Shown here: positions 1 through 64,000 of the stretch, piece by piece
How the letters are laid out: every line of letters starts with the position of its first letter
Position numbering within the stretch: the stretch's first letter is position 1
Origin: an uncultured Candidatus Saccharibacteria bacterium
Lineage (GTDB): Bacteria; Patescibacteriota; Minisyncoccia; Phycocordibacterales; PALSA-1337
Reading direction: 5' to 3'
NCBI GenBank assembly: GCA_964412585.1
Contig: CAYPPJ010000001.1
Span: forward strand, 84,151 to 148,150
Length of the DNA stretch: 64,000 nt
Translations under genes and position numbers: made by a program
The notes under the pieces: model-generated
Database searches by the model: none
What the model was told of the DNA's origin: nothing
What the model saw: the letters and a program-made list of their open reading frames with translations, nothing else

Positions 1-820
1 CTCCGCAACAATCTTCCCAATTTCCTCCTCAGATCTGATACCAATTTCTTTCAGTATATCAGTGCGCTTGATGACATCGGCGCAGGTAATGACATTGCGG
101 CCAACGAGATCTCTCTTGTGCTGATACGAAAGCGAAGTGATACACGTCACGGGATGTAGTTTAAACTTATCAATAATAGAGTGAAGATTTCCGCTCGACG
201 GATAGTTCCAGCCGATAAGCTTGAGTTTTGTGCACGCACCATACTTGACCGCTTGCTCCGTAAACTTGGTATTAGTAAACAACCATCGCTCATTGAGCTT
301 GCGCTTTCTACCACCAAAATCAAACTCATTGCCAGCAATATCGTCAAAACGTGCCTTTACATAGAGTGCAACCTTCACATCGGACTTGAGACCAAACTCA
401 TGATGAAATTTTGCCTCAACCATAGCGAGCGCGTCGCTTCTCCAAGCTACGACGTCCACTTCGTGTTCGATGCATGAACCCATGATTTGCTGATCAGTCA
501 GTGTCTCATAACCCCAAGCATGAAATATGCGCGCCACGAATTTTTCAAATGGGAATCCATCAGGGCCGAGCTCGGCCAGTGCACGGCGTACAGAATATTT
601 GACTGCTGTAGGTACTGAGCGTTTTCGAAGCAATGAAAACGCGTGACCATAAATCTCATTGGTGGTCATACCATCTTTCATGCCCGCTTCGACTTTTTCC
701 GCGATCTCATCGATCGACTCATCTGACGCACCTGCATGACGCAACGAGTTGATCAGCTTTTCTTCTTCAAAAAGCTGTTTGGTACCGTCGGATTTTGTTA
801 TATAGATCAGATGGTTCATA
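1..820 (-). CDS. ATP-cone domain fused to an Mrr-like PD-(D/E)xK nuclease-fold domain; the 3' end is cut by the window edge
   Basis: Minus-strand ATG at 820-818. The N-terminus MNHLIYITKSDGTKQLFEEEKLINSLRHAGASDESIDEIAEKVEAG is ATP-cone-like. HEVDVVAW...MVEAKF then fits a D...ExK nuclease core. The frame stays open to position 1. It starts 6 nt below the stop of the upstream deacetylase gene. Confidence 0.6.
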
Positions 821-826
821 AAAACA

Positions 827-1573
827 TTATAACAGACCCTGACTCAATGGGACGATCCTATATCCACGACTCTCTACTTCGGTAAATACTTCATCAAGAA
901 TGCGCCCAGTGATGGTATCTCCGATATGCATAAGAATAATAGAACCTGGATCGATATTGGCATATATCCGTGCCTTTGCTTCTGCATCAGTAAAACCCTC
1001 TGTCTCCATCCAATCACCCGCATCAACAGTCCACATGACAGCACGATACCCATTGCGAGCAGCAACAGCCAATACGTCTTTGTTATATTCACCAAATGGT
1101 GGTCGGAAATAAGGCTTGGTCGAGGAGCCTATGAGCGAAATGACTGAAGCATCCATCAACGTCAATTGTTCGGCGATCTCAGACCATCTCAGTGAGGGCA
1201 AATGTGGGTGCGAATATGAGTGGTTATAAATATCGTGACCCGCAGCGTGTATTCGCCGTACTAACCCAGGATTTCTCTCAACCCATTTTCCGGTAAGGAA
1301 AAAGGTGCCATGAGTGTGATGGCGTTCCAATACAGCAAGTATCTGCTCCGCAGACTGGTTGCCTTCACCTCCGTCAAAGGTAAATATAACTTGATGGGTG
1401 TCCGTTGAGCCTTGGTGTATTGGTGATGGTACCGTGCCGGCAAATGGCACATGGACCATAGGCGTCAACGTCGGCATCGGTTGAATAGTACGTTCATGCG
1501 CATACAAAATAACAACGACAAGCAAAATAATAAGCGCTGAAATACTACGGCGATGGTGTGAATCCATGCACAC
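827..1573 (-). CDS. Polysaccharide deacetylase (NodB homology / CE4 family) with an N-terminal signal/TM segment
   Basis: 248-aa ORF. TFDGG, HSYSHPHL and RPPFGEYN-type motifs are typical of the NodB domain. There is a hydrophobic N-terminus. Confidence 0.75.
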   Translation of the reverse strand: MCMDSHHRRSISALIILLVVVILYAHERTIQPMPTLTPMVHVPFAGTVPSPIHQGSTDTHQVIFTFDGGEGNQSAEQILAVLERHHTHGTFFLTGKWVERNPGLVRRIHAAGHDIYNHSYSHPHLPSLRWSEIAEQLTLMDASVISLIGSSTKPYFRPPFGEYNKDVLAVAARNGYRAVMWTVDAGDWMETEGFTDAEAKARIYANIDPGSIILMHIGDTITGRILDEVFTEVESRGYRIVPLSQGLL

Positions 1574-1590
1574 ATTATAGCGTGTACTCC

Positions 1591-2679
1591 CTATTTGCCA
1601 CTAATTATTCCCCCGCCGAGACAGATATCACCACTATACACAACAATAGACTGACCTGGCGACAATGTTGATTGTGGTTTAACAAAGTGAATTGTCGTAT
1701 TATCGCTCGCACGTATACCCTGTAGTTCTTCACGATATCTAGAACGTGCTAACAATGGTGCATCCAGTGGTATAGAACCCTGATTCCAGTTTATCTGCTC
1801 GAGCACAGCAGTTGACAGTGCTGTTGCCAAACTTCCATCAGGTTGTTTTTTGGAAACAGTGAGTGTATTCGCTTCGATATCTTTTGCAACCACATACACA
1901 GGCTCGTCGGTAGGTGTTTTTTTGGTAATAGTGAAGCCATGTCGCTCGCCAATAGTATAAAATACTGCCCCATCGTGAGTACCAATAACAGTACCTGCCT
2001 GGTCAAGCACCTTTCCTTTTTGTATTGGAATGTAGTGCGACAAAAATTCTTTCACATCGATTTTTCCAATAAAACAAAGTCCCTGACTGTCTTTTTTATC
2101 TGCGTTGGGAAGTTTGAACTTCTGAGCAAGAGCCCTTACTACAGGCTTTTCCATATCTCCGACCGGGAAGATGGTTTTTGAAAGCTGTTTTTGCGTAAGT
2201 GTCCATAAAAAATATGACTGATCCTTATTTGGATCTTTTCCGGCCAAAAGCTGAAACATGCCATCTGACTTCCGCTCAATGCGTGCATAGTGACCAGTTG
2301 CGACAACATCAGCGCCATTCTTCATGGCCCAGTCAAAAAAACCGCCAAATTTAACTGATTTGTTACACATAACATCTGGATTTGGCGTTCTACCGGCTCG
2401 ATATTCAGCAATCATATAATCAACTACCCCTTCTTTGTATTCTTTTTCGAGATCAAGTGTCAGAAATGGAATACCAAGATGCGCAGCAACTCTCATGGCA
2501 TCTTGTCTATCTTCTCGCCACGTACACTCGAGCCAGTCAGGCTGCCAGACCTTGATGAAGACTCCTGTTACGTCGTAGCCAGCTTTTTGGAGAAGTGCGG
2601 CCGAAACTGACGAGTCTACCCCGCCAGACATGCCCACAAAGACACGTTCTTTTCTTGATGTAAGCTCGTCTTGACGCAT
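1591..2679 (-). CDS. mnmA: tRNA-specific 2-thiouridylase MnmA
   Basis: A PP-loop SGGVDSS follows FVGMSGGVDSSVSAALL. The rest is conserved MnmA core. I prefer the internal Met (MRQDELTS...) over the longer ORF-track start at 2718. Confidence 0.85.
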   Translation of the reverse strand: MRQDELTSRKERVFVGMSGGVDSSVSAALLQKAGYDVTGVFIKVWQPDWLECTWREDRQDAMRVAAHLGIPFLTLDLEKEYKEGVVDYMIAEYRAGRTPNPDVMCNKSVKFGGFFDWAMKNGADVVATGHYARIERKSDGMFQLLAGKDPNKDQSYFLWTLTQKQLSKTIFPVGDMEKPVVRALAQKFKLPNADKKDSQGLCFIGKIDVKEFLSHYIPIQKGKVLDQAGTVIGTHDGAVFYTIGERHGFTITKKTPTDEPVYVVAKDIEANTLTVSKKQPDGSLATALSTAVLEQINWNQGSIPLDAPLLARSRYREELQGIRASDNTTIHFVKPQSTLSPGQSIVVYSGDICLGGGIISGK

Positions 2680-2704
2680 ATAGAAAAATAATATATAACT
2701 AAAA

Positions 2705-3238
2705 TTGAATTCGAGCAAGTTTGCTCCTCAAAACTACAACAACGATTGGAACTCTATGAATCATATAATCCGTGACCAGATATTGGCTGGTTTGTTTGTC
2801 TCGGGCCTCATCTTAGGCCTTCTAGCCCTGATATCAATCTTCATCTTTGCAAGCGAACGAAAGAAATTCATTGCACGGATCGTGTGCGGACTGGCCTTCG
2901 GAGTCGCCGCGTTTGTCGTCATTTTTTCTCCAGAGGCCGATTCAACCACAAAACCTCTCGCCCAAGTCGGTTCCCTCGAACCCGGTTGTTACGCCATTGA
3001 CGACGTCTGGCAGATCGGCAAACAATCCTGTGCCATCATACGGCCCGTCACCATCACACACATCGATCCCGTGCTCAAACAGGCGACGGTGATGGTGCTG
3101 AGCGAGCACTGGATAGTATGCGACGTAAACGACACCGACATTCATGGCCGAGATGCGGGGCGTCTTTTTACTGGGTATGCGATCGTTGCATCAACCAACG
3201 GGGCTCGCCGTCTGCAGGCATACGACCCATTCAAGTGA
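2705..3238 (+). CDS. Hypothetical membrane protein
   Basis: 177-aa ORF with two hydrophobic helices near the N-terminus. It is followed by an intrinsic terminator. I found no recognisable domain. Confidence 0.45.
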   Translation: MNSSKFAPQNYNNDWNSMNHIIRDQILAGLFVSGLILGLLALISIFIFASERKKFIARIVCGLAFGVAAFVVIFSPEADSTTKPLAQVGSLEPGCYAIDDVWQIGKQSCAIIRPVTITHIDPVLKQATVMVLSEHWIVCDVNDTDIHGRDAGRLFTGYAIVASTNGARRLQAYDPFK

Positions 3239-3266
3239 GCTGAGCATACAGCTTGATCCTTCCTCG

Positions 3267-3298
3267 CCTCGCCGAATTCCGGTGAGGCTTTTTATTGC
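3267..3298 (+). terminator. Rho-independent terminator (hairpin plus T-run)
   Basis: CCTCGCCG-aattc-CGGTGAGG forms an 8-bp stem and is followed by CTTTTTTATTG. It lies between the converging genes 2705..3238 (+) and mltG (-). Confidence 0.6.
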
Positions 3299-4287
3299 AA
3301 ATATTTCTGCTTATTAATCACGTGCCCATCATGCGTCGTGGCATAATGGGTAATGCCATTTCCATCAGCTAGATAAAAATAGTAAGGCGTCGAAACGGGA
3401 TATAATGTTGCTTTTATCGCATCTAACCCCGGGTTAGTTATCGGCGTTGGTGGCAGTCCCTTGTTGAGATACGTATTATAAGGTGAAGTTGTCGCCAGAT
3501 CTTTCAATGTTATTCCACCCGTTTTCTTATTGAAAATATAATAGAATGGCACATCCACTTGAAGCGCCATGCCCTTTTCAATACGTTTCCAGAGGACACC
3601 CGCAATAATCTGTCTATCAACATATTTGTTAGCTTCTTTTTCCACGATCGAAGCCATGATCATAATATCTTTGAGAGAATGAGTTGACGTAGCAATCGCA
3701 TCCTCGAGCGACTTGATCGCCACATCGAACTGATCACGCATCATTGTGACCAGTTCACTCGGGGTAACGTCCGGGTCAACAAAGTATGTTTCTGGAAACA
3801 GATATCCTTCGAGAGGTTTTGCCTCGGCAAGAAACGCACCACCATCAAATCCCGGAATACTTTTCTGCGCCAATGCAGCTATATCTTTTGCGCTCGTACC
3901 CTCAAATACAGTCAATTTTATCTTTTCAACATTTTTTATGCCGTACGCCGCGCGATATGCCACACGCAAAGCTGATTGCGGTTGATCAAAAAGATAGCTA
4001 CCTGCCTGTACCCCCTTTCCATCATGAAGAAGTACGACGTATATCTTAAATAAATACGCAGATTTGATTATCCCCTTTTCCTTGAACAGTGATGCGGTAG
4101 CGGATACCGTCATGTCTTTATTAATACGAATGATTGCATTGCGGGGAAACGTTGATGGCGCGACCGAATAACAAACCGCCGTGATGACGCACGCGACAAT
4201 CACTACCAAAATGGCCGTAATGGCCACTTTGTATTTAGCAAGAGACTGTCGGCATAACCGGAGTATTCGTTTACGTGAAAAATACAT
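3292..4287 (-). CDS. mltG: Endolytic murein transglycosylase MltG (YceG family)
   Basis: 331 aa. An N-terminal TM helix is followed by a YceG-like domain, with conserved stretches such as LYPETYF-like (LFPETYF) and GLPPTPI. Confidence 0.85.
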   Translation of the reverse strand: MYFSRKRILRLCRQSLAKYKVAITAILVVIVACVITAVCYSVAPSTFPRNAIIRINKDMTVSATASLFKEKGIIKSAYLFKIYVVLLHDGKGVQAGSYLFDQPQSALRVAYRAAYGIKNVEKIKLTVFEGTSAKDIAALAQKSIPGFDGGAFLAEAKPLEGYLFPETYFVDPDVTPSELVTMMRDQFDVAIKSLEDAIATSTHSLKDIMIMASIVEKEANKYVDRQIIAGVLWKRIEKGMALQVDVPFYYIFNKKTGGITLKDLATTSPYNTYLNKGLPPTPITNPGLDAIKATLYPVSTPYYFYLADGNGITHYATTHDGHVINKQKYLQ

Positions 4288-4302
4288 ATAACAACGTGGT
4301 AA

Positions 4303-5577
4303 TTATATCGGAAGGTTTGAAGGTGCCTCGGACTTCTTTGATGGCAAGCGTTCCAACGTAGGGGTTGCTGCAACAGAGCCAGGGAAATGAAAAAGTGTTG
4401 CTAACTCCTCACTATTGAGCACAAACGGCTTTTTGTCTGCTGGAGCATAAAAATACGAGCGACGTTTGTACAGCGCCAAAGCCTCCTCTGAGTAACGATT
4501 GCGGCGAATATCTTTGTAGTCATGCCACGGGTCTGTGATCTTCGCATGCCAGACATCACCTTTTGGCTTGAATCCATTGAGGGACTCTGAGCTAAAATGT
4601 TTGAAGCTTGAAATCGTACCGCCGGCGCCAACGATACGGTTGAATACATCGCTTTTACCAATGTATAACGCGCGAATACCGACATCAAATCCTTGTTTGG
4701 TGACACTACGTTCAACAGCTTCAATAATCGCTTGTTCACCCTTAGAAATCGTCGGGAGTTTTGCATAACCACTATCAGGATTGATCTCACCCGAGACTTT
4801 TGATTTTGCGTCACGGATCAAGATATCATTAACAATTTTCTTTGCTTGATCTTGCCACGCATCAGTCTTCTCAAAAAAACTTCCGGGTTTTGGCTGTTCT
4901 TTTTTGTGCGCACGCATGAGTATTTGTATCCAAATCTGTTGATTGGGTCCGACACTTCCGAGAAACTCGAGCATTGGTGTCAACGGATCAATCTTGAACT
5001 CTTCCTTCGGATCCTTATCAAGACCATAGTCAACATACGTCTTTATTGGATACGCATCGGGTTTTGTTAAGGTAAATTCATTTGCCCATATTTTCATCGT
5101 TTTTGGGTCAAAGTGAACTGATTGCGCATAGTCCCCACTTTCATGGACTTCTATACCTGGAAATTGCGAATACAATCCGGTGATCACACCGCCCTTGCGT
5201 CTGTCTTCGGTCCATATGAAAAATTTGACCTTGCCTTCGATAGAAACCATTTCGAGCGAATACCAGGGGCGCACTTCACCCTTCCAATATTGTGCAAACC
5301 AGCTTCCGTCAGAAGTATTGTGAAGCGATTGGAGAAATACTTCCATGGCCAATGGAGATTTGAACGTATCCTTGGGTAGTTTGAGTTCAAGGACGGTGTA
5401 TTTCAGTGAAAGAAAGAATTTGGATCGCACGTAACGAACCCAGAGTGGCCAAAAAATGAGAGCAAGGAGGATGACGAGCGCAACGGGGGCAATGAAAATT
5501 GCGTATTGTACCGCCTGTGGAATAATGATTGACTGCAAATCACTGGTCAATACAGAAAATAGCTGGTCAATGGACAT
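4303..5577 (-). CDS. Conserved hypothetical protein with N-terminal TM anchor (424 aa)
   Basis: Long ORF with an N-terminal hydrophobic segment. It has no P-loop or other motif I can assign. The C-terminus ends ...LNSEELATLFHFPG.... Confidence 0.55.
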   Translation of the reverse strand: MSIDQLFSVLTSDLQSIIIPQAVQYAIFIAPVALVILLALIFWPLWVRYVRSKFFLSLKYTVLELKLPKDTFKSPLAMEVFLQSLHNTSDGSWFAQYWKGEVRPWYSLEMVSIEGKVKFFIWTEDRRKGGVITGLYSQFPGIEVHESGDYAQSVHFDPKTMKIWANEFTLTKPDAYPIKTYVDYGLDKDPKEEFKIDPLTPMLEFLGSVGPNQQIWIQILMRAHKKEQPKPGSFFEKTDAWQDQAKKIVNDILIRDAKSKVSGEINPDSGYAKLPTISKGEQAIIEAVERSVTKQGFDVGIRALYIGKSDVFNRIVGAGGTISSFKHFSSESLNGFKPKGDVWHAKITDPWHDYKDIRRNRYSEEALALYKRRSYFYAPADKKPFVLNSEELATLFHFPGSVAATPTLERLPSKKSEAPSNLPI

Positions 5578-5737
5578 GTCAATATTATATCAATAACTCG
5601 TTAACTAACAAAGCGGCTCGTACGAGTACCTCAGAGACACGGAAACTTTGCGCACAAAGTTTCCTAGTCCTCGCCGATTTTGTGCTCAAAATCGGCTGTG
5701 GATGTCTCTTCAGTACTGTACTACACCGCTGTGTTAG

Positions 5738-6775
5738 TTAGGCAGATACAGAGTATTTGCCGTCCTTGTCCTTCTTGAAATATTTTGGATTCTGCAAATT
5801 GACTGCAATAGTGTTTTCCTTGACGTAGCGCTCCTTCATAACCTTGGCAACAATCTCTTCCTTGGTCATTGGGCCATGCTTTTCAAGCACGAGGCGGATA
5901 ACGTCACGAACGATGCCAGGCGCATATCCCCATTCTGCAAGAGCGTAGAGACCACGGCCGACAAGTACGAAACGAGGATCCTTGATGAGTTCATTGTGGG
6001 TGGTTGCAACATGAGCCTTTTTCTTGAACATAACCATGATCTGTTTTGCAACATCACGGAAATGGATCGGAGAACCGTGCTTACGGATAACGAGGAAAGC
6101 GTAATCGCGCATACCCTTGGTCTTGATATTTGAAGAATGTGATGCACCCCAATCACCGAGAGCATTGACGCCAATAGCTTTTGAGAGCTTGAGCCAGCGC
6201 TTCATGATCTCCTGATTCTTGTAGCGTTCTGAAACGCCCTCGAGATGCTGGAGAAACTTGTTGATCATTTCTGACTCAGGAAGAAGATCTTGCGTGTTGA
6301 GGTTTGTATACAATTTGCGGAGCGCGATCTCAACTTGAGAAGCGAGTTCCTCATTGACGTGCCAGCGGTGATTGAAATCATCATCTTCCTTGCGCTTCTT
6401 GAATGGTTCACCAATAACCAAAAGGAAATGAACATGATTCTGAAGGCTCTTATCCTTTGAAACATGGCCGAGAAAATCTTCTTCCACGACAATGCCGCCC
6501 AATGCATGAAGCGTATTTTCGAGCTCAGCAAAAACAGCCTTTTCAAGCTTGTATTCATCTGACTTGCGAACCATACCAAGAGCATAGTTTTCGATCTGAC
6601 GGACACGCTCACGAGTAATGCCATACTTTTTACCGATAGCATCAAGAGTCATACGGCGAGTGTCAGAACCGAGTCCGTAGCGATAGATAATCACATCACG
6701 GGCACGATCAGGGAGAGATGAGAGGAGACGCTTAACGATCTGCTTGGGTTTGAAGGAAATTGTTGAAGAAGCCAT
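5738..6775 (-). CDS. Sigma-70 region-4-like HTH fused to two HARE-HTH-like winged-helix modules; not a complete sigma factor
   Basis: The N-terminus LPDRARDVIIYRYGL...TLDAIGKKYGITRERVRQIE is a region-4 HTH. Downstream, HGSPIHFRDVAKQI...LVGRGLYALAEW and GPMTKEEIVAKVMKE...DGKYSVS resemble HARE-HTH modules. Confidence 0.6.
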   Translation of the reverse strand: MASSTISFKPKQIVKRLLSSLPDRARDVIIYRYGLGSDTRRMTLDAIGKKYGITRERVRQIENYALGMVRKSDEYKLEKAVFAELENTLHALGGIVVEEDFLGHVSKDKSLQNHVHFLLVIGEPFKKRKEDDDFNHRWHVNEELASQVEIALRKLYTNLNTQDLLPESEMINKFLQHLEGVSERYKNQEIMKRWLKLSKAIGVNALGDWGASHSSNIKTKGMRDYAFLVIRKHGSPIHFRDVAKQIMVMFKKKAHVATTHNELIKDPRFVLVGRGLYALAEWGYAPGIVRDVIRLVLEKHGPMTKEEIVAKVMKERYVKENTIAVNLQNPKYFKKDKDGKYSVSA

Positions 6776-7030
6776 GTAATTTGATAATAAATAATTGATA
6801 CATTTGTATCACTTGCTTGTAATAAAGTCAATTTCGTGGGAATGTCAGCATTCCCTACACCCAGGCTTGATGTATACACACTACCTTATCCACAGATTGT
6901 TGTCAAATGGGGGCTACCAAACCATTCCGCGACAAGGGTTTCCTCATGCTGAAATGAAAAGACGGAGGTGTACGAAGTATGAGTGTGACTCTATTTCAGC
7001 ATTCGAAAACCCTGTCACTTCATGGTTTGG

Positions 7031-10000
7031 CTACACGACGACAATATTCACGAGTTTATTTGGTACAACAATAATCTTCTTCACTTCCTTCCCTTCTATC
7101 CACTTCAGGGCCTCAGGAATGGCCTTGGCACGGTTCTCAAGTTCCTCCTGTGATGAATCTGTAGGAACTGTGAATGAGCCACGCATTTTGCCATTTATTT
7201 GGACGATAATAGTGACCTCATCATCGGCTGCTAGAGTAGCATCATAGACTGGCCATGGTGCACAATTGATAGATTTCTTATTACCAAGTGATGCCCACAA
7301 TTCTTCAGTAACATGTGGTGCAAAAGGTGCGAGCAACTGGAGCAATACGCCATATTGCTCGCAATCGATAACCTGTACCTTCTCAAGTTCGTTTACAGTG
7401 ATCATAAGGGTGCTTATTGCTGTGTTGAAACGCATAGCTTCGATATCATCACTTACTTTTTTGATCGCTTTATGAATAATCTTATTCACCAGTATAACAT
7501 CACCGACTTTTTCATCGGTTTGAGCAACTACTTTTTCACGTAATTTCCACACACGTTCAATAAATCTGCGTACGCCTGCAATGTTATTTGTATCCCAGGC
7601 AATCGGCTGATCAAATGGTCCCATAAACATCTCATAGAGACGCAGCGAATCGGCTCCGACAGTGGCTACTATGCTGTCAGGATTGATCACATTGCCTTTT
7701 GACTTCGACATTTTGACTCCGCCTTCAGCCAAAATAAGTCCATGAGAGGTGCGCTTGGTATATGGCTCATCGGTCGGCACCAATCCGAGATCAAAAAGGA
7801 ACTTGTGCCAGAAGCGTGAATAGAGCAAATGCAATGTCGTGTGCTCCATGCCGCCGTTATACCAATCAACGGGAGTCCAATAGTCGAGATTCTTTTTGTC
7901 AGCAAATACTTTTTTGTTTTTAGGATCTACATAGCGCAAATAATACCAACTCGAGCCCGCCCAGTTTGGCATGGTATCAGTCTCACGCTGTGCTGGTCCC
8001 TTACATTGAGGACACTTTGTATTTACCCATGCAGTAATCGCTGCCAAAGGAGATTCGCCCGTTTCGGTTGGCTTGTAGTTTTTGACTGAAGGTAATTTGA
8101 TCGGCAAATCCTTTTCGGGTACCGGAACAAGGCCACACTTCTGACAGTTAACAACTGGTATTGGCTCACCCCAATAGCGCTGACGTGAGAAAATCCAATC
8201 GCGGAGTTTGAATGTGGTGATCCACTTTCCACCGACTGATTCGGTAATCTCTTTTTTGACCAATGACGACTCCTTACCACTGAATGATCCGGAATTTTCC
8301 AATATACCGTCACCAACAAAAGATGCGTCCGGCGAAACAAAGCGCTGCCAGAATGCCCAATCAGTGATTTTTGGATACAGAGCAGTCGGAATATCTTTTC
8401 GTGCTACCCACGAAATCTGCTGATGGTTGGACTCATGCTCAGCAACAGGTTGTTGTGCGCCGCTCTTCAACTCAAAATAATATCCATCCAACATGGCTGA
8501 ACGATTTTCATTTTTGTGTGGCGCAAAATGTTTTGCGTAGACATGACCGCCGAGTTTTTTCACCAACACAAAATCGGTAAATCCAGTCTCCTCTATAATC
8601 TCACGCTTTGCAGCCTCAACAGGATCTTCACCTGGATCAATGCCTCCAATGACAAAGGTCGTCCACCCATGTTTCGGCGCTTTGAGACAGAGGAATTCGT
8701 CCTTTTCCCAGTGCTTAACAATAGCTAGGATGCATTCACGTGCCACAGTCTTCACCCCAGGCCTCGATGCAAAATCACCTTGAGTGACATTGATAAGTGG
8801 TGCAACCACTTCTCGTACTGGTAATCCATATTTTTTTGCAAACATACCATCACGCTCATCATGTGCAGGAACAGCCATAACTGCGCCTTTACCATAATCT
8901 GCCAAGACGTAGTCAGCTATCCACACAGGAACTTCTTCCTTTTTTGCCGGGTTAATTGCTTTTACACCTTTTAACTCTACTCCTGTTTTTTCTTTTGTCG
9001 CATCTGTGCGTTCCATTTCTGATTCTTTTTTGACCTTGGCAATGTATAATTCAACCTCAGATTTATTTTCTACAACTGAAAGAAGCTCTTTAACCAGAGT
9101 ATGTTCAGGTGCAAGCACAACATAGGTCACACCAAAAAGAGTATCGGGACGGGTCGTGAAGACTTTAATCCTACGCGAACCAACCATACGAGGAACGAAC
9201 GTATCCTTGAGGAGCTCCTCAGTTTTTTTGTATCTCAAACTCTCATCTTGTTCTACCTTAAACTGTCCGGTCTCAACATATTTCAACAGCGACTCCATCG
9301 GGTACCCAGGTTGCGATTTTTCGGATCGTTCAGTTTGCAGATAATATTCATACGGTGATTGTTCAGCCGAAATTGTGCCTTTCTCATCAGTAAATGCAAG
9401 ACCGTAAATAAATTTAGCCTTTGAGGCACCTCCGACACCTTTCAAAAACTTGAGTGTGTATTCAATAACCTCTTCATCAGTAGCGCGACCACTCTTTGGA
9501 TTTGCTAATTTTCGAATATGATGAATAACACCACCATCTGTTGGCCACTTTTCAACCCAAAACACATGATCAGTTGAAATAGTTGGAATACCTGTCTTTT
9601 TGAAATAATATTCCGACTTCAATCGAGCATTCGCGAGATGATCATTACCTTCAACCAAATCAGAATCATCCAACGGCGGAAGATCATTTAGCGAAATGAG
9701 TTCCAATTGACTCACATCCTTGAGACAGGTCTTGACCATCATTATTTTTGCTTCGTTTCTCGTTCCAATAAGAACCCGTCGCTTCTGGACATCAGACTTA
9801 ATGGAAAATTCAAGTTCAGCCCCCTCACTCTTCCCTATCCAATTTCGCTGCTGCTCCTTGATCGCGTCCTTCCAATCCAACAAAGGTTTACCAAATGACT
9901 CAGCGGTGATAGCCGGATTCAGAAACTTTGCCCACACGTATCTCTGTGAATCAGGCGAGACAAAGGCAGTCATTTCTTCTTTTGAGAGCCACACCACCTC

Positions 10001-11089
10001 ATGGTTGGCCTGCTCTTCAGCGGTAATCTCATTTCGATCACCATTTTGTAATTCGAAATAGAGCGCATCAAAATGTGCATAACGATTTACATTTTTTGGC
10101 ACATGGAAAAACTTGGCATCAACTTTTCCGAGAGCACGAATAAACGCAGGATTTTTATATCCGGTCTCTTCGACAATCTCTGCAATCGCTGCTTCTTCGG
10201 GAGTCTGCTTCCCTTCGACCCCACCTGTGATAAGCGTCTGCCAATCTACCTTCTTCCATTTGAGACCAATATATTTATCCTCTGACCAATGCTTCACAAT
10301 CGCGACAATAGCTTTGCGCTCAACAAAAGGAAGCTCGTGTCTGACTGCACCAGGCTCTGTCGTCTGCGTAAAACAAGGCACATCATCAGTACCTTCGAGA
10401 ATGTCTCCTTTTGGCGTTACCCGTGCATTCAGACTATTCAATAGTCGATCAGCATATTTCGTAATAGCCAGCATCCATTGCTCTTTCTCTCGCTTTTCGA
10501 CTGGCGTACCGCAACGTTCACATTTTCCATCGATAACCTCTTCGTTGGCGAGACCGATCAGGTCTTTTGGACACCAATTGATGGTCATCTTCTTTTTGTA
10601 CGCCAGTCCTTTTTTGAAAAATTGAAGGAAAATCCACTGCGTCCACTTGTAATAAGCAGGATCTGTGGTGTTTATCTCCCTCGACCAATCAAATGAAATA
10701 CCGATAGACTGAATTTGCTTTCGAAATGTATCGGAGTTTTTCTTTGTTACAACACGTGGGTCCTGACCAGTCTTAATAGCATAGTTCTCTGTAGGCAATC
10801 CGAAGGCATCCCATCCAATCGGATACAAGACATTGTAACCCTGCGCGCGACGTTTGCGAGCAATAACATCCATAGCAATATATGGACGCGGATGTCCCAC
10901 ATGCAACCCGTCCCCAGATGGATACGGAAATTCAATGAGACCGTAGAATTTTTTCTTCGTTGAATCTTCTTTTACTTGATAGAGTTTCTTTTTCTCCCAA
11001 TATTTTTGCCACTTCGGCTCAATCTTTGTGTGGTCGTATGCACCGATGGTAGAAGCCATTTTTGTCGCTTTTGCTGAAGCTTTTATCAT
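7031..11089 (-). CDS. leuS: Leucyl-tRNA synthetase carrying three large insertions (two NUDIX-like, one Ham1/ITPase-like)
   Basis: HIGH motif HVGH, editing-domain signature TTRPDTLFG, KMSKS motif VKMSKS and the RDWIFSRQRYWGEPIP stretch are all present. The protein is 1352 aa, against a typical length near 860. Alternative start at 11059 (MASTIG...). Confidence 0.9.
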   Translation of the reverse strand: MIKASAKATKMASTIGAYDHTKIEPKWQKYWEKKKLYQVKEDSTKKKFYGLIEFPYPSGDGLHVGHPRPYIAMDVIARKRRAQGYNVLYPIGWDAFGLPTENYAIKTGQDPRVVTKKNSDTFRKQIQSIGISFDWSREINTTDPAYYKWTQWIFLQFFKKGLAYKKKMTINWCPKDLIGLANEEVIDGKCERCGTPVEKREKEQWMLAITKYADRLLNSLNARVTPKGDILEGTDDVPCFTQTTEPGAVRHELPFVERKAIVAIVKHWSEDKYIGLKWKKVDWQTLITGGVEGKQTPEEAAIAEIVEETGYKNPAFIRALGKVDAKFFHVPKNVNRYAHFDALYFELQNGDRNEITAEEQANHEVVWLSKEEMTAFVSPDSQRYVWAKFLNPAITAESFGKPLLDWKDAIKEQQRNWIGKSEGAELEFSIKSDVQKRRVLIGTRNEAKIMMVKTCLKDVSQLELISLNDLPPLDDSDLVEGNDHLANARLKSEYYFKKTGIPTISTDHVFWVEKWPTDGGVIHHIRKLANPKSGRATDEEVIEYTLKFLKGVGGASKAKFIYGLAFTDEKGTISAEQSPYEYYLQTERSEKSQPGYPMESLLKYVETGQFKVEQDESLRYKKTEELLKDTFVPRMVGSRRIKVFTTRPDTLFGVTYVVLAPEHTLVKELLSVVENKSEVELYIAKVKKESEMERTDATKEKTGVELKGVKAINPAKKEEVPVWIADYVLADYGKGAVMAVPAHDERDGMFAKKYGLPVREVVAPLINVTQGDFASRPGVKTVARECILAIVKHWEKDEFLCLKAPKHGWTTFVIGGIDPGEDPVEAAKREIIEETGFTDFVLVKKLGGHVYAKHFAPHKNENRSAMLDGYYFELKSGAQQPVAEHESNHQQISWVARKDIPTALYPKITDWAFWQRFVSPDASFVGDGILENSGSFSGKESSLVKKEITESVGGKWITTFKLRDWIFSRQRYWGEPIPVVNCQKCGLVPVPEKDLPIKLPSVKNYKPTETGESPLAAITAWVNTKCPQCKGPAQRETDTMPNWAGSSWYYLRYVDPKNKKVFADKKNLDYWTPVDWYNGGMEHTTLHLLYSRFWHKFLFDLGLVPTDEPYTKRTSHGLILAEGGVKMSKSKGNVINPDSIVATVGADSLRLYEMFMGPFDQPIAWDTNNIAGVRRFIERVWKLREKVVAQTDEKVGDVILVNKIIHKAIKKVSDDIEAMRFNTAISTLMITVNELEKVQVIDCEQYGVLLQLLAPFAPHVTEELWASLGNKKSINCAPWPVYDATLAADDEVTIIVQINGKMRGSFTVPTDSSQEELENRAKAIPEALKWIEGKEVKKIIVVPNKLVNIVVV

Positions 11090-11117
11090 AGGTCAAATAA
11101 TAGCTCAAAAAACCTTT

Positions 11118-11154
11118 ATTTACAAAAAATCGCCACCTGCCTTACGGCAGATGG
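11118..11154 (-). terminator. Candidate intrinsic terminator on the minus strand
   Basis: CCATCTGCC-gtaa-GGCAGGTGG, read on the minus strand, is followed by GATTTTTTGTAAAT. It lies downstream of the small-peptide pair and upstream of leuS. Confidence 0.45.
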
Positions 11155-11394
11155 CAACTGACATCTGATGAAACTACGGTGCACTGGGAGGCAGATCATT
11201 TGACTGCTTGAACGCTCGTCGCACTGACGCGAGAAAACTCTCGGCGGTACGCGGCGTACTTCCAGGTGCCATGTCACTGCGAGTGGCGTGGGACTGGAAC
11301 GACAGGAACCGCGTAAAACTCATGGGTTGTGAGGAGAAGCCGGAGCGGCTCTGCCCCATTTTTTTTCGCGTAATAGGTGTAAAGATCATATTTG

Positions 11395-11559
11395 TTAATG
11401 GGTGTAGTAGGCGTACCAGTAGTAGCAGAGCCCAGTGGCCAACACTGCACAAACAATCACTACACCTAGAACCCAGCGTCCTTGGCGAGCAAACGTGTTG
11501 TTTTCATCGAGTGTTGATGGCGCTCGATCCCAAAAAGGGTGAAGGGGTATCTTGTTCAT
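11395..11559 (-). CDS. Small predicted membrane peptide (54 aa), second gene of a two-peptide module
   Basis: MNKIPLHPFWDRAPSTLDENNTFARQGRWVLGVVIVCAVLATGLCYYWYAYYTH. It has one TM helix. Its ATG sits 1 nt after the stop of the upstream peptide. Local GC is above the window average. It is below the 60-aa cutoff of the supplied ORF track. Confidence 0.35.
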   Translation of the reverse strand: MNKIPLHPFWDRAPSTLDENNTFARQGRWVLGVVIVCAVLATGLCYYWYAYYTH

Positions 11560-11560
11560 A

Positions 11561-11707
11561 TCACGCCTTCCGGCACGACGAGGTGACTTGATTATCCGGC
11601 AGCAAGAATGCGAACATCACAACTGCTGTTAAACAGACAGCGAGCAGTACGCATCCGAGCGCGACTTTCACTCCAATCAATGATAGTACTCCGACACTAC
11701 TTGTCAT
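11561..11707 (-). CDS. Small predicted membrane peptide (48 aa) with a strong Shine-Dalgarno
   Basis: MTSSVGVLSLIGVKVALGCVLLAVCLTAVVMFAFLLPDNQVTSSCRKA. GGAGGA lies 4 nt upstream of the ATG. A terminator lies about 240 nt downstream on the same strand. Confidence 0.35.
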   Translation of the reverse strand: MTSSVGVLSLIGVKVALGCVLLAVCLTAVVMFAFLLPDNQVTSSCRKA

Positions 11708-11818
11708 GAATCCTCCAGGGTTTGACTGAGTTTAATGTTGAAAAACCAATGGAATACACGCCCTACGACAACGTACATTCCGCCGAGATTTATAGCATAT
11801 TTAGGTTGTACTGGGAAG

Positions 11819-12916
11819 TTAGATTTTAAACTCCATCACATCCCCATCTTTGACAATATATTCCTTCCCTTCAGTCCTCAAAAGTCCCTTTTCGCGAGCG
11901 GCACCAAATGAGCCCGACTCGATCAGTTTGTCCCACTCGATAACTTCTGCACGAATAAATTTATCCTTGAAATCACCATGAATAGCTGTACCTGCTTCTG
12001 GTGCAGTCCAGCCACGATGAATAGTCCAAGCACGAGTTTCTTTTTCTCCGGTCGTAAAATAAGTAATCAGATTGAGCAATTCGTACCCTTTTTTGATGAG
12101 GTCATCAATACCATCCTCCTTGGCACCGAGTCCTTCGCGAAGCTCCTGTTTCTCTTTGTCATCAATATCTTTGAGCTCGTGTTCAATGCCCGCGTCCACA
12201 ATGACCCACTTTGCACCGTTCTCTTTGAAGAATGCAATGAGTTTCTGATAACGTTCATCATTCAGTTCATCAAGATTTTTGCCGCCTGATTTTTTATTCA
12301 ACACATACATGAATGGCTTTGAGGTAAGCAGGTGGAGCGACTTTACGAAAGGAGCTTCAAATTCATCAGGAACGACTGTTGATGCTAACTTCCCTGCCTT
12401 GAGTGCGACCAAAATCTTTTCAACGAGGCCATTTTCGAGGATAGCTTCCTTTTTGCCCGACTTTACTTCTTTGGCCAAACTTCCGTGACGCTTGGTGACT
12501 GTCTGGAGATCAGCAAGAATAAGTTCGAGGTTGATAACTTCAATATCTTTGAGAGGATTGATCTTTCCATCAACGTGAATAATGTTGTCATCTTCAAAAA
12601 TGCGAACGACTTCTGCGATAGCGTCCGTTTCACGAATGTTTGTGAGAAATTGGTTGCCGAGTCCCTCACCATCTGAAGCACCTTTCACCAGGCCGGCAAT
12701 ATCCACGAACTCAACCACCGCAGGAACTGTCTTTTGAGTTTTAGAAAATTCAGAGAGTTTCCAGAGACGTTCGTCAGGCACCGCAACAACGCCGACAGAC
12801 GGGTCAATGGTCGCAAAGGGATAGTTTGCAACAAGAACGCTCTTTCGAGTCAGAGCGTTGAAAAGTGTTGATTTGCCGACGTTTGGGAGGCCGACGATGC
12901 CGATGGAGAGAGACAT
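11819..12916 (-). CDS. ychF: Ribosome-binding ATPase YchF (Obg-family GTPase/ATPase)
   Basis: G1 motif GLPNVGKST follows the N-terminus [25 protein letters not shown]-terminal TGS-like domain is present. Confidence 0.9.
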
Positions 12917-13051
12917 GGGTAGAAATATAGCCTATTTATTGAATTTTAGGAAATTCTAATAAGCCCATACGCCCAAGGTTGACAGAAGTTATTTCTAATG
13001 TTAAATATTACTTAATGAAAGGATTGGTTCCTTGCCAATAATTGTTGACGT

Positions 13052-13459
13052 ATGAGCCCTCAAACAAAAGCGATCCTTGCCGGTTTTTTCTTTGGACTGT
13101 ATCCACTGATACTCAAGCACAGCAAGCTCAGTGGTAACATGACCTCTCTCCTGTTCACCTTCGCTGTCTTTACGGTCATTGTCCCTTTCGCATGGAAGGA
13201 ACTGACCACGATCCAGCAGACATTCTGGCCTGCCATCATCGGCGCAGGGATAGCAAGTGGTTTTGGCATGCTCTGCATGACGAGCATGCTGGCACAAACA
13301 CCACAGGAACGAATTGGCATGCTCATCCTGGCCATGATCGTGACACAGAGCGTCGTCACGGTGATATTCCAAATCGTGATTGATAAGGGAATCACTTTAA
13401 CCAAAGTTATTGGTTTTGTGTGTGCCGGCGTTGCGATCGTTCTGCTCAACAAGAAATGA
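13052..13459 (+). CDS. Small multi-TM membrane protein (EamA/SMR-like, 4 TM)
   Basis: 135-aa hydrophobic ORF with four predicted helices. I prefer it to the overlapping minus-strand ORFs because its hydropathy is coherent and a terminator follows it. Confidence 0.5.
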   Translation: MSPQTKAILAGFFFGLYPLILKHSKLSGNMTSLLFTFAVFTVIVPFAWKELTTIQQTFWPAIIGAGIASGFGMLCMTSMLAQTPQERIGMLILAMIVTQSVVTVIFQIVIDKGITLTKVIGFVCAGVAIVLLNKK

Positions 13460-13529
13460 TTTCGTTATTTGGCTCCCACGAAAGACCACGCGCGGTATTC
13501 AGTTACTCGGTGGCCACATAGTGGACGCC

Positions 13530-13587
13530 CCCATCAGTGAGAACAGCGTACTCCGTTACGCACTCTCGCTGGTGGGATTTTTTATAT
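13530..13587 (+). terminator. Candidate intrinsic terminator
   Basis: A 12-bp stem (CCCATCAGTGAG / CTCGCTGGTGGG, with two G-U pairs) and a 23-nt loop are followed by ATTTTTTATAT. Confidence 0.45.
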
Positions 13588-13630
13588 AAATTTGACAAAA
13601 ACTTATTTTCAATTTCCTTTTTTAAAGTTC

Positions 13631-13658
13631 TTGACGTTTTTAAAAAAAAGAGTAATCT
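13631..13658 (+). promoter_or_regulatory. Sigma-70-type promoter candidate (TTGACG, 16-nt spacer, TAATCT)
   Basis: A near-consensus -35 and a TAnnnT -10 are separated by a 16-nt AT-rich spacer. No protein-coding gene lies downstream on this strand. Confidence 0.45.
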
Positions 13659-13664
13659 CTTGGA

Positions 13665-14184
13665 CAGGTCCGTTCTTTTGAACAACCTTTGGTCCTGTAG
13701 GATTAACGATCCTAGAACCATTGAAGCTCGAAGAGACGCTCGATGATCCGGCCGAAAGGTTGGAGGAGCTGACAGCGGAGCCATTCATAAAGTGACCGTG
13801 GGTTGGTAGTTTTTCAATCCATACTTCACTCGGAGAACCACTCCCTTACACCATGTATACCTGACATGGCGGCTCGCAAGAGCCCTAGAGTCAGACTTCC
13901 ATACACGAAGTAAGCTAAAACAACCAGAAGGTCCTGCAAGGGCTGGAGGTTGAGCGGGAACGATCCGCTATGAGTTACGCATCCAATTGCGTAACAGGAA
14001 CAAACAAGTCCCCGATGAGCTCACAGACATCTTGGAGAGGACCTGGAAAACCTCACTCGATGATGCTCATATCGTAGCAATACGATGACTCTGGAATGGA
14101 ACTGGTCTATCGCATGACTGGTTCGGTACCGGAAACTCTTCACTTTCCCTGGCGTTGCTCTCGAAGCGACGCCTGTTTTTATTT
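13665..14184 (+). ncRNA. Candidate structured non-coding RNA of about 520 nt; identity unresolved
   Basis: No ORF of 60 aa or more occurs on either strand across 13.79-14.15 kb. Perfect hairpins with GNRA loops occur at GGCTC-GCAA-GAGCC (13871-13884) and ATCGTA-GCAA-TACGAT (14071-14086), plus an 8-bp GTTACGCA/TGCGTAAC hairpin (13974-13995). The locus is bounded by an upstream promoter and a downstream terminator. I could not find RNase P, tmRNA or SRP signature motifs. Confidence 0.35.
14151..14184 (+). terminator. Rho-independent terminator
   Basis: GGCGTTGC-tctcgaa-GCGACGCC is followed by TGTTTTTATTT. It overlaps the 3' end of the convergent minus-strand small ORF. Confidence 0.6.
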
Positions 14185-14412
14185 ACCCAAACTTCCCATC
14201 ACCCGTTTCATATCTTCTCCACCTTCCTGCATCACCGCCTTTGCAGCATCCTCCTGACTCATACCAAGCTTCATCTTGGCTTGAATAGACTCTGCCATCT
14301 GTTTGAAGAAATCTGGATTCTTTTCAATCATCTCAAAAATCTTGTTGAGTTCTCCTTCTGGAACCCCTTTCATTTGTCTCTTGATTAAGGCTTTAGTGAA
14401 AAAATTAAGCAT
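14179..14412 (-). CDS. Small charged alpha-helical hypothetical protein (77 aa), last gene of the mrdA-greA-lysS transcription unit
   Basis: Intact ORF MLNFFTKALIKRQMKGVPEGELNKIFEMIEKNPDFFKQMAESIQAKMKLG.... Its composition looks protein-like. The antisense ORF in the same region is low-complexity. Confidence 0.4.
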   Translation of the reverse strand: MLNFFTKALIKRQMKGVPEGELNKIFEMIEKNPDFFKQMAESIQAKMKLGMSQEDAAKAVMQEGGEDMKRVMGSLGK

Positions 14413-14550
14413 GTGAATTGCGTCTATATTCTTCTAATATGGCGAATGGTACAATTAATCTGAGTCGCAGAACCTATACTCCGTCGGTCAAAAGCGAATC
14501 GGGTGATTCGTTGTCGGTACGAGGATGGCAACAACCATCCCCACTTCTTA

Positions 14551-16002
14551 TTATCGAGGCTTCATCAATGGAAACATCTGTGTCTCACGGAGTGGCTTAT
14601 CGATCAAGAATGCAAACAATCTCTCACCAAATCCAAACCCACATGTTGGTGGCATACCATGTTCGAGCATCTCCACGAACTCATGGTCGGGCATCATGGC
14701 TTCGGTATCGCCCTTGTCGATAAGTTTCTGCTGTTCAGCGAAACGGTTTGCCTGATCGATAGGATCATTGAGCTCAGAATAGCCTCGGCCGAGCTCGCTG
14801 CCAGCGATAATGGGCTGGAACATTTGGACGACAGGTTTTCCTACAACACTCTTGGCCAACGGCGCAACAAGAACAGGGTGATTGATGAGAAATGCAGGAC
14901 CAGTGATGTTTTTACGGCAATATTTCCACAAGGTATCAGTCAAACGTTCCCGATTGGTACCGTCATATTTAACCTTGAGACCGTTGAGCTTATTCATCAT
15001 ATCCTTTTCTGATGCTGAAGTGATATCTATGCCCGTTTGTTTCTTTATCTCTTCTGCATAATCAATCTTCACCCATTCATCCGCAAGATCAAAGGTGTGT
15101 CCACGAGTCGTGAACTTTGTGGTGCCAAAAACTTCGGAAGCAATCTTTCGATACATCTCCTGAACAAGCTTCATGCCATCATTGTAGTCAGCATATGACC
15201 AATAGAACTCCATATTGGTGAACTCTTGCGCATGTTCAGGACTGGTGCCTTCATTGCGATAGACACGACCAATCTCAAAGGTCTTTGGAAAACCTCCGGC
15301 CATCAACCTCTTTTGCCACAATTCCCCTACCGAAATACGCAAATAGACATCGAGGTCATAGTCATTATGGTGAGTTTTGAATGGAGTCGCTTCGGCACCA
15401 CCTGTAGTCGTCTCCAGCGTTGGTGTTTCGACTTCCAAAAATCCATTGTCATTCATAAATTGCCTCGTAACGTTCCAAAACTTTGCTTTTTTGAGAAAAA
15501 CATCACGAAGCTCTGGTGTCATAATGAAATCCAAATATCTCTTTCGGAATTTTTCATCAGGATCTGTGATACCATGCCATTTTTCCGGCAATGGTAGCAA
15601 TGACTTTGAAGCCATGGTCCATGATGTCACCAAAATACTCTGTTCACCTCTTTGGGTCGTGAAGCATGTACCTGAGACACTGATAATGTCACCAATATCA
15701 ACGGCGTTCGTGAATAATTCAAATAAATCGGGCTTCAAAATATCCTTCTTTATAACTGCTTGAAAAGTAGCCTTGCCATCATCAAGTACAACAAATGAAA
15801 TGGCGCCCGCACCGCGAATAGCCATAATACGGCCAGCAAGATTAATTACCTTTTGAGACTTTTCGTATTCAGCAAAATGGGCCTTGGCATCCTTGAGACA
15901 GTGGTCGCGAGGGACTTTTGCTGGATATGCTTCCATGCTGGCCTTTTTGAGAAGGTCGATCTTGGCGAGCCTGGTTGCGCGAAGTTCGTCAATTGAAGCC
16001 AT
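14551..16002 (-). CDS. lysS: Lysyl-tRNA synthetase, class II
   Basis: An N-terminal OB anticodon-binding domain is followed by a class II core (motifs 1-3, e.g. FRNEG-like YRNEGTS and GGFGFGERL). Confidence 0.9.
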   Translation of the reverse strand: MASIDELRATRLAKIDLLKKASMEAYPAKVPRDHCLKDAKAHFAEYEKSQKVINLAGRIMAIRGAGAISFVVLDDGKATFQAVIKKDILKPDLFELFTNAVDIGDIISVSGTCFTTQRGEQSILVTSWTMASKSLLPLPEKWHGITDPDEKFRKRYLDFIMTPELRDVFLKKAKFWNVTRQFMNDNGFLEVETPTLETTTGGAEATPFKTHHNDYDLDVYLRISVGELWQKRLMAGGFPKTFEIGRVYRNEGTSPEHAQEFTNMEFYWSYADYNDGMKLVQEMYRKIASEVFGTTKFTTRGHTFDLADEWVKIDYAEEIKKQTGIDITSASEKDMMNKLNGLKVKYDGTNRERLTDTLWKYCRKNITGPAFLINHPVLVAPLAKSVVGKPVVQMFQPIIAGSELGRGYSELNDPIDQANRFAEQQKLIDKGDTEAMMPDHEFVEMLEHGMPPTCGFGFGERLFAFLIDKPLRETQMFPLMKPR

Positions 16003-16007
16003 GAAAG

Positions 16008-16475
16008 TTATTTTAGAGCGGCAATAGTATAGGTCACGCTTCCCTTTGGAGCGTTGACTGTGATTTTCTCACCTTCTTTATGACCGAGTAGCGCAGCTCC
16101 GAGGGGCGACATATTGGAAACCTTGCCCTGAGTCATATCGGCCTCTTCAGAACCAACGATCGTGTAGAGGTACGACTTATTTTCACCATCCTTTGTAAGA
16201 CGTACGGTAGATCCGACAGTGATGATTTCACCGCCAGCGGCACTCATAATAGTCGCATTCTTGAGAAGGTTCTCGAGACGTCCAATACGGTCCTCAACCT
16301 CAGCCTGCGTCTCTCGTGCCTGGTGGTACTCAGCATTCTCAGAAAGATCGCCGAGTTTCTTGGCATATTCGAGTTGGTCTGCCACCTCTTTGCGTCGTTG
16401 TGTCTTCAAGAAATCAAGTTCCTTTTTTAGTTCCGCAAATTTTTCGTTGGTGAGATATTGGGTTTCGGTGGCCAT
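16008..16475 (-). CDS. greA: Transcription elongation factor GreA
   Basis: 155 aa. An N-terminal coiled-coil with acidic tip residues is followed by a C-terminal FKBP-like domain (GKVSNMSPLGAALLGHKEGE). Confidence 0.9.
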   Translation of the reverse strand: MATETQYLTNEKFAELKKELDFLKTQRRKEVADQLEYAKKLGDLSENAEYHQARETQAEVEDRIGRLENLLKNATIMSAAGGEIITVGSTVRLTKDGENKSYLYTIVGSEEADMTQGKVSNMSPLGAALLGHKEGEKITVNAPKGSVTYTIAALK

Positions 16476-16601
16476 AAAAAATAAAAAGCACTTAGGTTAG
16501 TAAGCAATTAGTCCCATTCTAGCACATTGACCCCACAATTCAACCCACGGGCCATGCGAGCGGAGCCGTGCCCGGATGGGTACAACCCGCGAATACACAG
16601 T

Positions 16602-18329
16602 TTAGGGCTTGAAATACTCGGGTGTATGTTCATTCATCCAGTCCAATTGCTGTCTCATGGCCGTGCTCGCACCTATTGTATTGTGGATAGACCCTTTTTC
16701 TAACATGACTGCAAAGGCGTACTTGGGGTTCTCATACGGCCAAAAACCAGTAATCCACGAGTTGATATGATCTTTTGCGACACCGAGCTCAGCAGTACCT
16801 GATTTGCTCGCAATACTCACATAAGGAACCTTGAGTACTGGGCTAGTGCCTGTTGTGACCGCCATCCTCATACCCTCACGCACAATTTCAAAATTTTTCT
16901 GAGGAATGGCATCAATGAACCGTTCGATGTGAGGACCGTCATCTTTTATGATGGTCGGAATAAGAAGTAATCCGCTATTTGCGATAGCAGCTACGGCGCG
17001 AGCCATTTGCATGGGCGTCACTTGAAAACCATACTGTCCGATAGATGTGTGGTAGGTATTACCAAGGTACCAATCCTCATTGAATGTCGCCTTTTTCCAT
17101 TCAGGCGTGGGTACTGTACCTGCTTTTCCTTGCACAAACGAATCAGGGATACGAGAACCCAAACCAAACATGCTTACATATTTATCAATATTGGCGATAC
17201 CAAGACCTCTTTGGTCTTTGTACCCTCCGCCAACAATATAAAAATAAGCGTCAGATGAAACAGACAAGGCCTTGCGAAGATCGAGCGCGCCATTATTTCT
17301 CCAATCCTTGAACACTGTACTTTTTGTTGGATCGTAGGGATTTGGGATCGAAATGGATCCTGTGGTGTACAAAATAGTTTCAGGGTCAATAACTTTTTCG
17401 GTAAGCACACCGAGGGCAACATACGGTTTAACCGTCGAACCGGGAGCATACAGTCCATCTACTGCCCTATTGAGAAATGGGAGTTCTTTATCAGTAAGTA
17501 ACGCCCGAATACGATCGCTGTCAGTGCGGTCGGACATAACCTGAGGACTATATTCTGGATAACTCGTAAGAGCGATAATTTCTCCTGTATGAACATCGAG
17601 AATGACGGCCGCGCCACCATCAAAATGAGCGCGACTCAGGATGTCCTTGATATTGCTGTACAAGGCGGATTGCACACGAGTGTCAATAGACAACTTAACT
17701 GATTTTCCTTGGACAGGCGGACGCACAACATTTTCAGAAACCACCACACCTCGCGCATCGACCTCGACGAGTCGTGAGCCATTATTTCCCTGTAGGTCAG
17801 CGTCAAAATATTTTTCAGCGCCCGCGACTCCCTCAAAATCATCCTGGTAGTAAAAACCATTTTTATCCTTTGAAGGATATTTTACATAACCGATGACATG
17901 TGCCAATCCTGTGGACGTTGCATATTGACGAGTCGCCACTGATTCATCACTCGATGTTGCGGTTGTTGTCGGAGCTGGCGCATTCCATGCTAATAATTTT
18001 CCATTGCGATCCTCCAGCACTCCCCGACCAGCAAATATAGGAACTGGTCTCAGAAGATTTTTCTCACTGCGTGTTCGATACTCTTCTCCATGCGTAATCT
18101 GCAGGTTCCACGCTTGGACAATAAAAACACAGGCGAGAACAATAAATACAAATCCCGTTGAATACAGAGCGACAGTTGAAATAGGCCGCTCGAGCCTCCC
18201 TTCAAACTGATCTGTATCAAATGCAGGAATATTACTCGAGTCGAGCATTACTTCATCGGGCGCTATTTCGACTATCTTTCTACGCCTTGACCTGCGCCAC
18301 ACTGCAAATATGTTCCATGAAAAAGGCAT
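16602..18329 (-). CDS. mrdA: Penicillin-binding protein 2 (peptidoglycan D,D-transpeptidase MrdA)
   Basis: An N-terminal TM helix and PBP dimerisation domain are followed by a transpeptidase domain with SxxK (STVKP), SxN and KSG(T) motifs. It lies immediately downstream of mreBCD. Confidence 0.85.
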   Translation of the reverse strand: MPFSWNIFAVWRRSRRRKIVEIAPDEVMLDSSNIPAFDTDQFEGRLERPISTVALYSTGFVFIVLACVFIVQAWNLQITHGEEYRTRSEKNLLRPVPIFAGRGVLEDRNGKLLAWNAPAPTTTATSSDESVATRQYATSTGLAHVIGYVKYPSKDKNGFYYQDDFEGVAGAEKYFDADLQGNNGSRLVEVDARGVVVSENVVRPPVQGKSVKLSIDTRVQSALYSNIKDILSRAHFDGGAAVILDVHTGEIIALTSYPEYSPQVMSDRTDSDRIRALLTDKELPFLNRAVDGLYAPGSTVKPYVALGVLTEKVIDPETILYTTGSISIPNPYDPTKSTVFKDWRNNGALDLRKALSVSSDAYFYIVGGGYKDQRGLGIANIDKYVSMFGLGSRIPDSFVQGKAGTVPTPEWKKATFNEDWYLGNTYHTSIGQYGFQVTPMQMARAVAAIANSGLLLIPTIIKDDGPHIERFIDAIPQKNFEIVREGMRMAVTTGTSPVLKVPYVSIASKSGTAELGVAKDHINSWITGFWPYENPKYAFAVMLEKGSIHNTIGASTAMRQQLDWMNEHTPEYFKP

Positions 18330-18370
18330 ACCGCAATACTATCATAGCCACACGCTTTTAAAATGCGCTT

Positions 18371-18637
18371 CTATCTCCTCACCATATTTCTAACTATGAC
18401 GACAAGAGTGTAGACGACGATGGCTTCAATACTACTGATATAACCCCAAATACCCATGTCCGGAACCATCCCATACAATGCATCAAAAATAATTCCTGCT
18501 GCAATAAGCTCAATAAAATACGGAAAAAACCATGCGGATATAATAGCGACCGCAAATGCCGCCAACCACCATGACTGCAGGAGACATATCAGGATAACAA
18601 TATCGATGCCGATACGAAGGGGTATATTCTTAGTCAT
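18371..18637 (-). CDS. mreD: Rod shape-determining protein MreD (short form)
   Basis: 88-aa polytopic membrane protein starting MTKNIPLRIGIDIVIL.... It overlaps the mreC stop by 8 nt. The longer ORF-track start at 18859 is probably a non-coding extension. Confidence 0.6.
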   Translation of the reverse strand: MTKNIPLRIGIDIVILICLLQSWWLAAFAVAIISAWFFPYFIELIAAGIIFDALYGMVPDMGIWGYISSIEAIVVYTLVVIVRNMVRR

Positions 18638-19466
18638 TATTTTGAGCAAGCACCCAGCGAATCTGGTATACATTGAGCGGCGGAGCAAAGAGTACTGTCT
18701 TGAAAGGTTGGGTAGGATCAAGTAGAACTGATGAGACAATACCGATCGGCTTTTCATCAAACGATCCGCCGAGAACAAAATCCCCTTCTGCAACTGGCGA
18801 CTCACGCGATATCTGTGCTTCGTACTGTCCTCCTCCACGGCCAACGGCAGTTGCAGCAATATGAGTCGAACCTATGAGTACGGGAATATTTTCACCTGGC
18901 GATGTAAACAATCTGACTTTCGCAGTCGACGCGAAGACATCGACGACACGGCCAATCAATACATTTCCTTGGGCATATATGAGTGTACTGGTTGATATCG
19001 CATAATCACGTCCTATATCCATAATAAGTTGGTCGTATCCCGAAACCGGTGGCCGACGAAGTACTGCAGCAAGTATGAGAGGCTTTGAAAGATGAGGAGG
19101 ATTTTTCGATTTTGAGCTACTGGTGCTAGTAGCATGTTGCGTACTATCACGTCCCAAGAGCAGCTTGAGTTCAGCATTTTCTACTTCAAGAGCTTCAGTT
19201 GCTGCAAGTCGAACCTGCATATCAGCCAAAGTACGATTCAACACCTCCTTTTCGGCAAGAAGCGTTTCGGCCGAAAGAAGTCCCCCACTCCGTATTGAAA
19301 ATTCGGTACGCCAAAAAGGTCTAGCGATCGCCACAAATATGCCAGGAAAAAACCGGGGCGAAATCACTTGGATAACAATAATAACTATAGCCACGACTGC
19401 GGCACCAAAAGCAATATTCTGCCTCATACGCTGGTACGGTCGTTTATGAGTTTGAAGGTAAGTCAT
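18630..19466 (-). CDS. mreC: Rod shape-determining protein MreC
   Basis: An N-terminal TM segment is followed by a coiled-coil (LADMQVRLAATEALEVENAELKLL) and a beta-rich C-terminal domain. It sits between mreB and mreD. Confidence 0.8.
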   Translation of the reverse strand: MTYLQTHKRPYQRMRQNIAFGAAVVAIVIIVIQVISPRFFPGIFVAIARPFWRTEFSIRSGGLLSAETLLAEKEVLNRTLADMQVRLAATEALEVENAELKLLLGRDSTQHATSTSSSKSKNPPHLSKPLILAAVLRRPPVSGYDQLIMDIGRDYAISTSTLIYAQGNVLIGRVVDVFASTAKVRLFTSPGENIPVLIGSTHIAATAVGRGGGQYEAQISRESPVAEGDFVLGGSFDEKPIGIVSSVLLDPTQPFKTVLFAPPLNVYQIRWVLAQNND

Positions 19467-20511
19467 CTTCGCTTTCTATGAGTACTGAACGATATTTTTC
19501 CAAATCTTCCAAGATGACACCCGCGCCTCGGGCAATGGCGGTCAGGGGATCTTCTGCAATAGTTATAGGAATATTGAGCGTCTCAAGGAGTAGTGCGTCG
19601 AGACCTTTGATGAGTGCCCCGCCTCCTACAAGGTGAATGCCGCGCTTCATAACGTCTGCGAGAATTTCAGGCGGTGTCGTCTCAAGAACTTCTTTTGTTG
19701 CCTCAAGAAGAACATCAATCGACTGACCGATGGCCTCGCGGATATCTGAATCGGTAATGATAACTTCACGTGGCAAACCAGTGATGAGATCGCGGCCACG
19801 AATAGTAGTTTCGAGCGGCTCTCCAGGAAGAACGGCACCGACATCTTTTTTTACTTGTTCAGCAGTCGTTTCGCCAATCAGGATTTTGAATTCATTACGA
19901 ATATACGAAATGATATCGTTGTTGAGCTTGTCACCGGCAATTTTCAAATTTTTTGAACGAACAATACCACCAAGAGAAATAACCGCGATATCAGTCGTAC
20001 CTCCTCCAATATCAATAATCATACTTCCCACGGGTTCATGGATCGGCAAGCGAATACCAATCGCTCCCGCCATGGGCTGCTCAACAATATACACTTCGCG
20101 AGCGCCAGCATTTTTTGTCGCATCACGAACGGCGCGTACTTCAACGTTGGTCACACCTGACGGAACTCCGACGACCACGCGAGGACCAAGAAATTTCTTT
20201 GGCATGTATTCTCCAGCACGGCGCATGAGATACGCCAACATTTCTTCAGTCACTTCGAAGTCAGAAATGACGCCATCAACAAGCGGACGAACCGCGGTGA
20301 TGTGCGTTGGGGTACGTCCGAGCATATCTTTTGCGGTCTGACCAACAGCTACAACTTGTCCGGTTTTCTGGTTGACGGCAACCACTGAAGGCTCATTTAC
20401 GACAATGCCTTTACCACGAACATAAACCAGCGTATTAGCGGTACCGAGATCAATACCGATATCATTTGAAAAACGGCTCAATAGGTGGTTCTTTTTCTCC
20501 TTGAACGTCAT
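19444..20511 (-). CDS. mreB: Rod shape-determining protein MreB (actin homolog)
   Basis: IGIDLGTANTLVYV, DIGGGTTD and GGGALIKGLD ATPase motifs. It is the first gene of the mreBCD-mrdA operon. Confidence 0.9.
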   Translation of the reverse strand: MTFKEKKNHLLSRFSNDIGIDLGTANTLVYVRGKGIVVNEPSVVAVNQKTGQVVAVGQTAKDMLGRTPTHITAVRPLVDGVISDFEVTEEMLAYLMRRAGEYMPKKFLGPRVVVGVPSGVTNVEVRAVRDATKNAGAREVYIVEQPMAGAIGIRLPIHEPVGSMIIDIGGGTTDIAVISLGGIVRSKNLKIAGDKLNNDIISYIRNEFKILIGETTAEQVKKDVGAVLPGEPLETTIRGRDLITGLPREVIITDSDIREAIGQSIDVLLEATKEVLETTPPEILADVMKRGIHLVGGGALIKGLDALLLETLNIPITIAEDPLTAIARGAGVILEDLEKYRSVLIESEDDLPSNS

Positions 20512-20609
20512 AACTGAAGAGTATCACAAACAAGAAAAACGGGTAATTGACAAATCCTGCTAAGCGTGAAATTATGGAAACGGCGGTCAATCACAACTCA
20601 TCTTGATCT

Positions 20610-20966
20610 ATGAACGAACTCATTAACATCTTCGGTCAATGGCCAAAACTAACGCTGGTTGTCATCACACCATTCCTGGCATTCATTGTAGGATTCTCAT
20701 GGTTCTTTTCGGGATACTCTGCGTCACAGCTCTCGAATCTGGGCACCAAAACCTATGCATTCTGGAAATGGGTCATCTGGACGCTCACATCACTCGTTGG
20801 AGTCCTTGGTGGTACTGTTCTTATGATTTTAGCAATTATGAAGGCCACCGGTGGCGACATCCCTCATTTTTTCTACCAGATGGCTGGCATGCTGCTGATC
20901 GCAGTGAGCACCGCACTCGTCTGCGACAAAGTCGAGAAAAATATCTTGGGTGCGCTGGCAAAATAA
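20610..20966 (+). CDS. Hypothetical membrane protein (118 aa, 3-4 TM)
   Basis: Hydrophobic ORF divergent from mreB. A strong terminator follows it. Confidence 0.5.
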   Translation: MNELINIFGQWPKLTLVVITPFLAFIVGFSWFFSGYSASQLSNLGTKTYAFWKWVIWTLTSLVGVLGGTVLMILAIMKATGGDIPHFFYQMAGMLLIAVSTALVCDKVEKNILGALAK

Positions 20967-20985
20967 TGCTCAGCCCTACCCCTTA

Positions 20986-21015
20986 CGCACGCCTCCTGGC
21001 GTGCGATTTTATTTG
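20986..21015 (+). terminator. Rho-independent terminator
   Basis: CGCACGCC-tcct-GGCGTGCG forms an 8-bp perfect stem and is followed by ATTTTATTTG. Confidence 0.7.
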
Positions 21016-21023
21016 AAATAATA

Positions 21024-22259
21024 TTACAACGAAGAAATGGCGACCATCTCAACCTTCCCCGTCCTTCTATCTTTTGTTTCAACAGAATTTTCTTTCAAGG
21101 TTTTTGCACTGACTACAATCCTTTTTGGAATACCGATAAGATCAGAGTCCGAGAATTTGGTTCCGGCTGTCTCACCACGATCATCATAGAGAACTTCGAC
21201 GCCTTTTTTGGTCAATTTTTCGTATAAATCGTCAGTTACTTTTTTCACAGCGCCGTCAGTATCAAATAAAGCAACCAAGTGAACCATGAACGGAGAAACT
21301 GATTCTGGCCAGACTAGACCCTTGTCGTCAGACCATAGTTCGGCAATCGTACCCATCACACGTCCTGGACCGATGCCATATGAACCCATGATAACTGGTT
21401 TGTTCTTCCCTTCTTCATCTTTGTAATTCAATCCAAGAGCATCAGAAAATTTGGTACCAAGACTAAAAATATTTCCAACTTCAACCGCCTTCTTTTCTGC
21501 CAAGTCAGCGCGTGTGATCCCCAAATCTCCGAGCACTTCATCATTCAACACCTCTTTGTTGACTGCCAACCTCTTACCTTCGTGAACATAAATAGTATCC
21601 TCACCAGCATCAGTAAGCGTCTGAAATTCATGTGAATACTTCGAAAACGAACCTCCGGCAGCAAATGTGGTATATGTTTGTGCGCCGATGCCTAGTCGAT
21701 CAAAAATCCTCACATATGCCTTTTTTGCTTGTTCATAAAAATCTTGATGGGCTTTTTCATCAACATTGAATGAGTACAAATCCTTCATCAAAAACTCGCG
21801 GGCGCGCATGATGCCAGACTTTGCTCTTTCTTCATTGCGAAACTTTGTTTGAAATTGATAGACGGCTTTTGGCAAATCGCGGAATGATCGTATGTGATCT
21901 TTCATCAAGTTCGTCAGCGGCTCTTCATGAGTAAATCCGAGACCGACTTCACTGCCATTTTTGAGTTTCGTCTTGAACCAGTTATCGACAACTGCATCAT
22001 CCCAGCGGTTTGTCGTCTCCCAAACTTTTTTATCCTGCAATGCAGTAAGATGGACTTCTTGTCCACCAATGGCATTCATTTCTTCGCGAATGATCTGCAC
22101 GATCTTGTTCATTACCCTGAGACCAAGCGGCAAAAACGAATAGACGCCAGCCATCTCTTTGTTGATATATCCCGCACGGATAAGGAGTTGCGCGTTCTTG
22201 GCAACTTCATCCTTTGGTGCTTCGCGGCGCGTCTTGGTGAAGAGATGGGATTGTTTCAT
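21024..22259 (-). CDS. proS: Prolyl-tRNA synthetase, bacterial type, lacking the INS editing domain
   Basis: Class II motifs are present (FRNEERAKSGIMRAREF motif 2, GSYGIGPGRV motif 3) along with a C-terminal anticodon-binding domain. At 411 aa it has no room for the INS editing insertion of about 180 aa. Confidence 0.85.
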   Translation of the reverse strand: MKQSHLFTKTRREAPKDEVAKNAQLLIRAGYINKEMAGVYSFLPLGLRVMNKIVQIIREEMNAIGGQEVHLTALQDKKVWETTNRWDDAVVDNWFKTKLKNGSEVGLGFTHEEPLTNLMKDHIRSFRDLPKAVYQFQTKFRNEERAKSGIMRAREFLMKDLYSFNVDEKAHQDFYEQAKKAYVRIFDRLGIGAQTYTTFAAGGSFSKYSHEFQTLTDAGEDTIYVHEGKRLAVNKEVLNDEVLGDLGITRADLAEKKAVEVGNIFSLGTKFSDALGLNYKDEEGKNKPVIMGSYGIGPGRVMGTIAELWSDDKGLVWPESVSPFMVHLVALFDTDGAVKKVTDDLYEKLTKKGVEVLYDDRGETAGTKFSDSDLIGIPKRIVVSAKTLKENSVETKDRRTGKVEMVAISSL

Positions 22260-22392
22260 GGCTTATATAATAGCGTAATTTTTCTCTTGATACGAGATAT
22301 TGACTGTTTCGCACTTATTATGTTATGGTTTATTCAGTTTAACAACGCCTGCATAATAGCGGCGTACAACTTGAAATACGGAGAGAAATTAT

Positions 22393-23109
22393 ATGACCAA
22401 CATGTTACTGAATTCAATGATCTTCATTTGGTTCATCGCTGGGTGTGCGGGCTGGATTTTCATCGTCATATTCCTTTTCGGTCGCCTGTTTGATTGCGTC
22501 GGAAGTAACAGGATGACGATTACGCAGTCCTGCATGCGCTGGTGGAGTGTTTCCAGTCCAACCTACAAACTATACGGCTTCATTGGAATTCCAGCTGTTA
22601 TTTGCAGTTTTTTCCTTGAAGCGACTGGCGGAGGATACATGTTTTCCAAAGTTAACGGAGACTACCTCGGTAAAAAGAACACGCTGACCATCATGACGCA
22701 ACGTGCGTACAATCGAATGATGGCGCAGGTTGAATTGCGTGACACGAGACTAAGCGGCACTGACACCTTCCCTGTGGGTGACAACAAAAAAACTGATCTC
22801 GCTATTCAATGGCAAGGCACAACAAACGAGGTACAGCGTATCGCGTTTACGAAATATGCGGTCATGTCGAAATACCCTGAAGGCCAAGAGGTTAAATTGT
22901 TCGTCGCCGAGTTACTTAGTAGAAACTCTGAGACGATGTCAAATCTGGCAGCCTTCGTCGAGAACCGCGAGAAAAAACCCCAAGATTACAGCATCAGCGA
23001 CGAGTTAAGCCAGTTTACGATGATAGCAAATGCCCTCAGCGAACCGTTGAAAAAATTTGGCATCTCCGTTAAATCAATCAAACTGCAGCCATCATGCGGA
23101 TGCCCTTAA
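22393..23109 (+). CDS. Hypothetical membrane-anchored protein (238 aa)
   Basis: An N-terminal TM helix is followed by a soluble domain. GGAGAG lies 7 nt upstream of the ATG. I recognised no motif. Confidence 0.5.
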   Translation: MTNMLLNSMIFIWFIAGCAGWIFIVIFLFGRLFDCVGSNRMTITQSCMRWWSVSSPTYKLYGFIGIPAVICSFFLEATGGGYMFSKVNGDYLGKKNTLTIMTQRAYNRMMAQVELRDTRLSGTDTFPVGDNKKTDLAIQWQGTTNEVQRIAFTKYAVMSKYPEGQEVKLFVAELLSRNSETMSNLAAFVENREKKPQDYSISDELSQFTMIANALSEPLKKFGISVKSIKLQPSCGCP

Positions 23110-23255
23110 CCGCAGCACCTTCTTCCCGCAGCTGCCGCTGGTCAAGCCTGACTGGTGGCGGTTTTTTATACTCATTTATTTTCCCTTCATTGTCTCTTCC
23201 TTCAACTCTTTTCGTAGTACAGAAACACCGGGTTATAGATTCGCTACATGCGAGT

Positions 23256-24356
23256 TTATTTAAACAACTTCACAATATCCTGATATGTCACTATGACCAT
23301 GAGTAACATGAGTAAGGCAAAGCCGACCAAATTGACCGTATTGGTAAACTTCATGGGGATTCTCCTGCGAGTAATGCCTTCAATAATCACAAACAAGGTC
23401 CGACCACCATCAAGCGCTGGAAATGGAATGAGGTTGATAACACCCAAGTTGATAGAGATGAGAGCAGTAATCATTATCAAATAGGTAAAGCCCATATGCG
23501 CCGCATCACCTACGATCCCTGCAATACCGACCGGACCTGCCACATCAGAGAAGTTTGCTGTGCCTTGGAATATATTGAGGAAAAACGTATACAGCCCAAC
23601 CGCAGTCTCACGGATCATGACCAATGTGTAGTGAAGACCCTCCCAGATCGATGAGAAAAATGAAAGTTTCAAACTTCCCACCTTTTGCATCGCAATGCCT
23701 ACTGCAAATGTCGAGGTCGCACCAGAGACCAAACCTTGAGCCGGAGTTATCTCAATATTTTTGGTTTCTGCATCACGCTTTATTTGGAAAGTAATAGCAT
23801 GTCCTTCACTTGAGGCAATATATTTTTGTACTGCCGGAATCGTAAATTCGTCTGAATGTCCAGTGGCACTCACCAGTACATCGCCCATTTTGAGACCTGC
23901 CTTATCAGCGGGTGATGCGGGTTCGATATATGTAACCATGATCCGTTGATTGGTAAATGTGTCCGCGTATTTTTCAAATCCATCACTTGTAGCGGTAACT
24001 CCTGACATGAATGCGCATGTGTACAACAGCCACGCAAACAAAAAATTGAAGAACACACCGGCAACAAGAACCATCACCTGCTTCCAGCGCTTCTTGTTGA
24101 CAAAACTTCGCGCTGCATCTGACCCACTCACAGACTCCTCATCTGGGTTTTCACCATGAATCTTCACAAAACCGCCAAATGGAATGAGGTTGATACCATA
24201 CTCTGTCTCCCCTCTCTTCCAGTGAACAATGCGAGGGCCAAAGCCAACTTTAAATGCATCAACACGAATACCTGCTGATCGTGCAGCAAGAAAATGTCCG
24301 AGCTCATGCACGAATATAAGAACAGCGAGAACTATGAGAAAAATCAGTACGGTCAT
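23256..24356 (-). CDS. rseP: RIP zinc metalloprotease RseP (site-2 protease, M50 family)
   Basis: HELGHFLAARS (HExxH) in TM1. A PDZ domain is followed by a C-terminal LDGG motif. Confidence 0.85.
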   Translation of the reverse strand: MTVLIFLIVLAVLIFVHELGHFLAARSAGIRVDAFKVGFGPRIVHWKRGETEYGINLIPFGGFVKIHGENPDEESVSGSDAARSFVNKKRWKQVMVLVAGVFFNFLFAWLLYTCAFMSGVTATSDGFEKYADTFTNQRIMVTYIEPASPADKAGLKMGDVLVSATGHSDEFTIPAVQKYIASSEGHAITFQIKRDAETKNIEITPAQGLVSGATSTFAVGIAMQKVGSLKLSFFSSIWEGLHYTLVMIRETAVGLYTFFLNIFQGTANFSDVAGPVGIAGIVGDAAHMGFTYLIMITALISINLGVINLIPFPALDGGRTLFVIIEGITRRRIPMKFTNTVNLVGFALLMLLMVIVTYQDIVKLFK

Positions 24357-24359
24357 GTA

Positions 24360-24911
24360 TTAGCTCAGAAGTTCCTTTTCCTTCTTGATGTAGGCATCAT
24401 CAAGTTTTTTATTTACATCATCGACAAGCTTCTGCGCGTCTTTCTTTGCACGGAACGCATCGTCCTTGCCCATGGCACCGTCTTTTTCTTTTACATCAAG
24501 ATCTTTGACGACAACATCTCGATGGCCACGTACCTGCTTCTTTGCCTCCTCCATTTTTTCTTTGGCAGTTTTTGCAATCTGCTGACGACGTTCGCCCGTC
24601 AGCTCTGGGAACATCACACGGAGACCCTGATCATCAACAACTACAGAAAGACCAAGATTTGCGACAGTGATAGATTTTTCAATCTCTTTTGTCTGTGACT
24701 TATCCCACGGTGCAATACGAAGAACTCGAGCACCTTCTATGGTGACGCTGGCAACCTCTTTGAGTCCCATCGGAGCGCCATACACTTCGACTTTGACGCT
24801 ATCAAGAACTGCCGGAGATGCCTGACCCGTACGAATCTGTTGAAGCTCTTTTTTGAGCCACTCTTCTGCAGAAGCAAGTTGTTTTTTGAATGGGTTAAAG
24901 TCGTAGGCCAT
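24360..24911 (-). CDS. frr: Ribosome recycling factor
   Basis: 183 aa. Full-length alignment to Frr (VLDSVKVEVYGAPMGLKEVASVTIEGARVLRI...). Confidence 0.9.
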   Translation of the reverse strand: MAYDFNPFKKQLASAEEWLKKELQQIRTGQASPAVLDSVKVEVYGAPMGLKEVASVTIEGARVLRIAPWDKSQTKEIEKSITVANLGLSVVVDDQGLRVMFPELTGERRQQIAKTAKEKMEEAKKQVRGHRDVVVKDLDVKEKDGAMGKDDAFRAKKDAQKLVDDVNKKLDDAYIKKEKELLS

Positions 24912-24917
24912 AGGGAT

Positions 24918-24937
24918 AGAGATTAGTAATTAGTAAT
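24918..24937 (+). repeat. Copy 1 of the recurring intergenic motif GAGATTAGTAAT-NAGTAAT
   Basis: GAGATTAGTAATTAGTAATT lies between holB and frr. Confidence 0.6.
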
Positions 24938-24987
24938 TGGAAATCAGAAAAATGCAGCATAACTGTTCTACGAGATGATTATAGCAC

Positions 24988-25011
24988 AAATAAAAAACTC
25001 CCGAAGGGAGT
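24988..25011 (-). terminator. Rho-independent terminator downstream of holB
   Basis: On the minus strand, ACTCCC-ttc-GGGAGT is followed by TTTTTTATTTG. Confidence 0.6.
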
Positions 25012-25053
25012 TGGGCCAAATACATTGTGCCTATAGGGTATTAACCCAGTCAA

Positions 25054-25734
25054 TCAGATATTCAGCATTACATACTCGAGAAGCATTTTAATACTCGGAG
25101 CACGGTCATGCATATAGTTTCGCGCCATTTCAATTGTCAGAAGAGCCGATGCACCTTCTTGTACCCCTTTTTGTTCACGCACCACAGTTTGGAGTGCATT
25201 AAGAAGTTCTATTGCATCTTGTCTGGTCTTTTTTTCCTTTGAAATGTCATCGATGAGCTTTTTTACTTCCTCAAGTCTTTTTGCTTTTGAAAGGGCTGTC
25301 AATCTCTCAGCTATTTTCAATAGTTCTGAATCAGTAGTTTTTTCTTTGCCCGTTTCTCCAAGGAACCTCATACGAGACTTTACTGTCGGCAATAACAAAT
25401 GAGTAGAAGGAATCAATATGAAAAAATGTGCATATTCTGCCGGCTCTTCAAGTAATTTGAGTAGAGCGTTTTGCGCTTCGATGGTAACACCATTCATCTG
25501 AAGTATGAAAATTTTCTTCCCAGTTTCTGTTACAGGTCGCATACCATGGAATGTTTTGACTGCACGAGCATCATCTATAACAAACATCTCATAAAAATGG
25601 TCAAAGAAATCGGGGTTGCCTTGTGATTCGATCTTATGATGTGTGGCGAGTGCAGAAATAAGGTCAGCACGGGCGGAGTCCGAGCTGATGAGGTAATAAG
25701 CGTGGTGAGAGAGTAGTTGTTGAGGAAAATCCAT
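25054..25734 (-). CDS. holB: DNA polymerase III subunit delta-prime (HolB-like, P-loop-less AAA+ clamp-loader subunit)
   Basis: Sensor and arginine-finger region QNALLKLLEEP. There is no Walker A, which is typical of delta-prime. A C-terminal helical domain is present. Confidence 0.7.
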   Translation of the reverse strand: MDFPQQLLSHHAYYLISSDSARADLISALATHHKIESQGNPDFFDHFYEMFVIDDARAVKTFHGMRPVTETGKKIFILQMNGVTIEAQNALLKLLEEPAEYAHFFILIPSTHLLLPTVKSRMRFLGETGKEKTTDSELLKIAERLTALSKAKRLEEVKKLIDDISKEKKTRQDAIELLNALQTVVREQKGVQEGASALLTIEMARNYMHDRAPSIKMLLEYVMLNI

Positions 25735-25765
25735 AGTCTCAATTATAGCGCACCGTACAGGAATT

Positions 25766-26779
25766 CTACCTCTTACTCATCATGGTCTTCTTGTACACAT
25801 CCAAATGTTCAAGTGCGATACCAGTCCCCTTTGCAACACAGAGCAGCGGCTCATCTGCCATCTGCGCCTTGACGCCAGTACGACGAAATACGAGTTCGGG
25901 AAGATTACGAAGCATCGATGAACCGCCCGTCATCGTGATTCCTTGATCAATAATGTCCGCTGCCAATTCTGGAGGAGTTTCCTGGAGTACATCTTTGATA
26001 GCTTTGATCATGTCACGCAAAGGCGCAGCAATCGCTTTTACGATTTCATTTGTTTTGATCTCAGTCGAGCGAGGAAGTCCAGAAATATAATCGCGTCCCT
26101 TCACTTGCATGCCTAGCTCCTGATCGAGTGGGATAGCAGAACCAATAGTGATCTTGATTATTTCAGCCATGTGGTCACCAATAGCAAGGTTGAATGTTTT
26201 TTTGACGTAGTCAGTAATAGCAGCGTCTATTTTATTTCCAGCAACTTTTACCGAAGTTGAAGACACTATTCCTCCCAACGAAATAACTGCCACATCAGTA
26301 GTGCCTCCACCAATGTCGACAATCATATGTCCGCGTGGTTCTTGGATCGGAATACCTGCACCAATAGCGGCGAGAATTGGCTCTTTGACCACATACGCAT
26401 TTTTTGCGCCTGCACGGAGAGCAGCTTCAACGACTGCGCGGCGTTCAGTGGAGGTAATACCGGCAGGTACAGACACCATGACATCAGGTTTGAAAAATGA
26501 AAAACGGCCTAGGGCTTTATCTATAAAATAGCGGAGCATGGCCTCGGTCACACGGTAATCAGCGATAACTCCATCGCGCATCGGACGATAGGCAACAATA
26601 TTATCTGGCGTGCGACCAACCATTTCCTTTGCCTCATTGCCTACGGCGAGGACTTTTTTATCAACTTCAGAAACCGCTACTACTGAAGGCTCATTCAGGA
26701 TAATTCCCTTACCTGGCAAAAAAACCAGTGTATTAGCTGTGCCGAGGTCAATGCCAAGTTTTGATGAAAAGAGACCCAT
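25766..26779 (-). CDS. mreB: Second MreB/Mbl-family actin homolog
   Basis: LGIDLGTANTLVFL, DIGGGTTDVAV and MTGGSSMLRNL motifs. It shares roughly half its residues with the mreB at 19444..20511. Confidence 0.85.
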   Translation of the reverse strand: MGLFSSKLGIDLGTANTLVFLPGKGIILNEPSVVAVSEVDKKVLAVGNEAKEMVGRTPDNIVAYRPMRDGVIADYRVTEAMLRYFIDKALGRFSFFKPDVMVSVPAGITSTERRAVVEAALRAGAKNAYVVKEPILAAIGAGIPIQEPRGHMIVDIGGGTTDVAVISLGGIVSSTSVKVAGNKIDAAITDYVKKTFNLAIGDHMAEIIKITIGSAIPLDQELGMQVKGRDYISGLPRSTEIKTNEIVKAIAAPLRDMIKAIKDVLQETPPELAADIIDQGITMTGGSSMLRNLPELVFRRTGVKAQMADEPLLCVAKGTGIALEHLDVYKKTMMSKR

Positions 26780-26827
26780 AGGTGGGTTTGACTATAGCAT
26801 ACCTATGGGAGCATTCAATACAAAATA

Positions 26828-28147
26828 TTAGCCTTTGACTCTCTCGACCCGTGCTCCCAATTTTCGTAGTACTTCTTCCAACTGTTCATACCCCCTATCT
26901 ATCAGATGAACATTATTGACCACTGACTTCCCTTTTCCTATGAGCGCAGCAAGTACGATAGCAAAACCGGCGCGAATATCGTGCGCGGTCAACTCTGTAC
27001 CATCTGGCAATTCTTTGAACGGGGTTGGACCTTTGACCACAATCTCGTGCGGATTGACTGTGGTGATCTGCGCACCTAGTTTTAGTACATCTTCAACGTA
27101 TTTAAAACGACCCTCAAAAATTGTCTCAACCACCGTAGTCTGTCCCGTACACTGGGTCAAGAATACAACCATCGGTGACTGAAGATCCGTGGGAAATCCA
27201 GGGTACTCGAGCGTCTGTATACGAGCAACTGATGAATATTGAACAGGACGTGAGTCATTTCGAACGACTATAGAATCAGCGCCGACCGTAATATCTGCCC
27301 CGGCCGACTTGAGTAATGCAATAACCGACTCCACATGATCAGGACGACACTGTGTAATGGTAAGTTCTTTTGCACACAGAGCACCCAATATAAGAAAACT
27401 ACCTGTAGTAATGCGGTCTGGAATAGTTACAAATGGTTTGCGTGCTGAAAGTAATTTTCCAGATCTTCCGGTGATGGTGATAGTTGAAGTGCCCGCCCCC
27501 ACTATCTCCGCACCTGAATCAGTGAGCCACTCTGCAACATTCACGATTTCTGGTTCGCAGGCACAGTTTTTCAACACTGTTGTGCCTTTTGCCAACACTG
27601 CAGCCATCATCAACGTCTCTGTAGCACCAACTGATATTTTTTTGAAAGTAATTTCCGTACCCTGAAGTTCTGTGGATACTGAAATGTCATACGCGCAATC
27701 GTGCTCATTGACTGTTGCGCCCATGTCTTCATATCCTGAAAGAAACAAATCGATTGGCCGTGCGCCGATGACGCAGCCACCTGGAGCGGGAAAGGTGACT
27801 TTTTTGTAACGAGCCAACAATGGGCCAGTGAGAACTACCGACGCGCGCATACCCTTTGCCAATTCATCATCAATATGAGTTGAGCTTAAAGTCGATGAAT
27901 CGATGATAATCTTTTGCGGGTTGTCCTTCGTACGCTCTACACGTGCACCCAATTTTTCCAAAATGGTTGAAAGTGTCTGAATATCACTGTTATTGGGAAC
28001 ATTTTCAAGTGTGACTGGTCCATCAAACAAAATTGCCGCTGCCATTGCTTTGAGTGCAGAGTTTTTTGCGCCATTGATGCGCACCGAGCCCTCGAGTGTT
28101 CGAGCTCCAGCGAGGCCTTGTATGATAAATTGGCTCTTTGTATCCAT
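26828..28147 (-). CDS. murA: UDP-N-acetylglucosamine 1-carboxyvinyltransferase
   Basis: 439 aa. Active-site cysteine context (KNCACE...) and the EPSP-synthase fold signature are seen throughout. Confidence 0.9.
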   Translation of the reverse strand: MDTKSQFIIQGLAGARTLEGSVRINGAKNSALKAMAAAILFDGPVTLENVPNNSDIQTLSTILEKLGARVERTKDNPQKIIIDSSTLSSTHIDDELAKGMRASVVLTGPLLARYKKVTFPAPGGCVIGARPIDLFLSGYEDMGATVNEHDCAYDISVSTELQGTEITFKKISVGATETLMMAAVLAKGTTVLKNCACEPEIVNVAEWLTDSGAEIVGAGTSTITITGRSGKLLSARKPFVTIPDRITTGSFLILGALCAKELTITQCRPDHVESVIALLKSAGADITVGADSIVVRNDSRPVQYSSVARIQTLEYPGFPTDLQSPMVVFLTQCTGQTTVVETIFEGRFKYVEDVLKLGAQITTVNPHEIVVKGPTPFKELPDGTELTAHDIRAGFAIVLAALIGKGKSVVNNVHLIDRGYEQLEEVLRKLGARVERVKG

Positions 28148-28215
28148 ATAAGAAGTCTATTCTACTGTTTTTTTGCTCATTTCACAAATGAAGTAAATAA
28201 TGTATAAATACAGCA

Positions 28216-30204
28216 ATGAAGCCCACTCCTGTTATGCATATCATCACGGTTATTCCCCTCACCCGATCAAAGGTTGTTGGCGAACTTTCGTATTTTACCG
28301 CTTCAGATGTTCCACTCGGCGCCATTGTCTCGGTACCCCTCCGCTCAAAAAATATCCACGGTATTGTTATTGGTACCCGACTAGCTGCTGATTTCAAAGC
28401 GGAGATCAAGGATGCCTCATTTCAACTCAAAAAACTTGGTAAAGTCAAAGCCACCGCTTTTTTTCCACCTGCATTCATGGATGCCTGTCGTGTCCTTGCT
28501 GAGTATTATGCCTCAAATATTGGCTCAGTTATTGATGCGCTCATATCTGACACACTCATGGAGAATGCGCACAAAATCGACCTTCCCGTGCACCAAAATC
28601 AATTCTTCAATGAAATCAAGAGCTCGGCCATAGATGAGACCTTCGCGATCCAAGGAGACGATGAGGACCGTCTTGGCTCGTGGCGCAGCCTTATCCGACA
28701 GGAGTTCGCGCGCAAACGATCCGTCGTTATATATGTACCTGGTGTCGAGGATGCAAAAACCATGTCTTCTGCGCTTACAAAAGGTATCGAGGGGTACATT
28801 TTCACTCTTCACGGCAAACTCAGTAAAAAAGAAATCATTGACACCTGGAAATCAATCGCCGAGACAGCTCATCCTGTCGTAATCGTAGCGACTGGTTCAT
28901 TTTCAATACTTCCACGCGCCGATGTCGACATCGTCATCATTGAACGAGAAAATGGTCGCGGATGGATCAGCCAAAAGCATCCCTATCTCGATGTTCGACA
29001 CGCCATCGAGACTATCGCGCGAAAACAAAAACAGACAGTGTACCGCGCCGACAGCATGTTGCGCACCGAAACGCTTCACCGTGTAGATAGCCATGAAATA
29101 GCTCAGGGGTCACCTTTCAAATGGCGTTCTATCTCCAATGCGCAGGATGTACTTATTGATATGAAAAATGGTCAATCATGGAGATCAAGCTCTACGCACT
29201 CACCGGGAACAGATCCTGCCAACGATACATCTGCTGAAAGTGAAGCCCCAAAGTTCCAGATTCTCTCTCCCGAGCTGAAAGAATTGATAGCCTACAATCA
29301 GCAAAACAGTACTCATCTTTTCCTTCTCACGATTCGTCGTGGACTGTCACCGATCACCGTCTGCAGCGATTGCGAATCCATCGTCTCATGCGTCAATTGT
29401 TCCGCACCCATGGTCCTTCATTCATCCAAGAACTCTGGACGTAATTTTTTCATGTGTCATGTCTGTGGAGAACGACGAGATGCCAATGAAAAATGTAAAA
29501 AATGCGACAGCTGGCGCCTGACGCCCCTCGGTATTGGTATTGACCGCGTCTCAGAAGAATTGAAAGCTGTTTTTCCCGATATTGATGTTTTCAAAATTGA
29601 CGCCGACTCAACCAAGACTGATGCACAAATCTATGCAGTCTTAGAAAAATTCAGAGCCAAGCCCGGAAGCATTCTCCTGGGGACAGAGATGGCGCTTGTG
29701 CACCTCTCAGAAAAAATAGACCACGCGGCAATCGTCTCCCTTGATTCTCTTTTCGCCCTCCCTGATTTTCGTATTCAGGAAAAAATCATGTACACGATTT
29801 GTCGTCTCCGAAATCTTGCAAGCAGATCTATTTTAGTACAGTCCCGCAAGGCTGAAGAGAAAGTTTTTGAATATGCGCTCAAAGGAAACATCAGCGACTT
29901 TTATCGCGCCACTCTTGCTGAGCGAAAACAGTTTATGTACCCACCATTTTCTACGCTCATCAAGATTACCATCGAAGGAAAAAAGGAAAAGATTGCCGCC
30001 GATATGGCTGAAGTCCAGCGACTTCTGTCTCCCCGCGAAATTGATGTGTTCCCTGCGTTTACGGCGACAGTACGCGGCAATTCGATCATCCATGGGCTTC
30101 TCAAATTGCCTGAAGGTGGCTGGCCCAATTCAGATCTATTTGAAATCCTTCACGCATTGCCACCTCAAGTAAAAGTAAAGATTGATCCAGAGAGTTTATT
30201 GTAA
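28216..30204 (+). CDS. priA: Primosomal protein N' (PriA) homolog with degenerate Walker A and Walker B motifs
   Basis: A 3' DNA-binding N-terminal domain, a Cys-rich zinc-binding region (CSDCESIVSCVNCSAPM...CHVCGERRDANEKCKKCDS) and the LGTEMA and PDFRIQEK stretches align with PriA. At the P-loop position the sequence reads GDDEDRLGSW. At the DEEHD position it reads IIERENG. Confidence 0.8.
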   Translation: MKPTPVMHIITVIPLTRSKVVGELSYFTASDVPLGAIVSVPLRSKNIHGIVIGTRLAADFKAEIKDASFQLKKLGKVKATAFFPPAFMDACRVLAEYYASNIGSVIDALISDTLMENAHKIDLPVHQNQFFNEIKSSAIDETFAIQGDDEDRLGSWRSLIRQEFARKRSVVIYVPGVEDAKTMSSALTKGIEGYIFTLHGKLSKKEIIDTWKSIAETAHPVVIVATGSFSILPRADVDIVIIERENGRGWISQKHPYLDVRHAIETIARKQKQTVYRADSMLRTETLHRVDSHEIAQGSPFKWRSISNAQDVLIDMKNGQSWRSSSTHSPGTDPANDTSAESEAPKFQILSPELKELIAYNQQNSTHLFLLTIRRGLSPITVCSDCESIVSCVNCSAPMVLHSSKNSGRNFFMCHVCGERRDANEKCKKCDSWRLTPLGIGIDRVSEELKAVFPDIDVFKIDADSTKTDAQIYAVLEKFRAKPGSILLGTEMALVHLSEKIDHAAIVSLDSLFALPDFRIQEKIMYTICRLRNLASRSILVQSRKAEEKVFEYALKGNISDFYRATLAERKQFMYPPFSTLIKITIEGKKEKIAADMAEVQRLLSPREIDVFPAFTATVRGNSIIHGLLKLPEGGWPNSDLFEILHALPPQVKVKIDPESLL

Positions 30205-30246
30205 AAACGATACAATCTTTACCGATTATCATTTTCCTGTTACAGT

Positions 30247-30783
30247 TTGTACATGAAAGACATTGTCCAGCGAGACAACCCCATTCTTCACAAAAAGGCA
30301 AAAACTGTGCCCTTGGCAGATATCGGCTCTGCATATATACAAAAGGTCATCGCTGACATGTCCGCTGCTATGAATTCACAAAAAGATGGCATTGCTATTG
30401 CCGCACCTCAAATAGGATCACCACTACGAATCTTTGTTGTATCTGGCGACCTCCTCAAGCAAGCGGATAAAACGTACACGGGCGATGGGGGCAACCTTAT
30501 ATTTATCAATCCAGAGATCACCAAATTATCACGTGACAAAAAGGATATGGAGGAAGGCTGTCTTTCAGTTCGATGGCTCTACGGTAGAGTCAAACGTTCA
30601 ACCCGTGCCACTCTGCGTGCGTACAATGAGAAAGGTGTTCGGATAGAGCGAGGCGCCAGCGGACTTCTCGCTCAAATATTCCAGCACGAAACTGATCATC
30701 TCAACGGCGAACTTTTCATCGATAAAGCTGAACAGGTGTGGCAGATGAGCGAAGAAGAGATCAAAGAGCTCCAGAAAAAGTAA
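30247..30783 (+). CDS. def: Peptide deformylase
   Basis: G(I)A(A)PQIG, EGCLS and QHETDHLNG motifs. Confidence 0.9.
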   Translation: MYMKDIVQRDNPILHKKAKTVPLADIGSAYIQKVIADMSAAMNSQKDGIAIAAPQIGSPLRIFVVSGDLLKQADKTYTGDGGNLIFINPEITKLSRDKKDMEEGCLSVRWLYGRVKRSTRATLRAYNEKGVRIERGASGLLAQIFQHETDHLNGELFIDKAEQVWQMSEEEIKELQKK

Positions 30784-30786
30784 CCT

Positions 30787-30806
30787 GAGATTAGTAATCA
30801 GTAATC
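30787..30806 (+). repeat. Copy 2 of the recurring intergenic motif
   Basis: GAGATTAGTAATCAGTAATC starts 4 nt after the def stop and lies upstream of fmt. Confidence 0.6.
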
Positions 30807-30821
30807 AGAACACGTCCACAT

Positions 30822-31691
30822 ATGCCCAATCCATCTCTTGTCTCATTTGCCTTTTTTGGATCATCACGTCTCTCAGTAATAGTACTTGATGAGCTACTTA
30901 CGCTCGGATTGACGCCGTCCTTTATCGTTACGACTCCCGACAAACCTCAGGGACGCAAACTTGTTTTGACGCCGAATGTCGTCAAAACATGGGCACAAGA
31001 GCATTCGATCGAAGTGTTCACGCCCACCAAACTTGACTCTGCTTTTCTCGAGCTTTTAAAATCAAAGCCCGTTGATACATATATTGTCGCCTCATACGGA
31101 AAATTATTCCCCGAGGAGCTTTTGTATATTCCCCGTAGGAAAACCCTCAACATTCACCCTTCTCTGCTACCAAAATATCGTGGTGCTTCCCCTCTTCCGA
31201 GCGCCATGCTCAATGATGACAAGCACACAGGCGTGACTATCATGAGACTTGATTACGAAATGGATCACGGGCCAATCATCGCTCAAAAAGAAGTTATTGT
31301 CTCCGAATGGCCACTATATGAAGATTTTGAGGAACAGATGGCGCGCGAAGGTGCCCGATTGCTTGCCACTGTATTGCCAGAGTGGGTTGCGGGAAAGATT
31401 GAGGAGAAGGAGCAAGATCATTCATCCGCTACGTATACACAGAAAATCACCAAGGAAGACGGGCTCATAGATCTCGCCGGAAATGGGTACGATAATTTTC
31501 GTAAAATTCAGGCGTTTCATCAATGGCCACAAGCGTATTTCTTCATCGAAAAAAATGGAAAACAGATACGTGTGAAAGTTACCCAAGCGACATTTGGCTC
31601 AGGAAAACTGATTATTGAAAAAGTTATCCCCGAGGGTGGCAAGGAGATGAGTTACAAGGATTTCAGGAGTGGTTATTCGGTCACTATATAG
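30822..31691 (+). CDS. fmt: Methionyl-tRNA formyltransferase
   Basis: An N-terminal formyltransferase domain with HPSLLPKYRG is followed by a C-terminal Fmt beta-barrel domain. It lies immediately downstream of def. Confidence 0.85.
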   Translation: MPNPSLVSFAFFGSSRLSVIVLDELLTLGLTPSFIVTTPDKPQGRKLVLTPNVVKTWAQEHSIEVFTPTKLDSAFLELLKSKPVDTYIVASYGKLFPEELLYIPRRKTLNIHPSLLPKYRGASPLPSAMLNDDKHTGVTIMRLDYEMDHGPIIAQKEVIVSEWPLYEDFEEQMAREGARLLATVLPEWVAGKIEEKEQDHSSATYTQKITKEDGLIDLAGNGYDNFRKIQAFHQWPQAYFFIEKNGKQIRVKVTQATFGSGKLIIEKVIPEGGKEMSYKDFRSGYSVTI

Positions 31692-31855
31692 GTCGAAGCG
31701 TCTGCTACATTGAATGTTTTTCCGACTGCTTCAGCCTTTGAAGTAAAGTAGTAGAGTGCAGTCCAAAAAAACAATACTCCCATAAATGCGATGCATAGCC
31801 ACTGATTGACGGGCTGTTTTAACTCGGCCAAACTAAAGAACGATTTTTTATTCAT
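31673..31855 (-). CDS. Possible small membrane protein (60 aa)
   Basis: ORF with one TM helix between fmt and hpf. There is no clear Shine-Dalgarno. Weak support. Confidence 0.25.
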   Translation of the reverse strand: MNKKSFFSLAELKQPVNQWLCIAFMGVLFFWTALYYFTSKAEAVGKTFNVADASTYIVTE

Positions 31856-31876
31856 TGAATATACTGATTGTATTGA

Positions 31877-32254
31877 TTAATTATTACCACGCGTCCACAG
31901 CCCCTTCATCATCTGTTTGATGCGGGCACCTCCACGACGAATACGTGATGATTGCTTCTTGCGTGTCGAAGTAAAGTCACGTACAACCGCATCGCGAACC
32001 TGGTCAACCGCGGCATACAAGTCTTCCCCCTCGATAGAGGTATAAATGTTGAGACCATTTGCCCCAACGAGATGAATCTCAGCCTTGAACACATCACCTT
32101 TGTGGTGGTGCGCGGTCGTACGACCCAGCTCAACATCGCACTGTGCGGACGGATCATCGCTTGTCAGTTTTTCTATCTTGTCGAGACGCTTGTTTACATA
32201 TTCAGAAATCGCATCGGTCAACGTAATGTTGGTTGTCTTGATGTGTATATTCAT
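31877..32254 (-). CDS. hpf: Ribosome hibernation promoting factor (HPF/RaiA family)
   Basis: MNIHIKTTNITLTDAISEYVNKRLDKIEKL ... FKAEIHL matches the sigma-54 modulation protein / RaiA fold signature. Confidence 0.8.
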   Translation of the reverse strand: MNIHIKTTNITLTDAISEYVNKRLDKIEKLTSDDPSAQCDVELGRTTAHHHKGDVFKAEIHLVGANGLNIYTSIEGEDLYAAVDQVRDAVVRDFTSTRKKQSSRIRRGGARIKQMMKGLWTRGNN

Positions 32255-32342
32255 ATGACTAGTATACCAGTTTTTCTTTTCTGAGGAAATAATTGTGGGC
32301 TATGTTTTGATTTACCTGATAAGATATGGTACATTTTGTCCT

Positions 32343-32418
32343 GTACTCATATTCCGCGGTAGCTCAGCCGGTAGAGCGCCTCGCTGTTAACGAGGATGTC
32401 CCAGGTTCGATCCCTGGC
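32343..32418 (+). tRNA. tRNA-Asn (anticodon GTT)
   Basis: Cloverleaf read directly from the sequence. Acceptor arm TCCGCGG/CCGCGGA, D-arm GCTC-AGCCGGTA-GAGC, anticodon arm CCTCG-CTGTTAA-CGAGG, T-arm CCAGG-TTCGATC-CCTGG, discriminator G and an encoded CCA. Confidence 0.9.
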
Positions 32419-32429
32419 CGCGGAGCCAG

Positions 32430-32885
32430 ATGAAAAAAGGTACTAAAATTGTAATCTTACTCGTCGCGCTCGTTGTGACATTCTTTTTAGGGAGAATGGT
32501 TGGAACCTACGAGGAAATGCCGAAATTCGTACGATATGATGAACTTCAGAAAACGTATCCCATCTTAACTGAATATCGTGGGTGGACCAGTGCTATTAGC
32601 ACAGACTCAGGAAAAACATATCATTCGAGTGAGATTAAACTTCCTCGTGTACCTATCCAATATGGTTTCGGAGTAAGTTGTGAAGATGGCTCTCCTGCAA
32701 CTTACAAGTTGTATTCTGCTTTTGGTAATAGTAAATACGCCCAATTAATGACGGGTGGTATTTTTGATGGTTATTTTTCTTCGGTACGAGTGATCGACTG
32801 TAAGGATCATTACTATATCAACGAGAATGGAAACAATGAATACGCGAAGTATTACGGACCTTTCTATTTTTCTTCAACCAAATAG
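32430..32885 (+). CDS. Hypothetical secreted or membrane-anchored protein (151 aa)
   Basis: N-terminal signal/TM (KIVILLVALVVTFFLG). It starts 12 nt after the tRNA. I recognised no domain. Confidence 0.5.
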   Translation: MKKGTKIVILLVALVVTFFLGRMVGTYEEMPKFVRYDELQKTYPILTEYRGWTSAISTDSGKTYHSSEIKLPRVPIQYGFGVSCEDGSPATYKLYSAFGNSKYAQLMTGGIFDGYFSSVRVIDCKDHYYINENGNNEYAKYYGPFYFSSTK

Positions 32886-33073
32886 ATTTTCTAGAATTTG
32901 TTATTAGACAGCTTCCATTTCCCCCATAGTCGTATGGAGTGTATATATTTAACTATTGACAATATATATAATTTATGCTAGTGTATGTCTAGCGCTTTTC
33001 ATATACAGGAATGGCCGTATCCCCAAGGATACTCTCGTATCTTTCGGGATACGGCCAACAACAACTCCTGCAT

Positions 33074-33358
33074 ATGAAAAAACCTGATAGTAAATTGACA
33101 CCCGAGGAAAAAGAGCTCCGATACGGAACCGAGTTCGTCGGTACTATCCTCCAAAAGCTGGATATTCGTACACCAACGAACACTGCCGAGATCGAGGCCT
33201 TCAACAAACGAATGGATGAAATCTTTGGACTCAGTGAAATCCAGGATAAATTCGTACCCGTGCGGTACTTATTGGTCTGCGAGTCGCTGGGTATCAAGTC
33301 AATCACCCTGATCGGCTTTAAGGCTCTTCTTCCAAATGGTGGTAAACCCACTCGGTGA
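33074..33358 (+). CDS. Hypothetical protein (about 95 aa)
   Basis: MKKPDSKLTPEEKELRYGTEFVG.... I prefer it to the antisense ORF 32989..33378. An AT-rich promoter-like region with TTGACA at 32956 lies upstream and a terminator follows. Confidence 0.4.
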   Translation: MKKPDSKLTPEEKELRYGTEFVGTILQKLDIRTPTNTAEIEAFNKRMDEIFGLSEIQDKFVPVRYLLVCESLGIKSITLIGFKALLPNGGKPTR

Positions 33359-33396
33359 GCAACCGTGGCAAAAGCCAAAAGTTTTCAAAGATATAA

Positions 33397-33432
33397 CCCA
33401 CCGCAGGACGATTCCGGCGGTGGTTTCTTTTT
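33397..33432 (+). terminator. Rho-independent terminator
   Basis: A CCACCGC ... GCGGTGG stem is followed by TTTCTTTTT. Confidence 0.6.
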
Positions 33433-33552
33433 ACCCGCGATAGACGTATATCGCCCATCACCAAATGGAGACACCCGTTACATGGCTGCCAGGCCTATAA
33501 TAGGTTCCTTTACACTTCTTGTGAGTAAGTGCTCCTACTGATATTTTTTTGC

Positions 33553-35292
33553 TTACCCAAACGTAAAGGTAAATGCTTGTAATCCGGCTTTTGGAACTAC
33601 AATGTGGAGTGTATGTTTTCCGTATTCAGTATCCTGAATGAGTGGATAGAGTGTTTCGTCTTTGATCAGTACTTTCTTTACAAATACATCATCCTTGTAG
33701 ATTTCCACTTCAACACCTTCCTTTGATCCTGCAGTGATATAGACGTTTTTTGCCTCATAATTAAAAATCACACTACCCACGCTTTTACTCTCAGCATATT
33801 CAGGCGTTATATTCCATGTACCACTGAGGTAGAGTCTGTTGGAATATATGTTTGCAGGAACGGTGAGAGTCTGTTCACCAGATCGACCAGCAATACCGTC
33901 AGCAAAATATTGATTTCGGGACGACCCGAAATATGTCTCAGGACTTTTTACCTTGCTCGTGTCCACCGTTACTACATCTTTTGGATTCGTTGTTGTCGTT
34001 GAAATCTTACCATCCATACCCATGCGTGCCGCACGTTCTCTAAGTGCGTTTTGTATTGCTCTCTCTGTTTCTTCATAATTCCCTTCTCCTACGTGGTCAT
34101 AGACAATGTATCCATCAATATCAACAAGATACTTACGCGGCCAAAATTGATTGCCGAGCGCATTCCATGTCGAATAATCATTATCGAGAACCACGGGATA
34201 TTTGATACCAAATTTTTCTACCGCTTTTTCAACATTTGATTGAACCTTCTCAAATGCGAACTCCGGAGTATGGAGGCCAACAACGACAAGTCCCTGATCC
34301 TTATACGTTGCATACCAATCATTTATGTACGGCAATGTTCGCTGGCAGTTGATACAGCTGTAGGTCCAGATATCGAGGAGCACCACTTTCCCTTTAAGTT
34401 CAGCGAGAGTGATCGGCTTGCCATCAGTATTAACGTATCCATCAATCGTGCTCAACTCAGGGACTTTTAGGTATCTAGAACGTTTTTGTTCGATAGTAAG
34501 ATATGAACTCGAATCTGTATTCATTGAACGTTCTTGTATCGGTTCATCTTTTTGAGCATCATTCTTTTGCAACAGTGTCTGCTCTATCTTCGTCACATCA
34601 AAGAATCCAGCATCAAGAAGAAATACCTGGGTTTTTTTATCGAGTCCGCCAATGATCGCAATACCAACAATGAGGAATATGATACCAAGCGTTCTTTTGA
34701 ACCACCCATTCGGATTAGCCGCAACCCCAAGTTTGTTCATTATCTTCTGTCCGACGACAGAGACAATCAGAAGTGAGATACAGAGGCCGATTGTATAGGT
34801 GAGCAGATACGTCAATCCAAGGAAGAAATTAACGGGCAAAACGGTCGCAAGAACAATGAAATACGTTGGGCTACATGTCGAGAACACAGGACCGAGTGAG
34901 GCACCGACGATAACATCCCCCCAGAAATTCTTTTTTTGATCACCTTTACCAAGAAGGATGTTTGACTTGGTACTGAGTTTCGCCAGCAACTTATTTTCCC
35001 AGAGAGATGGAAAGCATGTGACAAGACCGAGAACTATCACAATGCCTCCTGAAATCCATTTCCACACATACTCGGGGATATCAATAAAGAGAGTACTCGC
35101 TTTAAGGAGGAGTGTGAAAACAATAACTGATATTCCAAGAGAAAGGATGATAGTAAAGGCTTTTTTCTTATTGAATCTTGTAGTACCCCCATCCGAAAGC
35201 GTACCTCCGACAATCACTGGCAAGAGTGGCAGAATGCAGGGCGCAAGCACCGTGAGGACTCCAGCGATAAATGAAATAAGGAGAAGTAACAT
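33553..35292 (-). CDS. CcdA/DsbD-type membrane electron transporter fused to a thioredoxin-like (TlpA/ResA-type CxxC) domain and a C-terminal extracytoplasmic domain
   Basis: The N-terminal polytopic region has conserved cysteines (APCILPLLP..., FSTCSPT). The thioredoxin-fold active site reads WTYSCINCQ. About 200 aa of beta-rich C-terminal sequence follow. Confidence 0.75.
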   Translation of the reverse strand: MLLLLISFIAGVLTVLAPCILPLLPVIVGGTLSDGGTTRFNKKKAFTIILSLGISVIVFTLLLKASTLFIDIPEYVWKWISGGIVIVLGLVTCFPSLWENKLLAKLSTKSNILLGKGDQKKNFWGDVIVGASLGPVFSTCSPTYFIVLATVLPVNFFLGLTYLLTYTIGLCISLLIVSVVGQKIMNKLGVAANPNGWFKRTLGIIFLIVGIAIIGGLDKKTQVFLLDAGFFDVTKIEQTLLQKNDAQKDEPIQERSMNTDSSSYLTIEQKRSRYLKVPELSTIDGYVNTDGKPITLAELKGKVVLLDIWTYSCINCQRTLPYINDWYATYKDQGLVVVGLHTPEFAFEKVQSNVEKAVEKFGIKYPVVLDNDYSTWNALGNQFWPRKYLVDIDGYIVYDHVGEGNYEETERAIQNALRERAARMGMDGKISTTTTNPKDVVTVDTSKVKSPETYFGSSRNQYFADGIAGRSGEQTLTVPANIYSNRLYLSGTWNITPEYAESKSVGSVIFNYEAKNVYITAGSKEGVEVEIYKDDVFVKKVLIKDETLYPLIQDTEYGKHTLHIVVPKAGLQAFTFTFG

Positions 35293-35403
35293 ACTAATTT
35301 ATTGTAAGCATTAATTTCTAATATGCTTAAGTATATAAAATACAAAACACCATGTAAAGTCTACTTTACATGGTACAAGTGGATAACTGGTCACCATGGC
35401 TGA

Positions 35404-35766
35404 CTAGAGATTCCTATCACTCCAGATGCGTGTACCAATCTTTGTTACCACCATGACAATAAGAGCAATCACCAGCCACTCATCGACAGTGTGGGAGTAT
35501 CCTTGAATAATAATACCGAGAATGAGAGCGGCAGAACCAGTAAGGAAAGCGTTTCGTCCGGCCAGCGCCTTGTGTTGATCATCTCGCTCGTCCACCGCTT
35601 TTTCCCTGAGTATAAAGCTGGCAAATATAGCAAAGAGGACCAAAATAACCGCAAGCATGCTCATCACCATCATGTCTGGCATCCAGAAGTGGAAAGGATT
35701 CAAAAGTAGTATCGCCGTAACGATAAGGCCAAGAGTAACGATTGATTCTTTGAGGTTATTTTTCAT
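35404..35766 (-). CDS. Small membrane protein partnered with the upstream XRE regulator (DUF2178-like arrangement)
   Basis: Starts MKNNLKESIVTLGLIVTAILLL and has three to four TM helices. It overlaps the upstream HTH gene stop by about 11 nt. Confidence 0.5.
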   Translation of the reverse strand: MKNNLKESIVTLGLIVTAILLLNPFHFWMPDMMVMSMLAVILVLFAIFASFILREKAVDERDDQHKALAGRNAFLTGSAALILGIIIQGYSHTVDEWLVIALIVMVVTKIGTRIWSDRNL

Positions 35767-35968
35767 AGGATATTTTGAATATTTTCTCGACAGGCATCTC
35801 AAAGAAGCCAGCGATTTTAAGGGCGAGTAAAATTGACGGGGTGTAATTTCCTTTTTCCAAGGCAATGATGGTCTGGCGGCTAACATTCACCTGTGTCGCC
35901 AGATCTTCTTGGGTCACACCGGTTTCTGCGCGAAGCTTGCTCACTTCATTTTTGATGCGTTCTTTCAT
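35756..35968 (-). CDS. XRE-family (Cro/C1-type) helix-turn-helix transcriptional regulator, 70 aa
   Basis: TQEDLATQVNVSRQTIIALEKGNYTPS is a canonical HTH_XRE. Confidence 0.75.
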   Translation of the reverse strand: MKERIKNEVSKLRAETGVTQEDLATQVNVSRQTIIALEKGNYTPSILLALKIAGFFEMPVEKIFKISYEK

Positions 35969-36061
35969 ATGTTTGGGTAATGCTGATTATATATTCCAAC
36001 AGTTCAGATGTAAAGTTATCTTTACTTACAGAACGTGATGCAGACAAAGCGCCTGTGTGCT

Positions 36062-37252
36062 CTAGTGCTTATGCCCACTATGTTCAACATGCTCAAGCGC
36101 GTGAACTTCTTTTTCAATAAGCGTTTTATCGATACTAGAAACATCATCGCCTCGCCTCATAAGCAGCCAGACGGCGACACATGTGGTAATAGGCACGGCT
36201 AGAATAAGACCAATGCTGCCAATCATGGTACGAACTATTTCCGTGGCAAATATTTCTCGGTTGGCAATATTGGCAACACTTGCTGTCGAAGTTTGAGTAA
36301 ACAAAAGAAGCAGCGGCAATGACGCTCCTACATATGCAATGGCGAGTGTATTCACCAATGCGCCGATATGCTCTCGCCCGATACGGATCGCTCGCTGATA
36401 GATAATCCTCTTTGGCACATGAGGCGCAATGCGAATCAACTCCTCGACTGAAATAGCCTGGCCAATAGCAACGTCATACAGCACACCAAGAAGACCGATC
36501 ATAATGCCGCCAAGAAGAAGCCCGACAATATCAAGCGTGCCATTTGTATTTAGATTGAGATACGTGATTTCCTCAGAACCAAACCCACTTAGTCGCGTGA
36601 AATGAACCGCCCAGATAGCAAGAAGTCCGGTAATAATGACGGTAATAACCATACCAAGAACGGCTGAACTCGTCGTTTTATTAAACTTGTGCGTAATATA
36701 TGATCCAACAATAATGATGAGAGAGGACACGCCGATAGTGATAAGGAGTGGTGAATACCCGTGAAGAATGCCGGGAAGTAATACATACATGATCAAAAGC
36801 AGGCTACCAACCAGGCTCACGAGTCCGCGTACACCCTGAATGCCACCGAATACAAATAGAGCAATCACGAAAAGCCCGACAAGAATAAGTACCTGTGGCA
36901 GACGATATGGTTCGCCCACCGAATGAAAATCAAACCCGTCAAGTCCGCCATATTCATGTCTCAAATAAAAAACGTCACCGACATCTAGATTTAAGTAATC
37001 ATTATCTACCGTAATAATCTGACCTTCTTCTTTTCCCTCTAGAATTTTGATTTTGATTGTTTGATTGCTCGTCCGTATATCAGTCCCTGGCACATTTTTT
37101 TCCTCCTGTTTGAGTATTTCTACAACTTGGGCTTTGACTATATCAACAGTACTCGGCACCAGCTCCCCATCCTGATGGGCTGAGGCATAAACCGGCACGA
37201 AAACGCAAAGCGTAAAAAATACACCGAGTGTGATGTTGCGTAATCGTGTCAT
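36062..37252 (-). CDS. YibE/F-family polytopic membrane protein
   Basis: An N-terminal signal sequence and extracytoplasmic domain are followed by about eight TM helices. The sequence resembles the YibE/F family. Confidence 0.65.
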   Translation of the reverse strand: MTRLRNITLGVFFTLCVFVPVYASAHQDGELVPSTVDIVKAQVVEILKQEEKNVPGTDIRTSNQTIKIKILEGKEEGQIITVDNDYLNLDVGDVFYLRHEYGGLDGFDFHSVGEPYRLPQVLILVGLFVIALFVFGGIQGVRGLVSLVGSLLLIMYVLLPGILHGYSPLLITIGVSSLIIIVGSYITHKFNKTTSSAVLGMVITVIITGLLAIWAVHFTRLSGFGSEEITYLNLNTNGTLDIVGLLLGGIMIGLLGVLYDVAIGQAISVEELIRIAPHVPKRIIYQRAIRIGREHIGALVNTLAIAYVGASLPLLLLFTQTSTASVANIANREIFATEIVRTMIGSIGLILAVPITTCVAVWLLMRRGDDVSSIDKTLIEKEVHALEHVEHSGHKH

Positions 37253-37319
37253 GTGGTGATTTTAACATTTTCTCCTCCTTCTGACTAAACCCTTTACTTT
37301 TCAGGCGGTATAGTTTATT

Positions 37320-37667
37320 ATGCAAACTACTTGCATTATGAGAACAAACATAAACAAAGGAAAAATACTGGCACTGCTCAAGAAAAAGCATTTATTGACT
37401 ATTGCCGAGATTCACGCTGCATTACCTGATGCAGACTATTCGACGGTTTTTCGCAATGTTGAACAACTGCTCAAGGATAAAGAAATCAAGAAAGTGATGA
37501 TAGATAGCAAATCAATTGCCTACGAATCAGGGCAAGAAAGCCACGATCATTTTATTTGCACAGATTGCGGTACTGTTGAATCTATCCATATCCCCCACAC
37601 TTCGATTAAGGGTCATACGGTCGAAGATGTTACTGTCCGCGGTTCGTGTAATAAGTGCGCAGATTAA
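37320..37667 (+). CDS. Fur-family metalloregulator (Fur/Zur/PerR)
   Basis: A winged-helix N-terminus is followed by HDHFICTDCG...CNKC, a metal-binding His/Cys cluster typical of the Fur family. Confidence 0.75.
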   Translation: MQTTCIMRTNINKGKILALLKKKHLLTIAEIHAALPDADYSTVFRNVEQLLKDKEIKKVMIDSKSIAYESGQESHDHFICTDCGTVESIHIPHTSIKGHTVEDVTVRGSCNKCAD

Positions 37668-37670
37668 TAT

Positions 37671-38642
37671 ATGAGAATCGCCTTTGTAGGAAAAGGCGGG
37701 TCAGGTAAGAGCACTCTTTCTGCCTCATTCGCCACATATGTGTCCAAACAAAATACCAGACCGGTCGTTGTCTTTGACGCTGATCTCAATATCCATGCAC
37801 CAGAGCTCCTTGGATTTAATACTATCCCCTTTGAAAAACACCTTTCGCATCCCGTAGTGGCAAAATCCATACAGAAATGGCTCATTGGCAACAATGATAT
37901 TCAAAACCTTGGCGCATTCCGCAAATCAACACCGCCAACTCGTAAGTCGAATATTATCAACATCGAATCAATCAATGAGACTCCGCTACAATCATTTGGT
38001 CTACACGGGGGTAATCTTTCAGTCTTCGCCGTTGGAACATACCAGGAACAAGATATCGGAGCGAGTTGCTACCATAACAACCTTGCCATTCTCGAGAGCA
38101 TCTTGAACCATACAAATGACAAGAATGGGTACATAATCGCTGACATGGTCGCGGGGGTCGACTCATTTGCAGGGACACTCCATGCCCAGTTTGACCTCAC
38201 CTGCCTCATCGTCGAACCAACCATGAGGAGTGTCGAAGTGTACACAAGATATATTGAGCTTGCCACTGAAGCTGGCATCGCAGACAGTGTGCGAGTCATT
38301 GGCAATAAAATAAGAAATGATACGGATCGAGATTTTATCACGTCTCATATTCCGAAGAATAAAATCATTGGCTACTTCACTGACGACGAATATATTCGCA
38401 CTATTGATCAAGATGGGACCATACTTGATACCACAAAATTACTTACATCCAACCAGGAACTACTGAAAAACATCCTCACCATTCTTGATTCGTTGCCCGA
38501 TAGTCGAAATACGCGCCTAAAGAACTTGTGGAAGTTACATAAGAAATATGTAGCCCAAGGTTTTATTAAAGAACGCTTTGGTGACCTTACACATCAGATC
38601 GACTCTGATTTTTCATTTACCCATGAAGATGAAAACGAGTGA
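37671..38642 (+). CDS. CooC/MinD-family P-loop NTPase (SIMIBI class; metallochaperone-like)
   Basis: Deviant Walker A FVGKGGSGKST. VVVFDADLN, IIADMVAGVD and LIVEPTMRSVEV...VIGNKIRND align with CooC/AcsF. A partial Cys/His metal motif (GASCYH) sits where CooC has CxC. Confidence 0.7.
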   Translation: MRIAFVGKGGSGKSTLSASFATYVSKQNTRPVVVFDADLNIHAPELLGFNTIPFEKHLSHPVVAKSIQKWLIGNNDIQNLGAFRKSTPPTRKSNIINIESINETPLQSFGLHGGNLSVFAVGTYQEQDIGASCYHNNLAILESILNHTNDKNGYIIADMVAGVDSFAGTLHAQFDLTCLIVEPTMRSVEVYTRYIELATEAGIADSVRVIGNKIRNDTDRDFITSHIPKNKIIGYFTDDEYIRTIDQDGTILDTTKLLTSNQELLKNILTILDSLPDSRNTRLKNLWKLHKKYVAQGFIKERFGDLTHQIDSDFSFTHEDENE

Positions 38643-40092
38643 ACAAAAGGTGTTAAATACATTTGAGGGAAATACCGCTGTCCTTGATTTTCTCAATCCT
38701 GATAATGCTCCGTACGTTCCGCTGGTTGAAATTCCTGATCATGTAAATCCATATCGCAAAGATGGTATACGGGTGTTCGCGAAGCTCATGAACGCATTAC
38801 CACTCGCCAATATAAAATCACTACCGGCATATAATATGCTCGCGGAAAAAAAGAAGAACGGTAACCTTGAAGGTATTGATACAATTATTGAAAATTCTTC
38901 CGGAAATACTGTTTTTTCTCTAGCAGTAATTGCCAAATTAATGGGAATACACCACACAAAAGGTATATGCTCACATCAGGTGAGTATCGGAAAACTAAAT
39001 CTACTGCGATTTCTCGGCACTGAAGTCATTGTGAATGAAGAACCTATCTGTCCCGATCCGAATGACCCGACAAGTGGAATCTACAAGGCAAAACTGTGGT
39101 CCAAGGAAAATGGCTGGTTTAACCCTGGACAATATGACAATGAAGCAAATCCTGAAGCTCACTATAAATGGACTGGGCCACAAATCTGGGAGCAGACGGG
39201 AGGCAAAGTATCACTTGTTAGTATTGGTCTTGGCACAACTGGATCAGTTGTCGGTATTGGAACATATCTCAAGGAAAAGAATCCGGGCGTTGAAATAGTC
39301 GGCGTATCCCGTATCGCCAATAACCCTGTCCCTGGAGTACGGACACACAACCTGCTTCAGGAAATCGCTTTTGACTGGAAATCTATACTAGACCATCAGG
39401 AAGAAGTTGGTACATCCGAGTCATTCAAGATGTCGATGGAGTTATGCCGTTCGGGACTTTTTGTTGGACCGAGCTCGGGCTTTGCCTTGGTTGGATTATT
39501 CAATCACCTTTCAAAACAAAAACGTACGAACGAAGAAAAGATTGCGGTATTTGTTTGCCCTGATAGTCCATTTCCGTACATTGATGAATATTTTCAATAC
39601 CTTGACCCTTCCGCATTTCCAAAAATTGAAAATGAGCATCTGCTTAGGGAAAAAAATCATACGCCAGTATCACACAGTCCTACCGTTAAAGAATACCCTC
39701 CCGAACACGTTTTCAATCTTGTATTTGAAGGTACTCCCGAACACATTTGGAAAAAAATAAAACGCAAAGAAAGCATACATCTCATAAAAGGTTATAATAT
39801 CATCGACATTCGCAACGAAGGTGAATATGAAGATCATCATATACCAGAATCAATCCATGTCCCCTTTCATAGCCTTGATGACTATCTCAAGAAAAACAAA
39901 AAGAAACTCACAAAAAATAAGGCGGTAATATTTGTTTGCAGACATGGCAATACGAGCCGTCTGGCCGCCTACAAAGCTGAGCAGGTAGGTATTGCTTCAA
40001 TGAGTCTCAAGGGTGGTGATGCTGAGTGGAGTCGACTTAATCTGCCAAGAATTAGATCGGAAAAATGTATTACCAGATTCGACCTGCAATAG
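38623..40092 (+). CDS. Cysteine-synthase-family (fold-type II PLP) enzyme fused to a C-terminal rhodanese domain
   Basis: The CysK-like region has the putative PLP lysine (LANIKSLPAYN), an SGNT motif (ENSSGNTVFS) and a Gly-rich loop (GLGTTGSVVGIG). The C-terminal rhodanese domain has the active-site loop CRHGNTS. The start overlaps the preceding gene. Confidence 0.7.
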   Translation: MKMKTSEQKVLNTFEGNTAVLDFLNPDNAPYVPLVEIPDHVNPYRKDGIRVFAKLMNALPLANIKSLPAYNMLAEKKKNGNLEGIDTIIENSSGNTVFSLAVIAKLMGIHHTKGICSHQVSIGKLNLLRFLGTEVIVNEEPICPDPNDPTSGIYKAKLWSKENGWFNPGQYDNEANPEAHYKWTGPQIWEQTGGKVSLVSIGLGTTGSVVGIGTYLKEKNPGVEIVGVSRIANNPVPGVRTHNLLQEIAFDWKSILDHQEEVGTSESFKMSMELCRSGLFVGPSSGFALVGLFNHLSKQKRTNEEKIAVFVCPDSPFPYIDEYFQYLDPSAFPKIENEHLLREKNHTPVSHSPTVKEYPPEHVFNLVFEGTPEHIWKKIKRKESIHLIKGYNIIDIRNEGEYEDHHIPESIHVPFHSLDDYLKKNKKKLTKNKAVIFVCRHGNTSRLAAYKAEQVGIASMSLKGGDAEWSRLNLPRIRSEKCITRFDLQ

Positions 40093-40203
40093 ATTTTTCC
40101 TCATCTATGGTTGACTTCATCCGTAAAATGTGCTACTATACCAGTCGTAATAATTTTGTTTTTTGGCAGTTAAACCTATCACCCACAACGAAAGGATGGA
40201 GCC

Positions 40204-40638
40204 GTGGAATTCAAATCAACATACAAACGTCCCTGTCTCGCAACTTCCCCCACAGGGAAATCGGGTGTCATCATTCTGATAAGTGGCATCTCGACTGCTG
40301 AGTTTCAAAGCCAGGAAAAAGGCAGAGAGATTCTCAAGGAACTCGTCGCGGGAGACCTGGTCTCTGCGCACGACGGAGAACGCATTGAGGACCACCTGAA
40401 TGCTTCGGATCTGCCGGCAACCGAGCAGAAAGAAGATCCCCGTGGCTTATCTTCTTCCATACTCCTACTTGCAGTGTTGGGAGCAATTCTCGAACACCAC
40501 TCCACAGGATCGGACGTGCACTCGCATAAGTGTCCGAAATGTGGTACCACCTGGGACCACGACGGTTCAAAGTTGGATGGTCGCGATGCGGCACACAAAT
40601 GCCCGAAATGCGGTCACGAGCAGTGGGAGAGGGTTTGA
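40204..40638 (+). CDS. Hypothetical protein with a C-terminal duplicated CPKCG zinc ribbon (GC-rich islet)
   Basis: HKCPKCGTTWDHDGSKLDGRDAAHKCPKCGHEQWERV gives two CxxC pairs. Local GC is about 55% against a window average near 43-45%. The antisense ORFs here are probably GC artefacts. Confidence 0.4.
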   Translation: MEFKSTYKRPCLATSPTGKSGVIILISGISTAEFQSQEKGREILKELVAGDLVSAHDGERIEDHLNASDLPATEQKEDPRGLSSSILLLAVLGAILEHHSTGSDVHSHKCPKCGTTWDHDGSKLDGRDAAHKCPKCGHEQWERV

Positions 40639-40783
40639 TAAGGGATCAAGAAGTACACCCGCTCGCGATAGTTCCAATGAAGGACTCGCCGTAGCGGGTT
40701 TTTCATTTGCATAAATATTGACAAATCTTTTTAAATATGCTTTCATGTGGTAAACAGTTCGGTGAAACCCCAAATAACATTCT

Positions 40784-41476
40784 ATGAGAAAACGACTATT
40801 CCGTTGGCTCCCAAGCCAGCTCCCCCTTAAGGAGCGAATCAAGAAGGTGTGGGAGATGCTTTTCAAATGCGGCTTATTGATTGTCTTTCCCCTCTTCCCA
40901 GCGGCCGGAAGTGCTGCCATTTGGTACTACGCGATATTCCAAAAGCATCGCCATTTCGATGAGCACATGGAAAACATCATTAGCTCAGCGTGGATACCCA
41001 CGTTCGGCGTGTTGTATTCCCTGCTGGCTGCTGTAGTGTTCACATCTGTGTGGAACGAGTATAAGACAATCCGGGCCGTCGTCAAACGGTACGACCTAGA
41101 AACCTTTCTCGATCTACGTGACGAGGAGATGTCACCGTTGGTATACGCGATGATGACAGTCTTCTCACTCGCCATACTCACCGGATTCATGTCACTCAAG
41201 TATCCGTCGGCGCTTGGTGGCATCCTCATCACGTCGAGCACTGCGTATCTGCTGAGTCTCATTTTCTTCGTGATTGTAGAAATTGATGACCCATGTGGGG
41301 GCATTTGGTTCATTCAGAACATACACGATGAATGGCTGAAAATAGACGTCAAAAAATGGCGACGGAAGCGTCACGAGAAGGAACGTCGAAAGTTTGAGGG
41401 AGAACTCTGCGAACATAACGGCAGGGTTACCCTCACCGGAACCGTGGAGAATGGGGTGACGGCACCTCGCTTCTGA
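40784..41476 (+). CDS. Hypothetical polytopic membrane protein (230 aa)
   Basis: Four to five TM helices and a basic C-terminal tail ([14 protein letters not shown]). A very strong terminator follows. Confidence 0.5.
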
Positions 41477-41493
41477 AACTACATTCCCGACCA

Positions 41494-41525
41494 CCCGCCC
41501 TTGGCAACAAGGGCGGGTTTTTGTA
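41494..41525 (+). terminator. Rho-independent terminator
   Basis: CCCGCCCTT-ggcaac-AAGGGCGGG forms a 9-bp perfect stem and is followed by TTTTTGT. Confidence 0.8.
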
Positions 41526-41571
41526 TCGAGACATATCTTTCTTACGTAAATACAAGTGCTATACTGTACCT

Positions 41572-41895
41572 ATGAACCACGACAACATAACTACAGCCTT
41601 TGAGCTCTCAGGCAAGAAGATTACAAAAAATTTAGGTGTGGTACGAGGCATCATCGTACGATCACGATCTATTATTGGTAGTATCGGTGGCTCTATCCAA
41701 ACCATTTTTGGTGGCAATATTACCCTCTTTTCAGAGCTCTGTGAAAAGACGCGTGAAGATGCCTACGAACTCATGGTAAAACACGCTCAAGAAAAAGGCG
41801 CCAATGCCATCATCGGCGTTCGCTATGATGCGACTGAACTTATGCAAGGTGTGACCGAAGTTTTGTGTTACGGAACAGCGGTTGTTGTTGAATAG
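41572..41895 (+). CDS. UPF0145/YbjQ-family protein (heavy-metal-binding-like domain)
   Basis: [31 protein letters not shown]...[10 protein letters not shown] is characteristic of YbjQ/DUF74. Start chosen at MNHDNITT. Confidence 0.7.
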
Positions 41896-41896
41896 G

Positions 41897-42970
41897 TCAA
41901 TTCACCTTCTCCAAGTGCATAGTGGCCACGAAGTCTCCTGGAAGTACTTGTGTAGCCATCGCCGCAATACCTTTGTTTGAGGTAATGCCACGAATACACG
42001 AGCGCACATCCTTTTGCGGACCATCACCCTTATCCTTGCACTGATTTATGAGACCAAGAATATCGTAACCAAATGCAGCTCCAAAGTTTGGTTCTTTACC
42101 AAATTTCGATACATACTTTTGTCGAAAAGCCGCAGATTCTGGGCTATCAAGTGAAAAATCATAGGAGGTTGAATAGAATGGTATGCCTTTGACTTGCTCA
42201 CGATTGCCCGCGTCAGCAAATACCGCACTGGTCTCGACGAGAGGCATAGTCAGACCAAGTCGAGCATAGGTCTTCACTATACCTACTGCTTCACCAGGAG
42301 TCGCCGGAACAATAAGGAGAACGTCAGCACCTGACGCTTTGACTTTTGAAAGATGCGTAGAAAAATCAGTCTCTGCAGGTTTGAAGGACTCCATAAAGAC
42401 TATCTCCTTGGCATACTGAGCGCTCAAGGCTCTAATTTCATCTTTTACTGATCCACCTAACTCATCATTACGATAGAGGACAGCAATCTTCCGTGCGTTT
42501 TGTACCGGTGACATCGAACTGGTAAATGATGGGCCGGCATAGTGGGCCGGGTCGGTATAGTAACGAATTGTGTAGTCATTGACGATGACCGAGGAGCTGG
42601 CTGCGACCAGTGTCACCAGCAATGGAATTTTCTTTTCAAGTGCCACCTTGGAAAGTGGGACACTTACCGCTGATATCTCAGAGAGCATCAGATTGACGCC
42701 CTGCTCCTGAAGACGATTGAAAGCAGAAACTCCGTCAGCCGGGGCACCTTTGGTATCCTCATAGAGAATTTTGATGCCAGGCGTCTCTGCCAATGCAAGT
42801 TCCATGCCATTCTTAACCGTCTCACCCCAGAGTGCTGCGGGGCCAGTGAGTGGTAAGGCAGCGCCAACTACAAAGTCAGCGTTAGTCGCCGGAGGAGTAC
42901 TCGGCGCATTGAAAATTGCAATCAGTACAATGATAATGACAATAACGACTGCTGTAATTATTTTTTTCAT
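41897..42970 (-). CDS. Periplasmic-binding-protein type I (LivJ/LivK-like branched-chain amino-acid ABC substrate-binding protein), orphan
   Basis: An N-terminal lipoprotein or signal-anchor is followed by an ANF-receptor / PBP1 fold (LPLTGPAALWGE...). No adjacent permease or ATPase genes. Confidence 0.7.
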   Translation of the reverse strand: MKKIITAVVIVIIIVLIAIFNAPSTPPATNADFVVGAALPLTGPAALWGETVKNGMELALAETPGIKILYEDTKGAPADGVSAFNRLQEQGVNLMLSEISAVSVPLSKVALEKKIPLLVTLVAASSSVIVNDYTIRYYTDPAHYAGPSFTSSMSPVQNARKIAVLYRNDELGGSVKDEIRALSAQYAKEIVFMESFKPAETDFSTHLSKVKASGADVLLIVPATPGEAVGIVKTYARLGLTMPLVETSAVFADAGNREQVKGIPFYSTSYDFSLDSPESAAFRQKYVSKFGKEPNFGAAFGYDILGLINQCKDKGDGPQKDVRSCIRGITSNKGIAAMATQVLPGDFVATMHLEKVN

Positions 42971-43018
42971 GATAGGAAAATGGTACCACTTGAGGTACCA
43001 TTTGCCAACTACTTCTTT

Positions 43019-43141
43019 TCATCTTTACCACCCTTGTCTCCTTTGCCTCCCTTCTTATCGTCCTTTTTCTTGTGAGAACTGCCGTAGAATAAAATAACAA
43101 GCACAACAATTATTATAACTACTGTTTCCATGGTATTAGTA
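43019..43141 (-). CDS. Possible 40-aa peptide: hydrophobic helix plus lysine-rich tail
   Basis: METVVIIIVVLVILFYGSSHKKKDDKKGGKGDKGGKDEKK lies immediately upstream of the SBP gene on the same strand. It is below the ORF-track cutoff. Confidence 0.3.
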
Positions 43142-43230
43142 TACCCTAAAACAGTAGACCCATGAAGTTATGCACATATAGATTGTCTCAAATAAACACA
43201 TAAATATAGTACAATATACTCATACACGCC

Positions 43231-43581
43231 ATGCAATCCCCGAAACCGTATCGCGAAGAGCGACCTTGGGGGGAGTTTGTTGAGTTTACTCACAACACCC
43301 CTTCAACAGTCAAAATTATAACCGTTAATGCTGGTCAAGAATTTAGCCTGCAAACACATCACAAAAGAGATGAATTTTGGCACGTGATCTCAGGTGACGG
43401 AACAATGATTATTGGGGACAAAACTATTCCCATCAAAAAGGGTGACAATGATTTTATCCCAAAAGAAACTCAGCATCGTATTACTGCAGGCACCTCAAAC
43501 GTGGTCGTACTTGAGGTTTCATTTGGAGATTTTGATGAACACGATATAACTCGGCTCGAGGATAAGTATGGTAGATCTTAA
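43231..43581 (+). CDS. Cupin-type mannose-6-phosphate isomerase (type II PMI C-terminal cupin, standalone)
   Basis: RPWGEFVEF...VKIITVNAGQEFSLQTHHKRDEFWHVISGDG is the ManC C-terminal cupin signature. Confidence 0.65.
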   Translation: MQSPKPYREERPWGEFVEFTHNTPSTVKIITVNAGQEFSLQTHHKRDEFWHVISGDGTMIIGDKTIPIKKGDNDFIPKETQHRITAGTSNVVVLEVSFGDFDEHDITRLEDKYGRS

Positions 43582-43596
43582 CCAATACCGCTGCAT

Positions 43597-44754
43597 TTGC
43601 ACCGCAGCATTTCAATGAACGTAACACCCGACTACTCCCCCTTTGTCATAGCATTCTTTTCATTGGCGATTGCCGTTGCCATCGGAGTAACCTGGTATCT
43701 TTTTTATACATGGAAACGTGGTAGTTCAAAAAAACAGCGTACTGACCACAAAGTACAGCGACACCACGCAAACCCTGTCATGTCCCCACGCCCACACCAA
43801 GAGTGGGAGGCCAACGGCACATTCAATCCTGCCGCCGTCGAAGATGATGCGGGACGAGTCCACCTCCTCTATCGTGCTATTGGCGCCGACGGACTTTCAC
43901 ATATCGGGCACGCATCAAGTCCTGATGGCGTAACTTTTGATCGCCGTTCATCATTTCCGGTATATCAACCAGATATCGAAGAAAAAAGACCCGGGGACTC
44001 AAAGCCAACAGGTCCAACAGAGTATAATCCGACACTCTATTACTCAGGTGGTGGCTGGGGTGGTCATGAAGATCCACGAGCAGTACAGATCGATGGCCGA
44101 GTGTATATGACCTATACCGCTTTTCAAGGATGGGATTCAGTTCGTATTGCGCTTACTTCGATCGATCTTAAGGATCTGAAAAAAGAACGCTGGAATTGGA
44201 AAAAACCGAAACTCATTTCTCCGCCAGGCGAAGTGCACAAGAACTGGGTTCTCTTTCCTGAAAAAATTAACGGAAAATTTGCCATTTTACATGCTGTGTC
44301 ACCACAAATCCTGATCGACTATGTCGATAATATTGACGATCCCCACCCCTTGAAACATATCAAGAGTAAACCACCAAAAGGTGGCCGAGAGGGGCATTGG
44401 GACAACTGGATGCGCGGCGCAGGAGCTCCACCACTACGGACTGATCTCGGCTGGCTTCTTCTCTATCATGCCATGGACAAGCGTGATCCCAATAAATACA
44501 AGCTCGGCGTCATGATCCTTGATATCAATGATCCGACTCGTGTCCTCTATCGCTCCCCTGGCCCCGTTCTTTCACCAGAGGCATGTTATGAAAATGATGG
44601 TAAACCTGGTGTCGTGTACGCATCTGGAGCACTTATTCGTGATGGCCAACTGCATGTATATTATGGTGGCGGCGACAAACATGTATGTGTCGCAAAAACT
44701 CCACTCAAAGGGCTTCTTGATTGGATGGTCACGTACGGTACGCATACAAGCTAG
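43597..44754 (+). CDS. Glycoside hydrolase family 130 (beta-mannoside phosphorylase-like) with N-terminal TM anchor
   Basis: FNPAAV, LLYRA, HEDPRAV and MTYTAFQG are GH130 / DUF377 five-bladed-propeller signatures. A single TM helix precedes the domain. Confidence 0.75.
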   Translation: MHRSISMNVTPDYSPFVIAFFSLAIAVAIGVTWYLFYTWKRGSSKKQRTDHKVQRHHANPVMSPRPHQEWEANGTFNPAAVEDDAGRVHLLYRAIGADGLSHIGHASSPDGVTFDRRSSFPVYQPDIEEKRPGDSKPTGPTEYNPTLYYSGGGWGGHEDPRAVQIDGRVYMTYTAFQGWDSVRIALTSIDLKDLKKERWNWKKPKLISPPGEVHKNWVLFPEKINGKFAILHAVSPQILIDYVDNIDDPHPLKHIKSKPPKGGREGHWDNWMRGAGAPPLRTDLGWLLLYHAMDKRDPNKYKLGVMILDINDPTRVLYRSPGPVLSPEACYENDGKPGVVYASGALIRDGQLHVYYGGGDKHVCVAKTPLKGLLDWMVTYGTHTS

Positions 44755-44782
44755 CCACCTGCGCATGATATAATCACTCTAT

Positions 44783-46669
44783 ATGTTCACCGTCACCCGC
44801 TCCGAACACAACCCTATTCTTTCACCGTTGCGTGAACATTCCTGGGAAGCCGCCGCAGCATTCAATGGCTCACCTGTTGTACAGGGCCGTCGTACAACGT
44901 TGGTATATCGAGCAATGTCAGAACCAGAACTTCTCAAAGAACCTCATATACGAATGTCAGTTATTGCCCGCGCCGATTCAAAGGATGGAGTCAACTATGA
45001 AAATCGCTCAGTGCTCATTTCCCCTGATACAGACTTTGACCGTTATGGATGCGAGGATCCGCGTGTCACCAAAATAGGAAAAACATACTATATTTTTTAT
45101 ACCGGACTTGGCGGATACCCTTTTTCTGCTGACAACATCAAAGTATGTGTCGCGCTGAGTACTGATCTCAAGACAATAACTGAAAAACATGTGGTTACGC
45201 CATTCAACGCAAAGGCTATGGCGCTTTTTCCGGAAAAGATAAACGGCAAGCTGGCGGCACTTGTCACAGTCAACACGGATCGAAAACCTTCAGACATTTG
45301 CTACATTGAATTCAACACACCTGAGGACATATGGTCAGAGGATTATTGGAATGAATGGTATAAAAATCTTGATGCGCACAAACTAAAGATTCGTCGTAAG
45401 GACGATGATCATATTGAGCTTGGCGCCGTGCCCATAAAAACTGAAAAAGGTTGGTTGTTTGTCTATTCTCATATTCAGCGCTATGACAAACCTGACCACG
45501 TCTTTGGTATTGAAACTATTTTGCTTGATCTCAATACCCCCCAAGAAATTATTGCTGGAACAAAAGGACCATTCATGGTTCCTGAGGCGTACTATGAACA
45601 TGTTGGCCAAGTCCCCCATGCCATATTCCCTTCCGGAGCACTTATTCGCGGCGAACGATTGGAAATATACTATGGTGCCGCTGACTCACATTGTTCCGTC
45701 GCGACAATACCAGTCGACGCTCTGCTTGATGGCCTGCTCAATATAGACAAAGAACATTCTCCACTCAAACGCTTCAAAGGAAACCCGATTATTACACCCC
45801 GACCCGGAGTCCTCTGGGAAAGTCGTGGCACACTCAATCCGGCCGCGATCGATATTGGAAACAAAACCCATATTTTGTATCGCGCTGTTTCGGCTGATAA
45901 CGTTTCCACGATCGGTTACGCCAGTACAAGCGATGGCTTTACTATAGAAGAGCGCTCAAACAAGCCCATATACAAGCCGCGCATCAGTTTTGAATCAAAA
46001 GGCTGTGAAGATCCACGCATCATGCTTATTGAAAATCGCATCTATATGACCTATACCGCCTATGATGGAGGACTGCCGCGCGTCGCAGTAACATCTATCT
46101 CTAGTGAAGATTTTCTCAAGAAAAAATGGAGTGCATGGACACAGCCAGAAATTATTTCTCCGATGAACGTAGACAACAAAGACGCCGCTATCTTACCCGA
46201 GGCCACCAATGGAAAATACTTGGTATTTCATCGTGTACATGAAAATATATGTGGCGATTTGCTCAATTCTCTCGATTTTTCAAAAGAAAAAATATCTCGT
46301 TGTATTGATATTCTTGCTCCACGCAAAGGCATGTGGGATGGCATGAAAGTTGGTATCTCAACACCACCTGTGCGCACTACCAAGGGTTGGCTGATGCTCT
46401 ATCATGGAGTCTCCTGGAGTTCTATCTATCGTGTCGGCGCAGTGCTGCTTGATTTCAAGGATCCAACATTAGTATTGGCCCGTACTGCCATTCCATTTTT
46501 TGAGCCGGAAGAATCGTATGAACTGAACGGGATCGTCAACAACGTGGTCTTCCCGTGCGGCATGGTTATTCGTGGTGGAGTCGTATACATCTATTATGGT
46601 GGCGCTGATCTCGTAGTTGGTGTAGCTACAATCAAGCTTGAGGCCCTTATGGAAATGCTCAATAAATGA
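44783..46669 (+). CDS. Tandem double GH130 (two complete GH130 domains in one 628-aa protein)
   Basis: Domain 1 (about 44783-45727) and domain 2 (about 45728-46669) each carry NPxxx/NPAAI, LVYRA/LYRAV and GCEDPR motifs. Both domains are homologous to the upstream GH130 gene. Confidence 0.75.
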   Translation: MFTVTRSEHNPILSPLREHSWEAAAAFNGSPVVQGRRTTLVYRAMSEPELLKEPHIRMSVIARADSKDGVNYENRSVLISPDTDFDRYGCEDPRVTKIGKTYYIFYTGLGGYPFSADNIKVCVALSTDLKTITEKHVVTPFNAKAMALFPEKINGKLAALVTVNTDRKPSDICYIEFNTPEDIWSEDYWNEWYKNLDAHKLKIRRKDDDHIELGAVPIKTEKGWLFVYSHIQRYDKPDHVFGIETILLDLNTPQEIIAGTKGPFMVPEAYYEHVGQVPHAIFPSGALIRGERLEIYYGAADSHCSVATIPVDALLDGLLNIDKEHSPLKRFKGNPIITPRPGVLWESRGTLNPAAIDIGNKTHILYRAVSADNVSTIGYASTSDGFTIEERSNKPIYKPRISFESKGCEDPRIMLIENRIYMTYTAYDGGLPRVAVTSISSEDFLKKKWSAWTQPEIISPMNVDNKDAAILPEATNGKYLVFHRVHENICGDLLNSLDFSKEKISRCIDILAPRKGMWDGMKVGISTPPVRTTKGWLMLYHGVSWSSIYRVGAVLLDFKDPTLVLARTAIPFFEPEESYELNGIVNNVVFPCGMVIRGGVVYIYYGGADLVVGVATIKLEALMEMLNK

Positions 46670-47421
46670 CCTCTGTATTTTCAAAACAGCTCATCATGTT
46701 TGATCTTGATGGCACACTTGGGAAAAGCAAGTGCGCTCTCGATCCTGAGATGGAACAGCTTCTGCAAAAACTTATCACCATAAAAAAGGTGGCTATTATT
46801 TCTGGTGGAGGCTACCCGCAATTTCAGACCCAAGTGCTGAATGCTTTTCCTCGCGATGAGCATTTTACCAATCTATTTCTGTTACCCACCTCCGGTACTC
46901 GGCTGTATTCATGGCGCGGAACATGGAACGAACAATACGCGGAGCACCTTTCCCCTCGCGAAAAGGAAAAAGTCATGGTTTCGCTCAATATGGCACTCAA
47001 GCAAGCCGGCCATATCCAACCAGCAAAGACATATGGTCCGATTATTGAAGATCGGGGATCACAAATCACTTTCTCCGCCCTCGGACAGCAGGCTCCCGTT
47101 GAAGAAAAAGCTGTATGGGATCCTACTCGAGAAAAACGCGAAGCAATCGTCTCTTTTTTACAACCTCGAATACCTGAATTTGATGTTCGTATTGGCGGAA
47201 GCACGTCCATAGATATTACCAAGAAGGGTGTCAATAAAGCCTACGGTATCCGCAAGCTTGAGGAATTTTTACATCTGACTCCCGATGATATTATATTTGT
47301 TGGTGATACTCTGTTTCCCGGCGGCAACGACTACCCCGCAAAGGCAACGGGTGTTGACTGTATTCCTGTCAAAAATCCCGAGGATACAAAAAAACTGATC
47401 AGTGGATGGCTCAACGAGTAA
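46666..47421 (+). CDS. Phosphomannomutase of the eukaryotic type (HAD-IIB family)
   Basis: HAD motif I FDLDGTL. The C-terminal FVGDTLFPGGNDYP...PEDT aligns with eukaryotic PMM (FFGDKTMPGGNDHE...PEDT). The start overlaps the GH130 stop. Confidence 0.7.
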   Translation: MTSVFSKQLIMFDLDGTLGKSKCALDPEMEQLLQKLITIKKVAIISGGGYPQFQTQVLNAFPRDEHFTNLFLLPTSGTRLYSWRGTWNEQYAEHLSPREKEKVMVSLNMALKQAGHIQPAKTYGPIIEDRGSQITFSALGQQAPVEEKAVWDPTREKREAIVSFLQPRIPEFDVRIGGSTSIDITKKGVNKAYGIRKLEEFLHLTPDDIIFVGDTLFPGGNDYPAKATGVDCIPVKNPEDTKKLISGWLNE

Positions 47422-48352
47422 CTTTCTTTTCGAATTCTCTGATGAGGATTCGCGTGTCATTTTCGCGCGCCCCAAACGAGCTACCAAGAATGATGAACAC
47501 AATCTGTTGACCATTGATGTCGAGAATAGTCATCATCGTTTCTCCGGCCAACGTCGTACGCCCGGTCTTGCCACCAATAAATCGCGGATCATTCACAAAC
47601 GGATGTGTACTCGTAACCAGGTGACCACCATGCTCAGTAGTCGTCGCGAGTGTCATCTCGGGCGTTCTGGTGATAGTCAAGATATCTGGGCGATAATTGA
47701 CGAGGTATTTCGCCAGTTCAAATAGATCTTTTGCTGACGCGGCGTTTTGTGGACTCACGCCAGAAGGGTCGGCAAAGAAACTTGAGGGCATGCCAACCTC
47801 CCAGGCATAACTACTCATCATTTCCATAAAGCGGGCACGATTTCCTTTTGAGAGTGAGATCGCTTCGGCTGCAACATTAGAAGAACTCAAGAGAAGCGGG
47901 TGGAGTATTTCTTCCAGTGAATAGCTTTCATTGGCCTGCAGATTGCTGGTGTCGGGTGGTGCAGATAATGTACTCGAAGCAATACGTATAGTGGTTGTCG
48001 GCCCCATCATGTCAGTCGCCACGAACGCCGTCACTAGTTTTGACATCGAGGCAACTGGCAGTGATTTGCTACTATTACGCTCTACATAAATAGTTCCCGT
48101 TTTAATATCTCCAACAAGATATGCGTGCGCAGTGAGTCCAGGTATAGGATTGATCGGTTTTTTTGTTGTCTGCACACCATCGGTTTCGAGAAATGCGGGA
48201 TCGAGGGCCGAAGCCGAGTCACTGTCTGTATCCATATCAATACCGATGCCACTCTGAGGTGCAGGAGTCTTGCCTATTTGAGTCGCGGCAGTTATGCCAA
48301 CGAGTGCCAAACAGATGCACATAAGAAGTATGAGACGTCCTTTGGTTTGCAT
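47411..48352 (-). CDS. D-alanyl-D-alanine carboxypeptidase (peptidase S11, PBP5/6-like)
   Basis: Signal peptide. SxxK (ASMSKL), SxN (SSSN) and KTG (KTGRT) motifs. Confidence 0.75.
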   Translation of the reverse strand: MQTKGRLILLMCICLALVGITAATQIGKTPAPQSGIGIDMDTDSDSASALDPAFLETDGVQTTKKPINPIPGLTAHAYLVGDIKTGTIYVERNSSKSLPVASMSKLVTAFVATDMMGPTTTIRIASSTLSAPPDTSNLQANESYSLEEILHPLLLSSSNVAAEAISLSKGNRARFMEMMSSYAWEVGMPSSFFADPSGVSPQNAASAKDLFELAKYLVNYRPDILTITRTPEMTLATTTEHGGHLVTSTHPFVNDPRFIGGKTGRTTLAGETMMTILDINGQQIVFIILGSSFGARENDTRILIREFEKKVTR

Positions 48353-48376
48353 CCTCTATATGGTATCACGGTAGCA

Positions 48377-48973
48377 CTATCGCGTCACCGAGATAGTTGG
48401 TGTCAATTCTCCTGTAGAACTGGCTGTTATGCGACCATTCGTATCTCGAGCAAATTCGTAGACCGTATCATAATCGCTGACATCCACAAAATGTGCGCCT
48501 GGTGCAGAAGGGTCAAACGGGAGTGCTGACAAATAATCTGGCACAAGACATGGCGCAATGTCTCCCGGTGTATTTGGTGTACTATCGCTTTTGATGCGAG
48601 TAAAAGATGTAGGGATATCTTTTGGTGAATCCCCGCATACAAAAGTACCTTTGTGCTCGGAAATATTCTGATGGATGGCGTTCAACAACGAGTTTACATT
48701 ACTCACTCGTTGCGAATCGCGAGCAAGTTTGAATTGACGTGATGGATTGACTGCGACAAGGACGACAGCGGCAAGTATGGCAATAATGCCGATAACAACA
48801 AGTATTTCTATAAGAGTGAACCCTGCTCGTGAGCCTACAGCTCCTGATGTGAACGTACGAGGTGTATACGATTTTAAGAGATGTTTCGGGACTCTTTTGT
48901 AATGAAGCTTATCCACAGAACGAATCCGAGGTGGATATACTCTTTTTTTATGATCAAACCTATGTGTATTCAT
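48377..48973 (-). CDS. Type IV pilin / pseudopilin-like protein with an unusually long basic leader
   Basis: The class III signal reads G-FTLIEILVVIGIIAILAAVV. About 50 basic residues precede the G/F cleavage site. No alternative start codon sits closer to it. Confidence 0.65.
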   Translation of the reverse strand: MNTHRFDHKKRVYPPRIRSVDKLHYKRVPKHLLKSYTPRTFTSGAVGSRAGFTLIEILVVIGIIAILAAVVLVAVNPSRQFKLARDSQRVSNVNSLLNAIHQNISEHKGTFVCGDSPKDIPTSFTRIKSDSTPNTPGDIAPCLVPDYLSALPFDPSAPGAHFVDVSDYDTVYEFARDTNGRITASSTGELTPTISVTR

Positions 48974-49185
48974 ATTGAATGTGTCTTATTAATAATAAGT
49001 ACACAGTATCAAAGCGAAATGAAGAAACGCTGGAGAGATGATAAAGATTCGCTGAAGATGTAAAAATGTGGTCAAGTGTTACACAAAATGACTACCTATA
49101 TGACCGCACATTTCTCCACATTTTGTCCCCCATTCCCCGCTCCGTGTTCAATTTTCCTTGTACTTCCATATGTTACAATCTGCAC

Positions 49186-50565
49186 ATGAGTACGACATCG
49201 CCTTATTTCAAAACAAAAGATTTGAAGATACCGCCTCAAAACATTGAGGCGGAAAAGGCATTGCTCGGGTCAGTGATGATCCGCGGCGAAGTCATGCATG
49301 ATCTCATCGATATTGTGGGCGAGTCATCATTCTATTCAAATCAACACAAAGCCATTTGGGCAACTTTGTTTGAGCTTCATACAAAAGGTACTCCCATTGA
49401 CCTCCTTTCAGTATCTGCACGTCTCAAAGAAAAAGGTCTACTCGAGCAAAGTGGCGGCACATCATATCTGACAGAGATCATCAATGTCGTCCCCTCATCG
49501 ACAAATGCCAGCCATTACGCAGAGATCGTGCAGAAGAAGCACATTATGCGTGAGTTATTGCGTGCTGCTGAACACATCACGGGCCTCGGATATGATGAAG
49601 AAGGAGAAATGCATGATATTTTGGAAAAAGCTGAAAAAGCTCTGTACGCAGTCACCAACAAGACTGGTTCACACAAGTTCGTAGCGCTCAAAGACACGCT
49701 CCATGAAGCCTGGGAACGTCTCGATCACCTTCACAAAACAAAGGACGAACTCCGTGGCGTGCCGACCGGGTTTGCCGAGCTTGATAACAAGCTTGCCGGT
49801 ATGCAAAAGTCGGACCTGATCATTCTCGCGGCACGTCCATCTATGGGTAAGACCTCCCTCGCACTTGATATCGCACGAAAAGCCGCTGTCAATCACAAAG
49901 TTCCTGTTGCTATCTTTTCTCTTGAAATGAGCTCTCAACAACTGGTGGACCGTATGTTGGCAGCCGAGTCCCAAGTCGACTCATGGAAGATTCGTACCGG
50001 CCACAACCTCTCAGTTACTGATGACTTCAAAGCCATTGGGGATGCCATAGGCCGATTATCCGAAGCCCCTATTTTTATCGACGACCAAGCCGGCAATAAT
50101 ATGCTCAAAATGCGTGCCACCGCACGCCGCCTCAAGAACGAAAAAGGTCTAGGCCTTATTGTTGTTGATTATCTCCAACTCATCATCCCAACACAGACAC
50201 GTGGTACCGATAATTTGGTTCAGCAGATTACCGAAATCTCACATGCTCTGAAAAATCTTGCCCGTGAACTCGAAGTTCCCGTCCTTGCTCTCTCACAGCT
50301 CTCCCGTGCCGTCGAACAGCGTGGTGGTAAACCTCGCCTTTCTGACCTTCGCGACTCCGGTTCCATCGAGCAGGATGCTGATGTGGTCATGTTCATTCAT
50401 CGCGAGTCAGACCAAGACCAAGGTGGACGCAAAGAAGAAGCTGAGATCCTCATCGAAAAGCACCGCAATGGTCCGACTGGTATCGCCAAGCTTTACTTTG
50501 ATAGCAAGAAGACAACATTCCTTAGTATGGATAAGGCGGATTTTGGTGGATTTGAGAAAGTGTAG
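49186..50565 (+). CDS. dnaB: Replicative DNA helicase DnaB
   Basis: An N-terminal DnaB domain (NIEAEKALLGSVM) is followed by Walker A GARPSMGKTS, Walker B IVVDYLQLI and an arginine finger. There is no intein. I prefer the start at MSTTSPYF. Confidence 0.9.
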   Translation: MSTTSPYFKTKDLKIPPQNIEAEKALLGSVMIRGEVMHDLIDIVGESSFYSNQHKAIWATLFELHTKGTPIDLLSVSARLKEKGLLEQSGGTSYLTEIINVVPSSTNASHYAEIVQKKHIMRELLRAAEHITGLGYDEEGEMHDILEKAEKALYAVTNKTGSHKFVALKDTLHEAWERLDHLHKTKDELRGVPTGFAELDNKLAGMQKSDLIILAARPSMGKTSLALDIARKAAVNHKVPVAIFSLEMSSQQLVDRMLAAESQVDSWKIRTGHNLSVTDDFKAIGDAIGRLSEAPIFIDDQAGNNMLKMRATARRLKNEKGLGLIVVDYLQLIIPTQTRGTDNLVQQITEISHALKNLARELEVPVLALSQLSRAVEQRGGKPRLSDLRDSGSIEQDADVVMFIHRESDQDQGGRKEEAEILIEKHRNGPTGIAKLYFDSKKTTFLSMDKADFGGFEKV

Positions 50566-50577
50566 TATTAACAGATT

Positions 50578-51210
50578 ATGGACAGCTTACATCGGCTCGA
50601 AGAACTCTTCACTAAATTCCCTGGTATTGGCCCACGACAAGCCAAGCGTTTTGTCTATTATATGTTGAGTAAGTCTCCTTCATATATCAAAGAATTCACC
50701 CAGCTTCTCGAGGAGGTCAAGAAATCGAGTCATGAATGCGAACAGTGCCATCGTTTCTTTAGTGGCACCTCCTCCAATCCCAAGTCTCAAGTCTCAAGCT
50801 TCTGCCCTACCTGCCTTGATAAATCACGCGACCAATCTCTCCTCATGATTGTTGCGCGCGATTCAGATTTTGAAACCGTCGAGAAAAGTGGCGCCTACAA
50901 GGGACTCTATTTCATTCTTGGAGGAACTGTGCCTATTCTCGACAAAGAACCGGAGAAGCGTATTAGACTAAAATCATTACTCGAATCAGTTACGAGTCGG
51001 GGCCAGCAGATCAAGGAAATCATTCTATCGCTCAATGCGACGCCTGATGGCGAACATACCGCCACCATCACTAAAGAAGCCTTGCAAAAAGTGACTAAAA
51101 ACTGGTCACTTTCCATTTCGGTACTCGGACGCGGCCTTTCGACAGGAGCTGAACTTGAATACGTTGACGGCGATACAATAAAAAATGCCCTGCGCAACAG
51201 GACAACCTAG
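50578..51210 (+). CDS. recR: Recombination protein RecR
   Basis: HhH motif (FPGIGPRQAKR). The C4 zinc finger (CEQCHRF...CPTCLD) carries a short insertion. Toprim domain present. Confidence 0.85.
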   Translation: MDSLHRLEELFTKFPGIGPRQAKRFVYYMLSKSPSYIKEFTQLLEEVKKSSHECEQCHRFFSGTSSNPKSQVSSFCPTCLDKSRDQSLLMIVARDSDFETVEKSGAYKGLYFILGGTVPILDKEPEKRIRLKSLLESVTSRGQQIKEIILSLNATPDGEHTATITKEALQKVTKNWSLSISVLGRGLSTGAELEYVDGDTIKNALRNRTT

Positions 51211-51224
51211 CTCGGAACGTCTAG

Positions 51225-51740
51225 CTATTTTATTTTCTTTGATGTTGGATTGAATGGATTCTCTGTGGCGACAGTCTCGGTCTCAAGTGAACTGTCTCCC
51301 GTCACATATGTAGTATCGAAAAACTGCTCTGAACCATTGATCTTATAGGAAAGCCGAACAAATATAGGTTCACTATTTTGTGGAATATTATCAACAACAA
51401 CCATCGTTTCGTTGCCAGCATTGAGGTGTCCCACATTGACTCCACCCTTGTAGGTACCTATGAAGACACGGTAGTCGGAGGCTCCCGGAATAGGCTCCCA
51501 TGAAATAATCTCGCTCGAATCAATAGTTGATCCGGGCTGAGGGAGGAGCTTGACCTTGCTGGCAAGACTCTGATCGCGTCTCATTGCCTGAATAACTACC
51601 GCGCCGTTTTCTGCCTGCCAAACATCACGTATTGTGACGTGCTCGAGAGCATTGCTCACCTGGTACACCAAAGCTGAACCGAGGACGACCCCTACGAGCA
51701 ATCCAGTTTTCGGAAGAGATTTTTTGCTAAAGATATGCAT
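51225..51740 (-). CDS. Hypothetical secreted or membrane-anchored protein (171 aa)
   Basis: A signal-anchor is followed by a beta-rich domain. I recognised no motif. Confidence 0.5.
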   Translation of the reverse strand: MHIFSKKSLPKTGLLVGVVLGSALVYQVSNALEHVTIRDVWQAENGAVVIQAMRRDQSLASKVKLLPQPGSTIDSSEIISWEPIPGASDYRVFIGTYKGGVNVGHLNAGNETMVVVDNIPQNSEPIFVRLSYKINGSEQFFDTTYVTGDSSLETETVATENPFNPTSKKIK

Positions 51741-51820
51741 GAAAATAGTCTATCGTGGATAATTATACCACGAAAAAATGCGCACGCAGCGCATCTTTGC
51801 TGGGGAAATCTTTATAGCGA

Positions 51821-52135
51821 TTATTTGAGGCTATCAATCTTGACCTTGAAGAATGGCTGGCGATGACCGTTTTTCTTGTAGTAACGGCTCTTTTGCTTGT
51901 AGTGAACCACCATAATCTTTGGTGCGCGGCCAATCTCGGTAATAGTCGCAGCAACAGAAGCCTTTGCGATATACGGTGTACCGATAGTCGTATCCTTGCC
52001 ATCATCCATAAGGAGAACCTTGTCGAATTTCACCTTATCGCCAACTTTGTACTCGCCAGAAAGCTTCTCAATTGCGACAACGTCGCCCTTTGAGACTGTG
52101 TATTGCTTGCCACCGGTTGCGATAACTGCGAATTC
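51821..52135 (-). CDS. rplU: 50S ribosomal protein L21
   Basis: MEFAVIATGGKQYTVSKGDVV... aligns with bL21 over its full length. The ORF-track N-terminal extension is not used. Confidence 0.85.
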   Translation of the reverse strand, partial: EFAVIATGGKQYTVSKGDVVAIEKLSGEYKVGDKVKFDKVLLMDDGKDTTIGTPYIAKASVAATITEIGRAPKIMVVHYKQKSRYYKKNGHRQPFFKVKIDSLK

Positions 52136-52204
52136 CATAGTCAGAACATTATACATGAAGACACAAAAAACGCAAATATGCGCCCACACATCGGCCTATT
52201 TTGC

Positions 52205-53299
52205 CTATTCTTCCTCTGTTTCGGGCTTTTCTATCATTGCCACCTCGATCCCTGGTGTTTCCCCCGTAATACGTAGAACGTCCTTATCCACCTTTTTGAG
52301 CTCCTTTCCTGAGTTATTGTAGTGGTTGACCACCGTCGAGAGTGAGGTGCCCAACTTGATGTGATACTCCTCATATTTCTTGAGATGCGAACCAAGTTGG
52401 CCAACATGCTTCACAATATCCTTGGCAGTCTCCTCGATCTGCATGGCCTTCAATCCCTGCAAAACTGTCTGCAGATATGCCAAGAATGAGGTCGGCGAAA
52501 CAATGATGACTTTGTACTTTGTGGCCGCGCGCTGGATCAAATTATCGGTTTCTTCAACACTCGCACCAATCTTATTGACCAAGAGATCGTAATAAATGGC
52601 CTCATGTGGAATAAACATGAAAGCAAAATCCATGGTCTTCTCTGCTGGGCGAACATACTTTGCCGTTTCCTGAATACGTAGTTTCAAATCATTCACGAAA
52701 GCTTTCTCCAGCTTCTCTTTTTCAGCCGGATTCTTTTCTTCGACGAGTTTGTTGTAATTTTCAAGCGAAAACTTTGAGTCGATCGGGATAACCTTATCTT
52801 TGACAAATACCGCCGCATCCACTACTTCTCCATTTTTAAACGCGTACTGCATCTGGTACTGTCCTGGCGCCAAGACATTTTTGAGCAATGTCTCGAGATA
52901 ATATTCACCCAAAATGCCGCGATGTTTTGGATTTTTGAGAATGTCTTGGAGGTTCTGGAGCTGATCAGCAAATGACACCACCTGTTTGTTGGTCTCATCA
53001 AGCTTCGTGAGGCCCTGTGTCACTTCGCGAATGAGCTTTGAAGATTCCGAAAGCTGAACACGCATCGAATCCTGCATGTTCTTTGATGATTCATTCATCT
53101 TGTGGTCCACCGTCCTGGTCAAATCTCCCACCTTGCGGTCAACCGTACGCGAGACTTCGTTCATCTGCTCGAGAATGAGTTTGAGAGCTGTATCATCCTT
53201 TGGCGCCGGCTCTGCGGACTTTTTGCGCATGAAATACACCACAATGAAAATGTTGGCGAGAATGGCGATGGCGACGAGAACAATGAGGATGGTGATCAT
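52205..53299 (-). CDS. rmuC: DNA recombination protein RmuC
   Basis: An N-terminal TM helix is followed by a long coiled-coil and a C-terminal RmuC nuclease-like domain. Start chosen at MITILIVL. Confidence 0.75.
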   Translation of the reverse strand: MITILIVLVAIAILANIFIVVYFMRKKSAEPAPKDDTALKLILEQMNEVSRTVDRKVGDLTRTVDHKMNESSKNMQDSMRVQLSESSKLIREVTQGLTKLDETNKQVVSFADQLQNLQDILKNPKHRGILGEYYLETLLKNVLAPGQYQMQYAFKNGEVVDAAVFVKDKVIPIDSKFSLENYNKLVEEKNPAEKEKLEKAFVNDLKLRIQETAKYVRPAEKTMDFAFMFIPHEAIYYDLLVNKIGASVEETDNLIQRAATKYKVIIVSPTSFLAYLQTVLQGLKAMQIEETAKDIVKHVGQLGSHLKKYEEYHIKLGTSLSTVVNHYNNSGKELKKVDKDVLRITGETPGIEVAMIEKPETEEE

Positions 53300-53354
53300 G
53301 GGGTAAGTATACGAGGAAATTGGGGAAATAAAAAGCGAACACAACAAATAGCTA

Positions 53355-53753
53355 TTAATTCCATTTTAGTTGTTTCAGCATCCCCGAAAGTTCAGATGGC
53401 GAGTCGTAGAAAATAATATGTCTGGCAACACCTTGAATAGTTGTGGAAATATCGGAGTCTTTTTTTGCGATAATAACTATCGGTTTTTTTCTGGCATACG
53501 CATACCCCGCCACAATGCCAAGACCTACACCTTTCTCTGAGAACTCAATGACGAGCATGTCCGCTTCATCAATAGATTTGAAGGCAAATTCCATCAGTTC
53601 AGTTGCAGTTACCTGATTGGCACCCCATTTTTCAATATCACGAACAGCAATTGTTGTTGAAATCCCGATAGATTCAAGAGTATCGGAAAGGGATTCGATT
53701 TTTTGTCGATCTGAAAAATCTTCTTTAAATTTGATAGCTAAATAGACTTTCAT
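53355..53753 (-). CDS. Nucleoside 2-deoxyribosyltransferase-like (NDT-fold Rossmann) protein, probably non-catalytic
   Basis: MKVYLAIKF...EADMLVIEFSEKGVGLGIVAGYAYARKKPIVII aligns with the NDT family. The catalytic Glu of the SGTxWE motif is absent. Confidence 0.55.
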   Translation of the reverse strand: MKVYLAIKFKEDFSDRQKIESLSDTLESIGISTTIAVRDIEKWGANQVTATELMEFAFKSIDEADMLVIEFSEKGVGLGIVAGYAYARKKPIVIIAKKDSDISTTIQGVARHIIFYDSPSELSGMLKQLKWN

Positions 53754-53814
53754 GCACATCAACAGTATACATGAAACTATTTTATCCTGTATACTCAACA
53801 GAGAAGAAAAACGT

Positions 53815-54255
53815 ATGCAAAACCATATTGATAGACCTTTCGGATCACTTGATATCGAAACAATTACTGCCGGTGATTCATTTCAAGGGAGACTAACCTT
53901 GGGACAAGGAATGACGATCAGAACCATATACTTCATGTGTATTGGAATGTCGTCTCCCAACGCACAATACGAGCTCTCCTTGTTTGCAGACGCCAAGCAC
54001 AATGAGTCGCTCGCAGATGCCACCTTGGAGTTGGTAGGTGGAAATACCCATTGTATTAATATCAAGACAACTGACCATGAGATCGAGACTGATCCGAAAG
54101 AAATCGCCTTGTTAAAATTTACACATGCAGTGTGTTCCATGTTGATAAGTCACATGGTTCGTGCCGGAAAAAGCAGTGAGCATTACGAAATAGGGCCGCA
54201 AGCACTACTTGACTTCGAGCGATTAACTCAAGTCTCTATCAGTGAATTACCTTGA
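53815..54255 (+). CDS. Hypothetical protein (about 146 aa)
   Basis: Intact ORF divergent from the NDT-like gene. A terminator follows. I recognised no domain. Confidence 0.4.
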   Translation: MQNHIDRPFGSLDIETITAGDSFQGRLTLGQGMTIRTIYFMCIGMSSPNAQYELSLFADAKHNESLADATLELVGGNTHCINIKTTDHEIETDPKEIALLKFTHAVCSMLISHMVRAGKSSEHYEIGPQALLDFERLTQVSISELP

Positions 54256-54261
54256 GACTCC

Positions 54262-54290
54262 AGCGCGGAATTTCCGCGCTTTATTATTTG
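54262..54290 (+). terminator. Rho-independent terminator
   Basis: AGCGCGG-aattt-CCGCGCT is followed by TTATTATTTG. Confidence 0.65.
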
Positions 54291-54369
54291 TAAAAAGTAA
54301 GATAGTGACAAAGAGCAATTTGACACCTAATTACATATGTGATAATGTTTTTCAAGGAGAAATGAACCT

Positions 54370-54822
54370 ATGAACGAAACGATATTTGACTTGAAACGAA
54401 AAATACTCAGGCAGAAAGTCGGGGATCCAAAAGGTCCGTGGGATAAATTCTACGAATACCTTGTTGCCGAAGCGTCAACGACTCTGCCAAACAAACCCAA
54501 CTGGGAAGCGCAAGCTCTCTTTGAGATGATCCAGACAGCGTTTGACGGTAGTGGTACTAACGACCCAGTACTCGTCAGTCCATACCTTCTACACAACATG
54601 GCGGCATGTGCCAAAGTGGCCCTCAACCATGACCAGCAGGACACTATCGCTTGGACAGACTATGACAACGTGCTCGGGAGAACATATGCTGGTTTTGCCT
54701 TCACAGTGATTCACGCCATCAAAAACGGTACTACGATCGAAAGTGAAGGTCAAACGTATCTGGGTGGCCTCCGCGTACCCCAATGGTTTGTTGTGTGGGC
54801 TCGCACTAACGCAGTCACCTAA
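54370..54822 (+). CDS. Hypothetical protein (150 aa) in a higher-GC islet
   Basis: Intact ORF with local GC near 50%. I recognised no domain. Confidence 0.45.
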   Translation: MNETIFDLKRKILRQKVGDPKGPWDKFYEYLVAEASTTLPNKPNWEAQALFEMIQTAFDGSGTNDPVLVSPYLLHNMAACAKVALNHDQQDTIAWTDYDNVLGRTYAGFAFTVIHAIKNGTTIESEGQTYLGGLRVPQWFVVWARTNAVT

Positions 54823-54829
54823 AAGCGTT

Positions 54830-55240
54830 ATGAGCACGCAAAATGCGCATACAAAGGCCGCACAGCAGGTAGACGAGGACCTGCATCTCCTTGTCAACTT
54901 CCTCAGACATCTACCGCCTGAACATCATAATGAGTATTCAAGACTCTTGAAGAGGGTGGCGATAAACATGGCAATGATGTCCGTCGAGGACCTTGCCAGT
55001 TCAAATCAGTTAGTCGAGCAGTGCCGGCGACTCAAACTGTCGAGTGACACCTTCTTTGGGATCATTGTGAAAATGATGGGAGCAACGAATGGTACGAGTG
55101 CCGCTGAGGCCATCATGCCTCACGTACTCGAACTTCAACGCTTCCTCAAAGAGCTCGACGCTCCTGCACCGACTGATGCGGACGCTCGAGCGCTTGCTGA
55201 AACCCAAATAGCTGCACTGCTCGCAAAACAGAAGCAGTAA
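54830..55240 (+). CDS. Hypothetical protein (about 136 aa), probably translationally coupled to the preceding gene
   Basis: Its ATG sits 8 nt after the upstream stop. The protein is helical and Ala/Leu-rich. A terminator follows. Confidence 0.4.
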   Translation: MSTQNAHTKAAQQVDEDLHLLVNFLRHLPPEHHNEYSRLLKRVAINMAMMSVEDLASSNQLVEQCRRLKLSSDTFFGIIVKMMGATNGTSAAEAIMPHVLELQRFLKELDAPAPTDADARALAETQIAALLAKQKQ

Positions 55241-55258
55241 AACACGCTTCATCCAACA

Positions 55259-55288
55259 CCCGCCGGTCACTCGGCGGGTCTTTTATTT
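55259..55288 (+). terminator. Rho-independent terminator
   Basis: CCCGCCG-gtcact-CGGCGGG is followed by TCTTTTATTT. Confidence 0.7.
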
Positions 55289-55293
55289 GAGAC

Positions 55294-56298
55294 TTATTCC
55301 TTCACCAATATCACCCCAGCAATCAGAACCACAAATAATACTAATTTGTGTATCACTTTCTTCCTATGCAAGTCTTCCTTAAAAAGCTTTGGGAATACAC
55401 CTCGTCCCAACCACGCATACACAATGAGAAAAAACGGCGCAGAAATAGTGATCCCTTTCACCACACTGACTGAGGTAAGTGAGATCGCTGAACTCTCGGA
55501 CACCTGTCCCAAAAATGTGAAAAGCTCTTCGAGCAAAAACAGTGGGGATAATTTAATAAAAAGTGGTAACACAGCCCGCGCATCCTGACGTACGGTTTTT
55601 GAGAATAACAACATAATCGCAAACAAGAGACCAATGATCGCTTCTCCACCAACTGCAGTACTAATGCTTACACCTTGATCGAAAAGCAATTTAAGGAAAA
55701 CCCCTTCAAAAGACAGGAGAAATGCGGCTAAACCGATATACCAAATAGCTTTGCTAAATTTGAAGTGTTTTTTTGCTCGATGCAGTCCGAGCATAACTAC
55801 GGATATAATTATGAGTCCGATACCAAGATATTGCTGAAGATCGAGAACCTCTCCAACAATAACAAACGCAAAAATGGGCACAAATATTCTTCCTATTGCA
55901 AAAAATGAGATGGCAACTGATGTATCATCTGACCGTAAGCCTTGATAATAAGGGTATAAATATCCAACCCCTACCAATCCTAGAACAATAAATATAGGAA
56001 TGGTATGGAGTGGCGGCAATTCCGGTGGAGAAAATGCAAATAAGATTGGTATGAAAATGAGATTGAAGAGCGATGTGTAAAAAACAACGGTCAGTGGATG
56101 TTTAAATTCCTTTGTGACTAGAAATTCATCAAAGATCTCGGCAACGGCGTAGAAAGCTGGCGATAGAAAGGCGTAGAGGAGCCACATGGGGGAAATTATA
56201 GCATATGAAATATGACCTTCTCCCCACACAGAAAAGTTGCTATAGTAGTATGCATGAACCCAGACCAGCTCGCACATCTTCGCCACACCCTCGCCCAT
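55294..56298 (-). CDS. EamA/DMT-superfamily transporter (10 TM)
   Basis: Two repeated five-helix halves give an EamA-like hydropathy profile. The true start may be an internal Met near 56187. Confidence 0.6.
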   Translation of the reverse strand: MGEGVAKMCELVWVHAYYYSNFSVWGEGHISYAIISPMWLLYAFLSPAFYAVAEIFDEFLVTKEFKHPLTVVFYTSLFNLIFIPILFAFSPPELPPLHTIPIFIVLGLVGVGYLYPYYQGLRSDDTSVAISFFAIGRIFVPIFAFVIVGEVLDLQQYLGIGLIIISVVMLGLHRAKKHFKFSKAIWYIGLAAFLLSFEGVFLKLLFDQGVSISTAVGGEAIIGLLFAIMLLFSKTVRQDARAVLPLFIKLSPLFLLEELFTFLGQVSESSAISLTSVSVVKGITISAPFFLIVYAWLGRGVFPKLFKEDLHRKKVIHKLVLFVVLIAGVILVKE

Positions 56299-58002
56299 CT
56301 CACTGCCGCCGCGGTGCTCGAACTTTTTCCTGAAACAAAACCAACCATCGGTCCTGCCATCGATAATGGTTTTTACTATGACTTTGAATTCAAGGAGCCG
56401 ATCACCGAAAAGGATCTCAAAGATATAGAAAAGAAGATGCGCAAGCTCTTGCCTTCATGGCAGGAAATGTCGGGCAAAGAAGTCTCAACCGATGAAGCTC
56501 GTGCCGCATTTACGGGTAACCAATACAAGCTTGAACTCATCGACGAGATCATCGCGAAAGGTGAAAAAATCACTCTCTACACCGCCGGTACATTTACCGA
56601 CCTCTGTCGTGGTGGTCATAGCGAGAGTCCTGCCAAGGATATTCCTTCTGATTGTTTCAAACTTTCTCGACTTGCTGGCGCCTACTGGCGCGGAGATGAA
56701 AAAAATACCCAGCTCACCCGTATCTACGGCCTCGCCTTTGCCACAAAGGAAGAATTGGACGCGTATGAAAATATGGTCAAAGAAGCTGAGAAGCGTGACC
56801 ATCGCAAATTGGGCAAAGAGCTTGATCTCTTTGAATTTGACGATGATGTGGGCCCTGGACTTCCCCTTTGGCTACCCAACGGCACAGTTTTGGTCGAGGA
56901 ACTAGAAAAATTGGCGAAGGAAACCGAATTTAGGATGGGCTATGTCCGTGTTCGCACCCCTCATATCGCCAAGGAGTCTATGTATTTGAAGAGTGGGCAT
57001 CTCCCGTACTATCAGGAATCCATGTATCCTCCGATGGAATACGAGGGTGGCAAATATTACCTCAAGGCCATGAACTGCCCTCACCACCACAAGATCTTTG
57101 CCGCTCGACCAAAGAGTTACCGTGACCTACCACTTCGTCTGGCTGAATACGGCACCTGCTATCGTCACGAAAAATCGGGCGAACTCTTTGGCCTCATGCG
57201 CGTACGCACGCTCCAGATGAACGACGCCCATATCTACTGTAGTGATGAACAATTCGCACAGGAATTCAACGCCGTCAATGAAATGTATCTTAAGTACTTC
57301 AAGATATTTGGTGTTGATAAATATGTTATGCGCTTCTCGACTCATGACCCAAAGCGTCTGGGCGAAAAGTTTGTGAACGAACCAGAGCTCTGGAAAAAGA
57401 CCGAGGACATGGTCAGAAAGGTCCTCGTTGATTCAAAGATTCCTTTCGTTGAAGTCCCCAACGAAGCCGCCTTCTATGGTCCAAAGATTGACGTGCAAGT
57501 CTGGAGCGCCATTGGTCGTGAATTTACCTTGGCCACAAACCAAGTCGACTTTGCTGTACCAAAGCGTTTTGACCTTACCTACACAGACAAGGACGGTACC
57601 GCCAAGACACCTCTCTGCATTCATCGCGCGCCACTCGGCACTCATGAGCGATTCATCGGCTTTCTCATTGAACATTATGGTGGCAACTTCCCTCTCTGGC
57701 TTTCTCCTACACAGGTTCAAGTGATACCAGTCGCCGATACACACACAGCTGAGGCAGAGAAGGTCAACAACGCACTCCGAGCACGAATGATTCGTTCGGA
57801 AGCTGATCTTTCACATGACAATTTTGGCAAAAAAATACGTGCCGCTAAAAATGCACGTGTACCCTATACGATCATTATTGGAGACAAAGATATTCAAGCT
57901 GGCAAAGTGACTCTTGAAAGTCGCGACAAAGGTCAGATTGGTCAGCTGAGTATAGAAGAGGTGGTGAAAAAGATGGTGGAAGAGATTGGAGAGAGGAAAT
58001 AA
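56254..58002 (+). CDS. thrS: Threonyl-tRNA synthetase lacking the N-terminal TGS (N1) domain
   Basis: The sequence starts inside the N2 editing-domain homology (LAHLRHTLAHL...GPAIDNGFYYD aligns with E. coli ThrRS from about residue 66). It continues through the class II core and anticodon-binding domain. The ORF-track start is at 56212. Confidence 0.85.
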   Translation: MNPDQLAHLRHTLAHLTAAAVLELFPETKPTIGPAIDNGFYYDFEFKEPITEKDLKDIEKKMRKLLPSWQEMSGKEVSTDEARAAFTGNQYKLELIDEIIAKGEKITLYTAGTFTDLCRGGHSESPAKDIPSDCFKLSRLAGAYWRGDEKNTQLTRIYGLAFATKEELDAYENMVKEAEKRDHRKLGKELDLFEFDDDVGPGLPLWLPNGTVLVEELEKLAKETEFRMGYVRVRTPHIAKESMYLKSGHLPYYQESMYPPMEYEGGKYYLKAMNCPHHHKIFAARPKSYRDLPLRLAEYGTCYRHEKSGELFGLMRVRTLQMNDAHIYCSDEQFAQEFNAVNEMYLKYFKIFGVDKYVMRFSTHDPKRLGEKFVNEPELWKKTEDMVRKVLVDSKIPFVEVPNEAAFYGPKIDVQVWSAIGREFTLATNQVDFAVPKRFDLTYTDKDGTAKTPLCIHRAPLGTHERFIGFLIEHYGGNFPLWLSPTQVQVIPVADTHTAEAEKVNNALRARMIRSEADLSHDNFGKKIRAAKNARVPYTIIIGDKDIQAGKVTLESRDKGQIGQLSIEEVVKKMVEEIGERK

Positions 58003-58040
58003 AATAAAAAAGTGCCCGGCGAAGTATAACCTCCACCGGG
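58001..58040 (-). terminator. Candidate intrinsic terminator on the minus strand
   Basis: A GCCCGG ... CCGGGC stem is followed on the minus strand by ACTTTTTTATTTT. Confidence 0.5.
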
Positions 58041-58047
58041 CTTTCGC

Positions 58048-58281
58048 TTAATCGAACTTGTCCATCAGACTTTCCTCAGCGCATTGGAGAATCTGATTGT
58101 GAGTCATACTGAGCTTCTGTCGGATTTCCAACTGCTCACGTTCGATATCCCCGTTTTTGCCCAGCTTTGCCTTGAAGGCAAGCTGGGCGTACCGCAGGAC
58201 CAACTGTTTTTGTTCATTGTCCACGGTACACCTCCTTTCGAAGGACATACTCAAAGGCGATGAGAATGGCGAGCTTGCCAT
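58048..58281 (-). CDS. Hypothetical small protein (66-77 aa)
   Basis: Intact ORF in a region of higher GC. It overlaps the 3' end of the upstream gene. Start is ambiguous (58281 or 58248). Confidence 0.4.
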   Translation of the reverse strand: MASSPFSSPLSMSFERRCTVDNEQKQLVLRYAQLAFKAKLGKNGDIEREQLEIRQKLSMTHNQILQCAEESLMDKFD

Positions 58282-58666
58282 AAGCAGCTCTCCCGCCAGT
58301 CACCATCTTCGAGCTCCACGTTGTGTCCTTACCTGCTTTTTTCAGCACACGGATAAGGATGTTGATCGACGCAATTGTTGCGTCATGAACGGTGCCGCGA
58401 ATCTGTTCAATCTCCGCACGCGTACCATCCATGTTTGATTCTTGCCCACGGGCGACGACCTGTTCGAACCTGCACACCGTCTCGGCATACCGGAGCGAAT
58501 AGGTTACCATATCCCGCAAACAATCCTCTAAAGTCTCATTCCCCTGGCACAGGGCATCGAGACTTTCGAAAGAAATAAATGGGTTTTTCAAACCCTTCAT
58601 TCCCTGTGCCTTAGGAGGAACATCAGGTGCAAGCACTCTGACCTCCTCATGTGATATTGTTGTCAT
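58214..58666 (-). CDS. Hypothetical protein (150 aa)
   Basis: Intact ORF in a region of higher GC. I recognised no domain. Confidence 0.45.
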   Translation of the reverse strand: MTTISHEEVRVLAPDVPPKAQGMKGLKNPFISFESLDALCQGNETLEDCLRDMVTYSLRYAETVCRFEQVVARGQESNMDGTRAEIEQIRGTVHDATIASINILIRVLKKAGKDTTWSSKMVTGGRAAYGKLAILIAFEYVLRKEVYRGQ

Positions 58667-58801
58667 TGATCTACCTCAAGTACTATTATAGCACACTATG
58701 TGCCATTTAGTCAATAGACATTATATAATCCATATTTTAAGCCATATTTTTGCATACAAAAAACCGCCCTCCCCTTTGGAAAGAGCGGTGCGGAAACAAC
58801 T

Positions 58802-59359
58802 TCAATCTTCACTTTCAACAGCCTTTCCTAAACCTTCCAGTATCTGAACATTGGGTAATAATGTAAAAAAACTGCCCGCGACCACTAATTTGGACTTTCG
58901 TATCCCACTCCCAATCACCACTAATGGGGCATCTGTTACAGCCTTGTCGACCAGCACTGACCAGCTCGTTGGGAGTCCAACAGAAGTGATCGCACCGTAT
59001 TCCATCCCTGATTCCTTCACCGCCTTTTGCATTTGTGCAAATGAAACCTTGCGAGCATCAAGAATTCGGCGCGCCAACCCATTCACATCCGCGCGAGTAT
59101 TACTCAAAATAGCGCAGGCTGCAAACCAAGTCCGCTCCCCTCTTTTGGCTTCAAGAATGACGCAATTTGAAACTTGGTCCCGATTTATTTGATAGGTTGA
59201 ACAAAACGCAGCAGTATCCGAGGCCACCGGATCAATCTCCACAACACCAATATTATCTGCGCCAGGCAGTATTGCCAACGCGGCCGCGACAGATGGCGAC
59301 ATCAGTTCGGGGTGCTCTAGAGCTGGTACGCAAGTTAGGGTGCCAATTTTTATATTCAT
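58802..59359 (-). CDS. YbaK/ProX-like aminoacyl-tRNA deacylase (putative trans-editing factor)
   Basis: At 185 aa the size and layout resemble the YbaK/ProX fold (...ITSVGLPTSWSVLVDKAV..., with Gly-rich loops). The assignment is tentative. Confidence 0.5.
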   Translation of the reverse strand: MNIKIGTLTCVPALEHPELMSPSVAAALAILPGADNIGVVEIDPVASDTAAFCSTYQINRDQVSNCVILEAKRGERTWFAACAILSNTRADVNGLARRILDARKVSFAQMQKAVKESGMEYGAITSVGLPTSWSVLVDKAVTDAPLVVIGSGIRKSKLVVAGSFFTLLPNVQILEGLGKAVESED

Positions 59360-59679
59360 ATGTTTTTCAAAGAATACACATCATACGCAACCTCTTCATA
59401 CGGATGCACATTCTTCATTGCCTCAATAACAGCCTTCAGTTTTTCACGCGCACAAGTGACCTCAATTCGCTCTTCAAGAATTTCTTCAATCTTCCCTACA
59501 GTTCCTATAAATGGATTCGCACCATCACCCGGCTTTGAGCGCCCAATACCTTTTACTGAAAATGAACAAAAGCTGTAGTTGCCGATTTGACCTGCGCCGG
59601 CCTGAGCCATTGCCTCACGAACAACATCCGTGTGGGTTTCTGGAACATACACAACAATTTTTACATTTTTTGAATCCAT
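59356..59679 (-). CDS. PII/CutA-like fold small protein (NIF3-insert / CutA1-like)
   Basis: VKIVVYVPETHTDVVREAMAQAGAG...HPYEEVAYDV resembles CutA1 and PII-like domains. Tentative. Confidence 0.45.
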   Translation of the reverse strand: MDSKNVKIVVYVPETHTDVVREAMAQAGAGQIGNYSFCSFSVKGIGRSKPGDGANPFIGTVGKIEEILEERIEVTCAREKLKAVIEAMKNVHPYEEVAYDVYSLKNI

Positions 59680-60554
59680 GTTTTTATTTGATCAGCCAAT
59701 TGCTGTTCATACCTATAATATCCATGATTAGCATCTCCCAAAATTACCGTTTCAACTCGAGAAGAATGTACCATGGCACCTTTAATTCGGCTCATCATTT
59801 CTTCAATAGGAACTGACAGTGCGCTGTCTTTTCTTCCCATTATAGTAATACTTGGAAGAGTAATCATAGCTAACACACTCAACGGGTTATTTTTTTGATA
59901 CAGATTAAATATCGAGACTTTTGATTCATTCGTTGAAAGGTCTATGAATGTATTGGCCGATAAATAACAATCATCCCAAATAAGTCCAGGCATGAGTTCA
60001 CCACCTTTTCCTTCTGCGATCATCTTTTGTGCCACATTGATGTCATGATCGTAATTCTTATCAGCAACCGCAAGACCAACCATGTCTGCTGGAGAAAGAA
60101 ATAGGAGCGACGTAAGACGTGTATCCTTGGTTTCAGTGCTATAGTATGCAATTTTCGGTCCACCAAGACTATGACCTGAAAGGTGTATTCTTGAAAAACC
60201 TCTACTTGAAATAAAATCAATCGCCGTGCGAATATCTAACAAGCAATCGGTAAACCGTTCAAACGTATCGCCAAACCTCACAATTTTACGCCGCTCCCCT
60301 TCATATTGCGTCAAATCCTTGATAAATTCACACCCACGATTATTAAAAGTAAAAAACGCAATGCCTTCAGAGGTAAGTGTCTGGGCAATTGAGTCAAGAA
60401 ATCTATTCTCATAGAAATTCCCCGCCATACCATGTACGTGGACAAGGATGCTCTTTGTCACTACCTCAGGTTCATACAAAAGTCCCACAAGTTCTATTTG
60501 ATCAGAAGTAACCATGCGGCAGAGTGATGTTTTCATACAGACATTATGCCACAC
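59661..60554 (-). CDS. Alpha/beta-fold hydrolase (serine hydrolase)
   Basis: Nucleophile elbow GHSLGG. An HGMAGN oxyanion region lies upstream. A catalytic His candidate lies near the C-terminus (DANHGYY). Confidence 0.7.
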   Translation of the reverse strand: MWHNVCMKTSLCRMVTSDQIELVGLLYEPEVVTKSILVHVHGMAGNFYENRFLDSIAQTLTSEGIAFFTFNNRGCEFIKDLTQYEGERRKIVRFGDTFERFTDCLLDIRTAIDFISSRGFSRIHLSGHSLGGPKIAYYSTETKDTRLTSLLFLSPADMVGLAVADKNYDHDINVAQKMIAEGKGGELMPGLIWDDCYLSANTFIDLSTNESKVSIFNLYQKNNPLSVLAMITLPSITIMGRKDSALSVPIEEMMSRIKGAMVHSSRVETVILGDANHGYYRYEQQLADQIKTWIQKM

Positions 60555-60653
60555 AATGAAATCTCCAGCGAATCTTTATCAATTCTTCACCATTTCTTCA
60601 TTTCGTTTTGATACAGTCGGCAGGTGGGAGGAATTTCCTCTCCACGTGGGCCC

Positions 60654-60858
60654 GGAGGTGGTCCTCGACTCATTTTCGCTAACTTGGGTTTACGGGTTCG
60701 ACTCCTCAATGAGCACATTGACCTACTGGGCGTCGGGTCCACAATCAACTTGACAAGACCAGTCAAACTGATAAAGTTGTTCCATTAGCGAAGATGAGTC
60801 GAATAGGTGCAAGACCACCTCAAAACAAAAACCCGCCTCTCGGCGGATTTTTGTTTGA
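60654..60858 (+). ncRNA. Candidate rod-shaped small RNA of about 200 nt (6S-like or SRP-like); identity unresolved
   Basis: There is no ORF. A long-range interrupted helix pairs GAGGTGGTC (60655-63) with GACCACCTC (60813-21), CGACTCAT (60666-73) with ATGAGTCG (60794-801), and TCGCTAA (60676-82) with TTAGCGA (60786-92). It ends in a hairpin plus T-run terminator. Confidence 0.35.
60832..60858 (+). terminator. Candidate intrinsic terminator
   Basis: CCGCC-tctc-GGCGG is followed by ATTTTTGTTTG. Confidence 0.5.
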
Positions 60859-60900
60859 TAACATTTTTATTTTGGAGTCGCACCCGTCGCTTGCTCTTCC

Positions 60901-60928
60901 TAATTACTAGTTACTCATTACTAATCTC
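60901..60928 (-). repeat. Copy 3 of the recurring intergenic motif (minus orientation)
   Basis: The minus strand reads GAGATTAGTAATGAGTAACTAGTAATTA immediately after the surface-protein gene stop. Confidence 0.55.
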
Positions 60929-60934
60929 TTGTGT

Positions 60935-62227
60935 TTATATCTTCGGACGATTGAATATAAGATAGACAACCGTTGCGAAGAGAACCAAGATAATCAAGAT
61001 AGCGACCCAACCCCATGGAACATTCTTCAACGAGAAGAGTGCTGCGGCTGAGAGACCATTTGAATTTTGATTGGTATTAGGCTGAACCTGTTGAACAGGC
61101 TGCTGTACTGGCTGCGTAGGTGCAGCTGCTGTTGCTGAACGCACAGTGACACTGGTGCTACATGCACGAGTCGCTGTCTTTCCGTCTGCAGATTTGACTG
61201 AGACGATAGCGCTCTTGTCGCCTGTTGAAGTGTAGTACTTGATCGCTGTGCTGTCTGTACCACCCAAGCCGTCAGAACCGGTCCAGGTATAGGTATACGA
61301 ACCAACACCACCAGTTACTTCAGCTCTCCAGGTAACTGGCTGGTTGACGCGAACAGTTGATGGATCTGCATAACATGCAACATCGAGGCCGCTGTTATTT
61401 GAACCAGTGACAACTGGAATGACACCGCCATAGTATCCGCCAACATTGACGTTGCCACAGTTTGCGGTCATAGTCTGACCATTTGAATAAATAGTCACAC
61501 TTGCGGTCTTTAGACCAGGGATCGGATAGGTGTAATACATTGACTGACTTACACCATAGAGACCATCGGTACCTGACCAGCTATAGCTATAGACACCACT
61601 ACCACCTGATGGATATGCGCTCCACGTAACAGAGTTACCTGAATTTGCATACAATGTGCTTGCAGAACAAGTCACGTACAATGCAGGACCATAGGTATTG
61701 TAATTGTAATTTGGGTAGGTGTTGTAATAGTTCGGATACGTGTTGTAGTTATAATTTGGGTATATATTGTAATCATAACTTACATCACCTGAGATACGAG
61801 CTGTTCCATCACAAATCTTAGTGACAGATTGACCACCAGATGTGACAGTTACGCTCGCACTCTTTGAACCAGAACGATAGTAAATTTTTGAGATAGAAGA
61901 GCCGTAGCCTGAGAGACTGTCGTCACCAGACCATGTGAAATTGTAGGAACCGTTACCTCCGTACGCAGAAGCAACCCAGTTGACTGAATCTCCTGTGCGC
62001 GCAGAAATCGGCATCGGGTAACAGGTAGCCTGAAGTGGCCCCTGATCATTTCGTGGCGGCTGATGATAGTAATTATTATCGTAGTTGTACGACGGAGTAC
62101 CGTAGTAGCCACGATCATAGTAGTCAGCACGAGCCTGACTCGGATTCATCGCGATAACACCAAGAGCGAGCATGAGTGACATGACGCCAAGGGTCATAAA
62201 GCTTATTGTGCGGGTAATGTTTTTCAT
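60935..62227 (-). CDS. Cell-surface protein with three Cys-bracketed Ig/PKD-like repeats, Tyr/Asn-rich low-complexity linkers and a C-terminal TM anchor
   Basis: A signal peptide is followed by three repeats of about 90 aa (C...G(D/N)SV.W.A...GG.GSY.(F/Y)(T/S)W(S/T)G.DGL...K(S/T)A.V.V.S..G.T..C). The linker reads NIYPNYNYNTYPNYYNTYPNYNYNTY. The C-terminus reads WGWVAILIILVLFATVVYLIF. Confidence 0.65.
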   Translation of the reverse strand: MKNITRTISFMTLGVMSLMLALGVIAMNPSQARADYYDRGYYGTPSYNYDNNYYHQPPRNDQGPLQATCYPMPISARTGDSVNWVASAYGGNGSYNFTWSGDDSLSGYGSSISKIYYRSGSKSASVTVTSGGQSVTKICDGTARISGDVSYDYNIYPNYNYNTYPNYYNTYPNYNYNTYGPALYVTCSASTLYANSGNSVTWSAYPSGGSGVYSYSWSGTDGLYGVSQSMYYTYPIPGLKTASVTIYSNGQTMTANCGNVNVGGYYGGVIPVVTGSNNSGLDVACYADPSTVRVNQPVTWRAEVTGGVGSYTYTWTGSDGLGGTDSTAIKYYTSTGDKSAIVSVKSADGKTATRACSTSVTVRSATAAAPTQPVQQPVQQVQPNTNQNSNGLSAAALFSLKNVPWGWVAILIILVLFATVVYLIFNRPKI

Positions 62228-62358
62228 AAATGGTTATATCACTACAATATGGCTATATTAAGCCATATAGTAATCATACGGCTCTTATATGTAGTAATGG
62301 TCAGTATTCTATACTAAAATATAGAAAAAGTCAAGTGTCAACTATTACAACGCCTTGA

Positions 62359-62463
62359 GCACCACGCACCGAGAAGTGTCTTGTCGTTCCAATAAAAGAT
62401 ATGGTTTGCGGATAGAGTGGTAGCTACTATTTGCACTCCAAGACACTTCTCGGTGCGTGGTGC
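62359..62463. repeat. Perfect 25-bp inverted repeat with a 55-nt spacer, abutting the hisS promoter
   Basis: GCACCACGCACCGAGAAGTGTCTTG (62359-83) is the exact reverse complement of CAAGACACTTCTCGGTGCGTGGTGC (62439-63). Confidence 0.7.
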
Positions 62464-62471
62464 GAAACTAC

Positions 62472-62499
62472 TTACACTTTGGTAATAATTTGCTACAAT
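62472..62499 (+). promoter_or_regulatory. Promoter candidate TTACAC, 16-nt spacer, TACAAT, predicting a leaderless or near-leaderless hisS mRNA
   Basis: The -10 ends 6 nt before the hisS ATG at 62506. No Shine-Dalgarno is possible in that space. Confidence 0.4.
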
Positions 62500-62505
62500 G
62501 GCCCC

Positions 62506-63813
62506 ATGTCAAAAGACATGAAAAAACTCAGTACTAATGCCTACAAGGGCGTCCGAGACTTCTTCCCTCCTGAAATGGCAGTGGAGAAGCAGATTTTTGA
62601 TATCTGGAGAAAGACCGTCGAAAAGTACGGATATGAAGAATACGGTGCATCAGTCCTCGAGCCAGCCGAACTCTACAAAGCAAAATCAGGTGACGAGATC
62701 GTGAACGAGCAGACCTATACATTTACCGACCGTGGAGATCGTGAAGTCACCCTCCGACCAGAGATGACACCAAGTCTTGCTCGTATGGTTGCCGCTCGCA
62801 AGCGAGAACTTGTCTTTCCTCTCCGTTGGTACTCCATCCCGAATCTCTTCCGCTACGAACAGCCACAGCGTGGACGTGTCCGCGAACATTGGCAGCTCAA
62901 TGTTGATATTTTTGGAGTTGAGTCTATCGCTGCAGAAATAGAAGCCATCTCAATTGCGTGTGATATTACACGCGCGTACGGTCTCAAGGACAGCGACTTT
63001 GAGGTGCGCATCAACAATCGCAAGGTCATGAACTATGTGACTCGCGATGTTTTTGGCTTGGACGAGGGTGCAGCACAGACTATTTCAAAACTTATTGATA
63101 AAAAGGACAAAGTGAAACCAGAATGGTTCGAGGCGGCCGCAACAGAAGTGCTCGGTGACAAGACAAAGCAATTTTTGACATTACTCAATTCAAAAAACTT
63201 TGAAGAGTTTGCCTCGAGCCTTCCACAGACTACCGACGAACATGTTGGTCTCAAAGAGATTCGCGAAGTCATCGCCGGGTTGGAGCGCCTCGGGATTACC
63301 AATGCGCGCTTTGATCAAACACTGATGCGCGGATTTGACTATTACACAGGCATCGTCTTTGAAGTCTATGACCTCAACCCGCTCAACCGTCGCTCAGTAT
63401 TTGGCGGAGGCCGTTATGATGATTTGCTTTCCCTTTTTGGTAATGAAAAAGTTCCAGCCGTTGGTTTTGGAGCCGGCGACGTTATTGCACGTGACCTGAT
63501 GGAAACATACAACACCGTTCCAATGACAAGTGTGTCTGCTGATGTTGCCCTTTGTGTCGTTGGTGACCAAAATACTCCTTACGCACTCGAAGTCGCTCAG
63601 TCACTACGAAATAGGAATATTCGTGTTGCTATCGACCTTTCTAATAAAAAGCTTGGTGACCAAATAAAAAATGCTGACAAGCGTAGCATTCCTCGCATTA
63701 TATGCATTGGGGACGAAGAAGTTAAAAATGGCAAACTCCGCATGAAGATACTGGCTACCGGAGAAGAGCTGTCTGGAACTGACGAAGAATTGGCGCGCAC
63801 TATTCGGGTATAG
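62506..63813 (+). CDS. hisS: Histidyl-tRNA synthetase
   Basis: Class II motif 1, motif 2 (FRYEQPQRGRVREHWQ), the HisA/HisB histidine-binding regions (GGGRYD, GFGAGDV) and a C-terminal anticodon-binding domain. Confidence 0.9.
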   Translation: MSKDMKKLSTNAYKGVRDFFPPEMAVEKQIFDIWRKTVEKYGYEEYGASVLEPAELYKAKSGDEIVNEQTYTFTDRGDREVTLRPEMTPSLARMVAARKRELVFPLRWYSIPNLFRYEQPQRGRVREHWQLNVDIFGVESIAAEIEAISIACDITRAYGLKDSDFEVRINNRKVMNYVTRDVFGLDEGAAQTISKLIDKKDKVKPEWFEAAATEVLGDKTKQFLTLLNSKNFEEFASSLPQTTDEHVGLKEIREVIAGLERLGITNARFDQTLMRGFDYYTGIVFEVYDLNPLNRRSVFGGGRYDDLLSLFGNEKVPAVGFGAGDVIARDLMETYNTVPMTSVSADVALCVVGDQNTPYALEVAQSLRNRNIRVAIDLSNKKLGDQIKNADKRSIPRIICIGDEEVKNGKLRMKILATGEELSGTDEELARTIRV

Positions 63814-63888
63814 TCCCCAATACTGCAATTTGACAGGAAAATAGGCTTGGGGCATGATTAATGCCGAACAGCTTAACAACGGAATAGC

Positions 63889-64000
63889 TTATGAACAAAC
63901 CCCATTCCAGCCGGATTATTGTTGCCGGTTGTGCCCAAATGGCCTATGTCTCCGGTGCACTTGAACGTACACTGCCAGACTACGATTGCGCACTGATGTA
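63889..64000 (+). CDS. 5' end of a plus-strand gene, function unknown (truncated by the window edge)
   Basis: ATG at 63889 with an open frame to the window end. MNKPHSSRIIVAGCAQMAYVSGALERTLPDYDCALM has Rossmann-like Gly/Ala-rich N-terminal character. Confidence 0.3.

Follow-up and report, generated by a model that had tools for sequence, protein, structure and literature searches.

The leuS gene in the stretch of DNA analysed here (64,000 nucleotides, the window) encodes a bacterial-type leucyl-tRNA synthetase (LeuRS) interrupted in frame by three autonomous, gene-sized modules: a variant NUDIX domain after the ZN-1 region, a Ham1/ITPase-fold domain before the TTRPDT motif, and a canonical NUDIX domain late in the CP1 editing domain. 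The gene product is best explained as a working LeuRS of a Patescibacteria (CPR, Paceibacteria-like) bacterium. LeuRSs with shuffled hydrolase modules make up a large family, apparently undescribed, and no description of a LeuRS with such inserted modules was found in the literature. The gene is organized as follows.

7031 to 11089, minus strand: leuS open reading frame, 1352 aa plus stop, ATG start; bacterial-type LeuRS with three inserted modules
10430 to 11089, minus strand: residues 1-220, first (N-terminal) half of the catalytic domain, containing ZN-1 and HIGH (HVGH, nt 10892-10903)
9884 to 10429, minus strand: residues 221-402, insertion 1 at site A, variant NUDIX (Nv), with its NUDIX domain proper at residues 255-400
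9782 to 9883, minus strand: residues 403-436, LeuRS core segment LLDWKDAIKEQQRNWIGKSEGAELEFSIKSDVQK separating insertions 1 and 2
9170 to 9781, minus strand: residues 437-640, insertion 2 at site B, divergent Ham1/ITPase-fold module, with motifs GTRNEAK (nt 9746-9766), LVEG, ANARLKS and STDH (nt 9566-9577)
8744 to 9169, minus strand: residues 641-782, N-terminal part of the CP1 editing domain; contains TTRPDT (nt 9140-9157) and AHDERD (nt 8849-8866)
8324 to 8743, minus strand: residues 783-922, insertion 3 at site C, canonical NUDIX (Nc); its complete box GGIDPGEDPVEAAKREIIEETGF spans nt 8579-8647
7034 to 8323, minus strand: residues 923-1352, remainder of CP1 and of the catalytic domain (its second half), then the anticodon-binding and C-terminal domains
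7700 to 7714, minus strand: KMSKS, within residues 923-1352
8135 to 8146 and 8003 to 8014, minus strand: two CxxC knuckles, which are insertion sites D and E, empty in this LeuRS

The first-pass annotation had described a 1352-aa open reading frame with an intact LeuRS core, and profile searches agree. The whole protein scores 966.5 bits against TIGR00396 (leuS_bact, cutoff 548.4), the match being broken into four stretches by three interruptions. Pfam models tRNA-synt_1, tRNA-synt_1_2 (the editing domain, 192 bits), Anticodon_1 and NUDIX (82.9 bits in two stretches) are all matched. The core motifs HVGH (residues 63-66), TTRPDT (645-650), AHDERD (742-747) and KMSKS (1126-1130) were located, and no break in GC content or skew was seen across the open reading frame. 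The predicted structure of residues 1-1200 has a pLDDT of 87.4 and a pTM of 0.72, and its core superposes on bacterial LeuRS structures.

Alignment to an insert-free relative (P0074, 843 aa) sets the insert boundaries at residues 221-402, 442-637 and 783-922, within a few residues of the positions annotated at first. All three sites are peripheral LeuRS loops; that of insertion 2 directly precedes TTRPDT, and that of insertion 3 is a variable loop late in CP1. Structure prediction, which the annotation had proposed as a check, shows the inserts in the model as separate, confidently folded domains in loops (pLDDT about 87-98), with the synthetic and editing motifs left intact.

Insertions 1 and 3 had both been called NUDIX domains, and each earns a Pfam NUDIX match above the gathering threshold when scanned alone: 39.6 bits (E 6e-10) for nt 9896-10426 and 55.1 bits (E 1e-14) for nt 8315-8767. 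The two are paralogues, with 36% identity over 139 aa (E 2e-31). The box of insertion 3 is fully canonical, as annotated. Canonical modules keep every catalytic residue of the NUDIX box invariant, yet average only 41% identity, and this module is most likely an active pyrophosphohydrolase. Its closest characterised relatives are Ap4A hydrolases, AvrM14 and Dcp2; the module resembles Ap4A hydrolases only weakly (E 1e-5 to 1e-9) and chiefly around the box. Because these nearest relatives are ApnA hydrolases and RNA-decapping enzymes, a dinucleoside polyphosphate (ApnA type, e.g. Ap4A) is the leading but weak guess for the substrate. Ap4A is a side product of aminoacyl-adenylate and ATP.

The box of insertion 1, GGVEGKQTPEEAAIAEIVEETGY (residues 289-311, nt 10157-10225), had been read as altered at its arginine alone. 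The replacement of Arg15 by Ala stands, but Glu7 is replaced by Gln as well, so the box departs from consensus at two positions. Three metal-binding glutamates are still present. Variant modules have many invariant aromatic and basic residues and are the most conserved modules of all (65% mean identity); because they are so despite the loss of two box residues, the variant NUDIX may be a binding or regulatory domain rather than a hydrolase.

For insertion 2, annotated as Ham1/ITPase-like, the segment nt 9170-9781 scanned alone gives only a borderline match to Ham1p_like (23.4 bits, cutoff 22.5, E 6e-5). The assignment is carried by the family and the fold: PF01725 is matched by 14 of 17 family members (best E 2.4e-10), the family profile matches dITP/XTP pyrophosphatases in PDB, and the top 31 PDB fold matches to the model (pLDDT 94) are all ITPases, over the full length, with TM up to 0.79. 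No SHR motif occurs in the module. Since the phosphate- and metal-binding half is kept while this purine-recognition motif is absent, the module probably either acts on some ligand that is not ITP/XTP or serves for binding alone. The earlier view of insertion 1 and the Ham1-like module as possibly non-catalytic is reasonable; the accompanying proposals of Ap4A, adenylate analogues and sensing stand as hypotheses.

Comparison with orthologs, also proposed at first pass, found inserted LeuRSs to be lineage-wide, modular and mirrored by free-standing genes near leuS. The relatives compared were 121 LeuRSs, mostly from Patescibacteria/CPR. Precomputed NUDIX, Ham1, HAD or ABH Pfam domains are carried by 120 homologues. 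As the homologue sets were collected with queries that themselves carry inserts, all frequencies are biased towards insert-bearing proteins. Five insertion hot spots are filled by NUDIX, Ham1-like, alpha/beta-hydrolase (Ser_hydrolase) and HAD modules, and four insert clusters recur across the different sites. The 121 proteins show 43 architectures. Insert content varies even where cores are 92-94% identical, and of 2021 pairs sharing 70% core identity or more, 1685 have different architectures. The query inserts are 88% and 97% identical to their counterparts in P0002, a relative whose core is 85% identical. The five hot spots thus draw on at least four hydrolase families in many combinations, with fast turnover, and module residues are under purifying selection. 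Insert-free LeuRSs exist among close relatives. The closest two, P0074 and P0093, have the same gene order with no module gene found at the leuS locus, so LeuRS can do without the modules, which need have no link to its chemistry.

The inserted module families also occur as stand-alone genes immediately 5' of leuS. Six independent cases lie 1-77 nt upstream, except one at about 285 nt: NUDIX genes P0171, P0166 and P0141 (1, 2 and 10 nt), the Ham1-like P0121 (29 nt), a two-domain ABH+Ham1 gene whose end is about 77 nt away, and a module gene at locus L124 with leuS about 285 nt downstream. Another, P0139, lies 2.4 kb upstream of leuS within a same-strand array, and free-standing copies P0122 and P0148 are not close to leuS. 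Insertion 1 is 55% identical to P0139 over 165 aa, and the Ham1-like insert is 56% identical to P0121 (202 aa). In the Ham1 subfamily, about 28 of 33 metagenomic loci have the module embedded in LeuRS open reading frames. Among the 149 best-ranked representatives of the NUDIX family, 105 are LeuRS and one is ProRS.

We lean somewhat towards reading the modules as LeuRS-associated accessory hydrolases, inserted in LeuRS (cis) or encoded beside leuS (trans). From either position they would act on small nucleotide-type molecules near the synthetase, whose aminoacylation chemistry would be unchanged. The canonical NUDIX would hydrolyse its substrate, perhaps a dinucleoside polyphosphate such as Ap4A; the Ham1-like module would handle a ligand other than ITP/XTP or merely bind it, and the variant NUDIX would bind or regulate.

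It is possible, if rather doubtful, that the modules are instead hitch-hiking house-cleaning enzymes, performing ordinary nucleotide-pool sanitising or salvage with no functional coupling to LeuRS. The host would be a genome-reduced, nucleotide-scavenging CPR bacterium, and leuS would be the chosen site for its constitutive co-expression and insertion-tolerant loops. Each of the four module families has a fold classic for house-cleaning hydrolases of small molecules, close relatives do without the modules, the insert sites all fall in peripheral loops, and a neighbouring gene's proximity could itself favour insertion. One array (L085) joins modules with TatD and a YfbR-like HD 5'-nucleotidase, so that general nucleotide salvage or house-cleaning fits equally well there. 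This reading does not readily explain why the Ham1-like subfamily is nearly always LeuRS-embedded or leuS-adjacent and the NUDIX family mostly in LeuRS, or why four unrelated families converge on one host when a second aminoacyl-tRNA synthetase in the window (14551-16002) has normal length. The variant NUDIX and Ham1-like module are, moreover, highly conserved despite loss of residues expected for house-cleaning.

Linkage specific to LeuRS, together with combinatorial diversity and fast turnover like those of conflict systems, would also suit target-embedded immunity: toxins that mimic leucyl-adenylate, or other LeuRS inhibitors of nucleotide type, would be destroyed or sequestered by the modules, and the rapid shuffling of differing hydrolase chemistries would reflect an arms race. 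There is precedent in natural Leu-AMP mimics, such as TM84 of agrocin 84, which inhibits LeuRS, and in the dedicated enzymes that detoxify aminoacyl-nucleotide toxins, the GNAT MccE2, the peptidase MccF and the HIT phosphoramidase MccH (PMC8323819). An IleRS with a built-in N-acetyltransferase (NCBIfam NF040702) is precedent only, the query scoring far below that model's cutoff. We consider this reading improbable: the pyrophosphate linkages cut by NUDIX and ITPase folds are missing from Leu-AMP mimics, no toxin is known for organisms carrying the modules, PADLOC yields only a weak match to a candidate-system NUDIX, and no toxin or BGC context was found around leuS.

There is little chance that the variant NUDIX and Ham1-like modules are non-catalytic sensors, binding a nucleotide signal to tune aminoacylation or editing allosterically or recruiting a partner. 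The variant NUDIX lacks box Glu7 and Arg15 yet is the most conserved module, the Ham1-like module lacks SHR and the first Asp of DDSG, NUDIX-fold sensors exist (NrtR, the NUDT9-H domain of TRPM2), and the fold matches include the Ham1-fold dITP sensor KomC of KomBC. Catalysis may nevertheless occur, since the variant box keeps three metal-binding glutamates and the Ham1-like module its S/T-x-N-x-x-K, Lys and Asp residues, and sporadic presence in close relatives would be odd for a core regulatory device.

An artefact or selfish element (assembly chimera, pseudogene, or intein-like elements removed from the protein) can be dismissed, for although patchy presence at conserved sites of an essential gene is superficially intein-like, the reading frame is uninterrupted and uniform in composition, inserts and core alike fold confidently, purifying selection acts on the modules, the Pfam scan of the query protein found no Hint or intein family, no repeats were found flanking the inserts, and a chimera, which the annotation had raised, is ruled out by matching in-frame insert sites in dozens of independent assemblies (NCBI, ENA, JGI, Logan).

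As a synthetase with candidate accessory hydrolases, the query has the domain order and motifs of canonical bacterial LeuRS (T. thermophilus 1H3N/2BTE, E. coli 4AQ7, N. gonorrhoeae 6Q89): HIGH, ZN-1, CP1 with TTRPDT and the conserved Asp, KMSKS, and the anticodon-binding and C-terminal domains. The fold match is TM 0.6-0.72 (target-normalised). What sets the query apart is about 510 additional residues forming three enzyme-fold domains, placed in loops that correspond to Tt ~208-210, ~236 and ~365-380; such domains are absent from every solved LeuRS.

The NUDIX modules share PF00293 with the ApnA hydrolase and decapping branch (A. aeolicus Ap4A hydrolase 3I7U, lupin 1F3Y, AvrM14, Dcp2, RppH), which supplies their top PDB sequence and profile matches, and insertion 3 has the same full GX5EX7REUXEEXGU box. 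Similarity is weak and largely limited to the box, from which insertion 1 departs at its two positions, and the LeuRS module, unlike that branch, has its own N-terminal extension F-x-Q/T-T-x-E-P-G...P-F-V-E-R and a (H)K-x-x-N-R motif.

Insertion 2 shares a whole-domain fold (Foldseek E 1e-11) with Ham1/RdgB/ITPA pyrophosphatases (PF01725; 1K7K, 2Q16, 2J4E, 4BNQ, 6WWD) and keeps their S/T-x-N-x-x-K, E-G acidic motif, N-A-x-x-K and second Asp of DDSG. Identity is only 11-19%, the first Asp of DDSG is Thr, and scores fall far under the cutoffs of NCBIfam Ham1 equivalogs (TIGR00042, 26.7 against 145). Those enzymes are encoded by stand-alone housekeeping genes, whereas this subfamily sits inside LeuRS or next to it. 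KomC of the Kongming KomBC defence complex (9V0G, 9XVC; TM 0.66-0.73) is likewise a Ham1-fold domain within a larger assembly, which binds dITP and has no house-cleaning role. The insert shares only 11-13% identity with it, lacks a SIR2 partner and a defence-gene context, and gives no PADLOC match.

Synthetases with built-in accessory domains, such as the NF040702 IleRS and eukaryotic enzymes with appended domains, likewise use an essential synthetase as a scaffold. The domains of query-type LeuRSs are internal insertions rather than terminal appendages, number up to four or five per protein, come from several hydrolase families, vary combinatorially among close relatives, and interchange with neighbouring free-standing genes.

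The leuS reading frame, across which GC content and skew are smooth, encodes a leucyl-tRNA synthetase (LeuRS) whose signature motifs lie as follows.

7031..11089, minus strand: leuS, 1352 aa, ATG start, uninterrupted
Residues 63-66 of the LeuRS: HIGH (as HVGH), class I signature
Residues 645-650: TTRPDT, Thr-rich motif of CP1 editing
Residues 742-747: AHDERD, with the conserved Asp of CP1 editing
Residues 1126-1130: KMSKS, class I signature

The whole protein scores 966.5 bits against the NCBIfam model TIGR00396 (leuS_bact, curated equivalog cutoff 548.4), and does so in four stretches; the LeuRS is therefore interrupted three times, as the first-pass annotation had proposed. Comparison with P0074, an insert-free relative of 843 aa, places the inserts at residues 221-402, 442-637 and 783-922, borders essentially where that annotation had drawn them. 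Pfam recognizes tRNA-synt_1, the LeuRS editing domain PF13603 (192 bits), Anticodon_1 and, in two stretches, NUDIX. The HIGH, KMSKS and editing motifs, described earlier as intact, are indeed invariant or nearly so in a 69-sequence family alignment, with T650 and D744 of the CP1 editing domain invariant. Judged by its motifs, the host enzyme is an ordinary bacterial LeuRS, with all catalytic and editing motifs present. Disorder is predicted for residues 1-14 (MIKASAKATKMAST; pLDDT below 50), relatives begin near the second Met of the query (residue 11), and the real start codon may lie 30 nt downstream of the annotated ATG.

An AlphaFold model of residues 1-1200 has a pTM of 0.72 and a mean pLDDT of 87.4 (about 87-98 in the three inserts), and its core superposes on bacterial LeuRS structures with TM 0.6-0.72 (normalised to target). 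In this predicted structure the three hydrolase folds stand as independent domains in peripheral loops of the LeuRS, matching the earlier expectation of discrete surface domains. On the LeuRS of T. thermophilus the insertion points map as follows.

Insert 1: about residues 208-210, flanked by the helix that follows ZN-1 and the one that enters CP1
Insert 2: about residue 236, in the loop just before TTRPDT
Insert 3: about residues 365-380, in a variable loop late in CP1

Searched separately, all three segments score above Pfam gathering thresholds, as NUDIX, Ham1p_like and NUDIX respectively, in agreement with the folds first ascribed to them. Insertion 3 (nt 8315-8767) matches PF00293 with 55.1 bits against a gathering threshold of 21.1, and its box GGIDPGEDPVEAAKREIIEETGF, residues 815-837, conforms to the full Nudix pattern GX5EX7REUXEEXGU, so that the canonical box reported on first reading holds and the domain is, by its sequence, a full member of the NUDIX hydrolase family. 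Across 24 canonical modules from different LeuRSs, the box residues G35, G36, E41, R49, E50, E53, E54 and G56 are all invariant at a mean identity of only 41%, as one expects for an active enzyme. Insertion 3 is probably an active pyrophosphohydrolase.

Insertion 1 (nt 9896-10426) scores 39.6 bits against the same threshold of 21.1 and departs from the box pattern, its sequence GGVEGKQTPEEAAIAEIVEETGY carrying Gln as residue 7 and Ala as residue 15 of the box. The first-pass annotation had noted the replacement of Arg15 by Ala and the retention of the glutamates E16, E19 and E20, both of which stand; it had counted one change where there are two, the other being Glu7 to Gln. In 24 variant modules Gln at position 7 is invariant, Arg is never found at position 15, and E16, E19 and E20 are kept; the variant class, insertion 1 included, has a mean identity of 65%. 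Insertion 1 is thus a NUDIX-fold member of uncertain catalytic competence, and this variant NUDIX may act as a binding module.

The two NUDIX insertions are paralogous, with 36% identity across 139 aa (E 2e-31); an N-terminal extension and a (H)K-x-x-N-R motif are common to both classes. Among solved structures, those closest to the canonical class, at E of only 1e-9 to 1e-6, are uncharacterised MutT/nudix proteins, AvrM14 decapping effectors, Ap4A hydrolases and Dcp2, with the Ap4A hydrolases 3I7U, 1F3Y and 1KT9 among these weak best matches. An aromatic residue occurs 16-18 residues after the canonical box, which we take to be a signature of the Ap4A (ApnA) hydrolase subfamily. The variant class is more remote from solved structures (best E 2e-4). 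A word-index search with insertion 3 alone as query returned one fragment only.

The Ham1 fold of insertion 2 (nt 9170-9781) was at first the weakest of the three assignments, with PF01725 (Ham1p_like) matching at a marginal 23.4 bits against a gathering threshold of 22.5; profile and modelling results together now make it solid, as the first reading had it. The same Pfam model matches 14 of 17 members of the Ham1-like family (best E 2.4e-10), and a profile of that family finds the dITP/XTP pyrophosphatases 6WWD (9e-5) and 3TQU (1.5e-3) in the PDB. The AlphaFold model of the insert (pLDDT 94.3, pTM 0.87) was compared with the PDB by Foldseek; the top 31 matches are all Ham1, RdgB or ITPA proteins, with E down to 1e-11 and TM 0.6-0.79 over the whole domain (about 205 aligned columns), and Maf proteins rank next.

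Eight family-invariant residues, T443, N445, K448, E480, N487, A488, K491 and D507, align to 6WWD and 3TQU. Kept in the family are G-T-x-N-x-x-K, the acidic E-G motif and N-A-x-x-K; of the ITPase DDSG motif, the second Asp is retained and the first is replaced by Thr. The C-terminal S-H-R motif, presumably the ITPase element for purine recognition and specificity, is absent from the family alignment, which has R-Y in the equivalent region. Scores against the NCBIfam RdgB/ITPase equivalogs, TIGR00042 among them, are far under cutoff (26.7 against 145; 30.3 against 234). Because S-H-R is absent and the equivalog scores are so low, insertion 2 is an ITPase-fold protein and not an ITP/XTP pyrophosphatase orthologue. 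The module seems to have kept the phosphate and metal half of the ITPase site and not the purine-specificity half, and likely has another nucleotide ligand or binds without turnover.

With the whole protein as query, 120 LeuRSs were recovered at E = 0, ranging in length from 843 to 1722 aa; the named relatives among them belong to Patescibacteria/CPR (Taylorbacteria, Paceibacter, Parcubacteria, Pacebacteria), and precomputed Pfam annotation of the 120 lists HAD, alpha/beta-hydrolase or Ham1 besides NUDIX. The nearest species-representative genomes are Patescibacteria/Paceibacterota MAGs. Inserts occur at five hot spots, given here in P0074 numbering.

Site A: about residue 228
Site B: about residue 260
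Site C: about residue 400
Site D: about residue 471, flanking, with site E, the two CxxC knuckles after CP1
Site E: about residue 521

Clustering of 207 inserts gave four module families, with the copy numbers below; the homologue samples were collected with insert-bearing queries, so insert frequencies are biased upwards.

Module families among LeuRS inserts
NUDIX: 142 copies, at sites C, A and B
Ham1-like: 25 copies, at sites A and B
Ser_hydrolase or alpha/beta-hydrolase: 25 copies, at sites B, D and A
HAD: 12 copies, at site E

A tandem NUDIX pair is frequent at site A. A single LeuRS carries up to four or five modules, with insertions of 150-340 residues. Several relatives have orphan modules without a Pfam match: at site C in P0014 (residues 560-915, including a stretch of about 190 aa that by eye resembles a nucleotidyltransferase, G-G...D-V-D), and, about 100-150 aa long, at site C in P0034, P0022 and P0030 and at site D in P0041. 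The module repertoire therefore exceeds four families.

Among 121 LeuRS proteins we counted 43 architectures; comparison of leuS orthologs, recommended in the first-pass annotation, finds the inserts to be family-wide and modular. The combination of variant NUDIX at site A, Ham1-like at B and canonical NUDIX at C occurs only in the query and its 100%-identical database copy. Close relatives often differ.

P0015 and P0074: cores 92% identical, one NUDIX module against none
P0073 and P0086: cores 92% identical, NUDIX modules of different class at the same site
Query and P0002: cores 85% identical, differing by the Ham1-like module only

Architecture differs in 1685 of the 2021 pairs with at least 70% core identity, and turns over far faster than the LeuRS core. 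Inserts that are shared are conserved at least as well as the core; those common to the query and P0002 are 88% and 97% identical, against 85% for the core. At the level of sequence the module domains are evidently under purifying selection. Modules cluster mostly by site, with a best cross-site identity of 65-69%, which argues that relocation is old and that what happens fast is the gain, loss or replacement of modules within a site; recent hopping between sites was rejected on the same grounds.

LeuRSs of gut MAGs labelled by submitters as Bacilli, Clostridia or Muribaculaceae (loci L004, L009, L018-L021, L023, L025 and L033) also carry one canonical-box NUDIX each, at site C, with 37-48% identity to the CPR modules. 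Run against 1.84 billion representatives, a variant-NUDIX profile gave 281 matches at E <= 1e-10; the best 149, which were classified, include 105 LeuRSs, 35 short, Met-initiated free-standing proteins of both classes, and one prolyl-tRNA synthetase. The last, P0253 (643 aa; tRNA-synt_2b, HGTP_anticodon, ProRS-C_1), has its NUDIX module at residues 398-538, between the anticodon-binding and C-terminal domains, and the family is therefore not strictly confined to LeuRS. In four short, Met-initiated proteins of 273-287 aa (P0223, P0239, P0266, P0272) a NUDIX domain follows a piece of the CP1 editing domain; these are perhaps free-standing CP1-NUDIX proteins, products of split LeuRS genes or fragments from gene calling.

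The module families are genetically linked to leuS. Searched against metagenomes, the Ham1-like alignment finds the module in-frame within a LeuRS ORF at about 28 of 33 loci. Free-standing relatives of the Ham1-like insert are 195-212 aa long; P0121, 56% identical to insertion 2 over 94% of the insert, lies in a locus syntenic with the window (YchF ... leuS - Sigma70_r4/HARE-HTH - DUF8128 - YceG). Free-standing module genes near leuS are as follows.

P0121: Ham1-like, 29 nt upstream of leuS, same strand
L118, 1284-2546: two-domain gene, alpha/beta Ser_hydrolase-like plus Ham1-like, ending about 77 nt upstream of leuS (which starts at about 2600)
L124: Ham1-like, leuS beginning about 285 nt downstream
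P0171: NUDIX, 1 nt upstream of leuS
P0166: NUDIX, 2 nt upstream of a leuS without inserts up to the end of its contig
P0141: NUDIX, 10 nt upstream of leuS
P0139 (locus L085): NUDIX sharing 55% identity with insertion 1, in a same-strand array whose insert-free leuS lies 2.4 kb downstream of it

The L118 leuS has no insert at sites A or B; there two module families are fused to each other, not to LeuRS. The L085 array (1482-10389, GCA_023245955.1) runs MetRS - unknown - TatD - variant NUDIX (P0139) - two small ORFs - YfbR-like HD nucleotidase - membrane protein - generic NUDIX - insert-free leuS (823 aa), and from its gene content looks like a nucleotide salvage or house-cleaning cluster joined to leuS. 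The embedded and leuS-adjacent copies together indicate that this Ham1 subfamily and NUDIX family are largely dedicated to LeuRS, in cis or as an upstream gene. The association is not obligatory: P0148 (NUDIX) has no aminoacyl-tRNA synthetase within 5 kb, the Ham1-like P0122 is not adjacent to leuS, and the insert-free P0074 and P0093 have the exact gene order of the window with no module gene at the locus. A strict complementarity, by which an insert-free LeuRS would always have a module gene upstream, does hold for L085, L089 and L118 but was rejected as a rule by P0074 and P0093.

In the window itself, leuS has these neighbours.

4303-6775, minus strand: a 345-aa Sigma70_r4 plus HARE-HTH protein and a 424-aa protein, directly downstream of leuS
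11090-11818: 730-nt gap between leuS and ychF, GC 0.50-0.53 against about 0.43, no convincing ORF
14551-16002, minus strand: class II aminoacyl-tRNA synthetase (tRNA-synt_2 plus OB anticodon domain), 483 aa, normal length, no inserts

The downstream pair is kept 3' of leuS in all syntenic relatives; counterparts of the 424-aa protein carry DUF8128, and the window copy has no Pfam match at E <= 0.001. Syntenic relatives have a gap of similar size, conserved only in the last 45 nt or so before leuS (promoter- or RBS-like), and a leader RNA or T-box there was rejected, with no Rfam match even at E <= 1. The normal length of the class II enzyme argues that the expansion is not general to the synthetases of this genome. 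A known anti-phage defence system was likewise rejected: PADLOC matched only insertion 3, weakly, to the candidate PDC-S07 NUDIX at 24.5 bits, and gave nothing for insertions 1 and 2.

We infer that the modules would be accessory proteins of LeuRS, delivered in trans from an upstream gene or in cis as inserted domains. ApnA is a side product of the reaction of aminoacyl-adenylate with ATP, and the leading guess, from weak similarity, is that the canonical NUDIX would hydrolyse an ApnA-type substrate; the Ham1-like module would take another nucleotide ligand or bind without turnover, and the variant NUDIX may serve for binding. In Paceibacteria-type CPR, and in certain other lineages that have one NUDIX only, LeuRS would then be the hub of dedicated, fast-diversifying hydrolase modules, upstream genes or loop domains, acting on LeuRS-linked nucleotides. 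They might destroy ApnA by-products or toxins that mimic leucyl-adenylate, or sense nucleotide signals. We offer the hub proposal tentatively and rate it as rather unlikely in this full form.

That the modules are ordinary enzymes of house-cleaning or salvage, lodged in a gene that tolerates insertions and is constitutively expressed, is a possible explanation, if still on the unlikely side; it agrees with the dispensability of the modules and with the salvage-like array at L085. Immunity against leucyl-adenylate-mimicking toxins has precedents in TM84/agrocin 84 and in the microcin C immunity enzymes MccE2, MccF and MccH (PMC8323819) and fits the rapid diversification of the modules, but the chemistry of such toxins is mismatched to NUDIX and ITPase folds, and we consider it doubtful. 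Doubtful to a still greater degree is a role as non-catalytic nucleotide sensors, for which KomC, among the Foldseek matches of the Ham1-like insert, is a precedent. An artefact or intein is scarcely credible: the assembly chimera named as an alternative in the first-pass annotation, or a pseudogene, is contradicted by uniform composition, an intact frame, a confident fold and identical junctions across many independent assemblies, and an intein or mobile element by complete hydrolase folds in the inserts, by a whole-protein Pfam scan without any Hint or intein family at E <= 1, and by flanking repeats that are only short and at chance level.

Few enzymes are as conserved as the aminoacyl-tRNA synthetases, whose accessory domains have repeatedly led to new biology. 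Here an essential synthetase serves as an insertion platform for whole enzymes of at least four hydrolase families in five defined loops, with a module content that varies between near-identical hosts and alternates with a gene-next-door arrangement. By a Rosetta-stone argument, otherwise unassigned proteins of the NUDIX, ITPase-fold, HAD and alpha/beta-hydrolase types would cooperate with LeuRS. Natural pairs with and without a module (query and P0002, P0015 and P0074) are available for experiments, the tolerance of LeuRS loops for insertions of 150-340 residues is of use in protein engineering, and the system opens a new approach to the physiology of uncultured CPR. Should the hub proposal be true, the enzyme itself would contain a level of synthetase quality control, immunity or regulation that has so far escaped notice; modules acting on LeuRS-derived nucleotides or LeuRS-directed toxins would amount to a new built-in proofreading or immunity.

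The architecture is visible in public databases through automatic Pfam labels, yet appears to be undescribed. The literature covered, most subscription journals lying outside it, describes no NUDIX or Ham1 domains inside an aminoacyl-tRNA synthetase. We know of no case in which multiple nucleotide-hydrolase enzymes are inserted internally in a synthetase, nor of a combinatorial insertion system with cis/trans alternation in these enzymes. Extra domains on synthetases as such have parallels in the NCBIfam-curated IleRS with an N-acetyltransferase domain and in the appended domains of eukaryotic aminoacyl-tRNA synthetases.

Follow-up and report, generated by a model that had tools for sequence, protein, structure and literature searches.

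A probable lineage-restricted, structured non-coding RNA unit at a LysRS-linked locus in Paceibacteria

Gene neighbourhood and transcription unit

In the window, by which we mean the whole stretch of 64,000 nucleotides analysed here, positions 13631–14184 comprise a conserved promoter, about 520 nt without a credible open reading frame (ORF) and an intrinsic terminator. The unit lies between an EamA-like gene and a convergent gene of 77 amino acids (p77). The JGI and Logan gene callers place no gene in the 720 nt that separate these neighbours, and the segment is the longest non-coding stretch of the window once small genes are accounted for. The original prediction had described the interior as ORF-free; neither strand has an ORF of more than 40 aa contained entirely in 13790–14150, and every frame of the predicted RNA carries at least three stops. 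A 93-aa antisense ORF at 13503–13784 exemplifies the spurious ORFs that gene callers may place at this locus. The transcription unit is made up as follows.

13585–13637, + strand: upstream promoter block (ATAAATTTGACAAAAACTTATTTTCAATTTCCTTTTTTAAAGTTCTTGACG) with the −35 hexamer at its end, from comparison with relatives
13631–13636, + strand: −35 hexamer TTGACG, read from the sequence
13653–13658, + strand: −10 hexamer TAATCT, after a 16-nt spacer
13665–14184, + strand: predicted non-coding RNA of about 520 nt (type B), from fold, stops and homology
14151–14184, + strand: intrinsic terminator, a 9-bp stem (14151–14173, 6 G-C) followed by TGTTTTTATT

The promoter had been called near-consensus. 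The arrangement TTGACG-N16-TAATCT is present, but the label was too generous: the −10 hexamer matches TATAAT at three of six positions, and a consensus promoter scan did not list the site at 13631–13658. Despite this weak match the promoter call stands, because the site is conserved across all three RNA types described below and the block upstream is conserved between the window and type A. The same −35 hexamer occurs in four related loci (L003, L004, L005 and L123) and reads TTGAAA in a fifth, L111; for the −10 hexamer, type A has TATCTT and L111 has TACCTT, in both after spacers of 17 nt, and the pattern common to the three types is TTGA(C/A)(G/A)-N16/17-TA(A/C/T)CTT. Over the roughly 50 nt of the upstream block, the window is about 80–90% identical by eye to L005, L123 and L003, and less so to L004, compared with only 44–61% at third codon positions of LysRS in the same genomes. 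A 21-mer of this block occurs once in the window; it does not match its own reverse complement within three mismatches, and the idea of an operator palindrome was dropped. From the position of the promoter, transcription is predicted to start near 13664–13666.

The terminator, also part of the original prediction, is the sole terminator-like site found in 12800–15000. Its U-tract overlaps the stop codon of p77, and in relatives the occupants of this slot each end in their own G+C hairpin abutting the same TTTTATTT(A/C)CCCA. A promoter and a terminator of its own, both conserved in relatives, point to an independent non-coding RNA gene.

The overlap with the p77 stop codon also fits a cis-acting element, in which the unit would control LysRS-p77 read-through by convergent antisense transcription or interference, or would be the long 3′ UTR of the upstream cargo gene. 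The − strand hairpin lacks a T-run, so transcription from LysRS-p77 may continue through the RNA gene in antisense, and in L111 the RNA lies directly after a 242-aa gene. We nevertheless consider this explanation very unlikely. A conserved terminator element belonging to the EamA-like gene precedes the RNA promoter, L003, L004 and L005 have no upstream gene on the same strand, and p77 occurs without the RNA in most relatives; moreover, an antisense role needs no 0.5 kb of covarying helices and GNRA loops.

Related loci and RNA types

The organism is a CPR bacterium of Paceibacteria/Taylorbacteria type, and its LysRS is 90–96% identical to those of Paceibacteria/Taylorbacteria-like MAGs. By scanning metagenomes with p77 we obtained six loci, and look-ups of exact proteins added L111/L117 and L123 as loci that carry the RNA. 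The window sequence itself recurs in other samples: 16 contigs match all of the 554-nt query at 100% identity, and two further contigs, incomplete over the locus, are 100% identical over the part present.

The slot lies between p77 and YchF, and in six related lineages it contains an ORF-free unit of 0.5–0.6 kb with the strand orientation of the window unit. In L003, L004, L005, L123 and L111 the ORF-free units at this position, again with that orientation, span 0.5–0.7 kb. We refer to the RNAs of L003, L004, L005 and L123 as type A, to those of the window and a partial locus, L015, as type B, and to that of L111 as type C. In all, the family was found in seven lineages of one narrow clade, beside LysRS and p77, where the search was anchored. 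The three types share almost no sequence, while their LysRS proteins are about 90% identical.

The slot was readable in 22 relatives, of which 15 have other content there or none; empty slots or other genes occur in L002, L006, L081, L083, L107, L110, L114 and L119. The cargo of relatives includes an EamA half-transporter, an NYN-domain protein, a PadR-like protein and small membrane proteins. Judged by slot content, the RNA is dispensable, several relatives carrying other cargo or nothing in its place.

Such assorted accessory genes would suit an accessory RNA of mobile or defence-type cargo, whose patchiness and differing 'alleles' would stem from horizontal replacement or diversifying selection, and whose role would be conflict-related, for example as a phage-like ornate RNA, a decoy or a trigger of abortive infection. 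L123 has the EamA gene and the promoter block in common with the window, but a different RNA body. ROOL and GOLLD are reportedly similarly patchy, a resemblance that also speaks for mobile cargo. However, the slot contains no integrase, transposase, flanking repeat or phage gene, and the unit shows no similarity to phage records (by blastn) or to viral contigs; we regard the mobile reading as unlikely. A 15-mer, GGAGAGAAGTCTCCC, had hinted at a phage or viral origin, but the 40 viral contigs that it matched showed no extended similarity and were set aside as chance matches. An earlier notion of a hypervariable locus under diversifying selection was likewise softened: synonymous sites between these genomes are already saturated, so the divergence of the types needs no special mechanism.

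Predicted fold and its conservation

The window RNA has a predicted minimum free energy (MFE) of −187.4 kcal/mol, with a z-score of −5.1 on the + strand against −3.65 on the − strand. Its elements are listed below.

13690–13720, + strand: 5′ hairpin, UGGU/ACCA around UAGGAU-UAACG-AUCCUA, conserved with L111
13722–13787, + strand: helix P_a, UGAAGCUC (13722–13729) with GAGC..UUCA (13778–13787), from comparison with L111
13730–13735, + strand: GAAGAG, candidate long-range or loop contact, complementary to CUCUUC at 14136–14141
13747–13764, + strand: GNRA hairpin 1, UCCGGCC-GAAA-GGUUGGA, from the GNRA scan
13781–13797, + strand: A-rich junction CCAUUCAUAAAGUGACC, with collinear counterparts in relatives
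13832–13848, + strand: hairpin GGAG-AACCA-CUCC, then CUUA, from relative position
13851–13869, + strand: hairpin CCAUGU-AUACCUG-ACAUGG, from MFE folds
13871–13884, + strand: GNRA hairpin 2, GGCUC-GCAA-GAGCC, from sequence and GNRA scan
13974–13995, + strand: 8-bp hairpin GUUACGCA-UCCAAU-UGCGUAAC (in DNA, GTTACGCA-TCCAAT-TGCGTAAC), from sequence and MFE fold
14071–14086, + strand: GNRA hairpin 3, AUCGUA-GCAA-UACGAU, from sequence and GNRA scan
14091–14098, + strand: conserved motif CUGGAAUG, exact in L111
14099–14124, + strand: 9-bp hairpin GAACUGGUC / GACUGGUUC, from comparison with L015
14131–14148, + strand: short hairpin GGAAA-CUCUUCAC-UUUCC, presenting the conserved motif ACUCUUC

The three hairpins named at the outset were all recovered, at 13871–13884, 14071–14086 and 13974–13995. 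Beyond the two GNRA hairpins among them, there is a further one, TCCGGCC-GAAA-GGTTGGA, at 13747–13764. GNRA-capped stems of at least 4 bp number three in the window RNA, compared with 0.35 in dinucleotide shuffles (P = 0.009) and none on its antisense strand; across the RNAs, two to three GNRA hairpins occur on the sense strand and none or one on the antisense. The enrichment is real and modest in size, and to liken the RNA on these hairpins to RNase P or intron-scale RNAs, as had been done, was an over-reading. The orientation of the terminator also indicates the + strand.

In the 5′ domain, the inner stem of the 5′ hairpin differs from L111 by three double changes (UAGGA/UCCUA against CAAGG/CCUUG). 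Helix P_a, which encloses GAAGAG and the first GNRA arm, likewise has three compensatory changes, its L111 counterpart being UGGAGUCC / GGAC..UCCA. GAAGAG and CUCUUC correspond to GGUGAAGAG/CUCUUCGUU in L111 and to GAGAG/CUCUU in L004; because both sides are conserved, they offer no covariation, and their pairing is proposed from complementarity. At 90–108 nt from the inferred start, the window and each of the four type A RNAs have a GNRA-capped hairpin. The A-rich junction has collinear counterparts in L003 (CCAUUCAUGAAAACC), L004 (CCAUCGAAAAACC) and L111 (CCAUCCAUAAACACC). The hairpin at 13832–13848 occupies the same relative position as GGAGA-GAAG-UCUCC-CUUA of L111 and type A; with its stem kept and its loop changed, it fits a hairpin and not CR-I of RNase P. 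Two further collinear counterparts were seen in L111, AUGUGU...ACACAU for the hairpin at 13851–13869 (by hand) and AGCC-GUAA-GGCU for GNRA hairpin 2. The 8-bp hairpin lacks comparative support because the central region aligns unreliably with L111 (z = −1.3).

Toward the 3′ end, the motif at 14091–14098 retains GGAAUG in L015, which reads CCGGAAUG, and its type A counterpart is CAGAUGC. In L015 every pair of the 9-bp hairpin is retained, two through double changes and one by a shift from G-C to G-U. Lastly, the window, L015, L004 and L123 all have an exact ACTCTTC, and L111 has TCTCTTC, in each case at most about 30 nt upstream of the terminator.

The window and L111 find each other in reciprocal full-length nhmmer matches, with E-values of 4e-4 when 64 kb was searched and of 0.007 and 0.019 for 975 kb. 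The window-type body shares about 48% identity with L111, close to what saturated synonymous sites show. By alignment shuffling, the first 200 columns at the 5′ end gave z = −5.2, and the central 240 nt (z = −1.3) and 3′ part (z = −0.1) were not significant. All of the aligned pairs are compatible (100% pairing), partly by construction, because RNAalifold, given two sequences, discards all pairs that are not mutually compatible. Comparative support is missing for most window helices, since the sole homologues found for the window's own form are L111, full-length and divergent, and L015, a fragment of about 95 nt.

Type A gives a far stronger signal. Its structure has 130 pairs, 89.6% of them paired, and 41 pairs changed on both sides, compared with 17.2 ± 3.0 in shuffles (0/500 reached this) and 2–8 in slid controls; the alignment-shuffle z-score is −13.4. 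The RNAs are 0.71–0.83 identical, against 0.47–0.56 at LysRS third positions, a comparison that demonstrates purifying selection on type A at the level of sequence. Covariation and conservation above the neutral level, on which the structured-RNA idea depended, are found in type A; in the window type, conserved structure is evident for the 5′ domain and one 3′ hairpin (by L015).

The types are connected less directly. An exact 15-mer hairpin, GGAGAGAAGTCTCCC, is common to L111 and all type A RNAs at a collinear position, and a covariance model of the type A module (J2-Hc-Hd-He) finds L111 weakly (13.8 bits, E = 0.47), no further copies in 95 other loci, and not the window. Because the model misses the window, the link between types A and B rests on the promoter block, the slot and motifs, namely ACTCTTC near the terminator and the GNRA hairpin 90–108 nt from the start; structural equivalence of the two types is not demonstrated by these comparisons.

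No conserved reading frame runs through the homologues, and both their indels and their substitutions follow non-coding patterns. In the homologue comparisons, 7/7, 13/14 and 12/14 indels are not multiples of three, the alignments show no codon periodicity, and a Pfam search of stop-free segments gave no match; a pseudogene or small protein was rejected on all four counts. A 53-aa ORF at 14096 was also discarded, as L015 has a stop after four codons.

Alternatively, this variable slot might contain spacer DNA without function or a decayed cassette, its stable fold arising by chance. Slot content does differ among related species, the window-type body has diverged from L111 almost as far as saturated synonymous sites, and the antisense strand also beats its shuffles. 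Yet a spacer would hardly keep a promoter block and TA-N-CTT −10 element far above the neutral level, a dedicated terminator, the fold of the 5′ domain, and the covariation and third-position contrast of type A (71–83% against 47–56%), nor would it confine GNRA hairpin enrichment to one strand; it also bears no trace of a reading frame or Pfam domain. We judge this explanation improbable.

Known RNA families and proposed architecture

We searched the window locus and five homologous loci with the 4227 families of Rfam 15, by gathering score and in E-value mode. No covariance model matches any form, at E ≤ 10 for the 1-kb window region and L004 and at E ≤ 1 for L111, L123, L005 and L003, among matches above the roughly 17–20 bits from which they are displayed. 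ROOL, GOLLD, OLE, HEARO and raiA are set aside on this ground, as are group I and group II introns; the unit moreover is flanked by a promoter and a terminator and does not interrupt a gene. ARAGORN finds only a tRNA-Asn in the window and Rfam no tmRNA, and no rnpB is detected by Rfam in the 64 kb, in line with the earlier statement that the window holds no other rnpB or ssrA. A CsrB/RsmZ-type sponge was rejected, GGA counts in six members giving z = −0.5 to 1.8 against dinucleotide shuffles.

The original prediction had allowed for a divergent housekeeping RNA (RNase P, tmRNA or SRP), of which RNase P RNA below Rfam thresholds is the most plausible form. In 10 of 35 circular CPR genomes, RNase P RNA was invisible until RF00010 was run at ≥5 bits, and the diverged forms have helices missing (Lui et al. 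2021, PMC8172020), a caveat on the Rfam result above. The size and GNRA loops of the window RNA are compatible with RNase P, no rnpB appears elsewhere in the window, and types A and C contain GGAGAGAAGUCUCC, which looks superficially like CR-I (GGAGGAAAGUCCGG). However, neither CR-I (GAGGAAAGUCCGG) nor CR-V (ACAGAANNCGGCUUA) has a match within three mismatches in 13660–14184, and none of the six loci searched has an Rfam match. The window has GGAG-AACCA-CUCC at the CR-I-like position, where the stem is kept and 'AAGUC' is gone, as a hairpin would behave. P4 had been reported missing, and no P4 pairing could be drawn by hand, nor, in L004, a GGAG-CUU partner for P4 with a bulged U. A CR-I-like site with two mismatches at 58065–58077 falls within a coding sequence, with no RNase P match there. 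RNase P RNA is an essential gene, expected in every relative with a slowly evolving core. The syntenic slot lacks the RNA in many relatives (15 of the 22 slots, as distinct from whole genomes, have other content), and the types share almost no sequence at about 90% LysRS identity, whereas a catalytic core would drift more slowly. A housekeeping RNA is, on this evidence, extremely unlikely.

We conclude that 13631–14184 is probably an independent unit encoding a structured non-coding RNA of about 520 nt, which belongs to a lineage-restricted Paceibacteria family absent from Rfam 15. The core of the original prediction, a structured RNA of an undescribed class in a promoter-to-terminator unit, is upheld by covariation in relatives and by the want of an Rfam family. 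A sigma-70-type promoter would drive + strand transcription from about 13665, ending at the intrinsic terminator at 14184, back to back with convergent p77. The 5′ domain would consist of the hairpin at 13690–13720 and helix P_a enclosing a GNRA-capped arm, followed by the A-rich junction, the GGAG/CUCC hairpin and a series of hairpins that varies and includes two with GNRA caps. In the 3′ domain, CUGGAAUG and the 9-bp hairpin would precede a loop presenting ACUCUUC. GAAGAG (13730–13735) may contact CUCUUC (14136–14141) and so close the molecule, and the GNRA loops may dock into helical receptors. By analogy with OLE, ROOL and raiA, we speculate that the RNA would act in trans, as a folded scaffold or RNP component and not by antisense pairing.

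A further reading, that this is a new class of large (about 0.5–0.6 kb), tertiary-structured Paceibacteria RNA with a conserved 5′ core and promoter and with bodies in at least three barely alignable forms, seems to us evenly balanced. Full-text literature searches on large or structured non-coding RNAs of Patescibacteria/CPR brought up no description of such a class. Because Patescibacteria genomes are minimal, a conserved non-coding sequence of 0.5 kb comes at a cost. Few bacterial RNAs are both large and highly structured, and those solved have repeatedly proved to be ribozymes, RNP machines or unexpected assemblies; the present RNA might be a ribozyme, or the scaffold of an RNP, with a link to the episymbiotic lifestyle. 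Its significance is limited by restriction to a narrow clade, and nothing points to a function, partner protein, target or ligand yet. The family is nonetheless a compact and testable candidate, with a clear promoter and terminator, type A covariation and natural 'allelic' diversity for structure-function work, and an entry in an RNA-family library would stop gene callers from placing spurious ORFs at the locus.

Among known systems, type A RNase P RNA (RF00010) is alike in being a GNRA-capped RNA of several hundred nucleotides, here in a CPR genome where standard models can fail, and in having a purine-rich 5′ segment complementary to a 3′-proximal one. Unlike it, the window RNA has no CR-I, CR-V, P4 or covariance-model match, is absent from the locus in many relatives and has no core conserved between types. 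6S RNA and telomerase RNA evolve fast, conserving architecture with little sequence identity. The RNA family resembles them in keeping its promoter, ends and a few motifs and helices while sequence is near-random between related species; they, however, have identified protein partners and occur nearly throughout their clades, whereas the presence of this RNA is variable. From OLE, ROOL, GOLLD and raiA/ModT, the window RNA differs in matching no covariance model, in its CPR host, in not lying beside tRNA or phage genes and in diverging much faster between related species; OLE has OapA/B/C, and the window RNA is without associated protein genes. It is like all of these in its 0.5–0.6 kb size class, its many helices and several GNRA tetraloops, its predicted stand-alone unit with promoter and terminator, and its patchy, lineage-restricted spread with no obvious mRNA target, and could be the CPR counterpart of OLE/ROOL-type RNAs.

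Anatomy and neighbourhood of the locus

The locus at window 13631-14184 (+) is probably a genuine gene for a structured ncRNA whose family has not been described. On re-reading, the hexamers, spacer and terminator of the original prediction all lie where it placed them, and its other features of the locus are correct.

Features of the locus and its flanks (window positions)
11819-12916 (-): YchF
13052-13459 (+): EamA-like gene, 135 aa
13631-13636 (+): -35 hexamer TTGACG, then a 16-nt spacer
13653-13658 (+): -10 hexamer TAATCT, matching 3/6 consensus positions
14151-14173: terminator stem, 9 bp with 6 G-C, then TGTTTTTATT
14179-14412 (-): p77, 77-aa gene, no Pfam match
14551-16002 (-): LysRS

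The intrinsic terminator was confirmed, and its stem is the sole terminator-like site in 12800-15000. The promoter hexamers and spacer are present, but "near-consensus" was an overstatement, because the -10 matches at only half its positions and a consensus promoter scan omitted the promoter from its output. The claimed lack of reading frames holds: no ORF longer than 40 aa lies wholly within 13790-14150, every frame of the locus carries at least three stops, and public gene callers place no gene in the 720 nt from the EamA-like gene to p77 (larger apparent gaps elsewhere in the window are ORF-filter artefacts). A 93-aa ATG ORF, 13503-13784 (-), overlaps the promoter block and the RNA 5′ end on the antisense strand; it is probably spurious, since its conserved-looking peptide stretches mirror conserved promoter DNA, and might still be annotated as a gene by mistake.

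LysRS shares 90-96% identity with Paceibacteria/Taylorbacteria-like MAGs, which places the organism among CPR bacteria with the standard genetic code. Directly downstream of it, p77 is kept across the clade; the JGI label for its homologues, "phospholipid N-methyltransferase", hardly seems right for a helical protein of 77 aa. At L082:3226-4000, in a more remote relative (p77 69% identical), a 16S rRNA gene starts immediately beyond p77 on the opposite strand; its conserved 5′ sequence identified it on inspection by eye. A 1352-aa ORF at 7031-11089 (-) has tRNA-synt_1, tRNA-synt_1_2 and Anticodon_1 (leucyl-tRNA-synthetase-type) and NUDIX hits in the precomputed Pfam results for its identical counterpart on contig L097, and on this domain evidence is an unusual aaRS-NUDIX fusion or insertion. 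Contigs L098 and L100 are identical to L097 and the window in YchF, EamA, RNA and p77 and differ just past YchF (window ~11100-11800), where an AAA_24-domain gene and two small genes replace the LeuRS-NUDIX gene, which points to an insertion at strain level, perhaps of phage origin. Rfam and ARAGORN recognise a single RNA in the window, tRNA-Asn (GTT), 32353-32428 (+).

A variable slot with three forms of a putative RNA unit

Among related species, the slot between p77 and YchF (window 12917-14178) is empty or holds small or accessory genes (EamA, NYN, PadR-like, small membrane proteins) or an RNA.

Slot contents in contigs and loci of relatives
L002, L083: empty
L006: p77 and RNA both missing
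L081: two protein genes, one with an NYN domain
L009, L084/L085, L107, L110, L114, L119, L165: small ORFs
L001: short contig end, L110-like
L164: RNA absent
L115/L116: PadR-like small-ORF cassette, the same in L165
L003, L004, L005: ORF-poor 0.5-0.7 kb unit, same relative strand
L123: ORF-poor 0.5-0.7 kb unit, same relative strand, plus EamA gene
L111 and identical copies L112, L113, L117, L118: ORF-poor 0.5-0.7 kb unit, same relative strand, downstream of a 242-aa gene

The RNA unit takes three forms: type A (L003, L004, L005, L123), type B (the window and a ~95-nt fragment at the L015 contig end) and type C (L111). Sixteen contigs from other samples match the 554-nt query of the window RNA at 100% identity from end to end, and two further contigs, incomplete over it, are identical across the part present. 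An RNA of genetic conflict or mobile cargo, a reading that differs from a structured ncRNA gene in function only, is unlikely.

Each slot occupant has a G+C hairpin of its own at its end, and this hairpin always abuts the same TTTTATTT(A/C)CCCA, the coding sequence for the end of p77. A separate conserved non-coding element of ~110 nt lies 3′ of the EamA-like gene (window 13466-13585, +), with a long terminator hairpin at its end: ...CGAAAGACCA...CAGUNACUCG..UGGCCRCAUAGUGG..CCACCCAUCAG-(hairpin)-CUGAUGGGAUUUUU. Copies occur at L123:2262-2392(-), L115:2800-2940(-) and L165:1342-1482(-), with a variant in L114. As it follows an unrelated PadR-like 94-aa ORF in L115 and L165, the element travels with different cargo genes in the slot; it could be a 3′-UTR element or sRNA, or a recombination site.

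Conservation, fold and probable kinship of the RNA types

Comparison among relatives supports the putative promoter. All RNA types share TTGA(C/A)(G/A), 16-17 nt, TA(A/C/T)CTT, and over the ~50 nt that lead up to and include the -35 the window matches L005, L123 and L003 at ~80-90% identity (judged by eye), a telling figure because LysRS third-codon identity between these genomes (0.44-0.61) is near saturation. Measured against the same positions, the mutual identity of type A RNAs, 0.71-0.83, indicates purifying selection. The check for a conserved coding frame came out negative: type A indels are almost never multiples of three (7/7, 13/14, 12/14 are not), substitutions among members lack codon periodicity, Pfam searches of the ten longest stop-free stretches in the window locus came back empty, and a 53-aa ORF at 14096 is interrupted in L015. 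Conserved promoter and terminator bracket non-coding, structurally constrained sequence; non-functional spacer is quite unlikely.

Covariation was found among related intergenic regions. RNAalifold on the four type A sequences gave 130 pairs with 89.6% of cells paired; 41 pairs have changes on both sides, where shuffles give 17.2 ± 3.0 (0/500) and slid controls 2-8, and column-shuffling gave z = -13.4. The window form has one full-length relative, L111, at 48% identity. By nhmmer (filters off) the match is reciprocal, collinear and full-length, with E values of 4e-4 when searching the 64-kb window and of 0.007 and 0.019 when searching 975 kb. The 100% pairing of their joint fold arises partly by construction because there are only two sequences, and the shuffle z is the fairer measure: -5.2 for the first 200 columns, a conserved fold, and -1.3 for the centre and -0.1 for the 3′ part, both poorly aligned. 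Three compensatory changes fall in helix P_a of the 5′ domain (13722-13729 with 13778-13787; UGAAGCUC/GAGC..UUCA in the window, UGGAGUCC/GGAC..UCCA in L111) and three in a 5′ hairpin (UAGGA/UCCUA versus CAAGG/CCUUG). A 9-bp hairpin at 14099-14124 is retained in the L015 fragment with two double changes.

All three hairpins originally quoted are present, and another at 13747-13764 brings GNRA-capped stems to three (0.35 expected, P = 0.009; none on the antisense strand). Folding energy is -187.4 kcal/mol on the + strand (z = -5.1; - strand, z = -3.65). A cis or antisense element is very unlikely.

The nhmmer match and 5′ fold statistically support a link between types B and C. L111 and all type A RNAs share the exact 15-mer GGAGAGAAGTCTCCC at a collinear position (chance expectation for a given 15-mer in 535 nt, about 5e-7), and R1, a covariance model from the type A module, finds its best non-self match at the right place in L111, weakly (13.8 bits, E 0.47). 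R1 did not detect the window RNA, so the link between B and A rests on the same promoter block, slot, strand, length and terminator arrangement, and on motifs: ACTCTTC within ~30 nt upstream of the terminator (window, L015, L004, L123), a GNRA-capped hairpin 90-108 nt from the inferred start (window and all type A members), and the collinear series CAUUGAA, A-rich junction, GGAG...CUCC hairpin, CUUA. A common origin, as distinct from a common fold, is likely.

Possible mode of action and known RNA classes

Transcription would begin near 13665. GAAGAG (13730-13735) may contact CUCUUC (14136-14141), which a small 3′ hairpin would present in its loop. L111 and L004 have comparable complementary pairs, and as both sides are conserved, covariation does not prove the contact. 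GNRA loops might form tertiary contacts, and the RNA would act in trans, as a folded scaffold or as part of an RNP. Given a real ncRNA gene, a scaffold-like mode and some other are about evenly balanced.

Scans with the Rfam 15 covariance models gave no family for type A, B or C, either at gathering score or in E-value mode (matches to E = 10). RNase P needed careful testing because CPR RNase P RNAs were detected only once RF00010 was lowered to 5 bits (Lui et al. 2021, PMC8172020), while our search showed E ≤ 10 only. CR-I and CR-V were not found in the locus within 3 mismatches, nor was a P4 helix partner. Where types A and C have the CR-I-like GGAGAGAAGUCUCC, the window has GGAG-AACCA-CUCC; with its stem retained and its loop replaced, this segment behaves as a hairpin. 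Moreover, the three types have almost no common sequence despite LysRS proteins ~90% identical, and in many relatives the unit is missing from this locus. RNase P RNA is therefore highly improbable and, with no tmRNA found by ARAGORN, the suggested divergent housekeeping RNA was not upheld. GGA motifs show no enrichment, evidence against a CsrB-type sponge, and comparison with phage and viral sequences gave no similarity.

Full-text literature searches on structured or large non-coding RNAs in Patescibacteria/CPR, and a broader one on novel large structured RNAs, turned up no description of such an RNA. Type A covariation, the 5′ fold shared with L111 and the Rfam result support the originally proposed undescribed structured ncRNA. 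The locus is a credible member of a new large RNA family in CPR bacteria, narrow in distribution, thinly sampled in the window's own form and strongly covarying in its better-sampled branch.

Follow-up and report, generated by a model that had tools for sequence, protein, structure and literature searches.

The window analysed here, the whole 64,000-nucleotide stretch of DNA, harbors four open reading frames encoding products of 116, 385, 628 and 251 aa, all on the plus strand and flanked by genes of the opposite strand. The cupin gene and the first GH130 gene are separated by 15 nt, the latter is followed after 28 nt by the gene for the 628-aa double GH130 protein, and the stop codon of this gene overlaps the HAD start codon by 4 nt (ATGA). 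This co-directional, abutting and overlapping arrangement was found as the first-pass annotation had described it, and the family assignments of the four products were borne out by Pfam matches far above the gathering scores. The features of the locus are as follows:

43183 to 43220, plus strand: promoter-like hexamer pairs 5' of the cupin gene, within a divergent intergenic region of 260 nt (consensus scan only, weak evidence)
43231 to 43581, plus strand: cupin of 116 aa, a predicted Man-6-P <-> Fru-6-P isomerase, with PF01050 (type II phosphomannose isomerase [PMI] C-terminal domain)
43597 to 44754, plus strand: T-type GH130 protein of 385 aa, with an N-terminal membrane anchor and a propeller lacking the phosphate "switch" Arg (PF04041, 132 bits)
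43636 to 43719, plus strand: transmembrane helix of the T-type protein, aa 14-41 (Kyte-Doolittle, AlphaFold2 [AF2] helix)
44783 to 45742, plus strand: D1, N-terminal GH130 propeller of the double protein (residues 1-310 align to 7FIP 12-307, 159 bits)
45761 to 46669, plus strand: D2, C-terminal GH130 propeller with the full beta-1,2-mannoside phosphorylase signature (residues 4-296 align to 7FIP 15-309)
46666 to 47421, plus strand: HAD-IIB phosphohexomutase of 251 aa, PMM/APGM family (PF03332, TIGR01484)
47431 to 47452, plus strand: terminator-like hairpin with a 9-bp stem and T-rich tail, 10 nt 3' of the HAD stop codon (consensus scan, weak evidence)

Rfam returned no matches within positions 42900 to 43300. 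The host is an ultra-small CPR (Patescibacteria) bacterium with a streamlined genome. The cluster, which lies in housekeeping DNA, recurs, usually with its order kept, in hundreds of Patescibacteria genomes. The exact order cupin, GH130, double GH130 and HAD was present at 39 of 80 species loci, while the cupin and HAD genes were both found at 46 of the 62 loci with enough flank, in several orders: downstream of the GH130 genes, upstream as HAD followed by cupin, or as a divergent pair. No other gene family was linked in more than 25 loci, and neither a transporter nor ManC or a glycosyltransferase accompanies the cluster. One representative, P0241 (971 aa), carries the T-type, D1 and D2 modules fused in a single chain. 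The probable operon is a core, lineage-wide element of Patescibacteria (Paceibacteria/Parcubacteria; closest relative Ca. Taylorbacteria), and no description of the four-gene variant was found in the literature searched. The GH130 triplication, fused double domain, type of mutase and membrane anchoring, all previously singled out as unusual, are better regarded as lineage-wide, with the qualification that the transmembrane anchor is lineage-specific and has a degenerate N-terminal propeller in its place in most relatives.

All three GH130 modules retain the catalytic Asp and a Glu/Lys pair, both 100% conserved in T-type, D1 and D2. A Glu beside the catalytic Asp, together with the Lys, represents the signature of beta-1,2 linkage in GH130 (PMC7660257 Table 2; PMC4599007), whereas a Y/R pair marks the beta-1,4 and N-glycan enzymes of the family (PMC7660257). 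The E/K pair in all three modules therefore makes N-glycan cores and beta-1,4-mannans, proposed earlier as substrates, unlikely, and a beta-1,2-mannoside is the predicted substrate throughout. The modules form three separate monophyletic orthogroups, among which only D2 has the full set of Arg and His residues that bind phosphate in GH130 phosphorylases; the loss of this set in T-type and D1 is conserved across species, these two being ancient paralogues under purifying selection.

The 628-aa protein (44783-46669) matches PF04041 in two stretches (347 bits), is modelled by AF2 as two confident propellers (mean pLDDT 87.8) and scores 416 bits against the NCBIfam beta-1,2-mannobiose phosphorylase equivalog, under the cut-off of 450. 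Each half can be aligned over its full length to an entire GH130 enzyme, which upholds the description of two complete domains in tandem. D2 (198 bits to 7FIP, 184 bits to 9FJ8) shares 42% identity with Teth514_1789, and its residues R367, E409, D410, K466, H483, R484, H541 and Y549 are 100% conserved in both 119 and 77 orthologues. K522 is present in 100% of the 119 (Lys in 71 and Arg in 6 of the second set of 77) and D609 in 119 of 119 and 76 of 77. D1, at equal conservation to D2 (60.5% versus 61.1% identity), keeps R43, E91, D92, K144 and D301 invariant, retaining the catalytic Asp92 and the sugar subsites, but has a different residue at each of the four canonical phosphate positions: Thr162 for Arg, His210 for Lys/Arg, Ser229 for His and Phe241 for Tyr. 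The strand register on which this comparison is made is backed by AF2 (strands 156-163 versus 478-485 of D2). D166, in the L2 loop of D1, is invariant, H230 and E244 occur in 74 and 75 of 77 orthologues, respectively, and E212, two residues past the Lys/Arg position, is invariant in an 18-sequence alignment.

The T-type open reading frame starts with TTG at 43597, with an alternative ATG at 43615, which is where the matching database entry P0121 (379 aa), identical in sequence, begins. Among solved structures the protein is closest to 9FJ8 (161 bits) and 7FIP (142 bits), to which the AF2 model (mean pLDDT 80) is related by Foldseek TM-scores, target-normalised, of 0.79-0.81; its score against the above-mentioned equivalog is 199 bits (cut-off 450). 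The membrane anchor claimed for this protein is confirmed by the agreement of hydropathy (Kyte-Doolittle 19-residue mean of 2.23 at residue 17) with the AF2 helix at residues 14-41, and 112 of 117 close homologues likewise have a TM-like segment. Lys plus Arg residues number 1.2 on average N-terminal to the helix and 4.3 C-terminal to it, which by the positive-inside rule predicts an N-out/C-in topology with a cytoplasmic catalytic domain. The double GH130, HAD and cupin proteins contain neither a TM segment nor a signal peptide. Across the 117 close homologues, the T-type propeller never varies at the R, E, D, K, H, Y and D positions, while the Arg202-equivalent, Ala233 in the present protein, is S, G, A, T or N in 117 of 117; of 71 species representatives, 69 likewise lack the phosphate Arg. 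What sets 93 T-type cluster representatives apart from 55 relatives that carry R+K is a group of three correlated changes, in which a small residue replaces Arg, a hydrophobic one replaces Lys and an Arg newly appears at +1. As His232, His291, Tyr301 and a conserved Arg273 adjoining the lost Lys position are kept, T-type may still bind phosphate in a residual or altered manner.

The first-pass annotation had envisaged three phosphorylase domains, a view that loses its support because the Arg/His pair is kept by D2 only. In its full form, such a reading would hold that three GH130 phosphorylases, differing in chain-length or acceptor preference, serve a purely catabolic, ATP-free scavenging of host or partner beta-mannosides, N-glycan cores or mannans included, into glycolysis. 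The retention of the catalytic Asp and sugar subsites in all three modules is consistent with this reading, as are the phosphate-pocket residues and nearby Arg273 of T-type, the two GH130 phosphorylases of differing chain-length specificity in Thermoanaerobacter and the GH130, phosphomannomutase (PMM) and PMI routes established for beta-1,4-mannosides (PMC4264767). It is nonetheless considered unlikely, given that T-type lacks the Arg and D1 both Arg and His, plus the Tyr and Lys, that the E/K pair points to beta-1,2 linkage, that transporters, secreted glycosidases and binding proteins were unlinked at all 80 loci and that the cluster sits in housekeeping DNA. Loss of the phosphate-pocket Arg lowered the phosphorylase activity of Uhgb_MS 16-fold (PMC12814180), and loss of the same Arg in a GT108 ancestor abolished it (PMC10913872), although active-site residues alone are not fully predictive of phosphorylase versus transferase behavior in GT108 (PMC10913872).

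The same losses could be read as the mark of hydrolysis, with T-type and/or D1 acting as beta-1,2-mannosidases that trim substrates for phosphorolysis by D2, since losing the basic phosphate ligands turns GH130 phosphorylases into hydrolases (PMC4599007), and D1 carries invariant or near-invariant carboxylates (D166, E212 and E244) near the former phosphate site. Known hydrolases, however, have Glu at both basic positions, whereas Thr and His (D1) or Ser-Gly-Ala and a hydrophobic residue (T-type) occupy these positions, as mapped by residue spacing; many of them are also secreted, unlike the cytoplasmic or cytoplasm-facing T-type and D1, and the pathway would forfeit its energetic gain if the bond were hydrolysed. 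We regard this possibility as quite improbable.

The HAD protein matches PF03332 with 52 bits (cut-off 22.4) over profile positions 1-216 of 221 and TIGR01484 (HAD-IIB) with 71.5 bits (cut-off 41.8), placing it in the PMM family and not among the phosphatases. The reported resemblance of its C terminus to eukaryotic PMM is genuine, the motif aligning with PMM1/PMM2, and 57 orthologues share the conserved motifs FDxDxTL, EDR, GQxA, K190, GD and GND. The label "eukaryotic-type" holds at family level only: the best solved relative is the bacterial alpha-phosphoglucomutase of Lactococcus lactis, 4BND (151 bits, 34.7% identity over 242 residues), versus 66-68 bits for PMMs (PMM2, 66 bits and 29.6% identity). 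The equivalents of PMM2 Arg123 and Arg141 are absent, the latter position being Gln in both the HAD protein and L. lactis APGM, which also have cap-domain residues in common. Because the nearest solved relative is this bacterial enzyme and not a eukaryotic PMM, mannose specificity is suggested by gene context alone; the enzyme is predicted to interconvert Man-1-P and Man-6-P, and may instead prove specific for glucose.

The cupin matches PF01050 with 72 bits (cut-off 23.6) over profile positions 14-116 of 116, and TIGR01479 (GMP_PMI) at C-terminal positions 361-467 only, with 70.7 bits against an equivalog cut-off of 373, the domain-level model alone being passed. Its motifs RPWG, SLQxHxxRxExW and HR are conserved at 95% or above in 59 orthologues, and no close relative was found among solved structures. 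Little direct biochemical support is known for a PMI role of stand-alone PF01050 cupins. These properties could suggest that no mannose route exists, the HAD protein being a general alpha-phosphoglucomutase and the cupin another sugar-phosphate isomerase or a non-enzymatic protein, merely co-located with the GH130 genes. The kinship with alpha-phosphoglucomutase, the missing PMM2 arginines and the domain-level cupin match are in keeping with such a view, but both genes accompany GH130 genes in several gene orders, the cupin bears the conserved type II PMI motifs and Man-1-P is the product of GH130, which together render it very unlikely.

We consider it fairly probable that the cluster is a cytoplasmic beta-1,2-mannoside operon, reversibly linked to central metabolism, in which T-type and D1 are non-canonical. 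D2 would free alpha-Man-1-P from beta-1,2-mannobiose or oligomannan, or extend the chain from Man-1-P; the HAD-type mutase would interconvert Man-1-P and Man-6-P, and the cupin Man-6-P and Fru-6-P, this three-step chemical core possibly running forward or backward. As the four genes form a conserved unit, the simplest interpretation is a path to Fru-6-P through GH130, mutase and isomerase, and the operon most likely connects beta-1,2-linked mannose chains to fructose-6-phosphate. The route outlined in the first-pass annotation stands to that extent, with its PMM step argued from context. T-type and D1 may act on the same beta-1,2-mannoside in a step other than canonical phosphorolysis, since the -1/+1 mannose subsites and catalytic Asp are kept, the phosphate pocket is lost and the hydrolase glutamates are not gained; glycosyl transfer, or chain initiation and handling, is the preferred guess. 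D1 may also double as a permanent partner for D2, the two forming a covalent pseudo-dimer. We infer the enzyme activities, direction of flux and origin of the mannoside from the observed gene anatomy, family membership, residue patterns, conservation and synteny. Against this reading, neither a transporter nor a source of beta-1,2-mannoside is encoded near the cluster, as judged from the window and 80 flanked loci.

A rival proposal, by analogy with the Leishmania mannogen MTP array (GT108), would be a reserve cycle in which the cell's own intracellular beta-1,2-mannan is built by T-type and/or D1 as transferases or primers (from GDP-Man or Man-1-P) and mobilized by D2 through phosphorolysis, mutase and isomerase then yielding Fru-6-P. 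One full and two remodelled phosphate pockets mirror the phosphorylase and strict-transferase MTPs (PMC10913872), all tested beta-1,2 GH130 phosphorylases have transferase activity with GDP-Man, and a short L2 loop with fewer phosphate contacts has been proposed to favor transfer (PMC12814180), the T-type L2 loop being equal in length to that of Teth514_1788. The lack of a linked uptake system, the near-universal presence of the cluster in the core genome of the lineage and the existence of a T-D1-D2 fusion also fit. Against this, neither the window nor the surroundings of 80 loci showed a ManC or GDP-Man source, the modules are GH130 and not GT108 (Foldseek E 1e-7 to 1e-10, 13-17% identity), beta-1,2-mannan has not been reported from these organisms, and GH130 transferase activity is possibly a physiologically irrelevant curiosity according to the authors who described it (PMC12814180). 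We regard the reserve cycle as an unlikely alternative.

Several known systems resemble parts of the operon. The cupin resembles the C-terminal PMI domain of the bifunctional type II PMI-GMP enzymes (ManC/AlgA/XanB; TIGR01479), conserved motifs included, and differs in standing alone, without the nucleotidyltransferase domain. L. lactis PgmH/APGM (4BND), which is bacterial although its PMM family is labelled "eukaryotic", shares the HAD-IIB/PMM-family architecture and the cap motifs EDR and GQxA with the HAD protein. Neves et al., in 2006, are said to have found PgmH glucose-specific and inactive on mannose phosphates. The pgmH gene is unlinked to mannoside genes, whereas the HAD gene keeps company with those for GH130 and PMI, a point in favor of Man-1-P as its substrate. 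The GH130_3 beta-1,2-mannosidases (BT3780 and BACOVA_03624) combine the beta-1,2 signature with a lack of basic phosphate ligands, as do T-type and D1, yet have Glu227 and Glu268 where the basic residues would otherwise be (PMC4599007, PMC7660257), which neither T-type nor D1 has.

The Leishmania MTPs, which make a beta-1,2-mannan polymer, share the five-bladed propeller fold with the modules and form a paralogue set in which the phosphate-pocket Arg tells phosphorylase-capable from transferase-only members (PMC10913872). They belong to another family, without a sequence match at E <= 1e-5, are eukaryotic with a known GDP-Man supply, and have, in transferase-only members, His at the Arg position, where Ser/Gly/Ala or Thr is found here.

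Among enzymes that have been both solved and characterised, Teth514_1788/1789 of Thermoanaerobacter sp. X-514 (GH130_6; EC 2.4.1.339/340) come closest to all three modules, at 34-42% identity and TM-scores of 0.79-0.88. Both systems have the beta-1,2 E/K signature, a cytoplasmic location and GH130 paralogues side by side, and D2 has every catalytic and phosphate residue in common with these enzymes, including, as in Teth514_1789, the Lys at the Arg242 position. The Thermoanaerobacter cluster, with its ABC transporter, GH5, ManC and GT4, has been proposed to feed into GDP-mannose synthesis (PMC4264767). None of these four is linked to the present cluster, which has the PMI cupin and the HAD mutase instead. 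Teth514_1788/1789 are, furthermore, separate proteins and both canonical phosphorylases, unlike the present modules: T-type is tethered to the membrane, D1 and D2 share one chain, and T-type and D1 have lost the phosphate pocket.

The best-supported reading of the locus is a cytoplasmic beta-1,2-mannoside module, whose activities are predicted and which would tie a glycan reversibly to Fru-6-P. Four co-directional open reading frames, overlapping or closely abutting, were recovered with exactly the coordinates and sizes of the first-pass annotation, and are separated, in order, by gaps of 15 nt and 28 nt and by a 4-nt ATGA overlap. The features of the cluster are as follows.

43183-43220, + strand: promoter-like hexamers (consensus match only)
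43231-43581, + strand: cupin, matching the type II phosphomannose isomerase (PMI) C-terminal domain (116 aa)
43597-44754, + strand: transmembrane (TM)-anchored GH130 protein, termed T-type (385 aa)
44783-46669, + strand: double GH130 protein, with N-terminal propeller D1 and C-terminal propeller D2 (628 aa)
46666-47421, + strand: HAD-IIB protein of the phosphomannomutase (PMM) family (251 aa)
47431-47452, + strand: hairpin with T-rich tail, directly after the last stop codon (consensus match only)

Both neighboring genes lie on the opposite strand; the upstream one encodes a Peripla_BP-type binding protein and the downstream one a Peptidase_S11 protein. An Rfam search of the spacer upstream of the cupin gene returned 0 family matches, and thus no riboswitch or leader RNA, and no clear Shine-Dalgarno sequence was observed ahead of any of the four genes. 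Two candidate starts, TTG 43597 and ATG 43615, are present for the T-type gene, and because the identical database protein P0121 begins at ATG 43615, the real start may lie six codons later. A Pfam scan of the rest of the window identified housekeeping genes only, including those for aminoacyl-tRNA synthetases, MreB/MreC/PBP2, a MurA-like protein, DnaB, RecR, and ribosomal proteins, and no sugar metabolism.

Several of these other genes display features of their own. The leucyl-tRNA synthetase (7031-11089, - strand; 1352 aa) harbors a NUDIX insert after the editing domain (approximately aa 803-904; PF00293, 82.9 bits), and two MreB paralogues (19444-20511 and 25766-26779, - strand; PF06723, 439 and 454 bits) share one 8-kb stretch with MreC and a PBP2-type transpeptidase. 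A PLP-dependent PALP enzyme with a C-terminal rhodanese fusion (38578-40092, + strand) has a called TTG start which overlaps the 3' end of a CbiA/MinD-like ATPase gene (37671-38642, + strand) by 65 nt. A small candidate open reading frame (40204-40638, + strand) specifies two HKCPKCG zinc-ribbon-like motifs, in a region with a G+C content of 0.478 against about 0.45 and with several overlapping open reading frames on both strands.

The presence of two complete GH130 domains within the 628-aa protein, as previously annotated, is supported by Pfam, by alignment, and by AF2 modeling. PF04041 (cut-off 26) matched the T-type protein with 132 bits and the 628-aa protein with 347 bits in two stretches, and each of the three modules aligned end to end, at 34-42% identity, with two solved Thermoanaerobacter enzymes, the beta-1,2-mannobiose phosphorylase 7FIP and the 1,2-beta-oligomannan phosphorylase 9FJ8. 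The AF2 models were confident (mean pLDDT: double protein, 87.8; T-type, 80.0) and displayed the five-bladed beta-propeller fold, and Foldseek placed the same two enzymes at the top ranks, with target-normalised TM-scores of 0.85-0.88 for the double protein and 0.79-0.81 for T-type. The two-domain protein (416 bits) and T-type (199 bits) both fell short of the cut-off of 450 for the NCBIfam beta-1,2-mannobiose phosphorylase equivalog NF052550. In a neighbor-joining tree, D1, D2, and T-type formed three separate monophyletic groups, with T-type as sister to D2. Membership of GT108 was rejected, as no GT108 chain occurred among the PDB sequence matches at E <= 1e-5 and the Foldseek matches to Leishmania GT108 structures (E 1e-7 to 1e-10, 13-17% identity) were far behind those to GH130.

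Published residue rules allow the likely activity of each module to be considered. GH130 phosphorylases possess a proton-donor Asp, no base, and an Arg/His phosphate pair, with a +1-subsite Glu/Lys pair marking beta-1,2 linkage and Tyr/Arg marking beta-1,4 (Li et al. 2020, PMC7660257); hydrolases carry Glu227 and Glu268 instead of the basic phosphate ligands (Cuskin et al. 2015, PMC4599007). For Uhgb_MS, the key residues are R47, E136, K184, R202, and R242, and the R202A substitution reduced phosphorolysis 16-fold; weak GDP-Man transferase activity was recorded in all tested beta-1,2 GH130 phosphorylases (Ladeveze et al. 2025, PMC12814180). Transferase-only GT108 enzymes have His at the Arg position, and an Arg-to-His change abolishes phosphorylase activity (Franceus et al. 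2024, PMC10913872). The reference positions applied here were those of UhgbMP, namely, the catalytic Asp104 of the EDPR motif and the phosphate pair Arg168/His231, with residue numbering carried over from printed pairwise alignments. Conservation was assessed among 119 and 117 close homologues, 77 and 71 GTDB species representatives, and 148 representatives of 50%-identity clusters.

Active-site positions of the three GH130 modules
+1 Arg, EDPR Glu-Asp, Lys, and C-terminal Asp: D2, invariant, but C-terminal Asp 76/77; T-type, invariant, but C-terminal Asp 70/71 and 144/148; D1, invariant
"Switch" Arg: D2, Arg484, invariant; T-type, Ala233; D1, Thr162
Lys/Arg position: D2, Lys522 (Lys in 119/119; Lys in 71 and Arg in 6 of 77); T-type, hydrophobic (Met in the window protein), then a conserved Arg at the next position (R273); D1, His210
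Phosphate His: D2, His541, invariant; T-type, His291 (present in 68/71 species and 121/148 cluster representatives); D1, Ser229
Tyr: D2, Tyr549, invariant; T-type, Tyr301, kept; D1, Phe241

The proton-donor Asp (D92 in D1, D410 in D2, and D159 in T-type) is 100% conserved in 77-148 homologues, and the Glu/Lys pair (E91/K144, E409/K466, and E158/K215, respectively) is invariant in all, so that D1, D2, and T-type are all read as predicted beta-1,2-specific modules under the rule of PMC7660257. The beta-mannoside substrate of the first-pass annotation is thus retained as beta-1,2, the Tyr/Arg combination which marks beta-1,4 being seen in none of the modules. Its proposal of three phosphorylases fares less evenly, as the catalytic Asp is present throughout and the phosphate pair in D2 only. 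D2 carries the full phosphorylase residue set, His483 included, with R484, H541, and also Y549 100% conserved; in T-type the Arg is gone and the His retained, and D1 has other residues in place of all four phosphate ligands.

These replacements are themselves conserved. The T-type switch position is occupied by S/G/A/T/N in 117/117 close homologues and 69/71 species representatives and by a small residue in all 93 T-type cluster representatives, which a correlated triple change divides from 55 relatives with Arg and Lys. For D1, AF2 strands 156-163 and 478-485 match and thereby confirm the register at the phosphate site, and nearby residues are strongly conserved (D166 invariant; H230 in 74/77; E244 in 75/77; E212 invariant in an 18-sequence alignment). 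Arg167, which the HMMER alignment offered as a displaced phosphate Arg, was rejected in that role, being Arg in 28 of 77 species and located in the AF2 loop after the strand. Mean identity to the window protein is 60.5% for D1 versus 61.1% for D2, and D1, being as conserved as D2, is therefore considered functional rather than a decaying pseudo-domain.

The two basic positions hold no hydrolase carboxylates in any module, being occupied by Thr/His in D1, Ala/Met in T-type, and Arg/Lys in D2. A GH130_3 hydrolase identity for T-type or D1 was rejected on these positions, with BT3780 mapped by residue spacing (PMC4599007) rather than by direct alignment. No signal peptide, common in GH130_3 mannosidases, was found, and from its anchor the T-type domain is predicted to be cytoplasmic. 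Judged by their residues, T-type and D1 fall outside both published rules, that for phosphorylases and that for hydrolases. Under the decision scheme of PMC12814180, which is post hoc, a short L2 loop combined with fewer phosphate contacts would favor transferase activity; active-site residues alone are insufficient to settle the type of activity (PMC10913872).

The anchor of T-type corresponds to an AF2 helix at residues 14-41, and a TM-like helix occurs in 112 of 117 close homologues. The excess of Lys and Arg on its C-terminal side (4.3, versus 1.2 on the N-terminal side) predicts a cytoplasmic location of the catalytic domain. Membrane anchoring, as initially annotated, is thus observed here, but few of the more diverse relatives have it: among the 150 best cluster representatives, 10-13 are TM-anchored and approximately 105 carry, in place of the anchor, a 200-300-residue N-terminal extension which represents a degenerate GH130-like propeller (hmmsearch 6-46 bits). 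In Moraniibacteria-like and other distant lineages, T-type proteins are 608-678 aa in length, with no TM helix and with an N-terminal half formed by a degenerate propeller without the catalytic motif (loci L057, L059-L061, L063, L065, L066, L070, L072, L076, L081, L085, and L086). Tandem propellers are, therefore, the rule for both GH130 genes, and because Teth514_1788 and Uhgb_MS are dimers (PMC12814180), it is reasonable to read the fusions as putative covalent pseudo-dimers. A 971-aa database protein matching the T-type query, P0241, bears T-type, D1, and D2 in that order on one chain, which supports the view that the three modules work together; a second, P0242 (697 aa), appears to have a TM-T-D2 arrangement.

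The HAD protein matched positions 1-216 of the 221-position PF03332 profile with 52 bits (cut-off 22.4) and the HAD-IIB model TIGR01484 with 71.5 bits, and its FDxDxTL, EDR, GQxA, motif III Lys, GD, and GND motifs are conserved among 57 orthologues. Its closest solved match is the Lactococcus lactis alpha-phosphoglucomutase (PgmH/APGM) 4BND (151 bits, 34.7% identity), with 57-68 bits obtained against PMM1, PMM2, and fungal PMMs (29.6% identity to PMM2). The designation of a eukaryotic-type PMM consequently holds with respect to family membership and not with respect to the cap Arg residues of PMM1/2, as Tyr and Gln occupy the equivalents of PMM2 Arg123 and Arg141 and the nearest solved relative is bacterial. 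The Gln at the Arg141 position is kept among the orthologues and is common to APGM, which provides a bacterial precedent for a HAD-type mutase. By sequence, the protein is a predicted HAD-type alpha-phosphohexomutase, and it is solely from its conserved linkage to the GH130 genes and the PMI cupin that we infer a Man-1-P/Man-6-P specificity. PgmH is reportedly glucose-specific.

The cupin had been annotated as a type II PMI C-terminal domain, an assignment which is upheld by a PF01050 match (72 bits, cut-off 23.6), by the PMI motifs RPWG, SLQxHxxRxExW, and HR, conserved to at least 95% among 59 orthologues, and by a match to TIGR01479. The last covers only the C-terminal 107 profile positions (70.7 bits versus 373), the cupin being without a nucleotidyltransferase domain and thus distinct from the bifunctional GMP-PMI architecture. 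No close solved relative of the cupin was found.

In the protein search, the 120 highest-ranking clusters consist of full-length two-propeller orthologues (65-88% identity), and the T-type search gave the same picture. When one genome from each GTDB species was screened with two peptide patterns, at least 512 stretches were confirmed, equivalent to some 250-500 genomes or more. The 80 best of these were all labelled as Patescibacteria lineages (Taylorbacteria, the closest of them at 88%, Paceibacteria, Parcubacteria, Nomurabacteria, Moraniibacteria, Zambryskibacteria, Jorgensenbacteria, and Minisyncoccia), with the exception of one MAG labelled Omnitrophota. On an open reading frame-based classification, 39 of the 80 loci have the exact order cupin, GH130, double GH130, HAD; alternatives place HAD and cupin, in that order, upstream or arrange them as a divergent pair. 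Where two GH130 genes and enough flank were available (62 loci), the cupin was present in 50, the HAD gene in 49, and both in 46. Unbiased clustering of flank open reading frames from the 80 loci revealed no consistent linkage to any further gene family, be it a transporter, ManC, a glycosyltransferase, or a kinase; the other recurrent flank genes were pilin-like and Peptidase_S11 genes, in 24-25 loci of a close sub-lineage. In five loci, a membrane histidine kinase gene (HisKA/HATPase_c, 524 aa; positions 7891-9465 of locus L013) lies between the double GH130 and HAD genes, an insertion which may represent a regulatory link.

In the proposed module, D2 would act as the phosphorylase, the HAD protein as the Man-1-P/Man-6-P mutase, and the cupin as the PMI which provides the reversible link to Fru-6-P, and T-type and D1 are presumed to bind the same sugar with the catalytic acid retained. 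A further reading, which we regard as unlikely, is that Paceibacteria-type Patescibacteria operate a self-contained beta-1,2-mannan ("mannogen-like") reserve cycle. T-type, often membrane-tethered, and D1 would then be ancient paralogues with a re-tooled phosphate pocket which start, extend, or handle the polymer without phosphorolysis, and D2 would mobilise it, freeing Man-1-P without ATP for conversion to Fru-6-P by the HAD mutase and the mini-PMI. The absence of a linked uptake system and the core-genome character of the operon leave room for such a self-made polymer; counting against it, no GDP-mannose route was seen in the window or in the flanks of the 80 loci.

Patescibacteria constitute a large part of bacterial diversity, and little is understood of their carbon and energy metabolism. 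The operon lies among the housekeeping genes of a streamlined genome, is shared by hundreds of species genomes, and ranks with the best-conserved sugar-handling units found near the locus. If the chemical core of the beta-1,2-mannoside module is right, mannose units would enter glycolysis ATP-free and, in reverse, beta-1,2-mannosides would be built nucleotide-free. T-type and D1 offer direct test cases of what divides phosphorylase, hydrolase, and transferase in the GH130/GT108 fold, as well as a concrete handle on whether ultra-small bacteria hold a carbohydrate reserve. A mannogen-like cycle, if true, would define a new mechanistic class inside GH130 and a bacterial counterpart of Leishmania GT108 within that family.

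The searched literature contained no account of this operon in CPR bacteria; it offered only the passing mention of a Microgenomates genome in which two GH130 genes lack signal peptides (PMC7143001). Among known systems, the nearest is the Thermoanaerobacter GH130 pair, whose cluster includes a transporter, GH5, ManC, and GT4 and has been proposed to feed GDP-mannose (PMC4264767); the present cluster differs from it in its accessory genes and in the make-up of its GH130 modules. While the general pathway logic is already known, the conserved GH130 trio, one canonical and two re-tooled, together with the HAD-type mutase and the mini-PMI, appears to be undescribed in this major uncultivated lineage.
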